Both the position numbers and the translations under genes were made by a program. The notes beneath the pieces were generated by a model, which made no database searches, had not been told where the DNA came from, and saw only the letters and a list, made by a program, of their open reading frames with translations. 64,000 nucleotides of DNA from Phoronis australis (Eukaryota > Animalia > Phoronida), in NCBI GenBank assembly GCA_002633005.1, contig NMRA01000370.1, positions 1 through 64,000 of the forward strand, in the 5' to 3' direction. Below are positions 1 to 64,000 of this stretch, piece by piece; positions within the stretch are counted from its first letter, which is position 1, and the number at the start of each line of letters is the position of its first letter.

Positions 1-388
1 GAGCACCCCCCATTGAGGACAATGCCACTGAGCACCGCCCCAATACACAATCCTAGCAATTGGTTGTTCCATTTTGGACAATGTTTTGTCACATGATGTG
101 ATAGGTTGTTTGATTAATAATGTATAATCTCATCTTGGATGCAAGTTTAATATCAGACAGCCACTGTTTACATGGATTTCAAGTCGTTTATCATGGTGTT
201 GGATTCTTTGTGATAAGACCCATTAAAACGACAGAGCATCCCACTAAAGCATTGTACTGCATTGCAAACATAGGCTGCAATATTCCCAACATATGAATAA
301 TGTCTTGATAAATTTCTCACCTTGACTGTGACGGGGACACTTAAAGCAACATTTTTTCTCTAATCTACAACTTTGCTGATGAATTATA

Positions 389-708
389 TCCCTGGCGATG
401 AGTCACTATTCACAAGGAAGGTGTATAGGGAAAGAAACACTCGTCTTATCAGGCCATAAAATCATTTATCGCACCTTATTTAATTCTGGAGAAACAATGA
501 AAGCTGTCTCAAGATAGAAATTAAGCAGAGTTAATTCTACTTGCCGAAGACATCCTTGGCGATGAGTCACTGTTCAGAAGGAAGCTGTGTAGGGGAAAGA
601 AACACTTGTCTTATCAGGCAATAATGTCATTTATCGCACCTTATTTAATTTCGGAGAAACATTGAAAGCTGTCTCAAGATAGAAATAAAGCAGTTAATTT
701 TATTTGCC
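389..708. repeat. Direct tandem duplication of ~160 bp (two diverged copies)
   Basis: TGGCGATGAGTCACT...GAAAGCTGTCTCAAGATAGAAAT...TTGCC occurs at ~389-545 and again at ~553-708. Confidence 0.8.
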
Positions 709-3231
709 ATGAAAAATTTTTTTTTTATTGTTCATGTCTCGCAAGGTCAATATTGGGTACTTTCAAAAATGAGCTTTTGACATGGCACTGGTATATTTGG
801 TAATTTCAATGGTCTCTCTGTCTTTCCCCCTCCCCCCACTGCCTCTCCCAAAATTGATCTTTTCAACTTTCAGTTGCTTCTTACGTGGCTGTAAATGCCC
901 AGAATTTTCAAAACATTGTTTGATTGAAGCTATGCTAGGGAACTTGTACATGAAATAGCACTAACTTTGAAAATTGGTGCTATTTTCATGGAAAAATGGG
1001 AAAATTGTATTTCTTTAATTGTCCCGGGAACTTTAAGTTTGTGGTGCATCATTGTCTTGACAATTACATAATTGTCCGTCATGAATCAAATTTCGTTTGT
1101 CCACCATGGTTTGTCCTAAATTGGTGAAATTTTACCACATCATGGTTGCGCAATCTTTCACTGCCATGAATGCCAAGTTTTTCAAAACATGGTTTGACTA
1201 CTAATCCATGGTACAGATCTCTTTCAGAAAGCGCTGATTCAGTGCTTCATATTTTTCTTGGAAAATATGGGAAAATGAAATTCCACTTATCGCCATATTG
1301 TCTTGTAAGATTATACTGTATTATTGAAAAAGTCACGCTAATCGGACTCGGTCCACGTGAGCCATTAGAAGCACCTCCCCCCCCCGACTCCTCTAGCCAT
1401 TAGAAGCACCTCCCCCCCGACTCCTCTCCCCCGACCCCACCGATCCTTTCTTATAGTTTCCTATTTCTTTGTTTTTATACTCGCAGAACCTCATACAAAA
1501 ACAGTTTGCTTGAGGCCATGAATTGTTATCCAACACGACTTCATGATGATTAATACTGCATGTCCTAATGTCATAACTGGGCTAGAATTCTCCTCAAGGT
1601 ATGGATATTGGATAATGAAGCTGTGTCATATTTCTCACCAAAGTATCATCAGCGATGAGCAATGTCTCGGGTGTCCTGCCGCTGGGATATTAGTGTCTGT
1701 ATATTGATTAATAATCAATGTTCATGACAGTTTTATGAAACCATATAGTTCAGTTTTTAGAAATGGTGTTGAAGTCATATAGCTTCTTAACACAGTGAGG
1801 TACATGCACACGGATGCATGCCCCACTTCGCCACATATTTAGGGTGACTATAAATCTTCTGTCTAAGATGTAATGGCCACCGAGTTTCTCAAAAGGTGTA
1901 ACTTTCGACATTCAAAATTGCCTTTTTGGTTATTTCTTTTTGTAAGTGCCGTTCCACAATTAAGACATGACGCTTTGTTTTCTGATATACACGTGTCTGT
2001 GGTATTTGTGCATTTGATAGTAGAAGGGTGGTGCCTAATGCATTGACCCATGCACTGGAGTTTTTGTTTGGCCACAATCAATAATTCATCAATCTCATTC
2101 AGTCTAGTTTGCACTAATTATGGTGCTATTGGAAATCAATCCATCATAGGTGATACGAGGTAGAGTCACTTTGTGTACCAAGTCAATTTACACACTGCAC
2201 TTGTTACAAGGTGAAAATTAATTTCATGTAAGAATATTATTATTTATGTTCAAAGATTTAGCGGAAAAAATAATGGGATTACATCCACGTATTTTCACAT
2301 GGGAACAACATTATCGTTTCTTTGACAAAGTTCCTCATATTGTCATTTCCTAATCCTGACTTCTGTTTAGACACATTGTTCCTATGCATAAATTCCAACT
2401 CTGTCAGCTACCTAGTTTCTTTTAAGGTTTCCCTTGATGGAGGGGCACGCGCTACGAATGCAAATAAGCCCAGCTCATAGGTCACGTTGAGTCAAATCCG
2501 GTGAGGATTTTGCCTCACAAGGCCAAGAAGCGAGTGTCTCATTTCTTGGATTAATTTCATGTCGCGGGCCAGGTGAGATAAGGCTTACGGCATATTCTGC
2601 CGCCAAAAAGAATTAATTATTGTATCACCTGACAACTTGGGAAATCTATTAGCTCAGTGCCACTTTGCAATCGTGTGTACTGCATTTGCACTGTTTTCTA
2701 CAAATGTAATTACTATGTCAGTGAGTATTTTTCTCGCTGTGTGTGAGGAACCAGCTTCATGCTATTAGGGGCTGATCTATAAAGTTCACTGGAGGACAAT
2801 CGCTTGGTTCGCACCCATTCAAGTCTGCCCTGGTCCTAAAACCTAGCTGCTATCAGGGTCTCTTCTTGTCATAGTTGGAACTGAATGAGACCATGACAAG
2901 TCAGTTATTCCTCCAAAGCTTGTTACACAAGCCTATTGATCAAAAGACCCTCTAGCATCACAGACAAATTGCACATTAAACCTAGAAGCAATCAAACCCA
3001 AACAACAGGCCTTTGTGCAGATCACAATAACAGTTCAAGTCATTCTCTGACTTATGTAATAGCCTACCAAGTCTTTTTACACCTGGCTCTATACTTGGAT
3101 AACCTAACCTTTCTGACCCATTGAGCATCTCAAACTATGATCAGCAAATATTTTTCTGGGGAGTATCAAGGGTACACATTGCTGTGTATTGCCTATTTTA
3201 GTATTGTTTTAGATGGCCACCAGATGTCTCC

Positions 3232-4227
3232 NNNNNNNNNNNNNNNNNNNNNNNNNNNNNNNNNNNNNNNNNNNNNNNNNNNNNNNNNNNNNNNNNNNNN
3301 NNNNNNNNNNNNNNNNNNNNNNNNNNNNNNNNNNNNNNNNNNNNNNNNNNNNNNNNNNNNNNNNNNNNNNNNNNNNNNNNNNNNNNNNNNNNNNNNNNNN
3401 NNNNNNNNNNNNNNNNNNNNNNNNNNNNNNNNNNNNNNNNNNNNNNNNNNNNNNNNNNNNNNNNNNNNNNNNNNNNNNNNNNNNNNNNNNNNNNNNNNNN
3501 NNNNNNNNNNNNNNNNNNNNNNNNNNNNNNNNNNNNNNNNNNNNNNNNNNNNNNNNNNNNNNNNNNNNNNNNNNNNNNNNNNNNNNNNNNNNNNNNNNNN
3601 NNNNNNNNNNNNNNNNNNNNNNNNNNNNNNNNNNNNNNNNNNNNNNNNNNNNNNNNNNNNNNNNNNNNNNNNNNNNNNNNNNNNNNNNNNNNNNNNNNNN
3701 NNNNNNNNNNNNNNNNNNNNNNNNNNNNNNNNNNNNNNNNNNNNNNNNNNNNNNNNNNNNNNNNNNNNNNNNNNNNNNNNNNNNNNNNNNNNNNNNNNNN
3801 NNNNNNNNNNNNNNNNNNNNNNNNNNNNNNNNNNNNNNNNNNNNNNNNNNNNNNNNNNNNNNNNNNNNNNNNNNNNNNNNNNNNNNNNNNNNNNNNNNNN
3901 NNNNNNNNNNNNNNNNNNNNNNNNNNNNNNNNNNNNNNNNNNNNNNNNNNNNNNNNNNNNNNNNNNNNNNNNNNNNNNNNNNNNNNNNNNNNNNNNNNNN
4001 NNNNNNNNNNNNNNNNNNNNNNNNNNNNNNNNNNNNNNNNNNNNNNNNNNNNNNNNNNNNNNNNNNNNNNNNNNNNNNNNNNNNNNNNNNNNNNNNNNNN
4101 NNNNNNNNNNNNNNNNNNNNNNNNNNNNNNNNNNNNNNNNNNNNNNNNNNNNNNNNNNNNNNNNNNNNNNNNNNNNNNNNNNNNNNNNNNNNNNNNNNNN
4201 NNNNNNNNNNNNNNNNNNNNNNNNNNN
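3232..4227. other. Assembly gap (run of N)
   Basis: Continuous N from 3232 to 4227; ORFs spanning it are artefacts. Confidence 0.99.
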
Positions 4228-6934
4228 NTTCACCCTTGTTCAGGGCTGGACCTGTCTGTGGTGAAAATTCAAGTGATATCCAAGTGATCGATACCTAGGT
4301 TTTATTGGGACACATTTAATTCTGCACGATACTCAAATCAAGTACATTTCTTGGTAGTTGGCACTGACTGCAACCAGTACATTCACAGTCCCCCAAATTT
4401 TGATTACCCTAACTCGACTGAATATCCAGTCACTGATTTATTAGCTGAATATTTATTTAGGAATTTCCGTGCCACCTGACCCCAATTCATATTTACCTGG
4501 ATTAGAGCCATGAAACTGCTACCTGGCTGACTGTTGACACAGCCCTTGATGTTGATTTATTGAGGGATGGGCTTCTAAATCTGATCTGAACAACCTTGTT
4601 TTGGATTCTAGTTCGCCTTGTCAAGTCGGTCTCTGACAAAGTAAAATCAGTGTCGCAGTTATTTTGTGAACCTCCACAATTCTTCGCTACTACGCTAAAT
4701 ATGGCAGAAAGGTGGAATCTTATTTTGCTAACGGAACAGCATGCATTGAGGAATGGCTATTGTACCCCCTGGCCCATGGGAAATTATTTTATAAGATTGT
4801 TGAACAGAGCACATACGTGGTTAAAAATTATGTTTGTGTTGTTTTTAGTTCACTCCTGATTACCACACAATTTTCATTGTCATTAAAAAAACGTTCTTCA
4901 TCCTTTCTCATGGCGTTGTCTGCACTCACGGGGAAGCTTGCAAAAACTTGCATGCAAATCAAAGTTGTTGGACACTAATGGTTGACCTTTGACCCAATCT
5001 AGTAGAGGAAGTGTATTCACAATGCAAAGGTCATGTGGATACAAAGCATTGATATTAGTCATTTGGAATGCATTAGGAAGTTTAATCTGATTCAGTCTTC
5101 CTTGTACATGTGTTTGTCATCTTCATTAAACTTGTGACTATAGGTGGATCCAAACTAGTACCCCAGTCTGTGTCCACCAGTGATTTGACGTACCGGTTGG
5201 TAAGGTGCATTCTATTAATTACATGGGTATCAACTGTAAAGGGGTGTTCATCCAAATTGAGAAGCGAACGTTTAATTTAGACCTGCACTTACCGCTATCA
5301 AATTGGTCAGTCACTGATCCCCACTTTTCCGTTAATCTCATGAGAAGTGATTTTTGGGTGTGCAAAGACCGGAGAGTTTTAAGAGACCTGCATGCTCGGT
5401 GCATATTACACGCCGTGATAATTAAGCCGATGTGGAGCTTGCTCTCAAACAATACCATAACGAAGTGTCAGTTCTTGTGAAGCCCTGCATGAGGCTAGCT
5501 AGCTCCTATGTGACTTATAATTTGACTGAGGTGCAGTTTTAGGCCAATTTCATAGCAGTTAAATGATCTAAATCAAAAATTGTTTTTGTGATGGAGGGAA
5601 GGTTTATAGCCATGTTCTATTTTTTTTACATGGAATCATTGAGGGGTATATTGATTGGTTAAGCTCAGCTGCAGTTTTAAGCCAAGGATCTAACGTCCTA
5701 ATCTTGTTTTGTCTTAATTTTGTATCTTGGGAATTTAGTTTAATATTTTAGAGAGATGAGGCCTGTCAGATCGTATCCTGTAGTGGTTGGCAGACTTTGC
5801 AACTGGGGGTTCTCCCATGGTGTGGGTGAGTGCACTAAGTGCCACAGAAATATACTGGCGGCCCAGCACTGAAAAAAGTGGGGGCTATAGTCCCCAAGCC
5901 CTCCTGTGGTGCACTGCCCATAGATCATGGATGGCGCAGCACTGAAAAAAGTGGGGCTATAGCCCCCCCTCCCAATTCCCCTATGGTGCACCGCTCATGA
6001 AATGCGCACGTTTTGGTATCGAAGTATGCCACTTTCGAGCTCTGAAATGAGCTGTAGAGTGTTGGTATTGATATGGGTGGCCTTTTTCACGATTCATTGT
6101 TATTGAAATAGGTTTACGTCTTGACCTCACGGAGGCACACCTGTACCCAATTCCTATGTGAAGAACCCCCCCCCCCTATGTATGTCCTGCATTCTTTGTG
6201 TTTGTACTGGAGTGAGTGTGTTGAGAGTGAATGTCATGTGTGAAAGTGAACCAATGTAGAGTTGTCCTAAATTTTAAGTGAGAAAGTAGTGCTTGACACT
6301 AATGAGACTGCCATAGCGTCCTCAAAGTTGAACACACTATGGCAGAACGATAAAATCTTGATTTGTCAAAAATTTCAAGAAGACAATTTCACTTGATTAT
6401 TTGAATATTTTGTAAAGTGTAGCTTAAGTCAACTGACACGTGACGAAATTTCGGACATTTTTGGAAATACGGTGAGCAGTTGAAAAATGAAAAAAATGAC
6501 AATTTTGGTCATTATTTTTGTTTGAATTTTAGGAAACATTACCATACCCACGCTAAATGTGTTTGATTAAAATTTCTTTTGAGTTTTGCTCTTCATTGGG
6601 GGCTGAAGACATGCAGTGCTAAACTGATATCTCATACCGACAGTGTGAAGGTATGGCAGTTTTCATAAAAAGTCGATGGAATTTTAATGTCGTGGAAAAT
6701 CAATGAAATTTTGTAGCAAATTGTTCTTTCTAATTTTTAAATGATTTAGTGTCACCTTTTGTCTGGCAGGGCAAAAGTGTTCAAACAACAACCTCTTTCT
6801 GCATGATGTGTATAAAGAATATCCTTTGAGGCGGCTGCAAACATTTGCAATTGAAATGACATGGTGTGGGTTCCTTAAGCTTTGTTTTTACTGTGTAGCT
6901 ATCTTACACCTATATTTAGGAAGTTTTCCATTAA

Positions 6935-7298
6935 AAGGATATTAAACCCTGTTTTGGTGATTTTAACCAATCTTCATTCTGTGCTAATGCACCATTGTCC
7001 TCTCACTTGAGTGATAAAAGCAGGATTCAACTAGAATCACATACTGCCTGTGTCAAAGATTGGACATTCAGTTCTTGATGGGTGGGCTTTCCCTAACAGT
7101 TGTGGTGCAACTCGCTTAAAGTGCCTAAAGCGTGGGTCATGCTTCTCTGTTTAACAGACTTTGAAAGGAGTTTTCAAACTTTGCTCCAAACTTTTGAGGG
7201 TTGCCGCGGGTTTCAGGGCATTATTTTGTTTCAGAGAACTAGATGGGAAAGTCATTTTTAATATCTGCTCATAGGTCAAAGCGGGGTTTGGTGTCCTT
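6935..7298. mobile_element. Non-autonomous DNA transposon (MITE) with TTAA-type flanks, Kolobok-like; copy 1
   Basis: Termini AAGGATATTAAACCCTGTTTT ... GCGGGGTTTGGTGTCCTT are imperfect inverted repeats; flanks TTAA/TTAC; homologous copy at 23825-24163. Confidence 0.6.
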
Positions 7299-7738
7299 TT
7301 ACATGTAGCAAGAAAATGGCCTTTGAAAAATAAGAAAATGACAATTTTGGAAATCAATCTAGATAAACATTCGTCATTTCATTTCAAACCTTTATTGAAA
7401 GAATGATGGAGACCTGGAAATACAATTAAAGGGCACGCTTGCTGAATAGCTTAAGGATAATAATAATGTACTTTAAACGAGATCTAAAGTGAGTAAATGT
7501 TTAGAAGGCAACAATTCCTACCTCTAAGTACCATCAATGTAAAGCCGCGGAGACAATATGGTGGAAAACGTAGCTTCAGAGACACTTTGCGGTTACAGTG
7601 CAAAATAAATTACCAGACAATTACAGAATGTCAGGTGTCCTTGATGCCTTGAGGATTGCGAGTGTTTTATGTATACAATAAGGTGGCAAACCCCTTCAGT
7701 TTGGCACTTTTAGAAATCCACTACTAGCATGTTTATTA

Positions 7739-8124
7739 CGGTAAAATTTCCCGAATTTAGAACAGTGCAAAAAGGATATTTTTTAACCTGTCCTAAATTT
7801 TAGAAATAGGCAATATTGGCCGTCCGAAATTCGAAGAATATGAGATCAAGCATGGCAAATAGTTTTGAATGCTGTGTAAATAATCACCGTTATGTGATGA
7901 CTTGCAGAGTTACATTCGACCTCCAATCATGTGAAAAAGCGCACAGTCCGAAGTGTGAGAATTGCCGCCAATGCCGCTAAATTCGATGTGTCCGAAATTT
8001 GAGAAACATGGTGAATGCCAAATTTGACCGTGTCCTAAATTTCAGAATCAAAACTATTCAGTTTCGGTTTGAATTTAGGTGTCCGAAATGTGGGAGACTG
8101 TCCTAAATTCGGGAATTTTTACCG
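7739..8124. mobile_element. MITE with TA target-site duplication (Tc1/mariner-type); best-preserved copy of a local family
   Basis: TIRs CGGTAAAATTTCCCGAATTTAGAACAGT ... ACTGTCCTAAATTCGGGAATTTTTACCG with TA on both sides. Internal AGAAATAGGCAA motif shared with degenerate copies at ~18247-18510, ~26826-28195, ~30866-31161 (reverse) and ~57040-57310. Confidence 0.8.
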
Positions 8125-9512
8125 TAATTGCCAACCTGTCCCCAAGATTTTTTGAAGTATGTGGGTAAATCTTTGCTGGCCTGCAAGATGTTGGCAGTTT
8201 AATTGCTTAAAGATTTGAGAGCTGTGATCTTTTTAACATTCAGATCACTGGTTTGAATGTCAATGTGTGATAATTTTAAACTATGAATCTGGGATCAGAT
8301 CTTTTGTGTTGATACGTCTTATCTGCATATCTGTTTTACGTGACATAGTTGTTCTATCTTTATGGCTTGTATAAACTCCTCTGTATGCTCAGAGGGCTCT
8401 CCCATCACATCAACATATACTGCTAATAGGGCTCATTTTCAACAACGAGGCTATTGACATGAGGAAATTTCTCATCAATTTTGGCACTGAAATGGGTATT
8501 TCACTTTCTAAACTGATTTGTGGCCTATTTTTAAAGAGACCTATCTTTATGCTTGAATGTGTATTTGAGCAGTTTTTGATGTGGTTAAGGTTTTGGAACT
8601 GAGGTATCTGTGGCTGAAATGGATATATACGATTAGCAACATGGCCGACCGGATTAGCATCATGGTCGACAGACAATATTCCATTTTTCCCCACATAAAT
8701 AAAGATAAACAAAAATTAAGTCACTAGATTGGTTTGTGTACTGTTTAAGTGTCACAAAACAACATTTGGTAAAGTTTCCATTTTTGTAGCAAAGCAATTA
8801 GACTTTGAAAAATTAAAAAATCATAATTTTGGCAATTATTTTTGTGCAAATGAACAACTACCCTAGTGGCAGTGGTAGTGTTAGTGGTAGTAGTGTTTAT
8901 TTATTGTACTTACAAATACATTGTTCTTCAGTTAATACTCATAGTTGCAGTAACAAAGTGAAATTTACCCATGCTATCTGATTGTGCTTATTTGTCACTT
9001 AAGTTCAGAGTGTAACATAACAATTAGCAAAGGAGGTGTTGTTATAGGTGCCTTAGGTTGATAATCATTGGGGTCCCACATTTTGAGAACCAGTTTCTCC
9101 ATTGAATAACTGAAGCATCAAACTGGTTCTCAACAACCTGGACTCCTGCTAGTGACTTAATCCATACCTGACATAATGGCAATGAGATCCTGCTGGTCTG
9201 TATGATCAGATGCTTGACCTACAAGCAGAGTAGTCTCCCATGGCTAATCTGTTGACTACTTAAAGCTATAGCCTGAGATAATCCCCTCACCTGAACCATT
9301 TACTCAGACATTCACCTTCAATCTGTGATGAATATGTTATGGTCAGGCCTGTTTATTACACAATACACATTCCCCTGACCTGACTCTAGCCTGGTTGTTT
9401 ACTTGCTTTGCTGGTCAGGTGAGAGGTTCTGAAGTGGAAGGCACACAGTCAAGATTGGGTGTTGTTTGGGTCACTGTTGACTATTTGGCAGTGACTGTAG
9501 CTAGAGGTGGAT

Positions 9513-12500
9513 ATGGATATCAGGAGTCTGAGGAGATTGGAAAGTATCTATGTAAGTTAGCTCTCTGTGTGTGTTTGGTGGGAGTTGGAGTGTGCGTGGG
9601 TGTGTGCGTGTGTGCGTGTTATGCATGTGCATGTTTCTGTGTGTGTGTCTGCATGTCTGTGCCGAGGAATTGGGTGAGAAAGATGGGAACAAGGGAATAT
9701 TGGGTGAGAAACCTGGGTATAGGTGAGTTTTGGAGGGACGCTAGGAAAATGAAAAGATATGGAGATTTAAAATTGCTTAGTTCCGTAATTAACTTGTTAA
9801 TAGTTGGAAAGAACTTAATAAACTTTCTTTTCAATTTTGATGTCCAAATTTTTTATTGTCTTAACAGGCAAGGGCTATTGGCATTGATTTTTGTAGAGGA
9901 ATTTCACAACATAAAATTGAGCGCTGTATCTCAGATTGTGTGCTAATTTGGATGTTTATCAGAATTACAAAATATTCTGAAAGTTCAAAAGCATTAATGG
10001 TTAAATGATACATGTGGTTTGCATTGCCTGAACCTGGATTCATAAAAGGGTTTGATGTGATAGCGCTGCTTGAAATTGTGGCTTTTCTGCAATAATTAGT
10101 GATTGATGATTCTTATAAATTTCTTGACACACCTGCGGACGCAGCTATTGGCCAATTTCTAGGTTTTTCTTAAATTTTAATACTGGACTACACGAACTCC
10201 AACACAGACTTTTCACGTTATTTTGTCTACAGAGAATATAATGTTTAGTTTCAGTTTTGAAGACAAAGTTATTAATCTGTCACCACAAATTGTAGCTGGG
10301 CTGTTTAAGGGGAGCGGGCAAATCTAAAAGCTTGGTAATTCCCATAAGAGTAAATAGCTGGCTAAAACTTCTGGCTCAAATTCTCCTGAATGGGCCTTGA
10401 TTTTTTCAGAAAACTTGAGAAATTATGTCTCCGGTCATTTTTCCTGCGGTGGTGTTCTATTTAAGACTTTAGTTGTAGTGATCAATTGGTACAGGCTTCA
10501 AAGGTTTTGGATTTTTGTGAAGTGCTATTTCAGGATTCAGAAAGTTTCAGTCTTGGATTTTAGAGTGTTATTTGGAAGTTTAAAAACACTACTGGTTGGC
10601 AAAATGTTAGTTGATGTCCCCTTTTCATCGTACCAAGTGCTTGCTTAATATATAAAAACGTGGCTCACGTCATGGGCAGACTTGGGTCACGTATGTATTT
10701 TCTGTCATTTCTTATTTGATTTTTTGTGGGGCCAAGCTGCATTTTAATATGTGTAGTGTCACATCGATTACCTCAGTCCAGTATGCAACAATTGGTGATT
10801 CTGTCTAAATAGCTAACTGCAATTCAATTTAACCAAGCACCTAAATCTATAGTTGGGATCTGTATTTTCACAATGTCCTAGACCCCATATTGCAAACACT
10901 GTTGTTTTGGTCGCAGATCTTAGTTTTGATCAGCTGCTCTGCATTGGCATTGTGCAATATATTCAGTAGGCGCGAATGCAACACAGTTTTTACACCCTCA
11001 GTGACCCGAGGCTATCACAATGCTTCAGTGAAAAGTTTCATGCGCCAATGATTGTAGGGTTGGCTCCTAACATTATTTCCCATTCGTCAATAGTCAGTTA
11101 CTGGGTCCCCACATTTTGAGAATCATTTCGATAGGCAAGAAAATTTTTACGCGTGCTCATTGACCCAAGGCTATCACAGTGCGTCAATGAAAACTTTTAT
11201 GCGCCAATGATGAAGGGTTTGCTCATAAAAGTATTCCCCATTCGTCAACAGTCAATTACAGGGTCCCGCATTTTGAGAATCAGATCGTTGCCGTTATTTG
11301 TGGAGAAAACTGGTTTTCAAAATGCGGGACCCCTGAAGGTCAACTATTACCCCCGGTTTTACCAGTAGTCTGGATCGATAGTACCGGTCACAAAAATAAG
11401 CCATATGACCTTTCAGTTATGTCTTATCATTGAGGTTGACTCTGTCATTGAGAGGGTAACAGTTCAGATCAAGTTTATTTTTGCATACCATTGAACTTTT
11501 CAAAATGTAAAAATGCACTCTTAAGCTTAAGACACGAAATGTCAGACACGGGAAGTTTTAGTTCGTCTTAAAATGAGATAATTAAATATATGCTTTATCG
11601 CTTCAAAGTTCTCTCCTACGGTATCGGTATCGGACAACATTAGATATTTATGATATTGTCTGAAGCATTTGGATAATGAATAAGTATCAATTTTGACAAT
11701 TATTCATGTCCAAAATTGGCGAGAGTTTATCGTATTATTGCAAATTAATGTAGGGCCCTAGAAAAGTGTCAAAATTTGGTTTACCTCAGAACATCATATC
11801 TCATGAATGGATGGCAAATGGATTCATATGAAACTTAGTTATAACTGTGCTTGTTACACTGTTCTCTAGACGTATTGTTTTTAAAATGTTCCACTCCTGC
11901 ATGAGGGTCTAACAAAAGTAAGACTTTTATTATGATTTTTGTGAAAAAGACACCAAAATGAATGATGATTTAAAAACTAACAATGTTTTTAAGATATCAT
12001 CTTGAACAAACATTTTTATTGCTGTCTTCCTATGAATGTTCATTTTTTATTATAAAACCACATGGTCATATATACCGTAATCAGTGGCAGATTGTTATGA
12101 AGTCAAAAATTTCACAGACTTCATCTTTCAGAATGTATACACTTTTACTGTGTTAAAATCTATAGTTTTGAAATTATTTAGCACCTACTTTTCTGCAGCC
12201 AGTTTGGACTAAAACCAACATCGTCAGGGGGCACAGTCGTAATTTTCTCTTTTATTCTAGGCTGAGCGGGAACGCAGTATAAAACGACTTCAAGCCATGA
12301 AGGAGAGTGCGGAGCAGAGCCATCCAGGTATAGTCACATATTCTGAACTGTTAGGGTAATATCTCAACAGTTTTGCCACGCACTGTGGCAGACTTGTGAA
12401 ATTTTGTCTTTTTCATTTTTCCACAGCCACAGAAAATTAATGCTTTTTTATCGTTTTAATTTCTGTTTATGCCATAGGTACTATAAAACATCAGTTTGAC

Positions 12501-15500
12501 ATTTGCAATAATGTTAGAAGCTTTTAAAAATGAAAAGGAGTCGATTTTGGCAATTTCTTTGTTCAAAATAGGTGAGATTTACTCTACAACACTTTCCAGC
12601 TGATGGACAGAATTTCCTAGGAAGCGTCTTGACCTTGAAAATATATTTTCTGAGAAATAGTACTTTGCTGATAGGCAGTGTTAAAGTCTCACTGAGAGAG
12701 TCATAATTAACAAAATCGCCCCATTTCATTTTGCGATTGCGAATGTCTGCAATTTTTCAAACTCTTGTTTAGGGGGTTGCTATTGTCCAGAATTTGAACA
12801 TTGTTATGGCATTATTGCTAGTGCTATCAATTGTGGAGAAATGCGGAAAAAATTCACTCGTCGGCCATATGGTGTCCAAAATTGATGAGAGTCCACCGTA
12901 GTTGCACGGGATGTTACCCCACGAATGTCTCCATGTTGGTGATATGGTTTTTTGTTCAGATCTGTTGAGATAGTACAAAGTGGACTCTTTGTTCACTCTC
13001 AATTTCCCAGTGTTAATTTTCTATTAGTTATCTTTTGTTACTGCAATCATGTCACCATGGTTACGGAATAGAGGGGAGTATCTGGATGGGGTAATGGGAT
13101 TGATGACTTTGTTTTTATTTATTGTGTTGTTATGACCTTCTCACTTCAAAATTACTAATGATGCTTCATACCTGTACTTCCATGTTTTTGTGTGGCGTGA
13201 CAAACTAATTTAAGATGTGAAAAATTCAAGGTTCAAATTCCAGATGTTTTTACATTAGGATAACATTGTGGCGCAATAAAAACATGTTTGCATATGTGCA
13301 TGGGGTGGTGTTTATCTATTTATACTGGTTTATTGCATGTGAACTGCTCATTCTCCATCTTCCTCTGTCAGCGTCGCACTTTTGCTTGCGTAACCGCACA
13401 CGACACTCGTCTGCTTGCAGATCCAACGAGCCAGCATTATCGTTCCAGGAGGTCACCGGCACAAGGTTGATACTAACTCCATCTGTTGATCTTCCCTTTT
13501 CTCATTAATTCATCGTTTATGTTGTTTTACTTTCTTCAGCATGCCTTTGAATGATTTTTGTGTTCAGGCTTTGTGAACAACTTATGCCATATACCAGAAA
13601 ACATTACCGACCTTCCCTTGAGACCATTATTATGGTGAACAGACTACCTAACCCCAGTTGACAATACACTGGCTGGTTCGAGCACAAATAGCCTTAGTGA
13701 ATTTGTTATCTGATATTCTACTAGTGATTTATTTGTACCTAATTGTGCTGTAATTTGTGTGCTGGGGAACATGTCCCTTGTTTAACTATCTTGTCAAGTC
13801 TGTTTTCTGGTCCATGATCTAAGTCCTTTAAGCCTGTGGTGTCCATTGTTTTTATGGTAAACAGTCTTTAATTTCTGACTGTTTTTTTAAAGTTCAGTTT
13901 TCATATCATTTATTTTCAAGTTCAACAAGTATATTTAAGTCTTTACAAAAAAGTTAACACTGTCTGAAACCAGGCCTTTATCCAGGATTTTGAAAATAGG
14001 GTGTCCAAAATGGGTTCCCAATATTCCAGGGCGTCCATGATTCCGACGCGTAACCCACCCCACCCCCAGCAATACCCCCAAACACACAGATTTTTTTACA
14101 AAAAATGCGTAGATCAAGGTTTTTACATCTAAGTTTATAAAACAGCCTTCTATGGTGAGCATTTTTACTTAAAAAACTGTGTAGACCAAGACATTTACAA
14201 TGCTGTCAATCAAGTGTCAAAATAGCAACAATGCATATACTTTGTATATACACTGTATATTTCTCCCTGCTTTGAAAAAAGAGCCCCCACTGTGAGCCTT
14301 CAGAGGCTTCCTTGTATTCATTACAATGTGTGAGTCCAAACTTGAAAGGTCCTATTGACAGTGAGTGTCCAAATGATACATTAGGTGTCCTTGCCAGGGT
14401 GTCCAGATTAGTGTTAGGGCCTCCATTTGGTGTCCTTGCCAGAACCTACGCTGCATAAAGGCCTGTCTGAAACTTAGAAAATGCTCTCTGTTAAAAATCG
14501 AACATTTGAAATTGAGGAGAACGTTCGCGATCCTCAGGACTTTTGCCATGGGTCTCTGGTGTTAGAATATTTTGTTACCTTATCCTTTCATGTATAAGCC
14601 CACCCTGAGTAAAACCCCACTCTTGTGTTATCCTGGTAAAGAAACACCAATTCTGTACAAGTAAAAGCCCGATGTGATATTGAAATCATTGACTGCCGTG
14701 GAGTTGTACAATTGTCTTCGCTCTTGAAGCACACAGTAGTTTTTTCATGTTGTATATCTGTTGTCGCGCAGTGCAATTTTTTCCTAGACATGTTCTTTCC
14801 TCACGAATCACGGGTATACACTGTGGACAGTTTGAGACTTTGCAGACGACCATGCCTCAATGAAAGGAATTGCTGTCCTTGAAGAAAGCTAAAATCTTTG
14901 GAGCAGAATTTTGTAATTTATGAGAAAATGGACGGTTTTTGAGAAAAGAAATCTGTTCATGAAATTTTAAGTTCAAACTGGATCAATCAAAATCATGCAT
15001 CCAAGATCATCATAGGATTGTGTGTGTGCGTGTGCTTTAGATAAAATGTAGGGAAATTCATGAATTCAGGACTACTATAAGCATTAACCATAGATGGCAC
15101 AAAAGGTTGCGGGCTTTGGGAAGAGCTTCATGGATTGTGCACTGCTGAGGAGGGATGTGTGTGCACCACTCACTATGAAAATTGCGCTACTGCGACCTAA
15201 ACAGACTCAGATTGAGGAAGAAAGATTACTGTAACTACCCTCTATAATTAAGTCTGCGACCCATGGTATTGTTTAGTAGGATATCCTCGTGAGGCTAATA
15301 TCCTCAATTTTTATGTCGATCCTCCTGTCACAAATCTCTAAGTAGTCCATGTACATTAAACTGACTCATCAATTTCATTGGATGGCTGGAATAACACAGG
15401 GGAAGTAATTATGCTGCATACATCCTTAATTTTTGTGGTTACACGGTTAATAACATTTCCTATTCAATTTCACACTGTGACATTTTCAGCCATATTCATT

Positions 15501-18500
15501 CTGGTTTAATTTACCACCACTATCAGCCTTGCAAACATGCCATCAGATAGTACATACACACATTTTTCCGTTCTATGTTTCATCAGGCAATGTTTGGAGT
15601 CCATTCGCAGTATTGTTGGAAGTTTTTGAAAATGAGCAACTGTCTACCATGGCAATAATTTTGTTCGAAGTTGGTGATGTTTTACCATCATGTTCGGATT
15701 TTCTGATCCTGAATCTGAGGATACGGTATTCTCCACTTATTTTGCACAAAAATAATTGCTAAATAACGGTAATCATTTTTTGGTTTTCCGTAGCTGATTA
15801 CTTTACTGCATGTAATGGAAAATATGCCAGAAGTTGTTTATAACATCTACTCAGGACAAACCAGTGACTAGTAATGAACTGAAATTTCCTTAATCCCCTT
15901 ATTTTTGTGGAGATAGTACACAAAATAGAATTCCGCTTGTCAGTGATATTGCCTGAAGAATGACTCTAGGTATCTCCAGGTTCCAACCACCACTAATTTT
16001 CCCTATGGCTTGTGCTTATTGTCCTCTTATGTAGAAGAAACAATGTGATCACCATCCATGTCTATTTTGTGTATTGCATTTTATGTCATTCACTGAGCTG
16101 GAGGAATTTCCAGCACCCATTGTTGTCTCTGTACCTGGCCTCAGGCTGTGAAGGCCTTCCTTTGTGGGGTGTCACCTTTAACCTAGTTTATAACCTGGTT
16201 TGTCCAGTAGCATACTTGTCTCATTACCCCACCTGTCCAAGTTAAACGTGTAAGTAGATTTTACTCGTAGATTGATTTGCTATCCAGTTAAATCTCTTGG
16301 TTAACTTTTTGTGAATTCACTCAGGTGTGTGTTACGAGTTTAGGAAAGACTAGAAGTTTTATCCTATTGGTGTTGTAGGTTTTCACAGGTGGATTTGTGC
16401 TCTGTGGTGATATGTCGTTGTTGTGTGATAAAAGTTATAAAGTATACATTAGCTACACTGAAGTCATACATCAATCCATACTATCTCATATTTGTTATTA
16501 ATGTGTAGGATGACAGATTGCTCAAGTATTTTCTGTTTGTCTAGAGTTCTAATGTGTATAAAACTAGAGATCTTATGATAATCTCTTGTGTGGTGGCCCA
16601 ATACACATCAACATGGGTCCCAGACAACATCCACACCACTCCAGAGATCAGCCAAAGCTGCGGATTTGTGATTAGGCAAAACATGTCCCAATATTGCTTT
16701 CCAACAGTTAAGGTTATATAGGATCTCATCGACATGTCTGTACATTTAGCCAAAGTTCTACAAAATTATAGATTTTAATCCAGTAAAACTGTTATATTTT
16801 CTGAAGCTGGAAATCCTGAAGAATTTGGTGATTGGCTTTAAAATTTAAACAGTCTGTCATTCATTGGGTCACCCGACCATGTCTTTTTCGTAAAATTTAT
16901 CAAATATTGATTTTTTTTATGAAAATAACAAAGGCCCTCTTTTTAATAGACCCTCGTGCAAAAATGGAACATTTTGAAAACCATTCTTTACACCTTTTCA
17001 GAAAACAACACATAAAACATAGTATGTAACTGTTTAGTATGAATCCCATCAGCCATTTCTGAGAAATGATATTCCAAATTTAGCCAAATTTGGATATTTT
17101 TCTAGGGTCCTACATGACCTTGAACATCACAACTTAGATAGACACCCTAAAAATTGTGTTCTTATAACATTTTTTATCGAAAAAAGCTAGAGTTTCCGCA
17201 GTGAGAGTGATAGTGTATTAAGGAGGCTTGTGTTTGAACTAAGATTTGAAGTATTGGCTTTGTTTGAAGAACCTGTTGATGCCTGTTATGTAATAGGTGC
17301 TGAGAGAACTGTTTTGTAATAGGTGCTGAGAGAACAGCTTTCAGCCTCTGAGAACTGTGATACTGACAATTTTCAACAGACCTCCAGAGATCACTCACGT
17401 TGACAAGATGCCCGCAGGCAGGCGTGTACCAAAAATTGCTGATAGACACCTATTGCAGGTGCCAGGTCTGCTCGGCCCAATCTCATTCATGTGTGGTAAA
17501 GTTTTCTGCCTCATCTCTACGACTGGAAATTTAGGGGCCTATTAGACCCGCGCGGGGTCCTGCAAAACCTGCTGAAAAAGGACCGCCTCGATACCCATAA
17601 TTTTTGGTAATCACCTGCGGGCACCTTGTATATATGAGTGACCTTCCAGGTTACTGACAGGTGGACCCAAAGTTTCGAGTTGTGGCAATACTAAATTGCA
17701 AACTAATGTTCTACTTCCTTAGCAGAGTTTTTCTGACACAAACTCCAGAAAGTTTCAAAAAAGAAGTTTACGGAATTATGTATTTGTATGAATGATACGT
17801 AGTTTATTATTATACCTTGAGTCCATTAATGTGATGGTTTAACAAATTGTTCTGAATGAAATCTTAATTTCACAAGCATGTATTTGCTTATATTTTTGTA
17901 CTTTAAGCAGAAACAAGTAGAGGTTTTTATGTTTAAATAAACTTCAATGAACAGTTAAAGGCATTTCTGTGTTTCTTTGAAATTCAAAAGCAGTTGCACT
18001 TTACCCTAGCTTCTTATCGAACCTTGATTACTGTCAGCTTATCATGGCCCCACTCAAGCAGTTAAGTTTTTTCGAAATGCTGTGTAAAGGTCAATTCTTC
18101 TTTTTAAAGCTGTTACCCTCCCCTCTTATCGCAATATGTAAAAAGCATGGATATTTAAAAATGCATGGTAGTCACAGTTCTAGACTACAACGGACCTTGT
18201 TAAAATGTTCTGTCGTTTTCAGTTGTATAACTTCTATGCTTTTACAGTTAAAAGTTCTCCAGTTTGGGACAGTGAAAATTGATTATTTTGCTCAAGGTTA
18301 GAGCCTGTGCCAAATTTTAGAAATAGGCAACAATGGCTGTCCCAAATACAAAAATTATGATCAACCACGCGTGATCATTCACCATAATGCTCGACATTTG
18401 AGAAATATGATGCCAAAATTGACCCAATCTTCAGAATCAAGAAAATTCAATTTTGGACTGAATTTCAGTGTCCCAAATTTTAGAGCCAGTTTCAAACAGG

Positions 18501-21500
18501 AGGGTTCATAATAATTATTAGTGTTGCAGAATTTTTCTATTTTCCACAGAATTTGGCGGACAAGTGATAGTTTACTTTGTAAAATTTCTGTACAAATATA
18601 AAATGTAAGAAGGTGTTGAATTTATTGCATTGGTATCATTATCTCACTGATTTCCAAATTTCCCTGGTGCTCCTGACCAGTGACTCACTCATAACTGCTG
18701 TTTATGATTCAGAGTTAAATTGCTGTTATAGTATAGTATAGTATAGTATAGCATAGCATAGCATAGCATAGCATAGCATAGCATAGCATAGCATAGCATA
18801 GTATAGTATAGTGTATGGGTGTGTATTCCATACTTTCATGATATCTTATCAATATGTGTTTTTCTCATCTTGTCATGTGTTTGGTTTTCCATTATTTTAT
18901 TGTTCATTATTTTATTATTTATGCTTTTTTGTTATTATTCACAGTTGGTGATGTTAGCCTTTAGCTAGAGTTTGTCGTTTTTTTGTCAAATTGACTATAA
19001 ATAAAGAGATTGATTGATTGTTATTGTGGAGAAATGGGTCTGCAATGAAGTTTACTGTATCTTACTCTGACTTTGCAATGAAACTACCAACAGCATAAGA
19101 AATGACATATAGTGTTTTCATAAGTCCACAAACATGCAGCAGATTTAGGGTACTTAGTTTGGGACTGTTTCGTGCAACTGGACAGTGGAACCCTCTAGTT
19201 GAAGACCTTGCTCCGTTCGACACACTTAAAATTCAGATCTGAGTGTGTTGAAATCTTATCTCAAGGATGAGTACAGTAAGTAGAGAGGTTACCTGTGATA
19301 TGGAACGATCATGTAGGACCCTAGAAAAATGCCTAAATTTGACTGAATTCAAAACTTCATATCTCAGACATGGCTGCTGATCAAATTGATGCGAAACTTT
19401 CAGATACTATGCTTTAAGCTGTGTTTATCAAAATGCTGTTAGGAATGAATTGTAAAATGTTCCACTTTTCCACAAGGGGCTATCAAAAATTATAGGACTT
19501 TTACAATTTCCGTGAAAAAATCATAAGTTGCATAAACGAAAACGAAACGATAACCTCGAATAGTGTAACGGCGTTTCTGAGGTTTTGTCTTATCTTGAAC
19601 ATTTATATCAAATAAAATTTTTGTCATCGTATCGATACCATTGTTTTGCTATCAATGTACCTTTCTTTTTGTGAGAATTTATCAGAAAATGGTTATGTGA
19701 CTCAATTAATGGTAGATTGCTAAAAAGTCAAAAATCAAAATCTACTGGCTTTCTACTTTCACAAAATAGTATATATTTTTACTGGCTTAAAATCGGTGGT
19801 TTTGTAGATATTTGTTTAAATAAACAGACTTGTTAATAAGGTCCTTACATAACCTTGAAGTTTCAACTCAAAGCTCCAATGTAATGCATTTCATAACTAA
19901 TAAGTTATTTGAGTGTTAATGTATTTGGTACTGATGGCATGTTGAAATGTTGTTATTAGTTATAACGAAAATGGCATGGTAATGTTGCAGGCACTCCTCA
20001 TAATCGTAGCATGACATACCCCTCCACAAATAACAACAGCAATAGGAGAATCTCGATCCCGCCAGATTACGATGTTGAGGACGACAGTGAGGCTGACAAC
20101 AGTTCCAATCTAAACGCGCTCTTGGTGCCAAATATTGTCTCATACGACCAGTGGAAGAACATCAACCAAGTGGTCGAGCACAGGGGTATGTCGCCATGGT
20201 GACGTTCGGCATGGAAATAACTAGCATGTTGGCATGCTGATAACCTCCCTGGTCACCGTCTCTACTAATCATAATTTATTCTTCACATTGTAGGTGTGTT
20301 TGTGTTTGTGTTAGCTGTATTCACTCTTCTTCACATACTAACTGGTTTTAGTTGGCATTCAAGCAGTTTCATAGTATTTGACAAAGTCAGTTTTCTATTT
20401 GGGCGAGCAATTGCAGGGCTGTGTCATCTACAGAGAAAGTTTCTCAAGGGTTTGATCAGGTCACGCAACACTACGCAAAATCACACGAGCGAAAGGCGAA
20501 CGTTTAGCGAGTAACCTCGGCACCTTACTTGCGTAAAATAGCAAAATGCCAAACGTGTGATTGGACGCCGAGGAGGAAATGTTGAATTATGGGATGGAAA
20601 TCACCGTTTCCATAAGCAAAACTTTCTCCCCACAAATCCCTTACGAGTGTCTTGCCATGTTTTTGTAACACACCACAATATTAGTCCCTGCTCCCTACAC
20701 CTGTTAGTCACATGGTGTAACAATCTTGTCAAATTATTTTCACCTGGTTTCTATCACTAAAATGTCCCAAGTAAGCTTACCACAATTTGACACTGAGGCT
20801 AGTGCCCTGGTTGGTGAAATAAAAATCCAAATAAAAGTGCTCAAACGGAGAAGAATGTGGCAAAGTTACCTTTTTTTCGCAGTTGAATTGGCTATGTATT
20901 ACTTTTTCCTATTCATAATTTACTATCATCCATGTGTAAATCACGAGGTCAGTAACTGAGAAATTTACTTCAGTGTGGACAAACACGGAATCCAATTATT
21001 TGTAAACCGAAAAATAACGACTGTTGCCTTCTTTAAAGACAACTCGTACTAATCTGGCAAATTTCAATTCTGATTATATGTCTACACACCCAATGAACAC
21101 CTGGTCTTGTGATTTTACTACTTTTAAAATTCATTTAATTGTAGAGTGCAGGTGCTTTTATGCTTCATCTCAACCTACTAATATATTAAATTAAGTAGCA
21201 TACGGTAGGTTTAGTTGTGGGAGTTTTTAATTTATTTTTAAAATACAAAACAGACAGTTGACTGAGACTTGCCCTCTGTGAAGCTGTTTAAATGTCTTTT
21301 TCAGGTATGGGTTTTTCTGTTTGTTTTCTAACATTTTTGCACCATTGCCATGTTAATGTTTTGTTCACCGACACTGAGTTTTTTATTTGTTACAAACCTG
21401 CATATCCTGTGATATTAACCATTTTGAAATCTGCAGTTATAATGATCCAATTTAAAACTCAATATAAAAGACAAGGGAGTGGAATACTATTGTGTCGCAA

Positions 21501-24346
21501 TTAAACAAGAATGAAATTAATTTTTTCTATCATGGTGAGTGACCTACAGCTGTTTTTAAATTGACAGGTGTTGAAATTTTGTTTTTAGCAAAATGTGGCG
21601 AGACAAAAAACTGGTAAAATGGAACTTTAATTGGAATTTTTGTCATTAAATTGAAGAGATTATACCATAAACTTTGTGTTGGTGTTTTTGTTCAGGTAAT
21701 TCACTGCTCTACGAAACTAGTATGTCTTTCATCCTGTTTCGTAACTCGAAACTTTGTTGAAATTGAATTTTGGATGATTTCATCTGCAACACTTTTCAGT
21801 GTCTCTCTGTTGTTTTTCGGTTGAAATGTGGGATATTGTTGGCTTGTGAATATTTGGTGACATCAAAGATTACTTAGTGACATGCAATGACATCAAAGAT
21901 TACTTAGTGACATGCAATGACATCAAAGATTACTTAGTGACATGCAATATGTCCGAATACAACGCTTGTCACATGATCGAACGGGAATTGAAAGCACGGA
22001 TCACTGCGACATGGCTTTCAGTCTGAGTATGACTAAACAGCCATGAAACAAAAATAAAAGTCGAAAATGTGCCTCAAAATGCATCGAATTAATTCACAAA
22101 TTTATTAGCAAATCTTTTGCATGAAAAATTCCTGAGGCACGTGTCATCCGATCATACGAAGTTAAATCTCATCACTTAATTTAAGCATCTTAATCGTTGT
22201 TGTGTAGGCAACTAACCAAAGTTTTCTCATGATGGCGGCTATGAAAGTTTGATTTTTTGTTCAAGACTGTTTCATTCTTTGGGTGCGCACATGCGTTTGT
22301 GTGGTCTGTTGTCTCGGTTATGAGCGCGTACCTATTTATTTACAGACAAGTCTTACCCGGATATACCTGAGCCCGACTACCAAGAGGACTCACCTGTACT
22401 AATGAGGGATGCCAAAAAATCCTATAAACACAATAACCCATGTCTGGAGTCGCGAGAACGGCAGGAATTGCACAAAGAACTGCTGATGAATTCAAAGCTG
22501 TAAGTATTGTACAGGCTGAAAGTATTCACACAAAATGACCTGGAATTCCCCATAACGACAGCTGGGCAGAAGCCATTTTTACCGTCGAGAGTTAAGCCTT
22601 CACTCCTTATCGAAAATAAAGGGGATCGAATTTACAGGAAAATTAGTGAGGTGTCTAAGTTATTTTGTGATTAGAATTTTGACGCCGTTACGATCATCTT
22701 TGCTGTTAACAGAATTGGTCATCATGATGGGGAAATTGTATGTATTTACATTGAGCAACGCCCGAATGCTGGAGAATTAATCCATGATGACTCGTCTCCG
22801 CTATTTTTCAAAAACGAGTAGAAGAAAACGAAGAATGCATTGATAACAGTTGGTGAGTGTAAGACCTCCAGTCACTTATGACGGAGTAATAAGTGATTCA
22901 TACGTTTGTTGTCTGATGATTTTAGCAGGCTGCAAATCGAACCAATTCAGCGCTATTTACAGGGGTGTGAACGTCCTCCATCAGAAGACTGAACTACGCA
23001 AAGCCATGGAAAAGAGGAAAGACTCGTTGAAAGCGAAGGAGATGGAACAGCAGCGTAAAGATAACCGGACGAGTCTTGAAGTGAAGTTAGAGAACAGAGC
23101 CAACAGACTAAAAGCGGTGAGTTGTCCGAGTCTTGTTGTATGCGTATGTGCATACTTTGTATGCATGTGTGCAGAATTAGTACACTATGTGCACCATTTG
23201 TATGCGCTTGTGCAGTATTCGCACTGAACCTCTATAAAGTGCCTTTCACACCAATTTAACTCGACTGGCACAAGAAAAGTGCGAAGTTAGTTGAACTTTC
23301 ACGCTGGATTTGCTAGTTTACAGATACCGAAGCCATCGCTTGTTAATGTTCGTATCGGCAAAGTTTTTGCAAGAATTGCTGCTAAACGTCAAGCACGTGT
23401 CACGATGGTCTTAAAACACAAGTCCCATTTTTTCAGGGATTGTTTTTCGTCACTTATTGAGTATCTGTTGGCACATTCGCATGAGTGTTATCCTACCCAT
23501 GTCATTACAAAAGACCATTGTTATCCTACCCATGTCATTACAAAAGACCATTGTTATCCTACCCATGTCATTACAAAAGACCATTGTTATCCTACCCATG
23601 TCATTACAAAAGACCATTGTTATCCTACCCATGTCATTACAAAAGACCATTTTGTCTAACATCTGGTTTCCTTTTCACTTTTTGTAATATTTTGTTTTAA
23701 GTTATTGTACTCTTCAACAGTCGAGATATCTTTGTTATTTTAACTTCACTTTTTATCTATTTGATTTGTGTGCAATTTTCGTTTTATTTCTGTAGTTTGC
23801 ATTGTTTTAGGAGTACTGTTCTAAAAGGACACTAAACCCTGTTTTGCGATTTCGACCAATCCTCGTGTCACCTACGAATGCGTCATCGGCGTCAGTCTTC
23901 CATGTTAGAGACGGAAAGCAATTAAAAACTCATACTGCCTATGTCACAGGCTGGTCTTTGGTGTGTGGTCTTTTCTGACAGTTGCTGTGTACCTTGCTAA
24001 AAGCATACTGGTTTTGCAGACTTCGAAAAGATTGACTTCTCAAATTTTCCACCAAATGGGTTGTCGAGGGTTAAAGAGCATTATTTTGTTTCAAAGAAGA
24101 GAACTGGATGGGAGAATCGTTTTTAGTATTTGTTAATAGGCGAAAACCGGGTTTGGTATCCTTTTAAGCAATGTTGCATTTAATGTTAACCTAATACTGC
24201 CGGTGACCTCTGATGCCATACTTGATGACCGTGTATTTTTACTTCAGCAAGAAGAAGCTGAGAAAACCATCGCTGAAGAGGAAGAGAATGCTCCAGAGTT
24301 CATTAAAGTTCATCGCAAAATACGAACTGCATCGTTTGAAAAGTAG
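9513..24346 (+). CDS. FAM107: FAM107-family protein (DRR1/HITS-like), spliced
   Basis: Confident GT-AG exons 22346-22499, 22963-23116 and 24248-24346 (TAG) encode ...IPEPDYQEDSP...NPCLESRERQELHKELLMNSKLGVNVLHQKTELRKAMEKRK...RTSLEVKLENRANRLKAQEE...EEENAPEFIKVHRKIR. This matches the FAM107 EPDY / NP..S...Q.LH.ELLMN / PEF.KV signature. Phase-compatible upstream exons 9513-9551 (ATG), 12261-12327, 13421-13465 (weak donor) and 19991-20185 are inferred with lower confidence (~250 aa total). Confidence 0.8.
11620..12180 (+). repeat. Degenerate dispersed repeat; related copies at ~19310-19800 and ~16800-17110 (reverse)
   Basis: Shared blocks such as CCCTAGAAAA...AAATTTG...CATATCTCA, AAAATGTTCCACT and AAGTCAAAAAT; boundaries approximate. 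Confidence 0.5.
13971..14465. mobile_element. hAT-type non-autonomous DNA transposon
   Basis: TIRs CAGGCCTTTATCCAG / CTGCATAAAGGCCTG with a perfect 8-bp TSD TCTGAAAC at 13963-13970 and 14466-14473. Confidence 0.85.
18727..18811. repeat. Compound pentanucleotide microsatellite (TATAG)n(CATAG)n
   Basis: Directly visible. Confidence 0.95.
21858..21947. repeat. 30-bp tandem repeat x3
   Basis: Unit TGACATCAAAGATTACTTAGTGACATGCAA, three identical head-to-tail copies. Confidence 0.95.
23486..23650. repeat. 33-bp minisatellite x5 in the last FAM107 intron
   Basis: Unit TGTTATCCTACCCATGTCATTACAAAAGACCAT, five identical copies with no spacers. Confidence 0.95.
23825..24163. mobile_element. Kolobok-like MITE, copy 2
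   Basis: Termini AAGGACACTAAACCCTGTTTT ... AAAACCGGGTTTGGTATCCTT; flanks CTAA/TTAA; homologous to 6935-7298. Confidence 0.6.
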
Positions 24347-26970
24347 ACTCTCAAATGGACAAACTGCCTGTTGTCATCGCATTGTGTGGATCATCAAAGC
24401 CGATGTTGGGATGTACGGTTCATTCAATAGAAAATCACATTCCTGTCTGTATCTGTGTTTTGAAGTAGACTGGTGACGTTTTAGATGAGTGTTGGTGCTA
24501 GCTGATATTTGCAGAAGAAATTCCAAAGTTTTGCAGCGGTGACATTCCGGTAACCTGGAAGCTAAAGTGTTCCGTAAAAACTTATGAACTTGATTTCTCT
24601 GGTGACAAACCTATGCACTCCGAGCGTTGCGTGTCCATGCACGTGCTAGCAACAGCCAATTAAAATCCTCAGGCAGGCGAGTTTCGTCATGAAATATGTG
24701 TGCAGCTGTACAACAGGACAGTCGGCCAGTCAGTTTACTCTGGTACTCTAATAACTGCTCTTCTGTAGCTGGTGCCTCAAAGATCTTCCAACAGATGTCA
24801 CTACTATATTCACAATTCTGATGCAGCTGAGAGAGCAGCTACATTTGTTTTCAACAAAGCTGAAGAGGAGTAATGTTTGAGTTTGAATACAATACTTCAT
24901 TAGTTAATTCAATTGTCGAATTAATTTGGCATTTGGCTCTCACGTCAGTAAGTGAATGTAAAACTGTCAGAGCGCAACTAAATATAATACAAGCTTTTCA
25001 AATTACAATTAAGTGTCACCTGAATTTTGGACAATTGCCAAAACTGACCATTCTCATGTTCAAGATCTCACATTGTGTGAGTGCCCAGACGTTTTCAAAA
25101 TTTTGGTTTTGGTAGACATTGTACAGAAATTGAACACAGTAAGGCATTGATTTGGTTCTGTTTATTGCATATGAAATTAGAGAAAATAAAAATTCTGCTA
25201 TATTGTGTCCTAATATGGTGAGATTTTATTAAAGCTAAATGTTTTGATTTAATTTGTTGTAATATTTAAAATGAGGGTGACCACTTTAGTGTAAGCACTG
25301 TTTTCTTCAGAAAAGACTGGCTGTAATTAAAGGTTATGTTATTTTTAAGTGTTAATAATACTCCAATTTAGTACCATTGCCCTTTAGCAGAATGCTTACT
25401 AATAGGATTTCCACTTGTTGCGAGGTTTTAAAACTCGCTTCATAGTGTGGATGGAATCAATTTGTTTCGTAGCGCATACTCTATTCATGTCTTCATTGCT
25501 GAGATTTTAGTCTCAAAGAGTAGAGTTCATACTGTCTCCTAAAATGAGATGCGGTCTCGATTCAAACCCTTGTTCTTTCTTCAGTGTGAAAAAGCCTTGC
25601 TTTGCTTGCCAAGAAACAGGTTTGAACATGGTATTTTTCCTGATGAATATTTCCCTCTGGCGCAGCAAGTTTATTAGGTGACATACGGTGTAGCGATCAC
25701 TGGAAAGAATCTCAAAGAGCATTGGATACACAAGATTTTAGAATTTGTGGAGAATCGTCACTAATGTTCTGTGATTTTCGGTTACTTTGCCAAAAATTAT
25801 TCCTAAAAATGCCATTTTCTATGACTTATTACATTGCTACATAATTCAACAGTTTGGTTGCTGCTAAAGTTCAAACCTTGATAATAATCGAGTTCTCAGT
25901 GTTAAGTTTTGGTTGAGAAATTGCCGAACTAAAATGTCACTTTTCCACTATAGGGAGTGCTACAGAATAGCTGCATACATATTCATCGTGTGACTTGCAA
26001 TTAAGTGCTGTTGCGGCAGCTCGAATTTAAAGAAAGTCTCATTATCAAGTAAGTCTTGGAGTCTTCTCTGGGTGACTGATAAGGAACTCCAGGTCACATG
26101 TTTACACGGGTCAGCTGGTACCTGGTGGATTTTAGTTCACAATACCAGGCGTTCACATGACCCAGGAGTTCCTGCATAGTGCTCAAGAAAAAGCCCAACA
26201 TGGACTTGTAAGAAGCTAAGCTCTGTCCATTGCTTCATAACTACTACTGTACCTGTTGTGGGATTTTTAAGTTATACCAGAGTCTATGTAGGCTTTTGTG
26301 CTTCAGTAATTTATAAGTTAAACAAGAAAATCAGTTTAGGGCGATTCTGCAGTTTTTGGCCCCTCCCCCTCCATGAAGCAAAAAATACTGCAGAATTTAT
26401 TTCTAGCAATTTCTACGAAGAGGGAGACTGTTTTGTCATCACCACGAGACAAAATTTTGTAGTCAAGTAGACAAGCAAATTGACTGGATACTCGATTACC
26501 CTACATTACTCTTGTAATGGAAGGTACAAATACTACGGAATCGCCCTTTAAGTACCGAAGTGGAGCACGTAGACTGTCTCCAACATTTTTGACCAACTAC
26601 TCAAGATTCAACTAAAGGCGGCGCTTTTCTTGTTTAACCACCTATATGTTGAAATGTTCATGTTATGTTTATTGAAATGAAATGTTGTATATGTCCAGAT
26701 AGGTGTACTTAATTTGAGAATTACAAATGAATGAATGTCTACTTGTGATATGTTTATTGTTGATGGAGATGAAGAGGAAATATACCAAAGTTATTACAAT
26801 TATTGTTATTATTATCATTACTATTACTAACAGCAAGTTTTCCAATTTGGGCAATTATTTTGCTCAATGTCCGAGCGTATCCCAAATTCTAGAAATAGGC
26901 AATCTTGGTCCCAAACTCGAGAATCGCTGCACAGATGACAAAATTACCCAAACTGTACATTAAAAACATA

Positions 26971-28055
26971 CAGCCGATTTCATAAAGGTGGTTTAAAGTT
27001 AAACCTGGTTTAAACTGGACTTAGACCAGGTTTAAAGATAATCTGCATTTCATAAAGGTGGTTTAACTTTTAGACCAGTGGTCTAGTAAAACCTGGTTTA
27101 ACTCCAGTTTAGACCTGGTCTAAGTCAGTTTTCATTTCAGCAACTAGGTCTATAATCTTTAGACCTGTATTAAGATCTTAAACCATGTTTAACTTTAGAC
27201 TTGGTCATGTCCAGGTTTAACTGTTAAATATGTCAGACTTGCATGGTATAGGTACAACTGAATGATGCCGCGGAGAGCATTTGCAACGCAATTTTAGAGC
27301 GAAAATGGACTATTTTCAATATTCAGTTTTGCTATGACACAAGATCAAACGTACCAGGGGCGGATCCAGGATTGTTTAAAGGGGGGGGGGGCCGTAAGTC
27401 AACAACTTGAAAATTATAGATTTGGTATAACTATGCATAGACCAGTACTTGTTGGAGTGTGTCCTGTGGATTTCTCTGAATATGACTGGTCGAGCAGGGC
27501 GTCATCGTCGTAAGGGCTACGGATTTGACTAAAGACAGCATCTTCTGAGTTCCACCTCCACTGTTCTCCGATATAATGTTGCCAGGAAGGGGCCCTGCCC
27601 CCCCTCTTTGGCCTCGGAAAATAAACACTAAAATGACAAGGAAATAAATTTGGGCATGTAACATGTTACACCTAATCGGGAGCATGTTCTTTAATGTGCA
27701 TGTGTTGGTCACAGAAATTACAGTTTTCCTCATGAGAAAAGCTTTTAGATGTTTTTCGTAAATGTCTGCACTGATTCTACTAGTGTATGCCATTGTATAC
27801 CCACGTGATCAAGGTTTCATTGAAGCACTTCAATAGTTTCTTTGTTGGGTTTACCCAGCTCAACACAGTGGGGTGCCTTTGATACTTTAAACCAGGTTTT
27901 ACTGAACCAGCTCCCTGGTCTAGCAAAACCAGGCTTTCAGACTCTTAAACTATGTTGGTGAAATGCAAGTCAGGTCTAAAATTAGACCAGGTTTAGGAAG
28001 ACCAGGTTTAAGTCTAAAACCTGGTTTTGTTAAACCACCTTTATGAAATCGGCTG
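26971..28055. mobile_element. Non-autonomous DNA transposon with 3-bp TSD (PIF/Harbinger-like), nested inside a MITE
   Basis: Perfect TIR CAGCCGATTTCATAAAGGTGGTTTAA / TTAAACCACCTTTATGAAATCGGCTG; ATA duplicated on both sides; many subterminal AAACCTGGTTTAA / TTAAACCAGGTTT motifs. Confidence 0.85.
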
Positions 28056-30555
28056 ATAGTGTCTAAAATCTGAGAAATGTGACAAATGCCAATATCACCT
28101 TTGTCCCAAATTGCAGAATCAAGAAAATTCAATTTCTGCAAGAATTTCCGTGACGCAAATTGTATACACTGTACCAAATTTGAGAAGTTTTACCGTTTTA
28201 TTCAATTCTTGTAAGTTCAAGTGGAGAAAAGCGGATAACTGAATAACAACAACACTACATACTAATATACAAATGTGTATTAATTTAGCACTATGTACAT
28301 CACTTGTACATATTCCAATCTTGAATGCTGAAACAATTACATAACAATTCAGTATCACAGTACGGAGTTTTTGTACGAACACATGATCAGTTAATGGAAA
28401 CAAAACTGTCCTTTTACAATTCGTGTCATTCCTAAGCAACTCCAGCACCCTATAATTTTGCATAGTAAAGCAAACGAAGTTTAGAGAACACTAAAATCCC
28501 AAGAATTGTTGTTAGTGAGAAGAATGGTCTATCGTTAAAGCCGCATTTGTCCTGTTTAGCTGGCTAAAAACGAAAATGTAACTGGGCCTTTCACACTCAT
28601 TAAATCAGTCTCCTAGTTTACTGTGATAGGATTCTGTTTGCTACCATGAGGGAATCAAGAAAATAATTGAAATTTTGTTTATTGGGGTTGGTTAAATTTG
28701 AAAACAGTGCATGTATGAATTGACAACATCGAACCCATAAGTGACTCTAGAAAGCCCTTCAGTTCATTGCAGTCGGCCAAATTTGAAATACTGCACGTAC
28801 ACATTGCAATACCACACGCACTGCCTCCAACTTTTGTTCGTAAAGAAAATAGAATTCCATCACAGCAAAGAGAACTACGAGATTGATTACATGAGAGTAA
28901 AAGGCCCAATCTAATTTTCCCCTTTTGATCCAGCTCAACAGGGAGAAATGCAACTTTAAAGTTCTATTGAACACCATTAATCTAACTATTACAGCGGTAA
29001 GTGCTAATTTTTTTCATTTAATTTATGATTGACTTGTAAAATAAGCATGTGAACACCTCTAGTTTTCCAAGGTTATACTATGGTCACATTGCACTTCACG
29101 AGTGCTATTTTTGTCTTAATAAACCAAGTCCGTTCTTATTTGACCACATTTTAAGATGGCTCCCTTTCGACCAGCCAATGAAGCTGTATACAGTAATTCT
29201 CCACTTATCTTGCACAAAAATAATCGACAAAATTGCCATTTTCCACTGATTATCCTTTGTGAAAAATGGGAACTTAAGCAAATATTGTTTTATGACCTCT
29301 GTGTATAACTTTAAATGATGTTTTTAATTGACCAAAATGTTCTTAATCTATACTCTTGCAGAGAATTTTAACGAAATAGAATTTCACTTATTGGCCATAT
29401 TGTGTGCTAAATAAGTAAAGAATTACCTTAAGGTTAAGTGTATATTACAGGTACATCCATTTTACACCTGAAACTTGAACCAAACCATGGTCACACAACA
29501 ATCAGTCTCAAACCAGTGACCATTTACTTACGGGTCTCTCAAATGACATTGTAACCAGAATTTTTTAACAAACAGGTCCTCAATATTACAGCTCCTTTAA
29601 ACCGTGCTTGCAAAGCACAATTTCGGGAGCTCGTTAAAAAAGATGCATCTCAAATTAGTTTCGGTTTTGAAATGGGGGACAGTTCAAAGGTTTTTCAAAG
29701 TCTAATTACCAGTGACAGAATTCCACTTTAAATAGAATTCACTCACTTGGGAAGACGGTTTTAATTGGAAACAACACTGGCAGACAAATACGGTTATAAC
29801 GACTCCTCACCGACCTTCTTTGCTTTAAGCGGAGAATTATTATGCAGATAAAAATGGTGTAGGCACTGATGAAATCATTTTTAGTTTGTAATTTATAATC
29901 AAGGATTCAGGTGAAATAAATAAGCACCCACGGCCCTTTGTTCCACAAAACTTAGGAAGTTAACACTGGTAAATGGTGCGTAGCTGCATTTCCAGTGGAA
30001 CGAACTACCTGGGTATATGTTAATTGAGGCTATGACAATTTAGTGCTAGATCATAACAAATGAAAATTCAGCAAAATGTATTTTTTCAAATTGACAGAGC
30101 GTTTTTTCCAATACAATTCAAAGGAGTAATGAAGGCGGGTTTATAAGAGAATGGGACTCTATATATAACGGATATAAGCTACCCCAACCGTTAGTCAAAT
30201 TGTGCTTTTCAGTCTTTAAACTCTACCTTCTGCTTATATATTAGCAATGACAGTGCTCTGTTAAGTCCATGTCAATTGAATGAGGTCAGATCATGAGACT
30301 ACATCCATTGTAGCTTCTGTTGGCAAAAGGCGGAGCTTTCGTTTTGTCTCTGTCAAATACAACAATTGTAGATACGTATAAGGCAAGATATTCATTCCTA
30401 TTCCATGAACTGAACATGGAGATGAGGTAATCATTTCTGTCCTGCTGTAAATAGGCACAAAAGGCGGAGCTCACTTCAACACTCCACATGTCCTTGCCTA
30501 TATATGGGCAGAAGGCAGAGTCAAATGCATTACAGCCGCCCATCCCCAGTAGTCC

Positions 30556-33500
30556 CTATGAGTTGTTTGCTTCCTCTGGCGCCTTAATGAGGCGCCTGGG
30601 CCCCGCCCTGTTGCCCGGCCCCTTGGGCTTGGCAAACTTTGGTCGGTGAACGTTCTTCTTAGGATGGATTTCGTCAAAGATATATTCTTCTGTCATTTCT
30701 GCACCACTGTCCACCTCCAACTGCAGAAAGATGAGTTTGGTGTTGATAAATAGAGGGCGCCACAAAATTTACGACACACATCTGTAAGTACTGCCACAAG
30801 CAGATCATTCACTTTCAAAGCAACGTATTCTGTGTAATGTTATGTAACTTGAGTATGAGGTCAGTACACTAAAAATTCTCTAATTTGGGACAGTCTCTAG
30901 AATTTGGAACACAGAAACTCCCACAGAAATTGAATTTTCCTTATTCTACAATTTAGGACAACGGCAATTTTGGCGTTCAAAATATTTTCGATACTTCGGA
31001 CTCTTTGTTTTCCATCTAAATAGTAGGTAATTTTGCCATCTGTGCAATGAGTCTGGAAATTGGAACAGCCAATATTAGCTATTTCTAAAATTTGAAATAA
31101 CCCCTTACCTTGAGCAAAATACATAATTTTTCACTGACCCCAAATTGTAGAGTTTTTACCATATTTATTGATTTGACTTTTTTCTGACAACCGCGAGCTT
31201 GGGACAATTATTGTATAAACTGAAACCTGGCACAAGATCTGACAGCCACCAATCAAAGCGATAAACTAAGGCTGTTACGAGTAAATAAGGTCACACTCAA
31301 CAGAACATGCCTTAGAATACATTTGCATTTTGTCATTAGTGTTCTCACTCTCGCATTTACCGAATAAGCCAACTACCGTATTCGCCGTAATAACCGCCCA
31401 GGGCGCTTAGAAAAGTTCGGTTCAGGGGGGGCGCTTTTTATAACCCAAGGCGGTTGAAACCCGGTCTCCGAAACGGGTGAAATCGGAAGCTAAGATTCAT
31501 CAAATTTACGCTCTGTGACGTATATGTAATCTATGAAAGACTTTCAACAAAACTGTGGTGCATTGCTATCAAACTTTGCTGCTAAATTACGATCATTTTA
31601 CAGAAAATTGTGCTGAAATCCCAGGGCGAAAACTCGCCGACTGACTGCCTCGAAATCGCCGTCTTCGATATGGCGACTTCAATGCTTGAATAAAAATGGT
31701 TTCGACTCAAGCAAATTACCTGAAATCCTCTTTAAGTTTTATAAGTAGCGTCTCTTAGATTTTTTAAGTTCCCGTGGAGTCTGGATTAACGGCAGGTTTA
31801 AGTACAAATCTGTGCAACATCGTGCCATCTACATGTATGATCGGCAACACGGCGAGAAAAATGTCTGGACGAACACACATGTTGTTGTCACGTGACGTTT
31901 GTTTTGAAGTTCGTCTGCGAGTAAGCGAGCGCGTGCGTGTCACCAGAGTTCATTTGCCAAAGCAGAGACCGTCTTTTGGCCAGAGCCACGCAATCTAACT
32001 AGCTAGATGTGTCTAAAGAAATTTGCACAAGCAGTAGGCCTAAACCAGAGCGTGTTTCATTCAGCACTTGCCGGTCTCGTGCTAAAAACTTTCGACATTT
32101 GTCTCGGTAAGGCCCATATTAGTCGCCGTGTAGCTGGATGCGTACGTAACTATCTGACAGTTATTTTTCGGTGTAAGGGTGTGTAAGCATTCACTGTCAG
32201 TTGTCATTTTATCGGATATTCGGCTTAATAACACCAATTATGGTTAATCAAACAATCCATCTCAAAAATAACGCAAACATGTTTATAGTACTAGAAATTG
32301 TTGGAAATTAGTTCCAATATTCATTTCTTATCGATGCTATGCTACCCGCTTCATGAATGGATAGTTCCCAACTAATGTCTTTGATGACAGGATATGTAGC
32401 GCGCGCTTCCTGGCCACGTGCATTTAACACCGAGTTATTTTTATTCATGAGACAGTCGATGTGTCTACTGAAAGGTCAGACCATGGGACACGGTCGTGGC
32501 GAGAGCGTAGCAACGCTGTTGCGTTCTTTTTGAAGCGCTTCGTTACTTTGTCACGGCTAAATACAAACGTAGCAGTGCCGCTGGTGGTCTAGAAGACCCG
32601 TGCAAAATTTTTTTGATAAATTGAAGACGTTACTGTAGATGAGTTTTAAGACTGTAGGTACATCATTGTTCGCATGTACACGTTCATGGACTGGGCGCTT
32701 ATTTCAGCAGTCTGAAAACGCGTGGGGGGCGCTTATAGGGGCATGGGCAGTTATTACGGCGAATACGGTAATTGCAATTAAAAAATCCCACAAATGAACC
32801 TCATCCTGTCAAGCATGTGAACAACATTGGGGCAAGCAAGTCAGATTTTTTGTTTAAGGTTATACCTCAGGATTTTATCAACAATCCAAATATCTACAAA
32901 ACTATAGATTCTAACTTGGTAAAAGAAAATCATAAACGGCCTATTTTTGATAGCCCCTCATGCAAAAGTAGAGTATTGTAAAATCAGTTGCTAACAGCTT
33001 TTTCAAAATAAAACTTAAAAAAAATATATTTCAGCCCAATCTCATGCTAGTATCATCAGGTGGGTGATTTTCGCAACAGTACATTCTTATTATGTCCTCC
33101 TAAACAAGCAAGGATTACCTTTTTAGTGATCTCGATGCCTTCCTCTTCCAGGAAGGTGATAAGGTTGTTCTTACAGCTGGAGTAGAGCATGCGTTCTTTT
33201 ATAGGACACTTGAACCCCGGCATAGAGTAGATAAATACTAGAACGCAAGCACTTAAGTGTCACAGCAAATAGTTGGATAGAACACAGAGCCGCGTTATCT
33301 TGCGAGTCTGGTAAGACCAGTTATTAATATCATGCATATGTAGCACAAGGACTCGCTAGGATTACAACAGTAAGGTCGTGACTTTACCACCACCTACAAA
33401 CAAAATGGCCGCCACTGATGCAACACACTGCTACCTCCAAAAAACAATTTAATTCCACTGCAGCAAAGTGAAATGTCTTTGAGAATACATTCATAAGTTC

Positions 33501-36500
33501 TAACAATTACATTTAAAGAAATGTTCAATAAGTTTCAAAATTAATAAATTATAAAGCATGAAGTCATTTTTTCCCGAAATGAGCACCAGATCACTTATAC
33601 ACAAGCATGATACAAACTTGACACACAGAGATGCAAGACCAAAGCTTGCCAACAAACTCTGTCCCACCCCCTGGACAAAATTTAAGCCCATGTGAATAAG
33701 ATCTGAGTTAACCTCATAGTTTTTCCACCATTTAACATAAGTATATCAACCATGTTTCAAAACATTAACATTCTTTAAGACCATCACCATCGCATTCTAA
33801 TCCTTGTTTAAACCAAACTTGATTTAATAAATCGCCTGGAATTCCTCCAGCGGTCATGCCGTATTGACATCTAAAATTAAACCACTGTGCAAACGTGTTC
33901 TCAAGCAGTCATTATTTCTACACTAAGCAAGGAAAGAGACAAAGGCAATAAACCTAAATCAAAAGTTGAGTTCTGACAGAAGACATCGGTATATTGCTCC
34001 TTTAAACCAAACACAATACAAAAGACATTGGCATATTGCTCCTTTAAACCACATACAATACAACGGCTGTACTTGATTGACTTTGCCACTTCTGGCGAGT
34101 CTAGCAGCACAAACATCTAAGTGGTCTTTAAAGCGGAAGTCGTCATCGAAAACCAATCAGATGCCTTTATAGCCAGTTGACCAGGCAGAACCAGAGAAGT
34201 CAATCAAGTGCAACCATTGCCTACCTGCTGACTCCAAGTAATCCCCTTCATGGGAATGGTTAAAACGGAACAGATGGAACCTGCCACTGTTCTCTGGCAC
34301 CCTGGATGGCAAGTCTTCCACTGTGGTGTCGTCTGCTCTTCCCAACTCAATGGTCTCTTTCTCAGTGTCTATGTACTGCAATATATTTACAGTAAAATGT
34401 CGCTACTTCAGGCATTAACAATATGGCAGAAAAAAGAAATTTTATCTTTTAACTTTTTCATTGAAGAAATGTGGCACCAATCATTATTTATAAGCTCTAT
34501 AACCTAGATACTATCAGACAATGTTTTGAGAAATCGCATATGAATGCTAGATTAGAAGACTTACTATGAAAAACGAAAAAAAAATTTTTTGCAATTATTT
34601 TTGTCCGAAATTAGTTAGATTAGACGACTTTACATATTTTATTTGTTATTGAATTATAGAACAAATTTATTTCGATAGGAAGTGTGCTCAGTCAAGACTG
34701 TTCTCTAGCATCCCCATTAAAATTACATAATTACAAGTTAAACAATTGTTAACAAGCAAAATGGAAACATTGTGAGACTTCTGAGCATTGCAAGGGGGTA
34801 ACTATGTAATAGAATTTGCCATTAACATTAAAGTGCATTTTTGCACCGAGTCCCAACAAGGCAGTCGGCATTGATGTATGGGACACAGGTACGTCTGCTC
34901 AAGATCATTAGCATGAGCAATACGTGGTCATACACAATAGTGGGTCTTCACTGGCAAATAGGCTACTGAAAAATGTACGTACATATGGGCAGGCACTGAT
35001 CCAGATCTTGACCTGGGCCCATGATCACTTAGCTTCTCAAAAGATTAATTTCGTACGTTGACCAACTGCATGTCTCAAATTTCACATGATACGATTGGTC
35101 AGTTTCTTAGTGGAATCTCGAGTACAGTTTTGTGGACACAGTCCTTAATCCTACAATTCAGTCATTTAGCATTTTCAAGCAGTTTAAATGCAAACAAGTG
35201 CAATGCAGAGCATTGAAATGGGCCCACGAATGCACTGCAAACGTTGGGCTTTTAGGGGTGTTTATTAGGAACATAAAAATGGCCATTAGATGTTGTAAAA
35301 TACATCAAATCCATGTGTCATCAAAGCTATTTACCAAATTTCATAAAAATCCATCAAGGAACTTCTGAGAAACAGAGGAAAACGAAAAAATTGAAATTGC
35401 CACTAGGAGGCTGTAGGCAGATAACTCCCACTAAGAGGCGCCACAATAGATGAAGTCGTCGGAAAATTATCATCAAACTTCCTCTTCAAATTAGGAACAT
35501 ACATGCCAATTTCCACAATCATCCTTAGAGTGGTTTGGTTGACAGAGGGGCAGATGCCAAAAAACAGACTTGAAAACAGTAACAATGGCCACTACGTGGC
35601 GCAAAATGCCTCGAATCCATCCGAAAACGAAATGATAACATCATCTCACTAATAGATGCCTAACTGCCATATTTTATGAAAATCCATTGAGAACCTCCGA
35701 ATATACAGAAGTAAACGAAGGCTTCAGGAGATACAGCTGCGGACGCTGTACGCCCAGACAGAAATGACGGCAGTATGCAACCACACGTAAATATGTGGGT
35801 GCAAAAAAATGTCATAACAAAACCACAACAATGCACATTCTCCCTTACAAGCCTTCGGTTTGAAGCTTTTTTCATAGTCAACTATCAGCATTGCAAACAA
35901 CGTAATCTGCTCTAATTCAAGGTCCTCGTGGAAAACACAGTCAAACATTAATGAGGCTACACTGAGACAAAAATCACGAGTTCTGTCTATTTTTTGCAAA
36001 ACAAAAAAGCTGTAAATAGGAGATCGCCATTGGGAATGAGATTCTACTTTACGTACCAACTGAACATATGTAAGTTCCTTGTCCCTGAACGACTGGACTT
36101 TGGCCATCGCAATGTCAGACATTGGGAAGGAGACCCCCTGTAGAGTCTGGTGTTTGGCATCCACTCCGTGATGAGTTTTCACCTGTGTACATAAATTATT
36201 CAAATGCAGTGAGAGTTGTGTAGCTTATTGAAAGGCGGGAAAAATTGTTCTAATTTAGGAAGCAATATGTCCGACAAGTAAAACTTCATTATCATTCTTT
36301 AATCCAATCTATGCAGCAACAAATTAAATGTGGTTCCATGTTTAAGTTTTGTACTACAGTTACCATGAGACAAAAGTTTTGAAAAAGTGTCAGCATGCAC
36401 AGCAATGTTAGAAGCCCTGCAAAATGAAAAAAAGTGCAATTTTGTATTAAATTAATTTTGTCCGAAATTGCTGAGATTTTACCATACAGTGAGACTCGTT

Positions 36501-39500
36501 TACAGACAGGGGAATACTCTTCTTATTTTGCATCAAATAAATCAAATTCATTTTCCCAACAATTGGGTTGTGCGAAAAAAAATGAATATACAGACTCCAT
36601 CGTAGGCCAATGTGCGACATTTATTGAATAACTGTGCATAGCCATCTGGCAATGAGCAAATTTAGTGAAATCCGGCTTATATTGATACAGTTTACAGTTA
36701 CTGCAATTAAGTCTCTTTGTCTTGCTACAATGTGAGAATACTTTAGCCCATAGTCAAAGAAATTCTCAATTGAGTAAAATGCCTGTGGGGTCACATGACC
36801 GTCACCCTGGTCACATGACCGTCACCCTGGGCACACATTTCACCTCATGATTGCAACAGAATGAGATCGCTCATGCGAATGGATGAAGGAAGGAGGTGAA
36901 GAGATGTCAGACGTCATTAAAACAGCTAGAAGTGTGTATTACTGGAACTAATGATACGACAATTTCTGAGGTGCAAAACTGTATGCGATTCAATGTTGGA
37001 GAGGCTGTTTTCAGAAATTCCTTGAATGTCCTCGACTTCACAAACATTGGACAAACGATAAGCAATAAAACACGGACATGACAAACGCAAGTCGTTATTT
37101 TAGCGCACTACCTTTAAATGTTCAACAAAAATCACGTCAAACAAACACATTACACAGGCTGGGGTAAATTAAGTAAGCAAAAACTGAAGAAAAATGCATC
37201 TTGCGAATACTTCAGAAAAAAAAGATAACGTCGTTTACGCATGTCCCAGCACAGAAACATTCACTACAAAGAATCCTTAGTTATGCCACTCTGACAACAT
37301 AATCATCTGCATCATAGGGGAGCCACATTTCCCTCCCGCAAAGTTTCTTAAACCATAAGGATAAAGAAATCTCGATAAACAATAAGTTAACCAACATCAA
37401 AAGAATGTAATAGTTATGCACATACGGCTAATACTGCTTGCGAAATGAAAACAGTAAACAAGTGAAAAGTCGTAACTGAAATTCACCTTTAGTAAATATA
37501 ATTTTTCAGGGTTAACAATAATTTGTTTCCATAGAATGAGAGAGCAAATTCTTTGAGAACATGCTTCAGCTGAATATCAAGTCATTTTTTTCCAAGTTAC
37601 ATGAGAGCAAGTTCTTCATATAGGATGACTATAATGCTGCTTTTCATTCTGAAGCCAGTGAAACACTCCGGGGCCTACTAAGGTGAAATACTGTAAATTT
37701 ATTCCAGTTGGAGAACTTTGTGCTAATTCAGGTAGAGATGGCTTTGAAAGTTCAAAAGCAAGGAGGCCAGACAAAGGATCACGGAAGAGAAACTAATTAC
37801 CAAAGTGGCAAAACAAGAAATTCATGACAGGACAAAATCACAAGCATGAGGCGCCATCTATTGAACATTAACGCAATTTGACTTCTCATGCGTTGTTACA
37901 GTACCTTTACATTGGTTGTAAATGACACTGGGGACTGAAAAAGTCATCTATGAAAAAACAAGAAAACCATCTCTCCCCTGACATGTATGCAAATGTTTTA
38001 ACCTTGGCTACCTAAATCTTGGGATCAAGCATAACTCAAATTGCCATGAAAAAACACCACTGGGAATCGCAGGATCATTTTTCATCATTCTTGTCTACAG
38101 GCATTAAAGTGGACATTTGTCACCTTTAACCCCCTCTTCAAAGATTCTACACAAGGTGTGTTGAAGCAACTACTGCTGTGGACACTCGTTCTCAAGGAAA
38201 TCATTGGACCTAATCATGTTTATACAGAAGAGAAAGTGAGTCGACAAGATTTGCTCTTGGAATCACTGATCCTTCTGGGTAGAAGGTTAAGTAAAATGAC
38301 CAGACAAAAGCAAGCAGTGGTGGCTGTAGATGCTATTTGTAGAAATAACTTAGTACAAATGCCAAGCACCAATAGCATGCTAACGTGGACTACTTTTTTA
38401 CGGAACTTCTGCAACCTCTCGTGAGAAGATCTCCATGACTAAATATGCTCGAAGAGTTCTCGCAAGTTTCAAATCCCTTGTTTTGTGCAATGATGCTGAC
38501 TTTGCTTGTGCATGTCCGACGCAATTCAGTCAATGGACCGCCTGCATTTTTTTGTAAGTATATCATACCTCGTTATCTTTAATGAACTTCAACTCTTCCT
38601 CTGCGTAAGTTAGTGGTGCCGGAGCATCTTGGTGAATCAAATGTTTCTTGTAGCCAGACAAATCAACATCAGACTGGAGATGAGGAAACGAAAACACAAA
38701 TCAGTAACGAAGTCGACGGACAATATCATTCGTCCAGAAAAACTACTTGATGCCGAAAAAATACAAATAAACAACTTCTCAAATCCCTCTTAGACTTTCT
38801 CATGGTGTGTGCTAATTGGCCGATCTATGTGGTTTACATAATATGTCGCTACAAATCCACCATTGGCCCTGTAACCTGCATTTTTTCTCCTGACACTACA
38901 GAGACATATGAATGACTTGTTGTAATAAAAACTCAAGTTTGTAGTCTCTATGTCACATATAGCTGTAAATCACACAGTGCCATATAATACTGTATTAGTT
39001 CGTATTGTAAATGAAGTCAAGCCTACAGCTGTAAAACTTTTATGGAATTCAAACGCGCCAGTCACATACCTTGTGTGTCCCAAAGACCTCCTCCTTTATC
39101 TGCCCTCCACCAAACTCCATCTTCATTGTGGACCTTGTAGCTGCGTACAGCATTTTTTCTCTCACCTAACAAAAATAGCCATTTCCAGTAAATGATATAT
39201 AACAGATCAGCCATTTAAAGCCAAACATGGCACCGATTAGGTCAAATCGAAATTGCCAACAACAGTGCAGCGGTCTGAACAATGGTTGTGGTTCTATGCT
39301 CGCTTCCAAACTGAGCACAGCGGGGTCTTGGGCCCGTTCCAAGAAAGCTAACTTAGCTAAGACCAATCTTAAATATCAGTCAATATAAGGCAAGACTTAA
39401 ATTTGTCTGTCTCAAGAAAGAGATCTTAAGTTTGACTTAAGTTTTTGACAGACGCGTTGTCTTGATTTTGATTATCTTACCGGATGTAGAAGTTTGGAAG

Positions 39501-42500
39501 TTGAGGGGAATCTTAGACTTAAGTCAGTTTCTTGGAACCGGTCCCCTATCTCGGGCTTCCACGTGCTCAGTTTTAAAAGTACTGTAATCTTCTTTAAGGC
39601 GTTTTAGGATAAGAGAAAAAACAAACAGAAGACGCCTGTCTCCGAATTCCACAACTTACAGGGGATAAATCTGGAGAATAGCATATAAATATCCACTCAT
39701 AGCCCATGTCGTTCTTGCTATCCAGTCTGTAGAGTAGATAGCAGGGCTGTTTCTCCTCCAGCACAGACAACACACAGACATCATAATGTACACTAGAATT
39801 AAGGAATTACTTCAAAGTCCCACATGTTTCAATATTTCATTCATAAAGTCCAATTTCGTCCACTACAGTGAGATGAAAACATTATTGAAGTTCTATTAAG
39901 CACGGCTTTAATGGGTCGCAGATGTCCAGCTTAATACAAAATAAGAATGAAGGTAGAAACAAAAGTCACGCAAGCTTGATTTTACCGGGATTTTCCAGGG
40001 ATATGCCCATGGGTGTGTATTCGGAAAATAAAAACTTTCAGGCGTTTCAATAACACCAGATACACGACTGAGTGTTTATTCGGAAAGGGGGAAGTAAAAA
40101 GTCACGGGCTTGGCTGATATGAAAATATTAGTGATTCTTTTCATAGAACTGTGTGTTTTTTAATTTTAAGTTATCAAATACATAGTTCACCAAAATTTTG
40201 TTCATTTCTATGAAAAATAAATGCTCCGGAAACAGAATTTGTGGCTAGAAGTTGACCCTTAGTAGGGAAATTTTCCAGATAAACGCCCCACTCTCTGGAC
40301 ACTTGACAACGGAAATTGTAATACCAAATGAACGTCCATGGCATTAATTTGCCCATGGGCGATTTACCGGGTGAGCTTATCTACGGAAAATCCCGGTAAC
40401 ATGAGCCAACAAAACGGAGAAAGGAATTCCACACTCAGCACGATGCTGTTTCCAGTTTCACAACAGAAATTTGGGTGCATTTGAGATAAGCACGACATCA
40501 CTGTAACAGGTAATGGGTTGATTGAAAATTTGCCTTATGTATGTATCCAAAGACAGCAACAGAACAGGATAATATGCAACCGTCAATGAAATTGGAGGGA
40601 ACGGAATCGGCAGAAAATGCAGTCGGAGGGGCAAAGCCTCTCTTTTTTAAAGCGACAAACAGAACGAACAATTCTGCGTGCCCCATGGGCACATGTACAG
40701 TCAACTCTGTATCCATTAAGTAATATCACGGCAATGACACAAAAACGGATTCAAATTTGAACTCTGCTACAGTTCAAAACAATAGTAATACGACAAAATA
40801 CCGTTAACAGATAATTCAGTAACTATTACAGGAGTAAAATTATATGTAATTACTAACTGGTTTAGCCACCTCACTAACTTTCTTTTATTTTCTCCTTCAT
40901 TCTGGCTCACGAGACAAAACCACTCTGACCATGAATTTAGCTTCTACCCAGACATCATGACAGTGAATTGCAGGTCATTTTGTTCAAAATCTTTTGACGT
41001 ATACTGTAGATGTATGGGCACTGACACCGTTTTTTACAGTGACTGTGTCAAAATGCCTTCCTAGAAGACTGTCTTAAAAAGGATATCATCCTCCCAGCTG
41101 CCTTGTGCTTCACGGTCCTCACTTAATACTAGAGTCTCTGAAAATGAAACAAACTAGACAGTGCTTCAAATAAGGGTAGCGACTTGAATTTAATATTGGT
41201 GGATTTAACACATACCGTATTCGCCGTAATAACCGCCCAGGGCGCTTAGAAAAGTTCGGTGCAGAGGGGCGCTTATTATAACCCAGGGTGGTTGAAACCC
41301 GGTCTCCGAAACGGGTGAAATCAGAAGCTAAGATTCATCAAATTTACGCTCTGTCACGTACATGTAATCTATGAAAGACTTTCAACAAAACTGTGGTGCA
41401 CTGCTATCAAACTTTACTGCTAACTTACGATCATGTTACAGAAAATTGTGCTGAAATCCCAGGGCGAAAACTTGCCGACTGACTGCCTCGAAATCGCCGT
41501 CTTCAATATGCTTCAATGCTTGAATAAAAATTTTTTCGACTCAAGCAAATTACCTGAAATCCTCATTAAGTTTTATAAGTAGCGTCTCCAATATTTTTAA
41601 GTTCCCCTGGAGTCTGGATTAACGGCAGGTTTAAGTACAAATCTGTGCAACATCGTGCCATCTACATGTATGATTGGCAACACGGCTAGAAATATGTCTG
41701 GACGAACACACATGTTGTTGTCACGTGACGTTTGTTTTGAAGTTCATCTGCGAGTAAGCGAGCGCGTGCGTGTCACCAGATTTCATTTGCCAAGGCAGAG
41801 CCCGTCTTTTGGGCAGAGCCACGCAATCTAACTAGCTAGATGTGTTTAAAGAATTTGCACAAGCGGTAGGCTTAAACCAGAGTGTGTTTCATTCAGCACT
41901 TGCCGGTCTCGTGCTAAAAAATTTCGAATTTGTCTCGGTAAGGCCCATATTAGTCGCCGTGTAGCTGGATGCGTATGTAACTATTACAGTTATTTTTCGG
42001 TGTAAGGGTAAGTGTGTAAGCATTCACTTTCAGTTGTCATTTTATCGGATATTCGGTTTAAAAACACCAATTATGGTTAATCAAACAATCCATCTCAAAA
42101 ATAACGCAAACATGTTTTACAGTATTAGAAATTGTCGGAAATTAGTGCCAATATTCATTTCTTATCGATGCTATGCTACCCGTTTCATGAATGGATAGTT
42201 CCCAACTGTCTTTGATGACAGGTTCATGGATGTAGCGCGCGCTTCCTGGCCACGTGCGTTTAACACCGAGTTATTTTTATTCATGAGACAGTCGATGTGT
42301 ACTGAAAGGTCAGACCATAGTGGGACGCGGTCGTCGTGAGAGCGTAGCAACGCTGTTGCGTTCTTTTTGAAGAGCTGCGTTACTTTGAAGTGTAAAGTCA
42401 TGGCTAAATACAAAGGTAGCAGTGCCGCTGGTGGTCTAGAAGACCCGTGCAAAAAATGTTTGATAAATTGAAGACGTTACTGTAGCCGAGTTTTAGGACT

Positions 42501-45500
42501 GTAGGTATGTCATTGTTTGCATGTACACGTTCATGGACTGGGCGCTTATTTCTGCAAAGTCTGAAAACGCGTGGGGGGCGCTTATAGGGGCATGGGCGGT
42601 TATTACGGCGAATATGGTACACATTAACAAAAGCTTGAAAGTGCTTAGATAAACATGATATCTATAATCCATTGCCACGGTAACCATTATAAGTTGAAAC
42701 AACAAATGGCAATTCTTAATGGAAAATTTTGTCTACTTTTAAATCAACTGACATTAAACAATGGACAGAAATGGATGCTACTGAAGATATTTAGTGAAAT
42801 GCCTGACCTTTTGTATATATGTATTTACGTACACAAATACGACTTTGTAAGTGCATAAGCTTTACATACTAGTAATGCTATAACCAATAGCCAGTACCAC
42901 GGAGTAAATTTTTTCCACTTACCGTCCTTAATGGATATTTTCATCATCCTAACCCCACCATCCTTTGACTTGGCTAAGTATTCCCTCAGTTCACTTGAAG
43001 CTGAAAAATGACAGGAAGTGTTGAATGCACTCGCACCATCAACACCAGGTTGACCTTGACGTGATTAAAAAACTGCATGCACGCTCGTGCAGTGATACAA
43101 TTGGCAAGTTCATTATTTTGTAGACAAATGATCTGTCATGTTTAAAAAATTAATTCCCAAAGTATTTGTTTGAGCTGGAAGGACCTAAAGCCTGCCTAAG
43201 ATGTCTCTCTATAATTGAAAGGTAAAGGGGTATTTGATGGTTTGGCCAGAGTGAAGTGTAATTTACAGGAAATCCTCAGCGTACATGGCATCGTAAAATG
43301 CGCCAGAGCCTAACTCAGAAAAATCCACCAGTACTAACACCAACGAGTGAGCCAATCATTGAAATTGATCGGCCAATAGGCAATCGTGAATTGCCCTAAG
43401 CAACACTACCCAGTGTACTGGTATTAGCTTACAATGACGCTCTCCCTGTATTCTAGACCGGGCTGGCACCCTCTTCATCCACCATTTGGAAGCCATACAC
43501 ACCACGCAGGGTTTCTTAGGTGTCACCTTAGTTATGTGCTTCAACATTGAAAATCCATCAGTACTGAGAATTGAATCTGCCGCGTAAGCCAAACATCCAA
43601 ACCAATTGAGCAAGAGGCAATTGCTGATTGGCAAGCGATTTGAAGAGGCTTTATTCTACTGTTTGTCACACCACCAAGTCATGTAACACAACATAAGAGT
43701 TAAGCAAGAGTGAAGCCATGGGAGCTTACCCGGTATTTTTAACACATACGTCTCATGCACTATATACACTCAGCGCTCGACACCTAGCTTGACACCAAGT
43801 CGCATTTGATGACGTGGTGAAAATCCCAGGTCGCCAAACGAAATCTGTTGGCAAAACTAATTACAGGTCATGTCGCACTCTGTCCTCAGAAACTTATCTC
43901 ACCGTAAAAATGTGCCATTCAATATCTAAGTCAATTCCTCCTGCCGGAACGCAGACGATCACATACACGTTTCACCAATCTTAACAGATTTATGATGAAC
44001 AATTACCACTTCCATACATCTGTTTACTTTCTGTCGTTATTTAAGCGCATTTGATGTGTGCTGACTGCTGTGGTGCACTGATTTCACTAATAAACGGAAC
44101 AATTGTGAACCAAAGGTAATAAATCTAGAAAAACTGCTACTAAATTAAAGTTTGGAAAACAACAAACTTTGAAACTAATTTTGGGGGAATTATTGTCTGA
44201 CTTTGATACTTGCAGTAGCAGTTTTGCCGACTTGGGATTTTTCCCAGGTTGCCAAACACAACCTGAGGTCGTATTGGCAGCATGCAGGTCGTCTCCATGT
44301 AAAAATAGAGCAAGATTGGTGAAATACATGCAATCGTCTACATTCTATCTTTGCTGGCAGGATGAATTAAGTTAGACATTGAGTGGTATATATTTTGTAC
44401 GGAGAAAATGAAGAGATATGCATATGTTTCTGAGATCGAAGTAGGGCACTTTCTAAAGTATTTTAGCGTCAGTTTTGACGACCTCAGATTTAATTCGTTA
44501 TGCAACCTGGGACTTTCCCCAAGTCACTAAATGCGGCTTGGCATCAAGCTAAGTGTCGAGCATTGATATATGTGTACTGTAGTACAGGGAGATCGAGTAA
44601 CACCCAGCTGTATTGTGATCTTCTTAATTGTTAATATCTATTTAATTTATTGTTACTCGGTAGTCAGCTATTAGTGGCTTTGCTGGCCACCCAGTCACAT
44701 AGCAATGTATATTTTTTATGATTTAAAAAAATAAAAGCAAGTTTTCAATTTTGGGAACTGAACGAAGGACTGCTCGAAGAAAAAGTTTGATAACGGGAGT
44801 ATTTGTTCGAGTTGGAAGGAATTAAAGATATCAACAGCCTCCTAAGGTGTCCCTCTATGCGCATAAATTACTTATAACAATGCGACTTTGATTTTTAAAT
44901 CAGTGTGAGGCATAATTCACCGAAAAGCTTTCGGTGTATAGGAGCTTTGTCTCCATGACGGAGACAGTCGTTGCTCCCAACTTCTTCAATTCTATAGCCC
45001 AACAACAAGTTGGGAAATTTGCCCCCGTAGCCAATATCTTACACGACTCATTAACTCCATTCTGGCATTTATGCTTGGTGGGCCTGCGCTCTTTTGTTCG
45101 ATAATTGCTCTAATCTCCGATCAGATCATATCTGGACTGACTGGGCTGGGCTGATAAAAATGAAAGTTAAGTTATAACATATTTGAGCTGAAACCAATAG
45201 CATTTCTGAATTCCTCGTCAAATGCTGATCAAGTTCCATTCTTGAATCACCAAAATCGCCCAACTACGACAGAAGTTAAGACAATCTATTCTGTCCAAAC
45301 GAACGCACTGGGTTTGACTGTGTTCATAGGCATTCGGTAATAGCGTGCAACCACCATACGTTTCCTTTGAAGCCTGGGAGATAATTGGCCTGCTTGTTAT
45401 CATACGGGACAAAAGACTGAGCTGGGTAGTTAACAAAAGAGCCAGATTTTATCGCCCGTTCAGCACCCCTCACGTCTGGAAAAAGTTACTGAACGACAGA

Positions 45501-45968
45501 GCGCTGTGATGCTACCGAGCCAGCTAGAGACGGTGGTAGGGTAGACAGTTAGCAGGTGTCCCAGATGGAGGCACCCGAATATGTTACTTCCAAAAGGCAT
45601 ATAGCTAGCTGACAAAGATGTCATGTAGCCCAACAAGCTCTTCCACTCCGTGACTGTTCCAGGAGAAAATGTCTTTTTCCTGAAATCTGTCCTATTTATT
45701 GGAAAATTATTGAATGACCTTCTGGTATGGATGCCAGAGACCAGAAACTGCAACACCAGAGTTGATGATAACCGACTTTTTTTATCGTACTTACGGTAAG
45801 TTTCATGGTGTATTCCAAGTTCACGCATACGTGATCTTGAGATTACACGAGATTCCGACCAAGTTCACACACAGCAGCTACCCTCCCATAATACTTGGAA
45901 AATTAAGAAGGATAATTTAGTATACAACACAATGTGCTCTTACCCACAATGCCAGTCTGGTGAGACAT
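30556..45968 (-). CDS. TWF1: Twinfilin (two ADF-H domains plus capping-protein-binding tail), 10 coding exons, 347 aa
   Basis: Exons on -: 45968-45944, 43000-42923, 41137-41087, 39787-39660, 39165-39070, 38673-38569, 36182-36057, 34375-34225, 33237-33119, 30720-30556; total 1044 nt with consistent phases. Peptide MSHQTGIV...[11 protein letters not shown]...[30 protein letters not shown]...APAPLT.AEEEL...[10 protein letters not shown]...KFAKPKGP. Cannot be assigned to TWF1 versus TWF2. Confidence 0.96.
31376..32768. mobile_element. ~1.4-kb non-autonomous DNA transposon with TA TSD (Tc1/mariner/pogo-type), copy A, in the last twinfilin intron
   Basis: TIRs CCGTATTCGCCGTAATAACCGCC / GGCAGTTATTACGGCGAATACGG, TA flanks; closely similar along its whole length to 41215-42617; no transposase ORF. 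Confidence 0.92.
39330..39545. mobile_element. Short MITE with Harbinger-like GGGCC termini
   Basis: GGGCCCGTTCCAAGAAAGCTAACTTA ... TAAGTCAGTTTCTTGGAACCGGTCCC imperfect TIRs with internal CTTAAG sub-repeats. Confidence 0.6.
39788..41086 (-). other. U12-type (minor spliceosome) AT-AC intron, twinfilin intron 3
   Basis: Donor G|ATATCCTTT at 41086, branch site TTCCTTAAT at 39806-39798, acceptor GTAC|AT at 39788; splicing restores W-E-D-D-Y-D in frame. Confidence 0.93.
39982..40399. mobile_element. Short inverted-repeat-bounded element inside the U12 intron
   Basis: TTACCGGGATTTTCC ... GGAAAATCCCGGTAA perfect 15-bp inverted termini. Confidence 0.55.
41215..42617. mobile_element. ~1.4-kb non-autonomous DNA transposon with TA TSD, copy B, in twinfilin intron 2
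   Basis: Same TIRs and internal sequence as 31376-32768, same orientation, TA flanks. Confidence 0.92.
43720..44610. mobile_element. Degenerate element bounded by ~140-bp inverted repeats
   Basis: CTCGACACCTAGCTTGACACCAAGTCGCATTT...TCCCAGGT (~43776-43832) is the imperfect reverse complement of ACCTGGGA...AAATGCGGCTTGGCATCAAGCTAAGTGTCGAG (~44505-44560); boundaries approximate. Confidence 0.55.
45430..45830 (-). mobile_element. Degenerate LINE (CR1/L2-group) 3' end relic in twinfilin intron 1
   Basis: Peptide [20 protein letters not shown] resembles the C-terminal RT..RK.SF.PR....WN.L motif of CR1/L2 ORF2. Confidence 0.45.
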
Positions 45969-46310
45969 TTTAAACAGATTGTAGTTTATATGAAAGCGAT
46001 ATCAATATTTCCAGATCTATTTACGGTGATTTATCAAAAATAAGTCACAGAAAAGCTAAGCAGACTCTACGCGGAAGTCCGAGGCGCCTCCTACAAGTCA
46101 CGTGATTCATGTGCGATCCAAACACGTTTCAGTACGGGTGTTGTGAGTGGTTTTTATAATCATGAAACCGAATCAAAAGCACCCTTACAAAAACCAAACT
46201 GTGTTACGCAAAAATAGCTATTTTATGAACAACGTGAAGTTTGAGATGTGACAAATGAGTGCTTGTTTCTACGCACAGATCTAAAAACAACATTTTGGGT
46301 GTTGCTGTCT
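45969..46310. promoter_or_regulatory. Bidirectional promoter region between twinfilin and DDX20
   Basis: Divergent ATGs separated by 342 bp; contains ETS-like CGGAAGT (~46072) and E-box GTCACGTGAT (~46097). Confidence 0.7.
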
Positions 46311-49300
46311 ATGAGCAGAATGTGCGAAAATGGAGAAACAAAGAGAACGGCGCATGTTATCTCTGAGAAATTGAGAACTTGTGACGTTTCATTGGATAAA
46401 AACGTGAATTTCTCCAATCTTCTCCTTTCTGACACTGTTTTGCAAGGATTGGTGAAGTCGGGCTTCCACACACCTTCTCCTATCCAGTTGAAGGCTATTC
46501 CCTTGGGGAGATGTGGTCTAGGTATTACTCTTGCTGCTACTGTGTAATCTGTGCAAGTGTTACTTTAGTTACACCAGCTCATAGTTAATCCACCAACCTA
46601 CGACATTGACCCAACGCTGCCCTCAGCTTAGTAGGCTCTGCCCGGTGCTACTACTGTAGCTCTACATTAGACAGTACTGTTGCAGCCCAAACTAATGCCT
46701 GTGCCTAAATGATTTTGTGTACTTCAATTTGGCATGAGTCGGTGAGCCGAAATGATGCCTGCGCCAAACCGAAGCTACTGTTAGTTCCCAATTTACTGCC
46801 AGTAATTTATATTTTTTAGCTGTTATCACAACTGAAATTGACGACAATGAGTGCCGGGGTGGTGTGAATAGTTTCTCAGAACACTTCCCCCCATGTGGCT
46901 AATTTATATGACCTGCATACATAAGCACTGATTGTCGTCAATTTTGGGTCTTATAACCGTGAAGAAACTTACAAAATACTGGCAGTAATTTGGGAACTTA
47001 GCTGTAGCTTCAGTTTGGTACAGGCATCAGTTTTGCTCACCAGTCCACACCAAACTGAAGTGCGCATAATCAGTTTGGCGCAGGCATCAGGTTGAGCTGT
47101 AATATCACACTCTCAACTGGCCCCAGTAGAAATGGTCGATGGCCATCCCAAATGGCTGCCGCAAGCGTTTCGGGGAATTATACCTCACTGATTTAACAAT
47201 TAAAGTAATATTGCTATAGGCACCTTTTATGCATAGAGGGACACCTTAGGAGATTATTAATGTCTAACTTTTCCCAGCTCGAACTAATATTCCTGCAATC
47301 AAACTTTTATGTCAAGAAGCATGACGTCATATCTCCTGGCGCGAGCAGTGTAAAAATGGCCAGTTGGCCACTTGGGTCACTGGCAGCCCTATGAGATGGT
47401 CACCGTCTCTACTGCGGCCAGTTGAGAGGGTTGTTCTGTCTACCACCACTCTTGAATGGTGTTGGTAATCTTCGTGGGTGATTTGCCAACCGATTGTTAT
47501 CACCATTTTTGGTGAAGTGGTGTTTGGGTGAGATGTGTTGTTAGGGAATGTTTTTGAATTTGCTGTCAGATTATTTCACTTTAAATGTTGAACTGGTAAA
47601 AAAACAATAAAATTGTGGACAACAGGTGCAGAATTTTCATAGTTCAGAAAATTTTCAATGCCCCATCCAAAACACATTGCTCAATTTAAAATTTCGAATG
47701 TTTGTACCATTTCAGTTCGGTAAGCTGTTTCTATATCCAAGGTCAAAAAGTGTTCGGAAACCAGGTCGACTCGGTTCATTATTAAGTTGAATTATACTCG
47801 TTGAAATTTTTTACTCAGCGGTCGTTATGTCGAACTCAAGATAGAGGGCCGCCTATCAACTTGCCTAACTAATTTTAAATTTAGTTCAAGAAATTTTTAA
47901 TTAGAAGTTTTTTCTTTTTCAGATCTTATCGTTCAGGCCAAGTCAGGTACAGGAAAGACTTGTGTCTTTACAGTGATTGCATTGGAAGGAATTGTGGTAG
48001 AGAGTAAGAGTTTGCAGGTTAGGGCAGCAGTTGTACGACACATACCATTAATGGAGAAGTGTGGCATAACAAATATACCCATCATGCAGTAGTAGTCTGT
48101 TAACTTCTGAGCTATTTGCCTGATAGGGCAGTCAGTTAATATAATGTTTTGGTTGTCACTTTTATATGCTATAGTTGAAACACGTTTTACTCATCCTGTT
48201 TTAGCTTTAGTACTATGATTTTATATTCATCTGCAAAAATCGATTCTTTCTTAGCATTCTAACTTTAATTCCATGAATCGCTTGTTAAAATGTAACGCAA
48301 TTTGACTTTGTTCATTATCAGGTGTTGGTGTTGGCCCCGACACGTGAGATTGCCGTGCAGATTCATGACGTTATACAGTCGATTGGTCAGTGTCTCCCGG
48401 GACTACGTTGTCACACGTTCATTGGTGGACTACCCGTGAGCGAGGACCGACAGAAACTCAAGAAGTGCCACATCGCTGTTGGTTCACCAGGTAGTACTAC
48501 CACGTAGGATTTGGTGTAAAAAAATGATGGCCAATTGCTTTCTGATTATTATTTTATTGACAGCCATTTTGTTAGTCTGATCTTTGTAAAGTCTGCTTTC
48601 TTGCCAGACCTTAACTAAGTGTCGCTTTGTACGAGTTCCTTCTGCGTAATCTTTTGTTGCTCATGTAAAATTGGTCAGCGCTGAGGTTCAAATCTTTTTA
48701 CTGGAAATCGAACTCAAATTTATTTTTGACATTTTACTTCAATACAAAGTCAAGATAAGTGTTGACTTTTCTCTGCTCAGGTTCATCCTGATGAGTGTCT
48801 AGTTCAAGTTTGTCCTTGATGACCCCTAGGCTCAAGTTAAAAATTCACACGAAATCTCGAGGTTTGGTTGAAAAACTCAAAATTTCGAATTCTGACAAAA
48901 AATGTCATAAGTAATTTTGATTTCAAATACAAAGATGGGACCCCAGGCCCCTTGCATCATGAACATGATTTTGGACATTTGGCAACTTGGATGTTTTGGT
49001 AAAATGATACCTTGGCATTATAAAACTTCACTACTAGATAAATTATTTTCGTGTCTCTTTGATGTTTTCGATGAAACCGTTGTATGCAATTTAAATTTTC
49101 TTGTGCTGAAAACCTGGCCACCACATTTGTTATATATTTCATATCAGGTCGTATCAAACAACTCATTGAGGAGAATGCCCTTTCTACAGAGAACGTTCGT
49201 CTGTTCATTCTTGACGAGGCTGATAAACTGCTTGAAGAAGGCTTCCAAGAACAGATCAAGTGAGTGTGTAAGGAGACAATGCAGCTCAGCAGTTTGAACT

Positions 49301-52300
49301 TTGAACTGAGTGTGTAAGGAGACGGTGCGGTTCAGCGGTTTGACCTCCGAACTCTCGTTTGGGAGATCTGGGTTTAAATCCTGGCTTCACTGGCAGACAG
49401 TTGAGCATTGCACATAAGTGTCTCCTTCTCTTTTGAGCTCGGTTTTGCTAGTGAGTTTATGCAAGGTAATGAATGTGCCCATAATTAAATTGTCTGTGAT
49501 AATAGCCTCCGGCTAATGTTCTATGGTTACGCTGAAAACTGACAATAAATAATTTAAATAAAAAATGTTATTGTATTGTCTAGTGTGTGCATGATTACGT
49601 TGAAGCAAGGTTGCACTGTCTTTCAGTGTTCTCCACAACCTGTTTTGACTTGTTACTGGGTCAAGTTTAAATTTTGTCATGAAGACTAAGGCTTACTTGT
49701 GTCAAGTTTGAAAACCTATGCAATGAGTTTGAAGTATTAGGAGATAATCATTTCTTAAGCAAATTAGGAATTTTTTGGATTTTCGGTACTAGTTTGATGC
49801 ATTTATTTCAAAACTCAAACTCCCTGCAGTGTGAACACGGAGTTTCAAACACATACATGAATTTTGTAACTCCAGGCAACTTAATTTTCTGTTGTGTAGA
49901 ACACCGCAGTCTCAGAGGACGGTAATGCATCAGTTATCTAGCGCACAATATGGCCTACAAGTGAAACTGTATTTTATCAAACTTCTTCATTTAAGTAAAA
50001 ATTGGAAAAAATCCAGTTCATTACTGACATGGTGTGTACCGTTTAGATTTCATAAAACAAATTTTGGTAACGTTTCCTTAGTTTCCACGAGTTGCAACCT
50101 GTCCACATTTTGAAGAACAGTGCATTTAATAGTAAAAGTGCATTGAACAGTTGAGTAGCGCAAGATTGTGCCCTCTGTATGAAACCTTGTTATTTTTAAT
50201 TCGTAAGTCGATGAATTTTGATTTGATATTCTGGAGTAAAATGATTAATAGGATAGTAACTTACAATAGACTAACCTCCCGTCCAGGGGGAGACGAAGGG
50301 TTCACCCAGTTGTGCTACAGAAACTGGTTAGCACCTGAACGTATGAGTTACAGGCTTTGTTAAGGATTTACATGCAACCAGAGGTTAAATGTGTGTTCTA
50401 ACGACAATGGTGCAGTTTTGTTGTGACAGCCGCAAACTGCACAGAACCTATCCTCGCCAGGGGTGCACAAAATTCTTGATGGTTGATATTTAAGATGTCC
50501 TCTAGTTTTAATACCACTCTTGAAGGTCACACACTTTCCAGTCTTGTGAGGTCTTTGGCGCGTGATTTCCCCAACAAAATGTGAACTGTGTTAAGCCACA
50601 CGGTGGTAATTTGTCTTATACTCTGTTGCAGTTGGATCTACTCATCGTTGCCTGAAAACAAACAAATGGTGGCGCTGTCAGCGACCTACCCAGAATACCT
50701 TGCTCATCACTTGAAGGTCTACATGAGGAACCCAACATTTGTCCGCCTGAATTCAGTTGACCCCGCACTGCTAGGTAAAATATCACCCAATTTTGGACAA
50801 AAGTAATAGACAAAATTTATGTTTTTCACTATTTTTTGTGAATGCTAGTAATTTCACATATTGTCTTGTCACAGGTAGCGTGTAGAACTTGCAAATGACA
50901 ATGGATCATTAGTTGGAAATGAGGAAACGGGTGTAGCGTCACATTCTTGAAGCCATCGTAGAGTTGGTGTACATTTGAATCATTTTATATGTCTGTTGTG
51001 CTCATTACAAGTTGATTTTATTCTCAGTGGCCTTTGGTTACAAGAAATGTTACAAAGATGTTGCCTTTACTGTTATCAGTTTCGTCATCCTTGCAGGTGT
51101 GAAGCAGTTCTACCAGGTGGTTCGTTTTCATCCCCTGCCACACGTGGCCTTTGAGAACAAGGTGCAACACCTCACCCATCTGTTATCCACCGTCGCCTTT
51201 CACCAGTGCCTCATCTTTTCCAACTATCAGTCCAGGTAATAAGAAACATTCTACGGTATATAGAACTCTAAAGTTTTGAGAGCACAATAGCATCTGTTGA
51301 GCGAAGCATTGTCAAACATTTAATAAATAGCCAAATGGTACACAACTTCATTTTCCTGACTTTTCAACGTTTCGTCTTTTCATTAGACATCATCAAGATC
51401 ATATTTACAATAATTTAGGACTACAAGTGCCAACAATGGTGATGACCAGCTACTGACCATATTCTATGTATCTCTCACTTCGCTCTATGGATGTTACCTG
51501 AGCTGTTTGTTGGCACTTGTTGTCCTAAACTGTTGTAAATGTGATCCTGATGATGTCTAATGAAAAGACGAAACGTTGAATTGAACACGAACTTTTTATT
51601 TGTGCGGCGATAGTCTGGTTTTTGATCTTATTGTGGCCAAAACTGATTTAATTTTCCTGACTTGTTTCGAGGTGCACTTCTCATTCTCAAAGGCACAAGA
51701 ACCAGCATGATGTAAAGGTCAAGGTAACCAGTAAAAGGTCATGCAGGTGTGACACATGATAGCTCAATAACACAAGTTAAACAAGCCGCTACTCCAGACA
51801 ATATCTCAAAACAATGCGAGACCAAGCTGGTCACACAAAGTTATTGTCAAGTGTAGAGGCTTGTTTACCCTCACGTTATTGGCCTGTCATGTCTCACATT
51901 TGCATGATCTTTTGCTTGTTGCCTTGTCCTTTACATCATTCTGGTTCTTGTACCGTTGAGAATGAGGACTGCACCTCAAAACTTGTCAGGAAAATGAACT
52001 TATGTACTACATAGCGTCTTGTGTGCAAGACTGTGTGCAGACGATACACTAGCCATATTCATGTGAGTCGTTTGAATGTCCATAGCGCAAAGGGGTAATT
52101 TGTCGGCATGATGGTGACAAAGAATTAATAAAAAGCTGAAAAATGTCCGACCGCGTTAAATGCAGTCGGAGCGATGTACATCACAGGCTTCCGAATACTT
52201 ATGCCGTTTAATAAGGTAAATTTCCTGAACTATTAGAAGAAATTTCTACTGTAATCTCATCATGAAATACTTGTAAGACTGTTGAGTGTGCAAGTACTGA

Positions 52301-55300
52301 CTCCTGTGTTACGCAAGTTGCAGTAGTGAAGACGTTTGGAATGAATACTAGTTGACGCAAGTCTGGAATAATCTTATTGATGTGTTGGGTCCATGCACTG
52401 CAAAGTTATGTAGTGTGATTGTACAGCAATTAATATTTGTCCTGGGTCGGTTACAATAGTGAATAAGCTTGAGCCCACTCGCCCACAGCCTACGCGTGTA
52501 CACTTGCAAAGGTTCATTCATGAGGGAACAATTCATTGTAAGGCGGTGCCCTCTCACATTCTCTACAGTCTCGCTAACCTGATGTGTTTAGGCATTTGTC
52601 GCCATTTTTGTTTGTGTTCAACTAAGTTATTAAGGCGTGGTGAGCGAAAACTACAACTCTAGTTTTCGGTCAGAAACTATGAATAATTATGTCTAATCTG
52701 TTTTATTTTTTTACAATCACCATTTTGACATTTTCTTTTACTTGACATTAGAATCAACAATCTTGCAAGGTGTGCATAATGTTGGTGCATTTGACCCTGT
52801 GGATAATTGAATTTGACCTTCACTCAGACTGATAGATAGAACTAAATTTCACTGCGCAGCACCTTAAAGAGGTATCTGCATGCTCCTAACTATGCTAATG
52901 TATATAGCAGGAACTAAACGACAATGCTATTCGAACATCATCTACACTAAACTAAGTGTAGTTGTATTCATTGACAACTTGTAAATTTAATGTAAAAACA
53001 AAAAATTCATTCTGCAAATATGTGACCTTTGCACTGACGTACCTTGGGGGCTCACATAACCCGCATCATGCAGTCATATTTACCAACACCACGTCACGAT
53101 ACTTACTGGACACAGTTGAATGACTTACAGCGTATCATTTTTGACACAAAACTCGCTCTTTAAAATATTTGGCAATTTTCAACCTACTTCATATTCATCT
53201 TCGCTATATTTTGTGTTTCTAACTAATTTGACCAAGCAATCATGCAGATATGGGTTCTTGACATTTTGGGTCCCCATTTGGTGTCCGTTATGTCATTTTA
53301 GGGTACAAGAGATGGTTCATTCCCCTTTAAACTATCATTTGTGGATACAACCTGCATAGGTGGACCCCGGAGAGTTGGTACACCTCTGTTTACTTAGGGG
53401 TACCGTAACCAGTCTCAAACATAGCCGCAGCTTGTCTGCTTTTATTTACACATAGTCACATTTTACTCGGAAATACCTGTATTTTTGTAGGTGTACTCAT
53501 TCTTGTAGATGAAAAGCAAAAGTTTACTAGATGAGAATTCAATAATAAACTGTTCTGTGTCTTTCATTTTGTGTCAACCGCACATGTCGTCATGGTTTTG
53601 CAGAGCAGAGTCACTGTCTAACATCCTGAACTCTCGCGGCCTCCCGTCCACCTGCATTGCGGGGAGTCTAGACCAGAAGCAGCGACTGGAAGCCATGAGC
53701 AAGTTACGCAACTTTGAGTGCAGAGTGCTCATCTCAACTGATCTCGTAAGTGGGCCGTTGGAGCTATGCCAAACTCACCAACCAATCATTTCAATGACTC
53801 ATATTGCTGAATTGGGCTAGTCAGCTTCCGAGCATAATTGCAAAACATTAGCCTTGCTTTTGCGTGGTCTTCGGAGACCTTGCTTTTCTTGCAAGAAAAT
53901 TGTTCTACAAAATGCTCTCGGGTATGACTTGTGTTCTCCTGCTGGGCATCCGTTATCAATACTGTGTATGCGTTGAATGCTCTATGTCATTTGGTTGTTT
54001 AAGCAAAATTATGTTCACATGTAGATAGAAATTTCACCGAAAGGTCATTTTATGCAACGAAGTCTCGGAAAACCATTGTTTTTTCATATTTTGTGGTAGA
54101 ACATTGGTTTTATAGCACTGCAAGTTAAGTGTCATTTGGTCCATGGTTTTATGGTGTGTAATTAGGCTTTCACCAATTGCCTTAGTGGGAAGATACACCG
54201 CAGCTAAGTTGATTTATTCCAATTTGATATTACCAATTTCGTTGTGACCTAATGAGCATCGCACGAGTCATTAATTAAGGTTATAACCACATCAGATGCT
54301 TTTGTCCAACAATGTTCTGCGTCTCAACAGGTCGTAACTTGATTACCTTCTAGTGTGTGTAGGAACATTTTTCGCTACTAATTCTCCCAACTTTCTGTCC
54401 CACTATTAGCTTGTATCAAGTTTAGGCTAGTTTTTATAACTATATTAATCTGGCTTAAGTAATTCACTTACTCACTGCATGGTGGCGCCACTCTATACTC
54501 ATGTGTCAACAAGTGATGGGTTGCCAGTGTTTCCCACCATTCTGTGTATTTTAACACTTATTAAAGTAGACGTGAATTGCCTGTTTCTTCAGACGTCCCG
54601 AGGTATTGACGTGGACAAAATCAACCTAGTCATCAACCTGGACTTGCCTAAAGACCACGAAACTTATCTCCACCGAATTGGTCGTGCTGGGAGATTCGGT
54701 AAGACAGATATGATGTTGAATTGCGGATAACAGTGTACTGAATAAATTATTTGTTAATGCCAGTTGTCTTGTATAACAAGATGACTGTCATTATTCTTAA
54801 CTGTGTACCATCTTCATGTCCTTGTTTGTTACTTGCCTTCCCGCCTGCTTTTAATGGTAGCATTCTGTACACTGTGTGAGTTGAGCATTTTTCAATGTGT
54901 TGATAATCTTGTATCTTGATTGGTGGATTGTTGCGAACGTGGATTTGATCCTGCGTCACTGCATTGCAAGGACGTTCGGCGGAGTTTTTCCGTATAGACA
55001 TATTTTTAGGTTTTTGACAAAAATCATCTCTGGTTGGTCATATTTGTGCTTCACAAGTTGGCAGTAGATTAGCCCCATACATTTTGGAACTCTGTGAAAA
55101 TTGCCCAAAGTTTCTTTTAATTTTTTATTTAGTGCATCTGATCCTCTCATTTTCTTGTGTTCAAAATGGAATGGATTAATTTGACCTGTGAATAACTCGC
55201 TGATTGCAAATATTTAGTCGTACCCAATGTAGTTTTATTCAAATTCGCTCTTTTCTGTCAAACATTTTATATTTCTCAGGCTTGCTCACGGCAGTGAAAA

Positions 55301-56247
55301 TCACATCATTGCAGAATCGGTCATACATCAATTAGCCGCTGTTTCACATTTAATTAGAATGGCATGTCAGTTTTGTGTCGGTATGTTGCCAAGTGTTTGA
55401 CTATTGAATTTGGTTGTAAGGTAGACTTTGCTTAATATGCTCAATATTTTGAGTTGTACACATATGACTGCTGTAACGCTCAAGCCCAGGCTTTTTAGTT
55501 TTGGCGGCTATTGATGTCACTGCCATCACGTAACCAAGAGTTAGCATCCAGAATCCCAGATGAAGTTTGGCAAATAGGTGATGGATGGTAAAATGTTCAT
55601 TGAGCAAACATGAAGTTGGTGATCGTTATACCTTCCTTTTACCCTGAAATTTTTGGAGATGTGAGCAATGCTGCCAATTTATTTTCATTCAGAAATGGCC
55701 ATCGTATTCGTTTGTCTTAACACTCATGTTTGTCTGATCACCCATTCTTCGAATTACATTTTCATTTTGGAACAAATGTGTTTCTGTGCTCGGTTATATC
55801 CCGAGCTTTGAGTCGCTTATTCCAACTCCCTATTGCATTAAGGTAAAATCTCAACATTTTCACACAAAAGTAATCTCCAAAAATGTCCGTTTTCGTTTTT
55901 TCGTGACCTCTGTCATTGTTGTGAATGGCACGTAATTTCTGATTGCAGCTGTGGCATAACACTTAAAAATGAAAAGGCATTTATTTGGTGCTACTCGTAG
56001 CTTCTGAGAAAAATAATTTCAATTTTCATCTCTTGTCTGCTGTTTTATGTTATAAATTGGTGTCGTTTTACTGTACATCGAAATGGATGTTGTTTGTTTA
56101 CCTTGTCCGATTTTTTCGTGACCTTTGAACCATTTTTGTTGGCAGGAAGCTACGGCGTGGCCGTAACCTATGTTTGTCGTGGTAACGAAGAATTGGCACT
56201 TAGAACCATGGAGAAGGCGTGTAATACACACATTGACGCATTGCCAG
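46311..56247 (+). CDS. DDX20: DEAD-box RNA helicase DDX20 (Gemin3/DP103), exons 1-9; 3' part not found in the window
   Basis: GT-AG exons 46311-46521, 47923-48017, 48322-48490, 49148-49259, 50632-50774, 51097-51235, 53604-53745, 54593-54698, 56146-56247. Motifs [70 protein letters not shown]. The start could be ATG 46311 or 46320. Confidence 0.95.
46683..47100. mobile_element. Foldback/MITE with ~170-bp imperfect inverted arms in DDX20 intron 1
   Basis: AGTTCCCAATTTACTGCCAGTA...AATTGACGACAATGAGTGC mirrors GCACTGATTGTCGTCAATT...TACTGGCAGTAATTTGGGAACT. Confidence 0.7.
49307..49390 (+). mobile_element. Possible tRNA-derived SINE head relic
   Basis: A-box-like GGTTCAGCGG and B-box-like GGTTTAAATCC with tRNA-like spacing; preceded by a 46-bp diverged duplicate starting at the DDX20 exon 4 donor. 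Confidence 0.35.
50255..50370 (+). mobile_element. SINE central-domain relic (V-SINE-like)
   Basis: GACTAACCTCCCGTCCAGGGGGAG...TGCTACAGAAACTGG resembles the conserved core of invertebrate V-type SINEs, judged from recalled consensus only. Confidence 0.4.
51363..51580. mobile_element. Penelope-like element remnant: 74-bp inverted repeat carrying a minimal hammerhead-ribozyme core
   Basis: Arms 51363-51436 and 51507-51580. The right arm reads CTGATGA-T-GTCT-aatgaaa-AGAC-GAAAC-GTTG, the minimal hammerhead motif typical of Penelope pseudo-LTRs. Confidence 0.65.
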
Positions 56248-57597
56248 GTAAGAAATGAAGTGTTTGTGTGGCGCATTAGTGAGTGTAGTGGGCTCACAAA
56301 TGAAAAGTCGCGAGTTCTGTTCTGGGATATCCGCATCGTATGCATACCGTATTGCAAGAGAGTTATTATATAAAACTTTTCAACTTATTTGAGAATTGAT
56401 TGCTGCATTTCATTGGCTACTGTCAAATTCTTCCACCTTCTGCGTCACCTTGTTGTATGTGTTCTTCTCGAGGTAAATGGATGGAAACTGTGAATTGTGA
56501 ATGGGAGTCAGGTATTACTTTTCACTACTTGCATCAAGATCAACACAGGTCGCCTAGTATTTCATAAGGTTGAAAAAATTCGGCAATGAATCCAGAAGAG
56601 ATTTCGCAAGTGGTTATCTTGATCAATGTCGTCCTGTATGCCATTCGTCAAATTTAAAATAAGAGCAACGTTTGTTATTACGTTGCCAACACAGTTGACA
56701 AGGACAATTCATATGTTTATTTGTATTAAAGGCCTCTGGTGGTCCAAAATACAATAAACAAAAATTAAACAGGCACATTTGCACATGTAGTCAACCCATT
56801 TAAGAGTTGTTCTCTTCTTTTAAGGGCAGAATACAGATGTTTAGTAACAGAATGATATAATTATGTGGATTAGGTAGCAAGCATATACAGGATTCTTGAG
56901 TTGGACAACCTATACATGGAAAACATGTTGGTAACTCATTTTAAAATATCTAAGCATTGTCGCAACTACTATTAATAACTTTTACGGAAGGAGGGATTTT
57001 AGCTGCTTTAAACCAAGAAACCTACAAGTGAAATACCAGGCACCGTGAAAAATTAATTATTGTGCTCAAGGTTGGAGCTTGTCCCATATTCTAGAAATAG
57101 GCAATGTTAGTCGTCCCAAACTCAAGAATCACAGGAAAGAATGCAAAATTAACCACTCTGTACATTTAAAACATATTGTCCGTAATTTAAGAAATATGGT
57201 GAATGACAAAATTGCCTTTGACCCAAATTACTGAATGAAAAATATTCAATTTTTGCAGGGGTCTCCGCATCCCAAATTACAGAGACTGTCCCAAAGTGGT
57301 GAATTTGTACCATGCTTAAACTTTACTATTTTAGGCTAGATTTCAAATTTTTAAAAATTGATTTGTGTATTCAGACTGATAGAAGAGAGTGAAGTAGTAG
57401 ACCTCTTTACTTTGTGTTTGAAACAATGAATTTAGTTGGTTTAAATGGTAATTCTTGACTTATTTCGTACAGATATAATTGTCAAAATTTGTCATTTTGC
57501 TAGGGTTGATTGCCGTCATTTGCCCCCACTGATGATAACATACAGTGCAGACTAAGCTAACAAGAGATTAAAATTTCTCGATAATCTTAATTCTTGT

Positions 57598-58095
57598 TGG
57601 GAAATAATAATAATAAACTTTATTTAAAGAGGATAAAAATACGATAAATGTAAAACACGCTTTACTGTTCCACTGTTTAATGGTCTGAATAAATAAGGAC
57701 TTAGAATAAAACGATGTTCTGTGTCTGGGCAAAACCAAATTGTTTGAGGCAGAAAATCTTGTCCTAATCTGGTGGCTATTTCGAATAAGTACGAGATTAT
57801 GAGATAGATAAGTCGGTACATTACCATGAAAGCACCTATGCATCATACACAGACGCCTATATATAAAATATTTGTCAATAGGGAGCCACCCCAGTCTATT
57901 AGTTATATGAGTTGACTGAGTGTCAAAAGGCACTCCTAGAACAAGTCTGGCCGCCTGCTTTTGAGCCTTCAATAAAGAGGAAACTAATTTTGCATTGCAT
58001 CCTGACCACACTGTACTACAATAAACGAACAGAGGGAATACACAAGCGCTGAAATATTGCAGACGGCCTTCTGTGGGAAGAAATGGTGATATTCA
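57598..58095 (-). mobile_element. 5'-truncated LINE (L2/Crack/CR1 group): ORF2 C-terminus plus (TTA)n tail
   Basis: Translation ISPFLPTEGRLQYFSACVFPLFVYCSTVWSG...QKQAARLVLG...LGWLPI...P.YL...RTR...SL...IKQWNS, followed by AATAAA and TTTATTATTATTATT. Confidence 0.85.
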
Positions 58096-58155
58096 CGTCT
58101 GCCATTTTGGATGCTAGTCTTGTGTTACAATTCAAAATCTGAACACTTTCCTTGG

Positions 58156-61100
58156 TTACTGACTAGAGGAGGTGATGGGGTGATTTCCGCAAACATTTGT
58201 TTTCTGGTCCCTGCGGTCTGACAATGTCTCGCTGATGCTCTCTGGTGTTTTCCAGCCGCCATCTTTGTAACGACTTTGATATGGCCCAGGCCAAACTAGT
58301 GGCACCGATACCTGGCCCAGCCATGGCCTTACTATCAAACGTGAAAAGTTTATGTTGCAATCCACAGTTTCCAAGAAGTCCTTGTCTGCTCTGGCTGTGT
58401 CTACCAAACGTTCACCAATTCTCTCCTCAATTCCTAATATCTCGTGTGGATTTGATGATTCACTGGCTGTAATGGCGTCGATTTCCTCCTGCAGTTTCCT
58501 AAGACGTTCTGTGTGCGTTTCATTGATAGCTTTCATTCTGGAGAGACTTTTCTTTGCTTGTCCGTACTTCTCGTTGAATTCACTGCGTAGCCGTTTACCG
58601 GCCACTGCAACCTTTTTCTCCCACTCGCTGATTGACTGATCGATTTCATGGCGTATTCTAATGGCACTATTTTCTAACACGTTCTCTTTAATGTCTACTA
58701 TTTTCGCTGTAGCTTCACACAATTCCAGCACAGAGTTTACTATATCTAACGAGGATCGGAGTTCAAGTTTTACATCATCTCGGGCTGTATTCAAGCTCTT
58801 ATGCTTGTGGTTGGCATGGCTAATGTCTTTGCAGACTGGACATATCAGTGTCTTGCACTGCATACAATAGTCATCTTGCTGTTGGTAATGTTGTGTACAG
58901 TACAGCGGCCATTTTGGATTGATGTCTGTCTTCACAGCATCTGCAGTGTGACCTTCAAATATATCCTTGAGAGGCACTACCAGGTGATCATTGGTGAATT
59001 TTGTTAAGTTGTGGCATTTTGCACAATTGTCGCATAATAGGTCTCCGCATTGCAAACACTTGCTTTCAGCTATGACTGTTAGTGATTTACCGTGACTGCA
59101 GATGTCGCAGTTGAGATGTCTCCGTGTTTTGGTAACAGCCGATTCAAGCAGGAAATTGATGGGGTAGGTTTGCACACCGCCAATGGGCTTTTTTATGTGA
59201 CAGCAACAGATAGGACATTGAAACTGACCCCAACTTTTTAGTCCATTTCTTGATTGTCTTTTCGATTCATAAAAATGCCTAGCCATTGGACGGATTGTAG
59301 TCTTCTCGGTATGCGGAAATTTTTGGTTATTTTGTTTCGATTTTTTTTGAACAGCAGTAAACCTAAATAGAGAAGGGCTCTTGAGAGAGTCTTTGTGTGG
59401 AAGTAGCATTGCACTTGGCCCAAATGATAAGACTGGCTTTTTGTCTATATTTTCCAAAGTAAACTTGAAACCTTGTTGTGATGGCTCTCGAAGCAATGCT
59501 GGTGTTCCAAATGACAATCCTATTGTTGTTTTTGTTTTTGCATTTTCCTGCTTTGGAGTAGGTGCAAACATTGGTGATGTTCCGAATGACAGTCCTGTTG
59601 TTGCTGCTATTGTTTTTGTGTTTTCCTGCTTTGGACTATGTCTGGACACTGCTGGTGTTTCAAGTGATAATCCAGTTGTTGCTATTGTTTTTGCGTTTTC
59701 CTTCTTTGAAGCTGGTGCAAACTCTACTGATGTTAGAAATGTCAGTGCTGTTGGTTTTGTATTTTCCTGCTTTGGAATAGGTGCAAACATCGGTGCTGTT
59801 CTGAGTGACAATCCGGTTGTTGCAGTTGTTTTTACTTTTCCCTGCTTTGGATCAGGTGCAAGGACGGTTGGTGTTCTGGAATCGACGTCCACGGAGAAAA
59901 GCTTTGTAGCTGCTTCGATTTTCTCTGCCAGGATTTCATTGCGGCTTGGTTGAGGTGAAGAGTCTTTCACACCTGTGTTCTTGGAAGCATCGTTGATACT
60001 ATTGAGCTTCCCTTCCGTCTGTGATTTGTGTGTTTGAATTGGTGTTGGTGTTCCAAATGAAAATCCTCCCACTGCTGTGTTTGTTCCTGTTGTCACATTT
60101 CCCTGGTGTTGGTTATCCAGCAAGGTGTCTGACGAATTTATCATTTTTACATTTCCCTGCTTTATACCAATTTCAAACGCTGTTGGTGTTCCGAATGACA
60201 ATCCTGCTGTTGCTGTTATTTTTGTGTTTCCCTGCTTTGGAGTATGCCCAAATGCTGCTGGTCTTTCCAATGATAATCCTGTTGTTGCTGTTGTTTTTGC
60301 GTTTTCTTGCTTTGGAGCATGTCCAAACGCTGCTGGTGTTTCAAATGATGATCTTGTTGTTTTTATGTTTTCTTGCTCTGGAGTATGTCCAAATGCTGCT
60401 GATGTTACAAATGATAATCCCGTTGTTACTGTTGTTTTTGCTCTTTCCTGCTTTGGAGTGTTTCCAAACATTGCTGGTGTTTTAAATGATAATCCCGTTG
60501 TTACTGTTGTTTTTGGGATTTCCTGCTTTTGAGTATGTCTAAACATTGCTGATATTTCAAATGATGTTCCTATTGTTCTAGAATTTTGCTGCTTTGGTGT
60601 TCTAGAATTGACATCTGCAGAGAAATGTTTTGCTTCTGCTTCCACTTTCTCTGCCAGGATTTTATTGTGGCTTGGTGGAATTGAAGAATCTTTCTTACGT
60701 GCGTTGGAAGTATCGTTGATACTGGTTAGCTTCCCTTCCGTTTGTGGTTTGTGTGTTGGAATTGTTGCTGGTGCTCCTAATGACAATTCTGCCGCTGTTG
60801 TGTTTGTTACTGGTGATATATTTTCCTGCTTTTGGTTTTTCAGCTTATTAGAACTTACTGCTTTATTGTTCCTGTTTGAAATAGATGCAAATGATGGAGG
60901 GATTGCTCCAAATGAGGATCTTGTTGTTGCTGTTGTTGTTGCTAATGGTGTTGTTGTCATTCCTGTTAACTGTGCTTTGGTTGTTTTGTTTTTTTTCCTA
61001 TTGGTTGCTAATGCAAATCCTGGCCGAGTTGTTGTTGCTGTTGCATTGTTTATTGACGTTTTGCTGTCCTCTATTGCCTGTTCTTTCAAACTTTCACTTT

Positions 61101-61458
61101 GTCTGGAAGCAGAGTCGGGTTGTCTGTCTACCAGTGTGGTTGATAAGCTTCCATTTGTCGAGATTTTTTCTTTAAGTTGTTCTATGTTCATAGACATACA
61201 TGGCTTTCTGAACAATCTTGTTTCGTCAGTTTTCTGGCAGATTTTCTTGTTATCCTTGACGTTGTTTGAAGCTGGCTTACTAGATATGGCGATGAGTTCC
61301 GTCAAACAGGTAGTGCAGAACGAGTGAAGGCAGGGCAAAATTCGTGGTTCAGTGAAACGTTGGTGACAAAGTTTGCATGCCAAGATGTCATCGCCAATTT
61401 CTTCAAGCAGTGAACCAAGTTGCTTTCTTTCCATCTTGCTGGTCTGTAAAATCGTCAT
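58156..61458 (-). CDS. TRIM/RBCC protein (RING, B-box1, B-box2, coiled coil) with the RING split by a ~700-aa repeat insert; single 1100-codon ORF
   Basis: C28xxC31...PCLHSFCxxC51 (RING ligands 1-6); FQC748PIC751...GGV..YPINF (ligands 7-8 plus the usual post-RING motif); CDIC...CLQCGDLLCDNC...H...H (B-box1); CTQH...YCMQC..LICPVC....H..H (B-box2); heptad-rich helix. The true start may be M9 (61434), which follows an acceptor-like TTTTACAG. Confidence 0.9.
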   Translation of the reverse strand: MTILQTSKMERKQLGSLLEEIGDDILACKLCHQRFTEPRILPCLHSFCTTCLTELIAISSKPASNNVKDNKKICQKTDETRLFRKPCMSMNIEQLKEKISTNGSLSTTLVDRQPDSASRQSESLKEQAIEDSKTSINNATATTTRPGFALATNRKKNKTTKAQLTGMTTTPLATTTATTRSSFGAIPPSFASISNRNNKAVSSNKLKNQKQENISPVTNTTAAELSLGAPATIPTHKPQTEGKLTSINDTSNARKKDSSIPPSHNKILAEKVEAEAKHFSADVNSRTPKQQNSRTIGTSFEISAMFRHTQKQEIPKTTVTTGLSFKTPAMFGNTPKQERAKTTVTTGLSFVTSAAFGHTPEQENIKTTRSSFETPAAFGHAPKQENAKTTATTGLSLERPAAFGHTPKQGNTKITATAGLSFGTPTAFEIGIKQGNVKMINSSDTLLDNQHQGNVTTGTNTAVGGFSFGTPTPIQTHKSQTEGKLNSINDASKNTGVKDSSPQPSRNEILAEKIEAATKLFSVDVDSRTPTVLAPDPKQGKVKTTATTGLSLRTAPMFAPIPKQENTKPTALTFLTSVEFAPASKKENAKTIATTGLSLETPAVSRHSPKQENTKTIAATTGLSFGTSPMFAPTPKQENAKTKTTIGLSFGTPALLREPSQQGFKFTLENIDKKPVLSFGPSAMLLPHKDSLKSPSLFRFTAVQKKSKQNNQKFPHTEKTTIRPMARHFYESKRQSRNGLKSWGQFQCPICCCHIKKPIGGVQTYPINFLLESAVTKTRRHLNCDICSHGKSLTVIAESKCLQCGDLLCDNCAKCHNLTKFTNDHLVVPLKDIFEGHTADAVKTDINPKWPLYCTQHYQQQDDYCMQCKTLICPVCKDISHANHKHKSLNTARDDVKLELRSSLDIVNSVLELCEATAKIVDIKENVLENSAIRIRHEIDQSISEWEKKVAVAGKRLRSEFNEKYGQAKKSLSRMKAINETHTERLRKLQEEIDAITASESSNPHEILGIEERIGERLVDTARADKDFLETVDCNINFSRLIVRPWLGQVSVPLVWPGPYQSRYKDGGWKTPESISETLSDRRDQKTNVCGNHPITSSSQ
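59480..60570 (-). repeat. Coding tandem repeats (~75 nt / 25 aa) within the TRIM ORF
   Basis: Unit ~TTGLSFGTPAAFGHTPKQENAKTTA; ATGATAATCCCGTTGTTACTGTTGTTTTTG recurs at 60411 and 60486 (75-nt period). Confidence 0.85.
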
Positions 61459-64000
61459 AAAAAGGCTGCGATCTTTTGCACTACAACACCTTTCTTAGGT
61501 TTTTGGGAAAAAAGAACTGATAAAAATGCCTTTTGAAAACATTTTTACAGGCTTTAAAAAAACTGTTCCACAGTATGCGCTTTCATGCAAGACTTATTCC
61601 TTGAGTTTTTGCATAATTAAATTTTTGAGAAAAATTTGCAGCTCACTAATGCAAAATTTGAGAAATTCTCAGCTTCAAAGTAAAGATTTTGGAAAAGAAA
61701 TTTTGGTGAAAATTTCTCAAAAAAGACTTGCATGAACCGGCTCTTTGAGTTAATAACTATAGGAATCAACCTACTGTTTACAAATTGCCCGAGATTTTCA
61801 ATTCACGGGGAAAATTAGTTGAAACTGTCACAAGAACTCCAGTTTCCAACAGCTTTTTCCAAGTTGATAAGAAACTCATAAACAACTATCGGTTACTTTG
61901 CAATGCGAATTCTGTTCTAAGTCTTGTGTTCTATTTGACATTAGTTAAAAACTGCATAGTTTGTTCTGGTCTCTGTTTCTTCTTTTTGAACATTGACTCG
62001 GTGGTGCAATATTTTTAGTTGCTCAATTTTTCAACAAAGAAAATCCGCTTGAGATGAGCAGCTAAAATGACATGGGATTTGTTTTAATCCTTCCAAATGC
62101 TTGGCAAATCGTGATATTTCAAACCTTGTTTACCCGTCCTTACATGCAGATTTTCAAAAAAAAGCATCACAGGTCCTCGGCTGAAATTCATGCGGGCAGG
62201 CATTTTTTATTTCTAGTCGGTGAGCGCAGGTCTCAAAATGAGTCGGGGTACAGTCATACCTCAATCAGCTATGCTATTTTTGGTCTGATCTTGAAATATT
62301 GCGCTTGTTTTTGTAGAACCAAAATTTTCAACTCCCAACAGAAGTAAAATATTTAAATATTAAGTAAATTCTTATACCGGCGTGGAAATTTATATCGCAA
62401 ACATTCTATTCTGTTCCGGTTGGGGCAGAAATCTTTTCAGACTGATATTCATTAGGTCACGTGATGTGCTCACAGGTGGTGTGTTGAGTAGACTTAAATG
62501 TTCGCGATGAAGTAAAATATTGTTTACATGGTTGAACATCCCAAAATTTGCACCCATAGGTTCTGCACTGGGAATAAACGAAGTATGGAGATCTTGGAGT
62601 TATTTCATAATTTTTGAAGTGGCCATCAACCTACTTTCAGTCCAAGAAGCAAGCTTTTCATTTAGACTACTTACCCCTATAAATTTTTTTTCCTATTTTT
62701 ATTTTAAAATACCCCTATAAAACTGGTCTCAACTTGCATGAGAATTGATTTCTAGGTTTGCAAAGATCTAATGGTACGTTATTCCTTGAGGTCATGCTCG
62801 GAGCATAAAATGACAGAGTTTGAAAAACCAAGTCATACTGGGATTTTCCATGGATAAGCCCATGGCCGTGTATTTGGAAAATGAAAATTTTAGGTGTTTT
62901 AGCACTACCAAATAAACGCCCGGGCGTTTCTTCAGAAAAAAGACATACTTTTGCAGACACTGACATTTTGTACTTAAAGCTGTGCTTTTAAATTTTATGT
63001 TAAGAAATGCTTAGTTCGCCAACACCTTGTTCGTTTTTGTAAGTGATAAATGCTCCACAAAACTGATTTTGTGACAAAAAGTGGATGCTGAATTGGTATA
63101 AGAGGAAATTTTACAAATAAACGCCCCACTATCTGTACACTTACACCGGAAGTTGTAAGACCGAATACATTGTTACAAGTGTTGGAAACTTTTGCTAAAC
63201 ATTGCTTTATGACATCTATACAGTACAAATCACATTAATAATAGACTGACATTTTTTGTCAACACCGAAATTTGGCAGAATAGAATTTCATTTGTCGGCC
63301 GTATTGCATTCTGCATATGTGAATTACCATAACTGTGTTTTCATAGTTAGCGTTTCATAGTTTGTGCAAAGCAGGGCCTGGGGTTTACTCTTTTTAAGCA
63401 AAATCAAACTCAAAATTGTTTTTAGAATGTGATACTCTACTTTTGTGCGAACTCAAGATAAGTGTCTATTATTCTATGCTTGAGTATCTAATGGCTTACG
63501 TTGACAACCTGTTAATCCAAGTTTTCACTTGATCACACCGGCTATCAGTTCAAGTCTAAACTCGACATTTTAAAATTTTGCTCAAAATCCCAAAGTCTTT
63601 ACGTGATTTTGTAGCACGAATATATGGTGATCAAGTGCGGACTCATGCATGCATAAAACTGTACTTGAGCACAGGCTAATAGCCACATTTCTTGAACTTG
63701 CACAAAAGTAGAACAGAAAATGCCATGACTAATTTTGAGTTTGATTTTGAGTACAGGGATTTGGCCCTGTGAACCCCCAGATCTCAAGTTGTGAAGGAAT
63801 CAATTTGCTGCCTGCAAATTACTCTTTTATTTCGCCCATTCAAGACTGGATTGCCATTTCCAAGAATTTTTATCTTAATTTGGGATTGTCTCAGCTTATG
63901 AAAGATTCACCAATTTACGCTAACTTATTGAGTAGGAAGCACATTTTGTGCATGTTTGCGTACAACGCCTGTAACACTAATACTAATATTACATACCCAG

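What the first reader, a model, noticed from the sequence alone, without database searches (positions are those of the whole stretch)
58156..61458. TRIM E3 ligase whose RING finger is split by a ~696-residue insert
Seen in sequence: RING ligands 1-6 (C28, C31, C43, H45, C48, C51; nt 61377-61306) are separated from the last CxxC (C748-P-I-C751, nt 59217-59206) by 696 in-frame, stop-free codons. The last CxxC is followed by the typical invertebrate TRIM motif P.GGV..YP.NF, then two intact B-boxes and a coiled coil. Established: in C3HC4 RINGs this spacer is normally a few to ~50 residues and lies next to the E2-binding surface. Inference: the cross-brace RING still folds with a giant disordered loop displayed from it, turning the catalytic domain into a sensor or scaffold. 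No C-terminal SPRY, NHL or filamin domain is present, so the insert may replace the substrate-recognition module. Domain scanners would probably miss this RING.
Basis: partly seen in the sequence, partly recalled or inferred. Interest (0 to 1): 0.85.

Follow-up and report, generated by a model that had tools for sequence, protein, structure and literature searches.

The report
TRIM ligase with giant RING loop
This transcribed animal gene encodes a TRIM-type protein whose small zinc-binding RING domain is interrupted by a 696-residue repetitive stretch; the domain is predicted to fold around that likely floppy loop, making it an extreme, likely independently evolved version of the 139-residue loop of human TRIM52.

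Summary
One stop-free ORF (61458-58156, minus strand, 1100 aa) carries RING ligands 1-6, then 696 codons, then ligands 7-8, two B-boxes and a coiled coil. It is single-copy in DNA contigs and transcribed on its own strand at about DDX20 level, with reads inside the insert and no listed skipping joint (low depth). The insert grew by in-frame repeats: 28 of 28 repeat offsets and 6 of 6 gaps are multiples of three, but amino-acid sequence is unconstrained (dN/dS 0.9-1.1). The joined halves score as a full RING, and AlphaFold2 closes them into a TRIM2-like RING (79 of 79 residues, 2.1 A) with the loop disordered. The kind is known: human TRIM52/TRIM41 have an expanded loop at the same place, and TRIM52 stays an active ligase. 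This loop is 5 times longer than TRIM52's and 6 times the longest among 154 relatives' RINGs. Corrections: Pfam does detect the RING; a missing C-terminal domain is common in relatives; the linchpin Arg is Cys here, so activity is doubtful. Verdict: new, extreme variant of a known kind; function of the loop untested.

The parts
58156..61458 (-). Single-exon ORF, 1100 aa, RING(split)-B-box1-B-box2-coiled coil; the real start may be M9 (61434)
   Evidence: M9 has A at -3 and G at +4 and follows a candidate splice acceptor at 61444 (inferred)
61294..61419 (-). RING N half: N-terminal helix, ligands C28, C31, C43, H45, C48, C51, central helix to L55
   Evidence: Pfam zf-C3HC4 26.5 bits; TRIM56/TRIM2 matches; pLDDT 86-97 over residues 21-60
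59218..61305 (-). RING loop 2, residues 52-747 (696 aa): Thr/Ser/Lys-rich, net charge +41, 69 Lys, predicted disordered
   Evidence: pLDDT under 50 for nearly all of 65-740; no family or relative found
60143..60564 (-). Repeat array 1 in the loop, about 5.7 degenerate 75-nt (25-aa) units with core T-G-L-S-F/L
59497..59876 (-). Repeat array 2 in the loop, about 5.1 degenerate 75-nt units
59497..60844 (-). Segmental duplication inside the loop (60844-60181 against 60121-59497), 22% nucleotide divergence, 6 of 6 gaps multiples of three, dN/dS 1.06
59137..59217 (-). RING C half: C748-P-I-C751, linchpin position C752 (Arg in 89 of 125 relatives), G-G-V and N-F motif, C-terminal helix
   Evidence: pLDDT 83-95 over 741-770
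58984..59109 (-). B-box 1 (C784-H825), 8 of 8 ligand positions
   Evidence: Pfam ANCHR-like_BBOX 22.3 bits, below cut-off 27
58807..58899 (-). B-box 2 (C854-H884), 8 of 8 ligand positions
   Evidence: Pfam zf-B_box 21-23 bits, just below cut-off 24.1
58366..58794 (-). Coiled coil (residues 889-1031)
   Evidence: helices 889-946, 952-998, 1004-1031 in the model; TRIM5 B-box2/coiled-coil match Z 11.9, rmsd 2.7, 131 aligned
58159..58365 (-). Unstructured C-terminal tail; no NHL, filamin or SPRY domain
   Evidence: an X5 contig reads through 58396-58154 unspliced
57600..58092 (-). High-copy repeat 64 nt after the stop codon, likely the 3' end of a LINE
   Evidence: X1 depth 830-5360 against 47 for single-copy DNA; LINE identity is recalled from the translation; Pfam gave only one weak unrelated hit
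46374..56248 (+). DDX20 (Gemin3) exons; the last exon seen ends in an open donor at 56248, so the TRIM gene likely lies antisense in a DDX20 intron
   Evidence: human DDX20 2oxc E 4e-13; Helicase_C; no convincing next exon up to 64000; nesting inferred

Best explanation
This is a transcribed, intact TRIM56/TRIM2/3-like gene whose RING loop 2 has grown to 696 residues by in-frame repeat duplications; the RING is predicted to close around the likely disordered loop, and the protein likely works like human TRIM52, as a coiled-coil-dimerised ubiquitin ligase or adaptor of probably weak activity whose loop likely acts through its length and composition rather than a fixed sequence. Steps. Shown: ORF, ligands, repeats, sense transcription, frame conservation. 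Predicted: zinc site I forms inside the N half (C28, C31, C48, C51; cross-brace order is established knowledge); site II closes when C43/H45 meet C748/C751; the RING then sits next to B-box1 as usual and the loop hangs out between the central helix and the last strand. Inferred: the coiled coil dimerises the protein; the Lys-rich loop is a flexible docking and ubiquitin-acceptor surface that sets turnover and low-specificity multivalent contacts, as the TRIM52 loop is a degron; ubiquitin transfer is weak or E2-specific because the linchpin is Cys; the role is fast-evolving innate defence, as usual for expanded invertebrate TRIMs (recalled).
For: Folding: joined halves 79.2 bits over positions 3-80 of 82 of a RING profile built from 139 compact relatives (training median 89.8, 5th percentile 74.6), against 56.2 for the N half and 51-63 for 4 control joins; AlphaFold2 model matches TRIM2 RING 8a38 at Z 12.4, rmsd 2.1 A, 79 of 79 residues, model range 13..778; a polymer estimate gives about 30 uM effective concentration of the two halves. 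Selection on the frame and on both halves: 28 of 28 repeat offsets and 6 of 6 duplication gaps are multiples of three, P(no stop) 0.013 under neutral change; 2 of 2 indels listed in the ORF in X5 are 3 nt; the tip branch is third longest of 126 yet 42 of 47 consensus columns are kept, equal to the median; open frame plus 24 ligands survive 3.5% neutral change in 0.3% of 3000 simulations. Expression: X6 and X7 sense depth 1.98 and 1.71 in six insert bins, 1.93 and 2.67 in three C-terminal bins, DDX20 exons 0.7-4.0; DDX20 reads lie on the opposite mate strand and most DDX20 intron bins are empty. Loop not sequence-constrained: dN/dS 1.06 and 0.89. Precedent: TRIM52 is active with a 139-aa loop, the loop is a degron, and the linchpin mutant is inactive (PMC12022042 passages).
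Against: The model was driven by an alignment of compact RINGs and resembles solved structures, so it shows compatibility, not that closure happens in cells. Linchpin is C752 (Arg in 89 of 125) and K757 stands where nearly all relatives have L/V/I. Listed allele differences show no purifying selection in the C part (9 nonsynonymous, 2 synonymous; 11 of 13 listed) or in the insert (15 and 1; 16 of 24 listed). RNA depth is about 2: a joint needs 3 reads to be listed, the RING N half is touched by only about one or two reads, no molecule links both halves, and X8 (1 of 3 raw RNA runs) had reads only near the coiled coil. The TRIM52 loop is acidic, this one basic. No orthologue was found, so nothing shows the arrangement is kept across species.
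Confidence: 0.45

Rival explanations
1. Pseudoligase: the RING folds but does not activate E2~ubiquitin; the protein is a scaffold or dominant-negative partner of paralogous TRIMs through B-boxes and coiled coil, and the loop is a passenger or tether.
For: Linchpin C752 and K757 depart from consensus; TRIM6 and TRIM22 are inactive with a Gln linchpin plus destabilised cores (PMC11992055 passages); TRIM52 linchpin mutant is inactive; no C-terminal domain.
Against: L30, P38, L41, P749 and both flanking helices are kept; 46 of 154 RINGs in relatives have neither Arg nor Lys there, 2 have Cys, one in a compact Lingula TRIM56-like protein; TRIM32 is active with Ser.
Confidence: 0.2
2. The loop is a specific recognition module that replaced the lost NHL propeller, diversifying under pathogen pressure; its Ser-Phe-Gly-like repeats may mimic nucleoporin FG motifs.
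For: 7 of the 10 best relatives have NHL hits (5 above cut-off) and this gene has none; 15 of 16 listed insert differences change the amino acid (P 0.09 against neutral); 10 FG dipeptides and one FSFG; positively selected sites of TRIM52 lie in loop 2; an engineered TRIM5-NUP153 FG fusion restricts HIV-1 (PMC3795039 abstract).
Against: Ser-Phe-Gly survives in only 3 of 8 aligned units and repeats evolve at dN/dS 0.89; no nucleoporin family or protein matches the loop; the polymorphism excess is not significant and drops to 0.49 if all 8 unlisted changes are synonymous; 45 of 121 relatives also end soon after B-box2.
Confidence: 0.15
3. A gene under recently relaxed selection: the frame was kept while the loop grew, but the locus is now a transcribed gene drifting to loss.
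For: pN/pS 1.24 in the C part, indistinguishable from neutral; linchpin lost; no orthologue in 1.84 billion representatives, best E 7e-22; repeat right after the stop; TRIM52 itself is often lost.
Against: No stop or frameshift among the 27 substitutions and 2 indels listed for X5; 24 of 24 ligands intact; 1 difference in 187 nt across the B-boxes against 9 in 309 nt of coiled coil; expression like DDX20.
Confidence: 0.12
4. The halves do not close in cis: the N half keeps one zinc site only, or pairs with the C half of another chain, cross-linking dimers.
For: Site I lies wholly in the N half; closure spans a coil of about 26 nm.
Against: The C half has kept consensus residues that only make sense in a complete RING; cis effective concentration is far above likely cellular levels (inference).
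Confidence: 0.04
5. Artefact: the insert is an intron or an assembly error and the protein has an ordinary RING.
For: RNA depth is low and the N-half junction is barely covered; X1 may be the window's own sample.
Against: Three X1 contigs tile the ORF with 0 differences at flank-like depth; sense reads cover the insert as well as the C part; only 1 in-frame donor/acceptor pair with positive scores removes 500 or more codons, it is weak and would leave a 177-residue loop; a 696-codon open, triplet-periodic intron is not expected.
Confidence: 0.04

Closest known systems
Human TRIM52 (and TRIM41)
   Same: Long, low-complexity, predicted unstructured loop between RING ligands 6 and 7; no canonical C-terminal domain (TRIM52); fast evolution of the loop (PMC3845644, PMC6536530, PMC12022042; passages).
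   Different: 696 against 139 residues; Thr/Ser/Lys-rich and basic against acidic; built of 25-aa repeats; keeps B-box1 and coiled coil, which TRIM52 lacks; linchpin Cys against Arg187; nearest relatives are TRIM56/TRIM2/3-like, so the origin is likely independent.
TRIM56 / TRIM2 / TRIM3 (subfamily C, TRIM-NHL) and their mollusc and brachiopod expansions
   Same: Best sequence and fold matches for RING, two B-boxes and coiled coil; G-G-V and N-F motif; 8 of 154 RINGs in relatives have loops of 52-110 residues, among them Pecten XP_033728063 (83) and Mytilus XP_071159568 (75).
   Different: Median loop 15 residues; most top relatives carry NHL repeats; identity only 20-34% in the alignment; no supported orthologue in the tree.
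TRIM pseudoligases (TRIM6, TRIM22)
   Same: Intact zinc ligands with a non-basic linchpin (PMC11992055 passages).
   Different: They have compact RINGs (recalled) with helix-breaking changes; inactivity is shown for them, untested here.
FG-repeat nucleoporin domains; engineered Trim-NUP153C
   Same: Disordered Thr/Ser-rich chain with spaced Phe-Gly-like motifs (resemblance recalled; counts).
   Different: Lower Phe content (33 of 696), FG not conserved between units, no family or sequence match; sits inside the RING, not at the C terminus.

Membership tests
TRIM/RBCC | N-terminal C3HC4 RING with eight zinc ligands | tested here: met
   8 of 8 invariant in 126 sequences; fold match to TRIM2 RING
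TRIM/RBCC | One or two B-boxes after the RING | tested here: met
   16 of 16 ligand positions; Pfam hits at E 9e-5 and 1.4e-4, below curated cut-offs
TRIM/RBCC | Coiled coil after the B-boxes, order RING-B-box-CC | tested here: met
TRIM/RBCC | Ubiquitin ligase activity | not testable with these tools
   needs an in vitro assay
Canonical RING consensus | 4-48 residues between ligands 6 and 7 | tested here: not met
   696; consensus as quoted in PMC3845644, where TRIM52 and TRIM41 also exceed it
Canonical RING consensus | Basic linchpin residue after ligand 8 | tested here: not met
   C752; Arg in 89 of 125
TRIM-NHL (class VII, subfamily C) | RBCC most similar to TRIM2/3/56 | tested here: met
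TRIM-NHL (class VII, subfamily C) | C-terminal NHL repeats, with or without filamin domain | tested here: not met
   no Pfam hit; a profile of 59 relatives' tails finds nothing above 6 bits in six frames of the window
TRIM52/TRIM41 | Expanded loop 2 | tested here: met
TRIM52/TRIM41 | Acidic D/E-rich loop | tested here: not met
   17 Asp, 36 Glu, 69 Lys, 25 Arg in 696
TRIM52/TRIM41 | Orthology or loop homology to TRIM52/TRIM41 | not tested
   no TRIM52 or TRIM41 sequence was compared directly; domain content differs
FG-nucleoporin repeat domain | Dense, conserved FG/FxFG/GLFG motifs | tested here: inconclusive
   10 FG, 1 FxFG in 696 residues; SFG in 3 of 8 units; no Pfam hit
FG-nucleoporin repeat domain | Binding of transport receptors or capsids | not testable with these tools
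   needs binding assays

The most novel reading that the evidence does not exclude
An active E3 ligase that carries its substrate-recognition module inside the RING: a 696-residue repeat loop that replaced the NHL propeller and mimics nucleoporin FG repeats, catching viral capsids or transport receptors right beside the E2 site, a natural counterpart of the engineered TRIM5-NUP153 restriction factor.
Probability: 0.07. Interest if true: 0.85.

Novelty: new variant of a known kind. Interest (0 to 1): 0.5.

Why it matters
If the protein folds as predicted, a two-zinc RING tolerates a loop five times longer than the largest described in a human TRIM (139 residues), arising likely independently in another TRIM subfamily with opposite charge. 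That marks loop 2 as a general expansion site and gives a natural test of how far apart RING halves can be and still activate an E2, a point TRIM52 workers called unexpected at 139 residues. It also warns that such genes get annotated with a truncated RING. The importance is limited by its being one orphan gene without orthologue, shown activity or partner.

Tried and rejected
No whole genome is held, so paralogues and a possible donor of the insert could not be searched. Word-indexed protein searches: whole protein 1 distant hit, C part against shorter proteins 0, insert 0 at E 10; lengths above 1925 residues were not searched. Representative library: 0 of 150 best-scoring stretches fall in the insert (only the best stretch is shown). 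ESM Atlas: whole protein only generic TRIM clusters under 0.9, insert no usable hit. Metagenome scan: 1 weak 38-residue match, not followed. Viral contigs: none. A two-chain complex prediction of the halves was not available; the wide fold search was busy. My first loop-length count picked wrong Cys pairs and was replaced, where 147 of 150 proteins gave a measurable RING and 3 none. The alignment used 125 of the 150 relatives. Donor calibration was mis-indexed; its splice scores use recalled frequency tables and are rough. No target-site duplication at the insert borders beyond one 7-mer. No tRNA genes. Descent from a nucleoporin: considered, no support found. The run search listed no holder on record as RNA; the RNA evidence comes from laid raw reads. 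Literature searches listed no paper on a TRIM RING loop longer than TRIM52's; the library lacks most subscription papers and no supplements were read, so this does not show absence.
Full report
Observation. The ORF 61458-58156 on the minus strand gives 1100 residues without a stop. Shuffles of the insert never gave an open run above 205 codons in 2000 trials, and the five other frames hold 7-47 stops. Human TRIM56 RING aligns in two collinear pieces on either side. Pfam zf-C3HC4 passes its cut-off on the N half alone (26.5 bits, cut-off 21), so the RING is not invisible to scanners, only truncated.

Is it real DNA and RNA? Three contigs of DNA run X1 tile the ORF with 0 differences at depth 46-48, like the flanks; X1 may be the window's own sample, so this checks assembly only. 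In raw RNA runs X6 and X7 (18-19% of each read), reads over the ORF lie almost all on one mate strand and reads over three DDX20 exons on the other, which fixes them as sense transcripts of the TRIM gene; most DDX20 intron bins and the region upstream of 61402 are empty. Depth is 1.98 and 1.71 in six insert bins, 1.93 and 2.67 in three C-terminal bins, and 0.7-4.0 on DDX20 exons. No joint inside the ORF is listed, but listing needs three reads, the RING N half is touched by only about one or two reads, and X8 had reads only near the coiled coil. Contigs of X5 (RNA by guess) cover parts of insert and C half but stop at 61250. A rough splice scan finds one weak in-frame pair that removes 500 or more codons, and none that removes the whole insert.

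What the insert is. It is Thr/Ser/Lys-rich (170 Ser+Thr, 69 Lys, net +41), borderline disordered by charge-hydropathy and under pLDDT 50. It holds two arrays of degenerate 75-nt units and a duplication of about 660 nt at 22% divergence. In a codon-blind comparison 6 of 6 gaps and 28 of 28 repeat offsets are multiples of three, and neutral simulation leaves both copies stop-free in 1.3% of 5000 trials; both indels listed in the ORF for X5 are 3 nt. Amino acids, however, are not constrained: dN/dS 1.06 between the copies, 0.89 among 8 units. So the frame was under selection while the loop grew, the sequence was not. A caveat: the repeats could have evolved in a donor gene; X1 shows no second copy at 93% identity or more over the ORF, but the genome could not be searched. 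No relative of the insert was found. It has 10 FG dipeptides, but Ser-Phe-Gly is kept in only 3 of 8 units.

Do the halves make a RING? Among the 150 best relatives, 147 gave 154 measurable RINGs: loop 2 median 15, 8 above 48, maximum 110. A profile from 139 compact ones scores the joined halves at 79.2 bits over positions 3-80 of 82, within the training range (5th percentile 74.6), against 56.2 for the N half, 22.8 for the C half and 51-63 for four control joins. All 8 ligands are invariant in an alignment of the query with 125 relatives. The query is the third longest tip of 126 yet keeps 42 of 47 consensus columns, the median value. AlphaFold2 on the unaltered full-length protein gives high confidence to residues 21-60 and 741-770, and the model superposes on the TRIM2 RING over 79 of 79 residues at 2.1 A, Z 12.4, range 13..778, and on TRIM25, TRIM69 and TRIM21 RINGs. 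The model leans on compact homologues, so it shows compatibility only. A coil of 696 residues still gives about 30 uM effective concentration (polymer estimate).

Signs against full activity. The linchpin position after C751 is Cys (Arg in 89 of 125) and K757 replaces a hydrophobic residue. TRIM6 and TRIM22 are inactive with a Gln linchpin, though TRIM32 is active with Ser (PMC11992055, passages). Listed X5 differences are 9 nonsynonymous to 2 synonymous in the C part and 15 to 1 in the insert (27 of 37 substitutions were listed); neither departs significantly from neutral. None makes a stop or touches a ligand.

Context. The nearest named relatives are brachiopod and mollusc TRIM56-, TRIM2- and TRIM3-like proteins, so the host is likely a marine invertebrate. 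Seven of the ten best have NHL hits; no NHL remnant is found in the window; but 45 of 121 relatives also end soon after B-box2, and RBCC-only TRIMs arise repeatedly by domain loss (PMC3503706, passages). A high-copy, likely LINE-derived repeat starts 64 nt after the stop. DDX20 lies on the plus strand; its last visible exon ends in an open donor at 56248 and no convincing next exon was found, so the gene is likely nested in a DDX20 intron.

Comparison. TRIM loops between ligands 6 and 7 are often longer than 48 residues (PMC2533329, passages). TRIM52 has 139, the largest human RING, with positively selected sites in the loop and no C-terminal domain (PMC3845644, passages; PMC6536530, passages). 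It is an active ligase in vitro despite the loop, the loop is a degron bound by HUWE1, and its linchpin mutant is inactive (PMC12022042, passages). The gene here works like TRIM52 in architecture but is not filed with it: different subfamily, basic repeat-built loop, B-box1 and coiled coil present. An engineered TRIM5-NUP153 FG fusion restricts HIV-1 (PMC3795039, abstract and outline), which makes the FG-mimic reading conceivable, not supported. Eight literature searches listed no longer TRIM loop; supplements were not read.

Verdict. Real, expressed, frame-conserved; structural reading about 0.85. Best mechanism, a TRIM52-like ligase or adaptor with a composition-based tether or degron loop, 0.45; pseudoligase 0.2; specific recognition loop 0.15; relaxed gene 0.12; no cis closure 0.04; artefact 0.04. 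New variant of a known kind, extreme in size; interest 0.5.

Noticed in passing
window 46374-56248 (+): Multi-exon DDX20 (Gemin3) gene; its 3' part appears to continue past the TRIM gene, which would then be nested antisense in an intron.
   Followed up: partly
window 57600-58092 (-): High-copy repeat with a 174-codon open frame resembling the end of a LINE reverse-transcriptase ORF (recalled), directly behind the TRIM stop; may relate to loss of the C-terminal domain.
   Followed up: partly
window 62422-62468 and 62035-62250: Heavily transcribed repeats; loose read ends at 62422 look tRNA-like, suggesting a SINE fragment.
   Followed up: no
window 3125-4298: About 1.1 kb at 9% GC with open frames of 340-380 codons in all six frames; probably an assembly gap or a very simple repeat; not read.
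   Followed up: no
window 22850-23224 (+): Exon-sized match to Pfam DUF1151 (E 8e-10).
   Followed up: no
proteins P0119, P0099, P0076, P0077: Other invertebrate-type TRIMs with low-complexity RING loop 2 of 110, 83, 75 and 68 residues, two from Pecten and Mytilus: loop expansion recurs.
   Followed up: partly
window 61444 (-): Candidate splice acceptor 9 nt before M9, which has a good start context; the protein may start at M9 after a non-coding first exon.
   Followed up: partly
window 18728-18811, 21858-21948, 23486-23651: Near-perfect tandem repeats of 5, 30 and 33 nt.
   Followed up: no

What the first reader, a model, noticed from the sequence alone, without database searches (positions are those of the whole stretch)
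59400..60930. The RING insert is built of FG-nucleoporin-like repeats
Seen in sequence: about ten FG dipeptides in SFG/AFG/FSFG contexts (TTGLSFGTP, GGFSFGTP, PAAFGHTP, SSFGA, LSFGPS), with T/A/S/K/Q-rich spacers and a ~25-aa period. Established: FxFG/SFG repeats with such spacers typify Nup62, Nup153, Nup214 and POM121; they bind nuclear transport receptors, phase-separate, and are bound by some viral and retroelement capsids. TRIMs are frequently antiviral. Inference: a nucleoporin mimic or decoy tethered to a ubiquitin ligase could capture FG-binding capsids or karyopherin cargo, or localise the ligase to pores or condensates. This function is a hypothesis only.
Basis: partly seen in the sequence, partly recalled or inferred. 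Interest (0 to 1): 0.75.

Follow-up and report, generated by a model that had tools for sequence, protein, structure and literature searches.

The report
TRIM with giant repeat-filled RING loop
An expressed invertebrate TRIM gene, of a family often used in antiviral defence, has a 696-residue repetitive loop inside its RING finger where relatives have about 15; the loop changes fast and likely serves as its binding surface, but its nucleoporin-like FG motifs are not conserved, so a nuclear-pore decoy role is only a minority possibility.

Summary
The ten FG dipeptides and the 25-residue (75-nt) period are real. They lie in loop 2 of the RING of a single-exon, 1092-aa TRIM (61434..58156, minus strand; RING, two B-boxes, coiled coil, no C-terminal domain) in a bilaterian invertebrate. 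Loop 2 is 696 aa, against 15-16 in 63 of 63 aligned homologs and 139 in human TRIM52. RNA reads cover it on one strand with no splice joint, all 24 zinc ligands are intact, and the two allelic indels keep the frame. The FG reading is weaker than proposed. Most FGs are copies of two slots in one amplified unit. Phe ranks 12th and 14th of 25 columns, and the position after it ranks 20th and 25th. No nucleoporin homology was found. Repeats diverge at dN/dS about 1, allelic changes in the loop are mostly amino-acid-changing (25 of 27, clustered), and the RING linchpin Arg is Cys. Best reading: a convergent, far larger TRIM52-like case, with a fast-evolving disordered RING loop as likely recognition surface (0.45). 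Rivals: tolerated drift (0.27) and a true FG decoy like engineered Trim5-NUP153C (0.2).

The parts
58156..61434 (-). Single-exon TRIM ORF, 1092 aa: split RING, B-box1, B-box2, coiled coil, short tail, no NHL/filamin/SPRY
   Evidence: RNA reads across it
61306..61377 (-). RING first part, zinc ligands 1-6 (C20, C23, C35, H37, C40, C43)
   Evidence: Pfam zf-C3HC4 E 5.7e-6 over aa 20-52; invariant or near-invariant columns in alignment A1
59218..61305 (-). RING loop 2, aa 44-739 (696 aa), predicted disordered, holds all ten FG
   Evidence: Loop is 15-16 aa in 63 of 63 aligned homologs; pLDDT under 50 over nearly all of aa 51-746
60143..60564 (-). Repeat array A, 75-nt (25-aa) unit, 5.7 copies, 5 FG
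59497..59876 (-). Repeat array B, same unit, 5.1 copies, 2 FG
60181..60844 (-). Block duplication copy 1 (about aa 197-418)
   Evidence: blastn self-match to copy 2, 70.5% over 679 columns, E 7e-99
59497..60121 (-). Block duplication copy 2 (about aa 438-646)
59203..59217 (-). RING ligands 7-8 (C740, C743) and linchpin position 744, which is Cys
   Evidence: C740, P741, C743 align with invariant columns; position 744 is R in 51 and K in 9 of 63 homologs
58984..59109 (-). B-box 1 (aa 776-817), 8 of 8 ligands
   Evidence: Pfam ANCHR-like_BBOX E 1.4e-4, below its curated cut-off; ligands listed
58792..58899 (-). B-box 2 (aa 846-881), 8 of 8 ligands
   Evidence: Pfam zf-B_box E 8.7e-5, just below its cut-off
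58315..58794 (-). Coiled coil (aa 881-1040)
   Evidence: Helices with pLDDT mostly 74-95, falling after about aa 1010; best fold matches TRIM5 B-box2/coiled coil, E 2e-3; TRIM28, TRIM72, TRIM3 by sequence
61444..61452 (-). Splice-acceptor-like TTTTACAG 9 nt upstream of the ATG (likely a 5' untranslated exon further up)
   Evidence: Sequence; zero read depth at 61425-61907; no joint seen, so inferred
57568..58092 (-). Interspersed repeat fragment beginning 64 nt behind the stop codon, where a C-terminal domain would lie
   Evidence: Pile-up of diverged reads with loose ends at both borders; LINE-like by recalled motifs only, no Pfam match
46335..56248 (+). DDX20 exons on the opposite strand; the TRIM likely lies in the next intron
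   Evidence: last matched exon ends at 56246 before a GT donor; the long DDX20 tail has no match in the window

Best explanation
This is a transcribed, single-exon TRIM gene with no C-terminal domain, whose RING loop 2 has swollen to 696 residues by tandem amplification of a 25-residue, two-phenylalanine unit, and the fast-changing, predicted-disordered loop likely serves as a many-handed binding surface in place of the missing domain, probably in host defence. Shown: the anatomy, the repeat history, retention of the loop in RNA, intact zinc ligands, no purifying selection on the loop's residues, and no preference for Gly after Phe. Inferred: the RING still closes around the loop; the coiled coil dimerises the protein so that about 13 units per chain give avidity; the amino-acid-changing excess reflects an arms race. 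E3 activity is likely weak because the linchpin is Cys, so trapping or scaffolding is more likely than efficient ubiquitination. It would work like TRIM52's expanded loop 2, arisen independently. The target is not identified.
For: Loop 2 is 696 aa against 15-16 in 63 of 63 homologs. The frame is open over 692 insert codons, the other two same-strand frames hold 36 and 29 stops, and both allelic indels are 3 nt. 24 of 24 zinc ligands are intact although the block copies differ at pS 0.24; neutral survival would be about 2e-3 to 2e-4 for 0.10-0.14 substitutions per site. Reads from X2 and X3 cover the loop at mean depth 1.9 and 1.7, against 2.1 and 2.6 for the C-terminal part, with no joints. 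Allelic changes in the insert: 2 synonymous of 27 against 7.0-7.9 expected, p 0.006-0.014; outside the array cluster 1 of 17, p 0.03-0.05. Among repeat units, 32 of 55 amino-acid-changing variants fall in the 10 columns from the first Phe onward. The two RING halves got weak support for reassembly: score 0.35, best of 3 controls 0.03, 94% contact agreement, pLDDT about 76. That mark was reached by 51 of 78 solved and 2 of 108 mismatched pairs, but at 0.60 or under by only 5 of 78 solved, and it is likely from likeness to solved RINGs. Precedent: TRIM52 lacks a B30.2 domain, has a 139-aa loop 2 under positive selection (PMC3845644) and keeps E3 activity despite the loop (PMC12022042).
Against: The 27 insert variants fall into only 12 clusters, so the p-values overstate independence; they come from at most 4 samples and 40 of 42 rows. 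dN/dS is 1.26 among units and 1.05 for the block duplication, and the C-terminal part shows 3 synonymous of 13 against 3.2 expected; all of this also fits neutrality. The clustering near Phe drops to p 0.057 after correcting for the choice of block. Expression is low: 46, 52 and 10 reads in about 19% of three runs. AlphaFold2 did not rebuild the RING across the loop (pLDDT under 50 at aa 506-746). No ortholog with the loop was found. TRIM52's own known roles are DNA repair and a loop-2 degron, not shown antiviral binding.
Confidence: 0.45

Rival explanations
1. Tolerated drift: loop 2 accepts almost any insertion, slippage inflated it, and only the frame and the zinc ligands are kept. The loop is a passive spacer or a degron in a dispensable, partly decaying TRIM copy, and FG is a by-product of the unit that happened to be amplified.
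For: dN/dS about 1 in units, block duplication and C-terminal alleles; linchpin R to C and the next R/K position also C, both one C-to-T step from Arg codons; no C-terminal domain, with a repeat element 64 nt behind the stop; low expression; TRIM52's loop 2 acts as a degron (PMC6536530, PMC12022042).
Against: Synonymous deficit in insert alleles, with 16 of 27 changes at codon position 2; third positions change least among units (22 steps against 39 and 30); chance of no stop after 100-250 random changes is 8e-3 to 5e-6.
Confidence: 0.27
2. FG decoy: the loop mimics a nucleoporin FG domain and traps FG-reading capsids of viruses or LTR retrotransposons, or karyopherins, on a dimeric TRIM scaffold. 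It would be a natural counterpart of engineered Trim5-NUP153C, and variation beside Phe would tune specificity.
For: FG is the most enriched dipeptide. Outlying copies keep Gly at slot 1 (LG at 219-220, FG460), hinting at an FG ancestor. Trim5-NUP153C restricted HIV-1 5-10-fold and single motifs dominated restriction of each virus (PMC3795039). FG-like domains with few or no FG motifs still bind transport receptors or form gels (PMC3553378). The Atlas's nearest cluster was a nucleoporin FG region, score 0.76, which is a lead below its noise level. The loop passes a loose 5-per-200-aa criterion with 6.
Against: Gly follows Phe in 3 of 10 and 4 of 10 units, ranks 25 and 20 of 25; Phe ranks 14 and 12; K, Q, G, L, S and T spacer columns rank higher. 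One allele changes F317 to L. 0 hits at E 0.001 among 1.84 billion representatives, no nucleoporin in PDB sequences, no nucleoporin Pfam family at E 10, no usable Atlas hit for array A. 44 of 66 ordinary TRIM homologs also pass the loose FG criterion. 19% charged residues, net +22, resembles the non-cohesive kind of FG spacer.
Confidence: 0.2
3. The insert is an intron or an assembly artefact, and the protein made has an ordinary RING.
For: A donor-like GTAAGC lies near aa 52, close to where homologs' loop begins. Read depth is too low to exclude a minor spliced form.
Against: 2.1 kb stop-free in the RING's frame (about 1e-18 by base composition); no acceptor-like site found in the insert and no phase-matched AG near C740; reads from X2 and X3 and five contigs of X1 lie on the loop, with no joint or boundary loose end.
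Confidence: 0.03

Closest known systems
Human TRIM52 (and TRIM41): TRIMs with an expanded RING loop 2
   Same: Low-complexity expansion between zinc ligands 6 and 7; no C-terminal recognition domain; amino-acid change concentrated in the loop (PMC3845644, PMC6536530; passages read).
   Different: 696 aa against 139; basic and T/S/K/F-rich rather than acidic; built of tandem units; keeps two B-boxes and a coiled coil; linchpin Cys where TRIM52 has R187; no homology sought or seen, so the likeness is convergent.
Invertebrate TRIM56-like/TRIM71-like RBCC-NHL proteins
   Same: Source of the scaffold: best hits are 66 such proteins (best E 1.9e-20, Porites; 22-50% identity over short stretches); zinc-ligand spacing matches.
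   Different: They have a 15-16 aa loop 2, an Arg or Lys linchpin and NHL repeats (NHL Pfam on 65 of 66 rows); this protein has none of the three.
Engineered Trim5-NUP153C fusion (PMC3795039)
   Same: TRIM scaffold plus a disordered Phe-motif region; shows that the combination can restrict a capsid (passages read).
   Different: Artificial; the FG domain replaces SPRY at the C-terminus and holds 29 FG in about 580 aa. Here the region is inside the RING, holds 10 FG in about 500 aa, and Gly is not conserved.
FG and FG-like domains of Nup214, Nup153, Nup62/58/54, Nup98
   Same: Disorder, T/S/A richness, spaced Phe, SFG and AFG contexts; density (1 per 52 aa) lies between canonical domains and Nup214's FG-like domains (1 per about 125).
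   Different: No detectable homology; Gly only 6%; one FxFG, no GLFG; 19% charged; no pore anchor domain; near-regular DNA-level tandem repeats.

Membership tests
TRIM/RBCC family | RING with 8 zinc ligands | tested here: met
   8 of 8 ligands present and aligned to conserved columns, split by 696 aa; reassembly only weakly supported, not rebuilt
TRIM/RBCC family | One or two B-boxes followed by a coiled coil | tested here: met
TRIM/RBCC family | Active RING E3 (cationic linchpin, ubiquitin transfer) | tested here: inconclusive
   Linchpin is Cys against R or K in 60 of 63 homologs; non-Arg linchpins range from minor loss to no activity (PMC12326332, abstract passage); activity not testable
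TRIM-NHL class | C-terminal NHL repeats | tested here: not met
   No NHL in the ORF or in downstream frames of 55 aa or more
TRIM52-like expanded-loop TRIM (works-like category) | Loop 2 far above 4-48 aa and no C-terminal domain | tested here: met
   696 aa; range from PMC3845644
TRIM52-like expanded-loop TRIM (works-like category) | Positive selection in loop 2 | tested here: inconclusive
   Allelic synonymous deficit p 0.006-0.05 but 12 clusters; paralogous dN/dS 1.05-1.26; no orthologs
FG nucleoporin domain | Sequence homology to a nucleoporin | tested here: not met
   no pile-up of reads from a second locus at 80% likeness. Low-complexity homology is hard to detect and the host's own nucleoporins were not available
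FG nucleoporin domain | Canonical FG density | tested here: not met
   1.9 per 100 aa, 4.1 in array A, against 43 in 549 aa for Nup98 and 29 in about 580 aa for NUP153C; passes only the loose 5-per-200 rule that 44 of 66 ordinary TRIMs also pass
FG nucleoporin domain | FG motifs better conserved than spacers (criterion from the finding; recalled as general for nucleoporins) | tested here: not met
   Across 10 paralogous units Phe ranks 12 and 14, next residue 20 and 25 of 25; orthologs not available
FG nucleoporin domain | Intrinsic disorder | tested here: met
   Predicted only: pLDDT under 50, with no alignment depth in the loop
FG nucleoporin domain | Binding of transport receptors, phase separation, pore localisation | not testable with these tools
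   Needs pull-down, gel or imaging assays

The most novel reading that the evidence does not exclude
A natural FG-decoy restriction factor: an invertebrate TRIM captured or invented a nucleoporin-type Phe repeat, amplified it inside its RING, and uses it to trap FG-reading viral or retrotransposon capsids before they reach the pore, diversifying the residues beside each Phe as the capsids escape. It would be nature's version of the laboratory Trim5-NUP153C fusion.
Probability: 0.15. Interest if true: 0.85.

Novelty: new variant of a known kind. Interest (0 to 1): 0.5.

Why it matters
A RING finger split by 696 residues is five times the largest human case (TRIM52, 139 aa) and gives a direct test of how far the RING fold and E3 activity tolerate loop-2 insertion. 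It suggests that losing the C-terminal domain and growing a fast-evolving RING loop has happened independently in mammals and in an invertebrate, as a recurring route to new TRIM specificity. If the loop binds FG-reading capsids or karyopherins, it would show that hosts evolve nucleoporin decoys, so far found here only as an engineered construct.

Tried and rejected
No whole genome is held, so the insert could not be compared with the host's nucleoporins or paralogs. Ortholog searches: 66 TRIM hits, none covering more than 27% of the query; C-terminal part alone, 0 of 1167 candidates; insert alone, 0 hits. The insert's DNA occurs nowhere else in the window. Atlas 0.76 nucleoporin hit treated as a lead only; array A gave nothing. 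The repeat-unit profile against PDB gave two chance Ig-like matches at E 1 and 1.3. DUF968 at E 0.04-0.1 rejected as noise. A single-sequence fold of the last 107 aa of the loop and RING end was uninformative (pLDDT 45). An alternative coding frame as cause of the position-2 excess was rejected: every other frame has stops. No RNA holder was listed by the index itself; expression rests on the laid reads. Earlier-findings look-ups returned nothing. Literature searches for a natural TRIM with an FG-type RING loop: 0 papers with 4 of 5 terms, 2 unrelated, 3 unrelated; searches listed no such protein by title or abstract start. The library lacks most subscription journals. No supplements were read; the tables of FG-domain composition in PMC3553378 were not seen and may bear on the density comparison.

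Full report
Anatomy. The finding lies in one stop-free frame on the minus strand, 61434..58156, 1092 aa, preceded by a splice-acceptor-like site 9 nt upstream of the ATG. Pfam finds a RING start (E 5.7e-6, aa 20-52) and B-boxes. In an alignment with 63 of the 66 homologs (P0001, P0004 and P0010 left out for duplicated or extended architecture), C740-P741-x-C743 falls on the columns of RING ligands 7 and 8. Loop 2 is therefore 696 aa, against 15 in 60 and 16 in 3 homologs. All 24 zinc ligands of RING, B-box1 and B-box2 are present. AlphaFold2 gives a confident B-box and coiled-coil part and disorder over aa 51-746; fold and sequence matches are to TRIM5, TRIM28, TRIM72 and TRIM3. There is no NHL, filamin or SPRY domain, whereas 65 of the 66 homolog rows carry NHL. 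The linchpin position is Cys; homologs have Arg (51 of 63) or Lys (9 of 63).

Setting. DDX20 exons run on the plus strand from 46335 to 56246 and end at a GT donor; the several-hundred-residue DDX20 tail has no match in the window. The TRIM therefore likely sits antisense in a DDX20 intron (inferred). Best DDX20 matches are bivalves and amphioxus at 74-83%, so the host is a bilaterian invertebrate without a close relative among the listed hits. An interspersed repeat starts 64 nt behind the stop.

Observation. Ten FG are present against 1.7 expected, with 75-nt arrays of 5.7 and 5.1 copies. The loop's history is visible in DNA: a 25-codon unit with two Phe slots was amplified, and a block of about 215 codons was duplicated (70.5% identity). 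Thirteen copies of the unit core pass a shuffle threshold. Eight FGs belong to such copies, one to a borderline copy and one to none, so the enrichment reflects about two ancestral slots rather than ten events.

Is it coding? The insert has 0 stops in frame and 36 and 29 in the other same-strand frames. Two 2026 RNA runs lay 46 and 52 reads on the ORF and a third lays 10 (C-terminal part only), nearly all on one strand. Under the usual dUTP convention that is the gene's sense strand; the library type is not on record. Depth on the loop is 1.9 and 1.7, against 2.1 and 2.6 on the C-terminal part. Depth is zero at 61425-61907 and 57400-57560 in all four runs, which argues against DNA or DDX20 pre-mRNA. 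No joint appears. Both allelic indels are 3 nt. The intron or artefact reading is rejected, though a minor spliced form cannot be excluded at this depth.

Is FG what is selected? Across 10 full units the best-kept columns are spacer K, G, L, K, Q, S, T and T. Phe ranks 12 and 14 of 25; the residue after Phe ranks 20 (Gly in 4 of 10) and 25 (Gly in 3 of 10). The first Phe slot is always Phe or Leu, so a hydrophobic sticker may be kept, but Leu is also the commonest single-step change from Phe. Pooled dN/dS among units is 1.26 and for the block duplication 1.05.

Is it a captured nucleoporin? The insert has no hit at E 0.001 among 1.84 billion representatives, none in PDB sequences, no nucleoporin Pfam family, and the unit profile finds only chance matches. 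At 80% likeness only 1 of 108 raw reads is under 90% alike and no pile-up appears, so no close donor or paralog is expressed in the fifth of each run that was read. The Atlas's nearest cluster is a nucleoporin FG region at 0.76, below its own noise level. The unit core recalls Nup58/Nup62-type repeats (recalled, untested). An old, eroded capture stays possible (about 0.25) because low-complexity homology decays fast and the host's nucleoporins were unavailable. FG density is 1.9 per 100 aa, against 43 in 549 aa for Nup98 (PMC8311347, passages) and 29 in about 580 aa for NUP153C (PMC3795039, passages). The loose rule of 5 FG per 200 aa is passed with 6, but 44 of 66 ordinary TRIM homologs pass it too. 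In the other direction, FG-like domains with one motif per about 125 residues, or none, still form gels or bind transport receptors (PMC3553378, passages), so low density does not exclude binding.

Selection. Of 40 listed allelic differences (42 in all), 35 change the amino acid and none makes a stop; a dN/dS of 0.3 is rejected (p 7e-7). Conditioning on mutation type, the insert has 2 synonymous of 27 against 7.0-7.9 expected (p 0.006-0.014), or 1 of 17 outside the array cluster (p 0.03-0.05); the C-terminal part is neutral-like, 3 of 13 against 3.2. The 27 sites form 12 clusters, so this suggests diversifying selection without proving it. Among units, amino-acid-changing variants concentrate from the first Phe onward (32 of 55; p 0.005 post hoc, 0.057 corrected). 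The frame and zinc ligands have meanwhile survived divergence that would usually have broken them.

Mechanism. Shown: an expressed TRIM with a giant, repeat-built, fast-changing loop 2 and no C-terminal domain. Inferred: the RING still closes (weak support, 0.35 against best control 0.03, likely from likeness to solved RINGs; not rebuilt); the coiled coil dimerises the chains (established for TRIMs, recalled); the loop then offers about 26 Phe-bearing units as a low-affinity, high-avidity surface. E3 output is probably reduced, since Arg is the most effective linchpin (PMC12326332, passages and section 6). I put this at 0.45, tolerated drift or degron at 0.27, a true FG decoy at 0.2 and an intron at 0.03.

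Comparison. The closest known case is TRIM52: no B30.2 domain, loop 2 of 139 aa, positive selection in the loop, proposed as its specificity determinant (PMC3845644, passages); the loop is also a degron and the RING stays active (PMC6536530, PMC12022042, passages). The present protein works like that architecture but is not a TRIM52 ortholog. Searches for a natural TRIM with such a loop found nothing (open-access library only).

Verdict. Real feature; new variant of a known kind; interest 0.5. The striking part is the size and dynamics of the RING loop; the nucleoporin mimicry is an unproven minority reading worth one cheap pull-down.

Noticed in passing
window 46335-56248 (+) and beyond 64000: DDX20 exons stop at a donor at 56248 and its tail is absent from the window, so the TRIM likely sits antisense in a DDX20 intron.
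   Followed up: partly
window 57568-58092 (-): Interspersed repeat, LINE reverse-transcriptase C-terminus-like by recalled motifs, 64 nt behind the TRIM stop; it may have cut off or replaced an NHL region and may supply the poly(A) signal.
   Followed up: partly
window 59200-59205 (-): The two residues after RING ligand 8 are Cys-Cys where homologs mostly have Arg-Arg; both codons are one C-to-T step from Arg codons.
   Followed up: partly
window 58546-58692 (-): Eight amino-acid-changing allelic differences cluster in coiled-coil residues 915-963, mostly from one X1 contig.
   Followed up: no
window 60470-60506: Eight linked allelic differences within one repeat unit, suggesting conversion or unequal crossover between units; no single window copy explains them.
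   Followed up: partly
window 33059-39806 (-): Three exon-sized frames with cofilin/ADF matches, likely a twinfilin-type gene (name inferred).
   Followed up: no
window 22324-24343 (+): Three exon-sized frames matching DUF1151.
   Followed up: no
window about 3230-4230: Assembly gap of about 1 kb of N.
   Followed up: no
window 59410-59440 (-): The motif PVLSFG at the loop's end equals the start of the first NHL blade in many of the coral-type homologs (alignment); probably coincidence, but it shows that TRIM-NHL proteins carry FG of their own.
   Followed up: no
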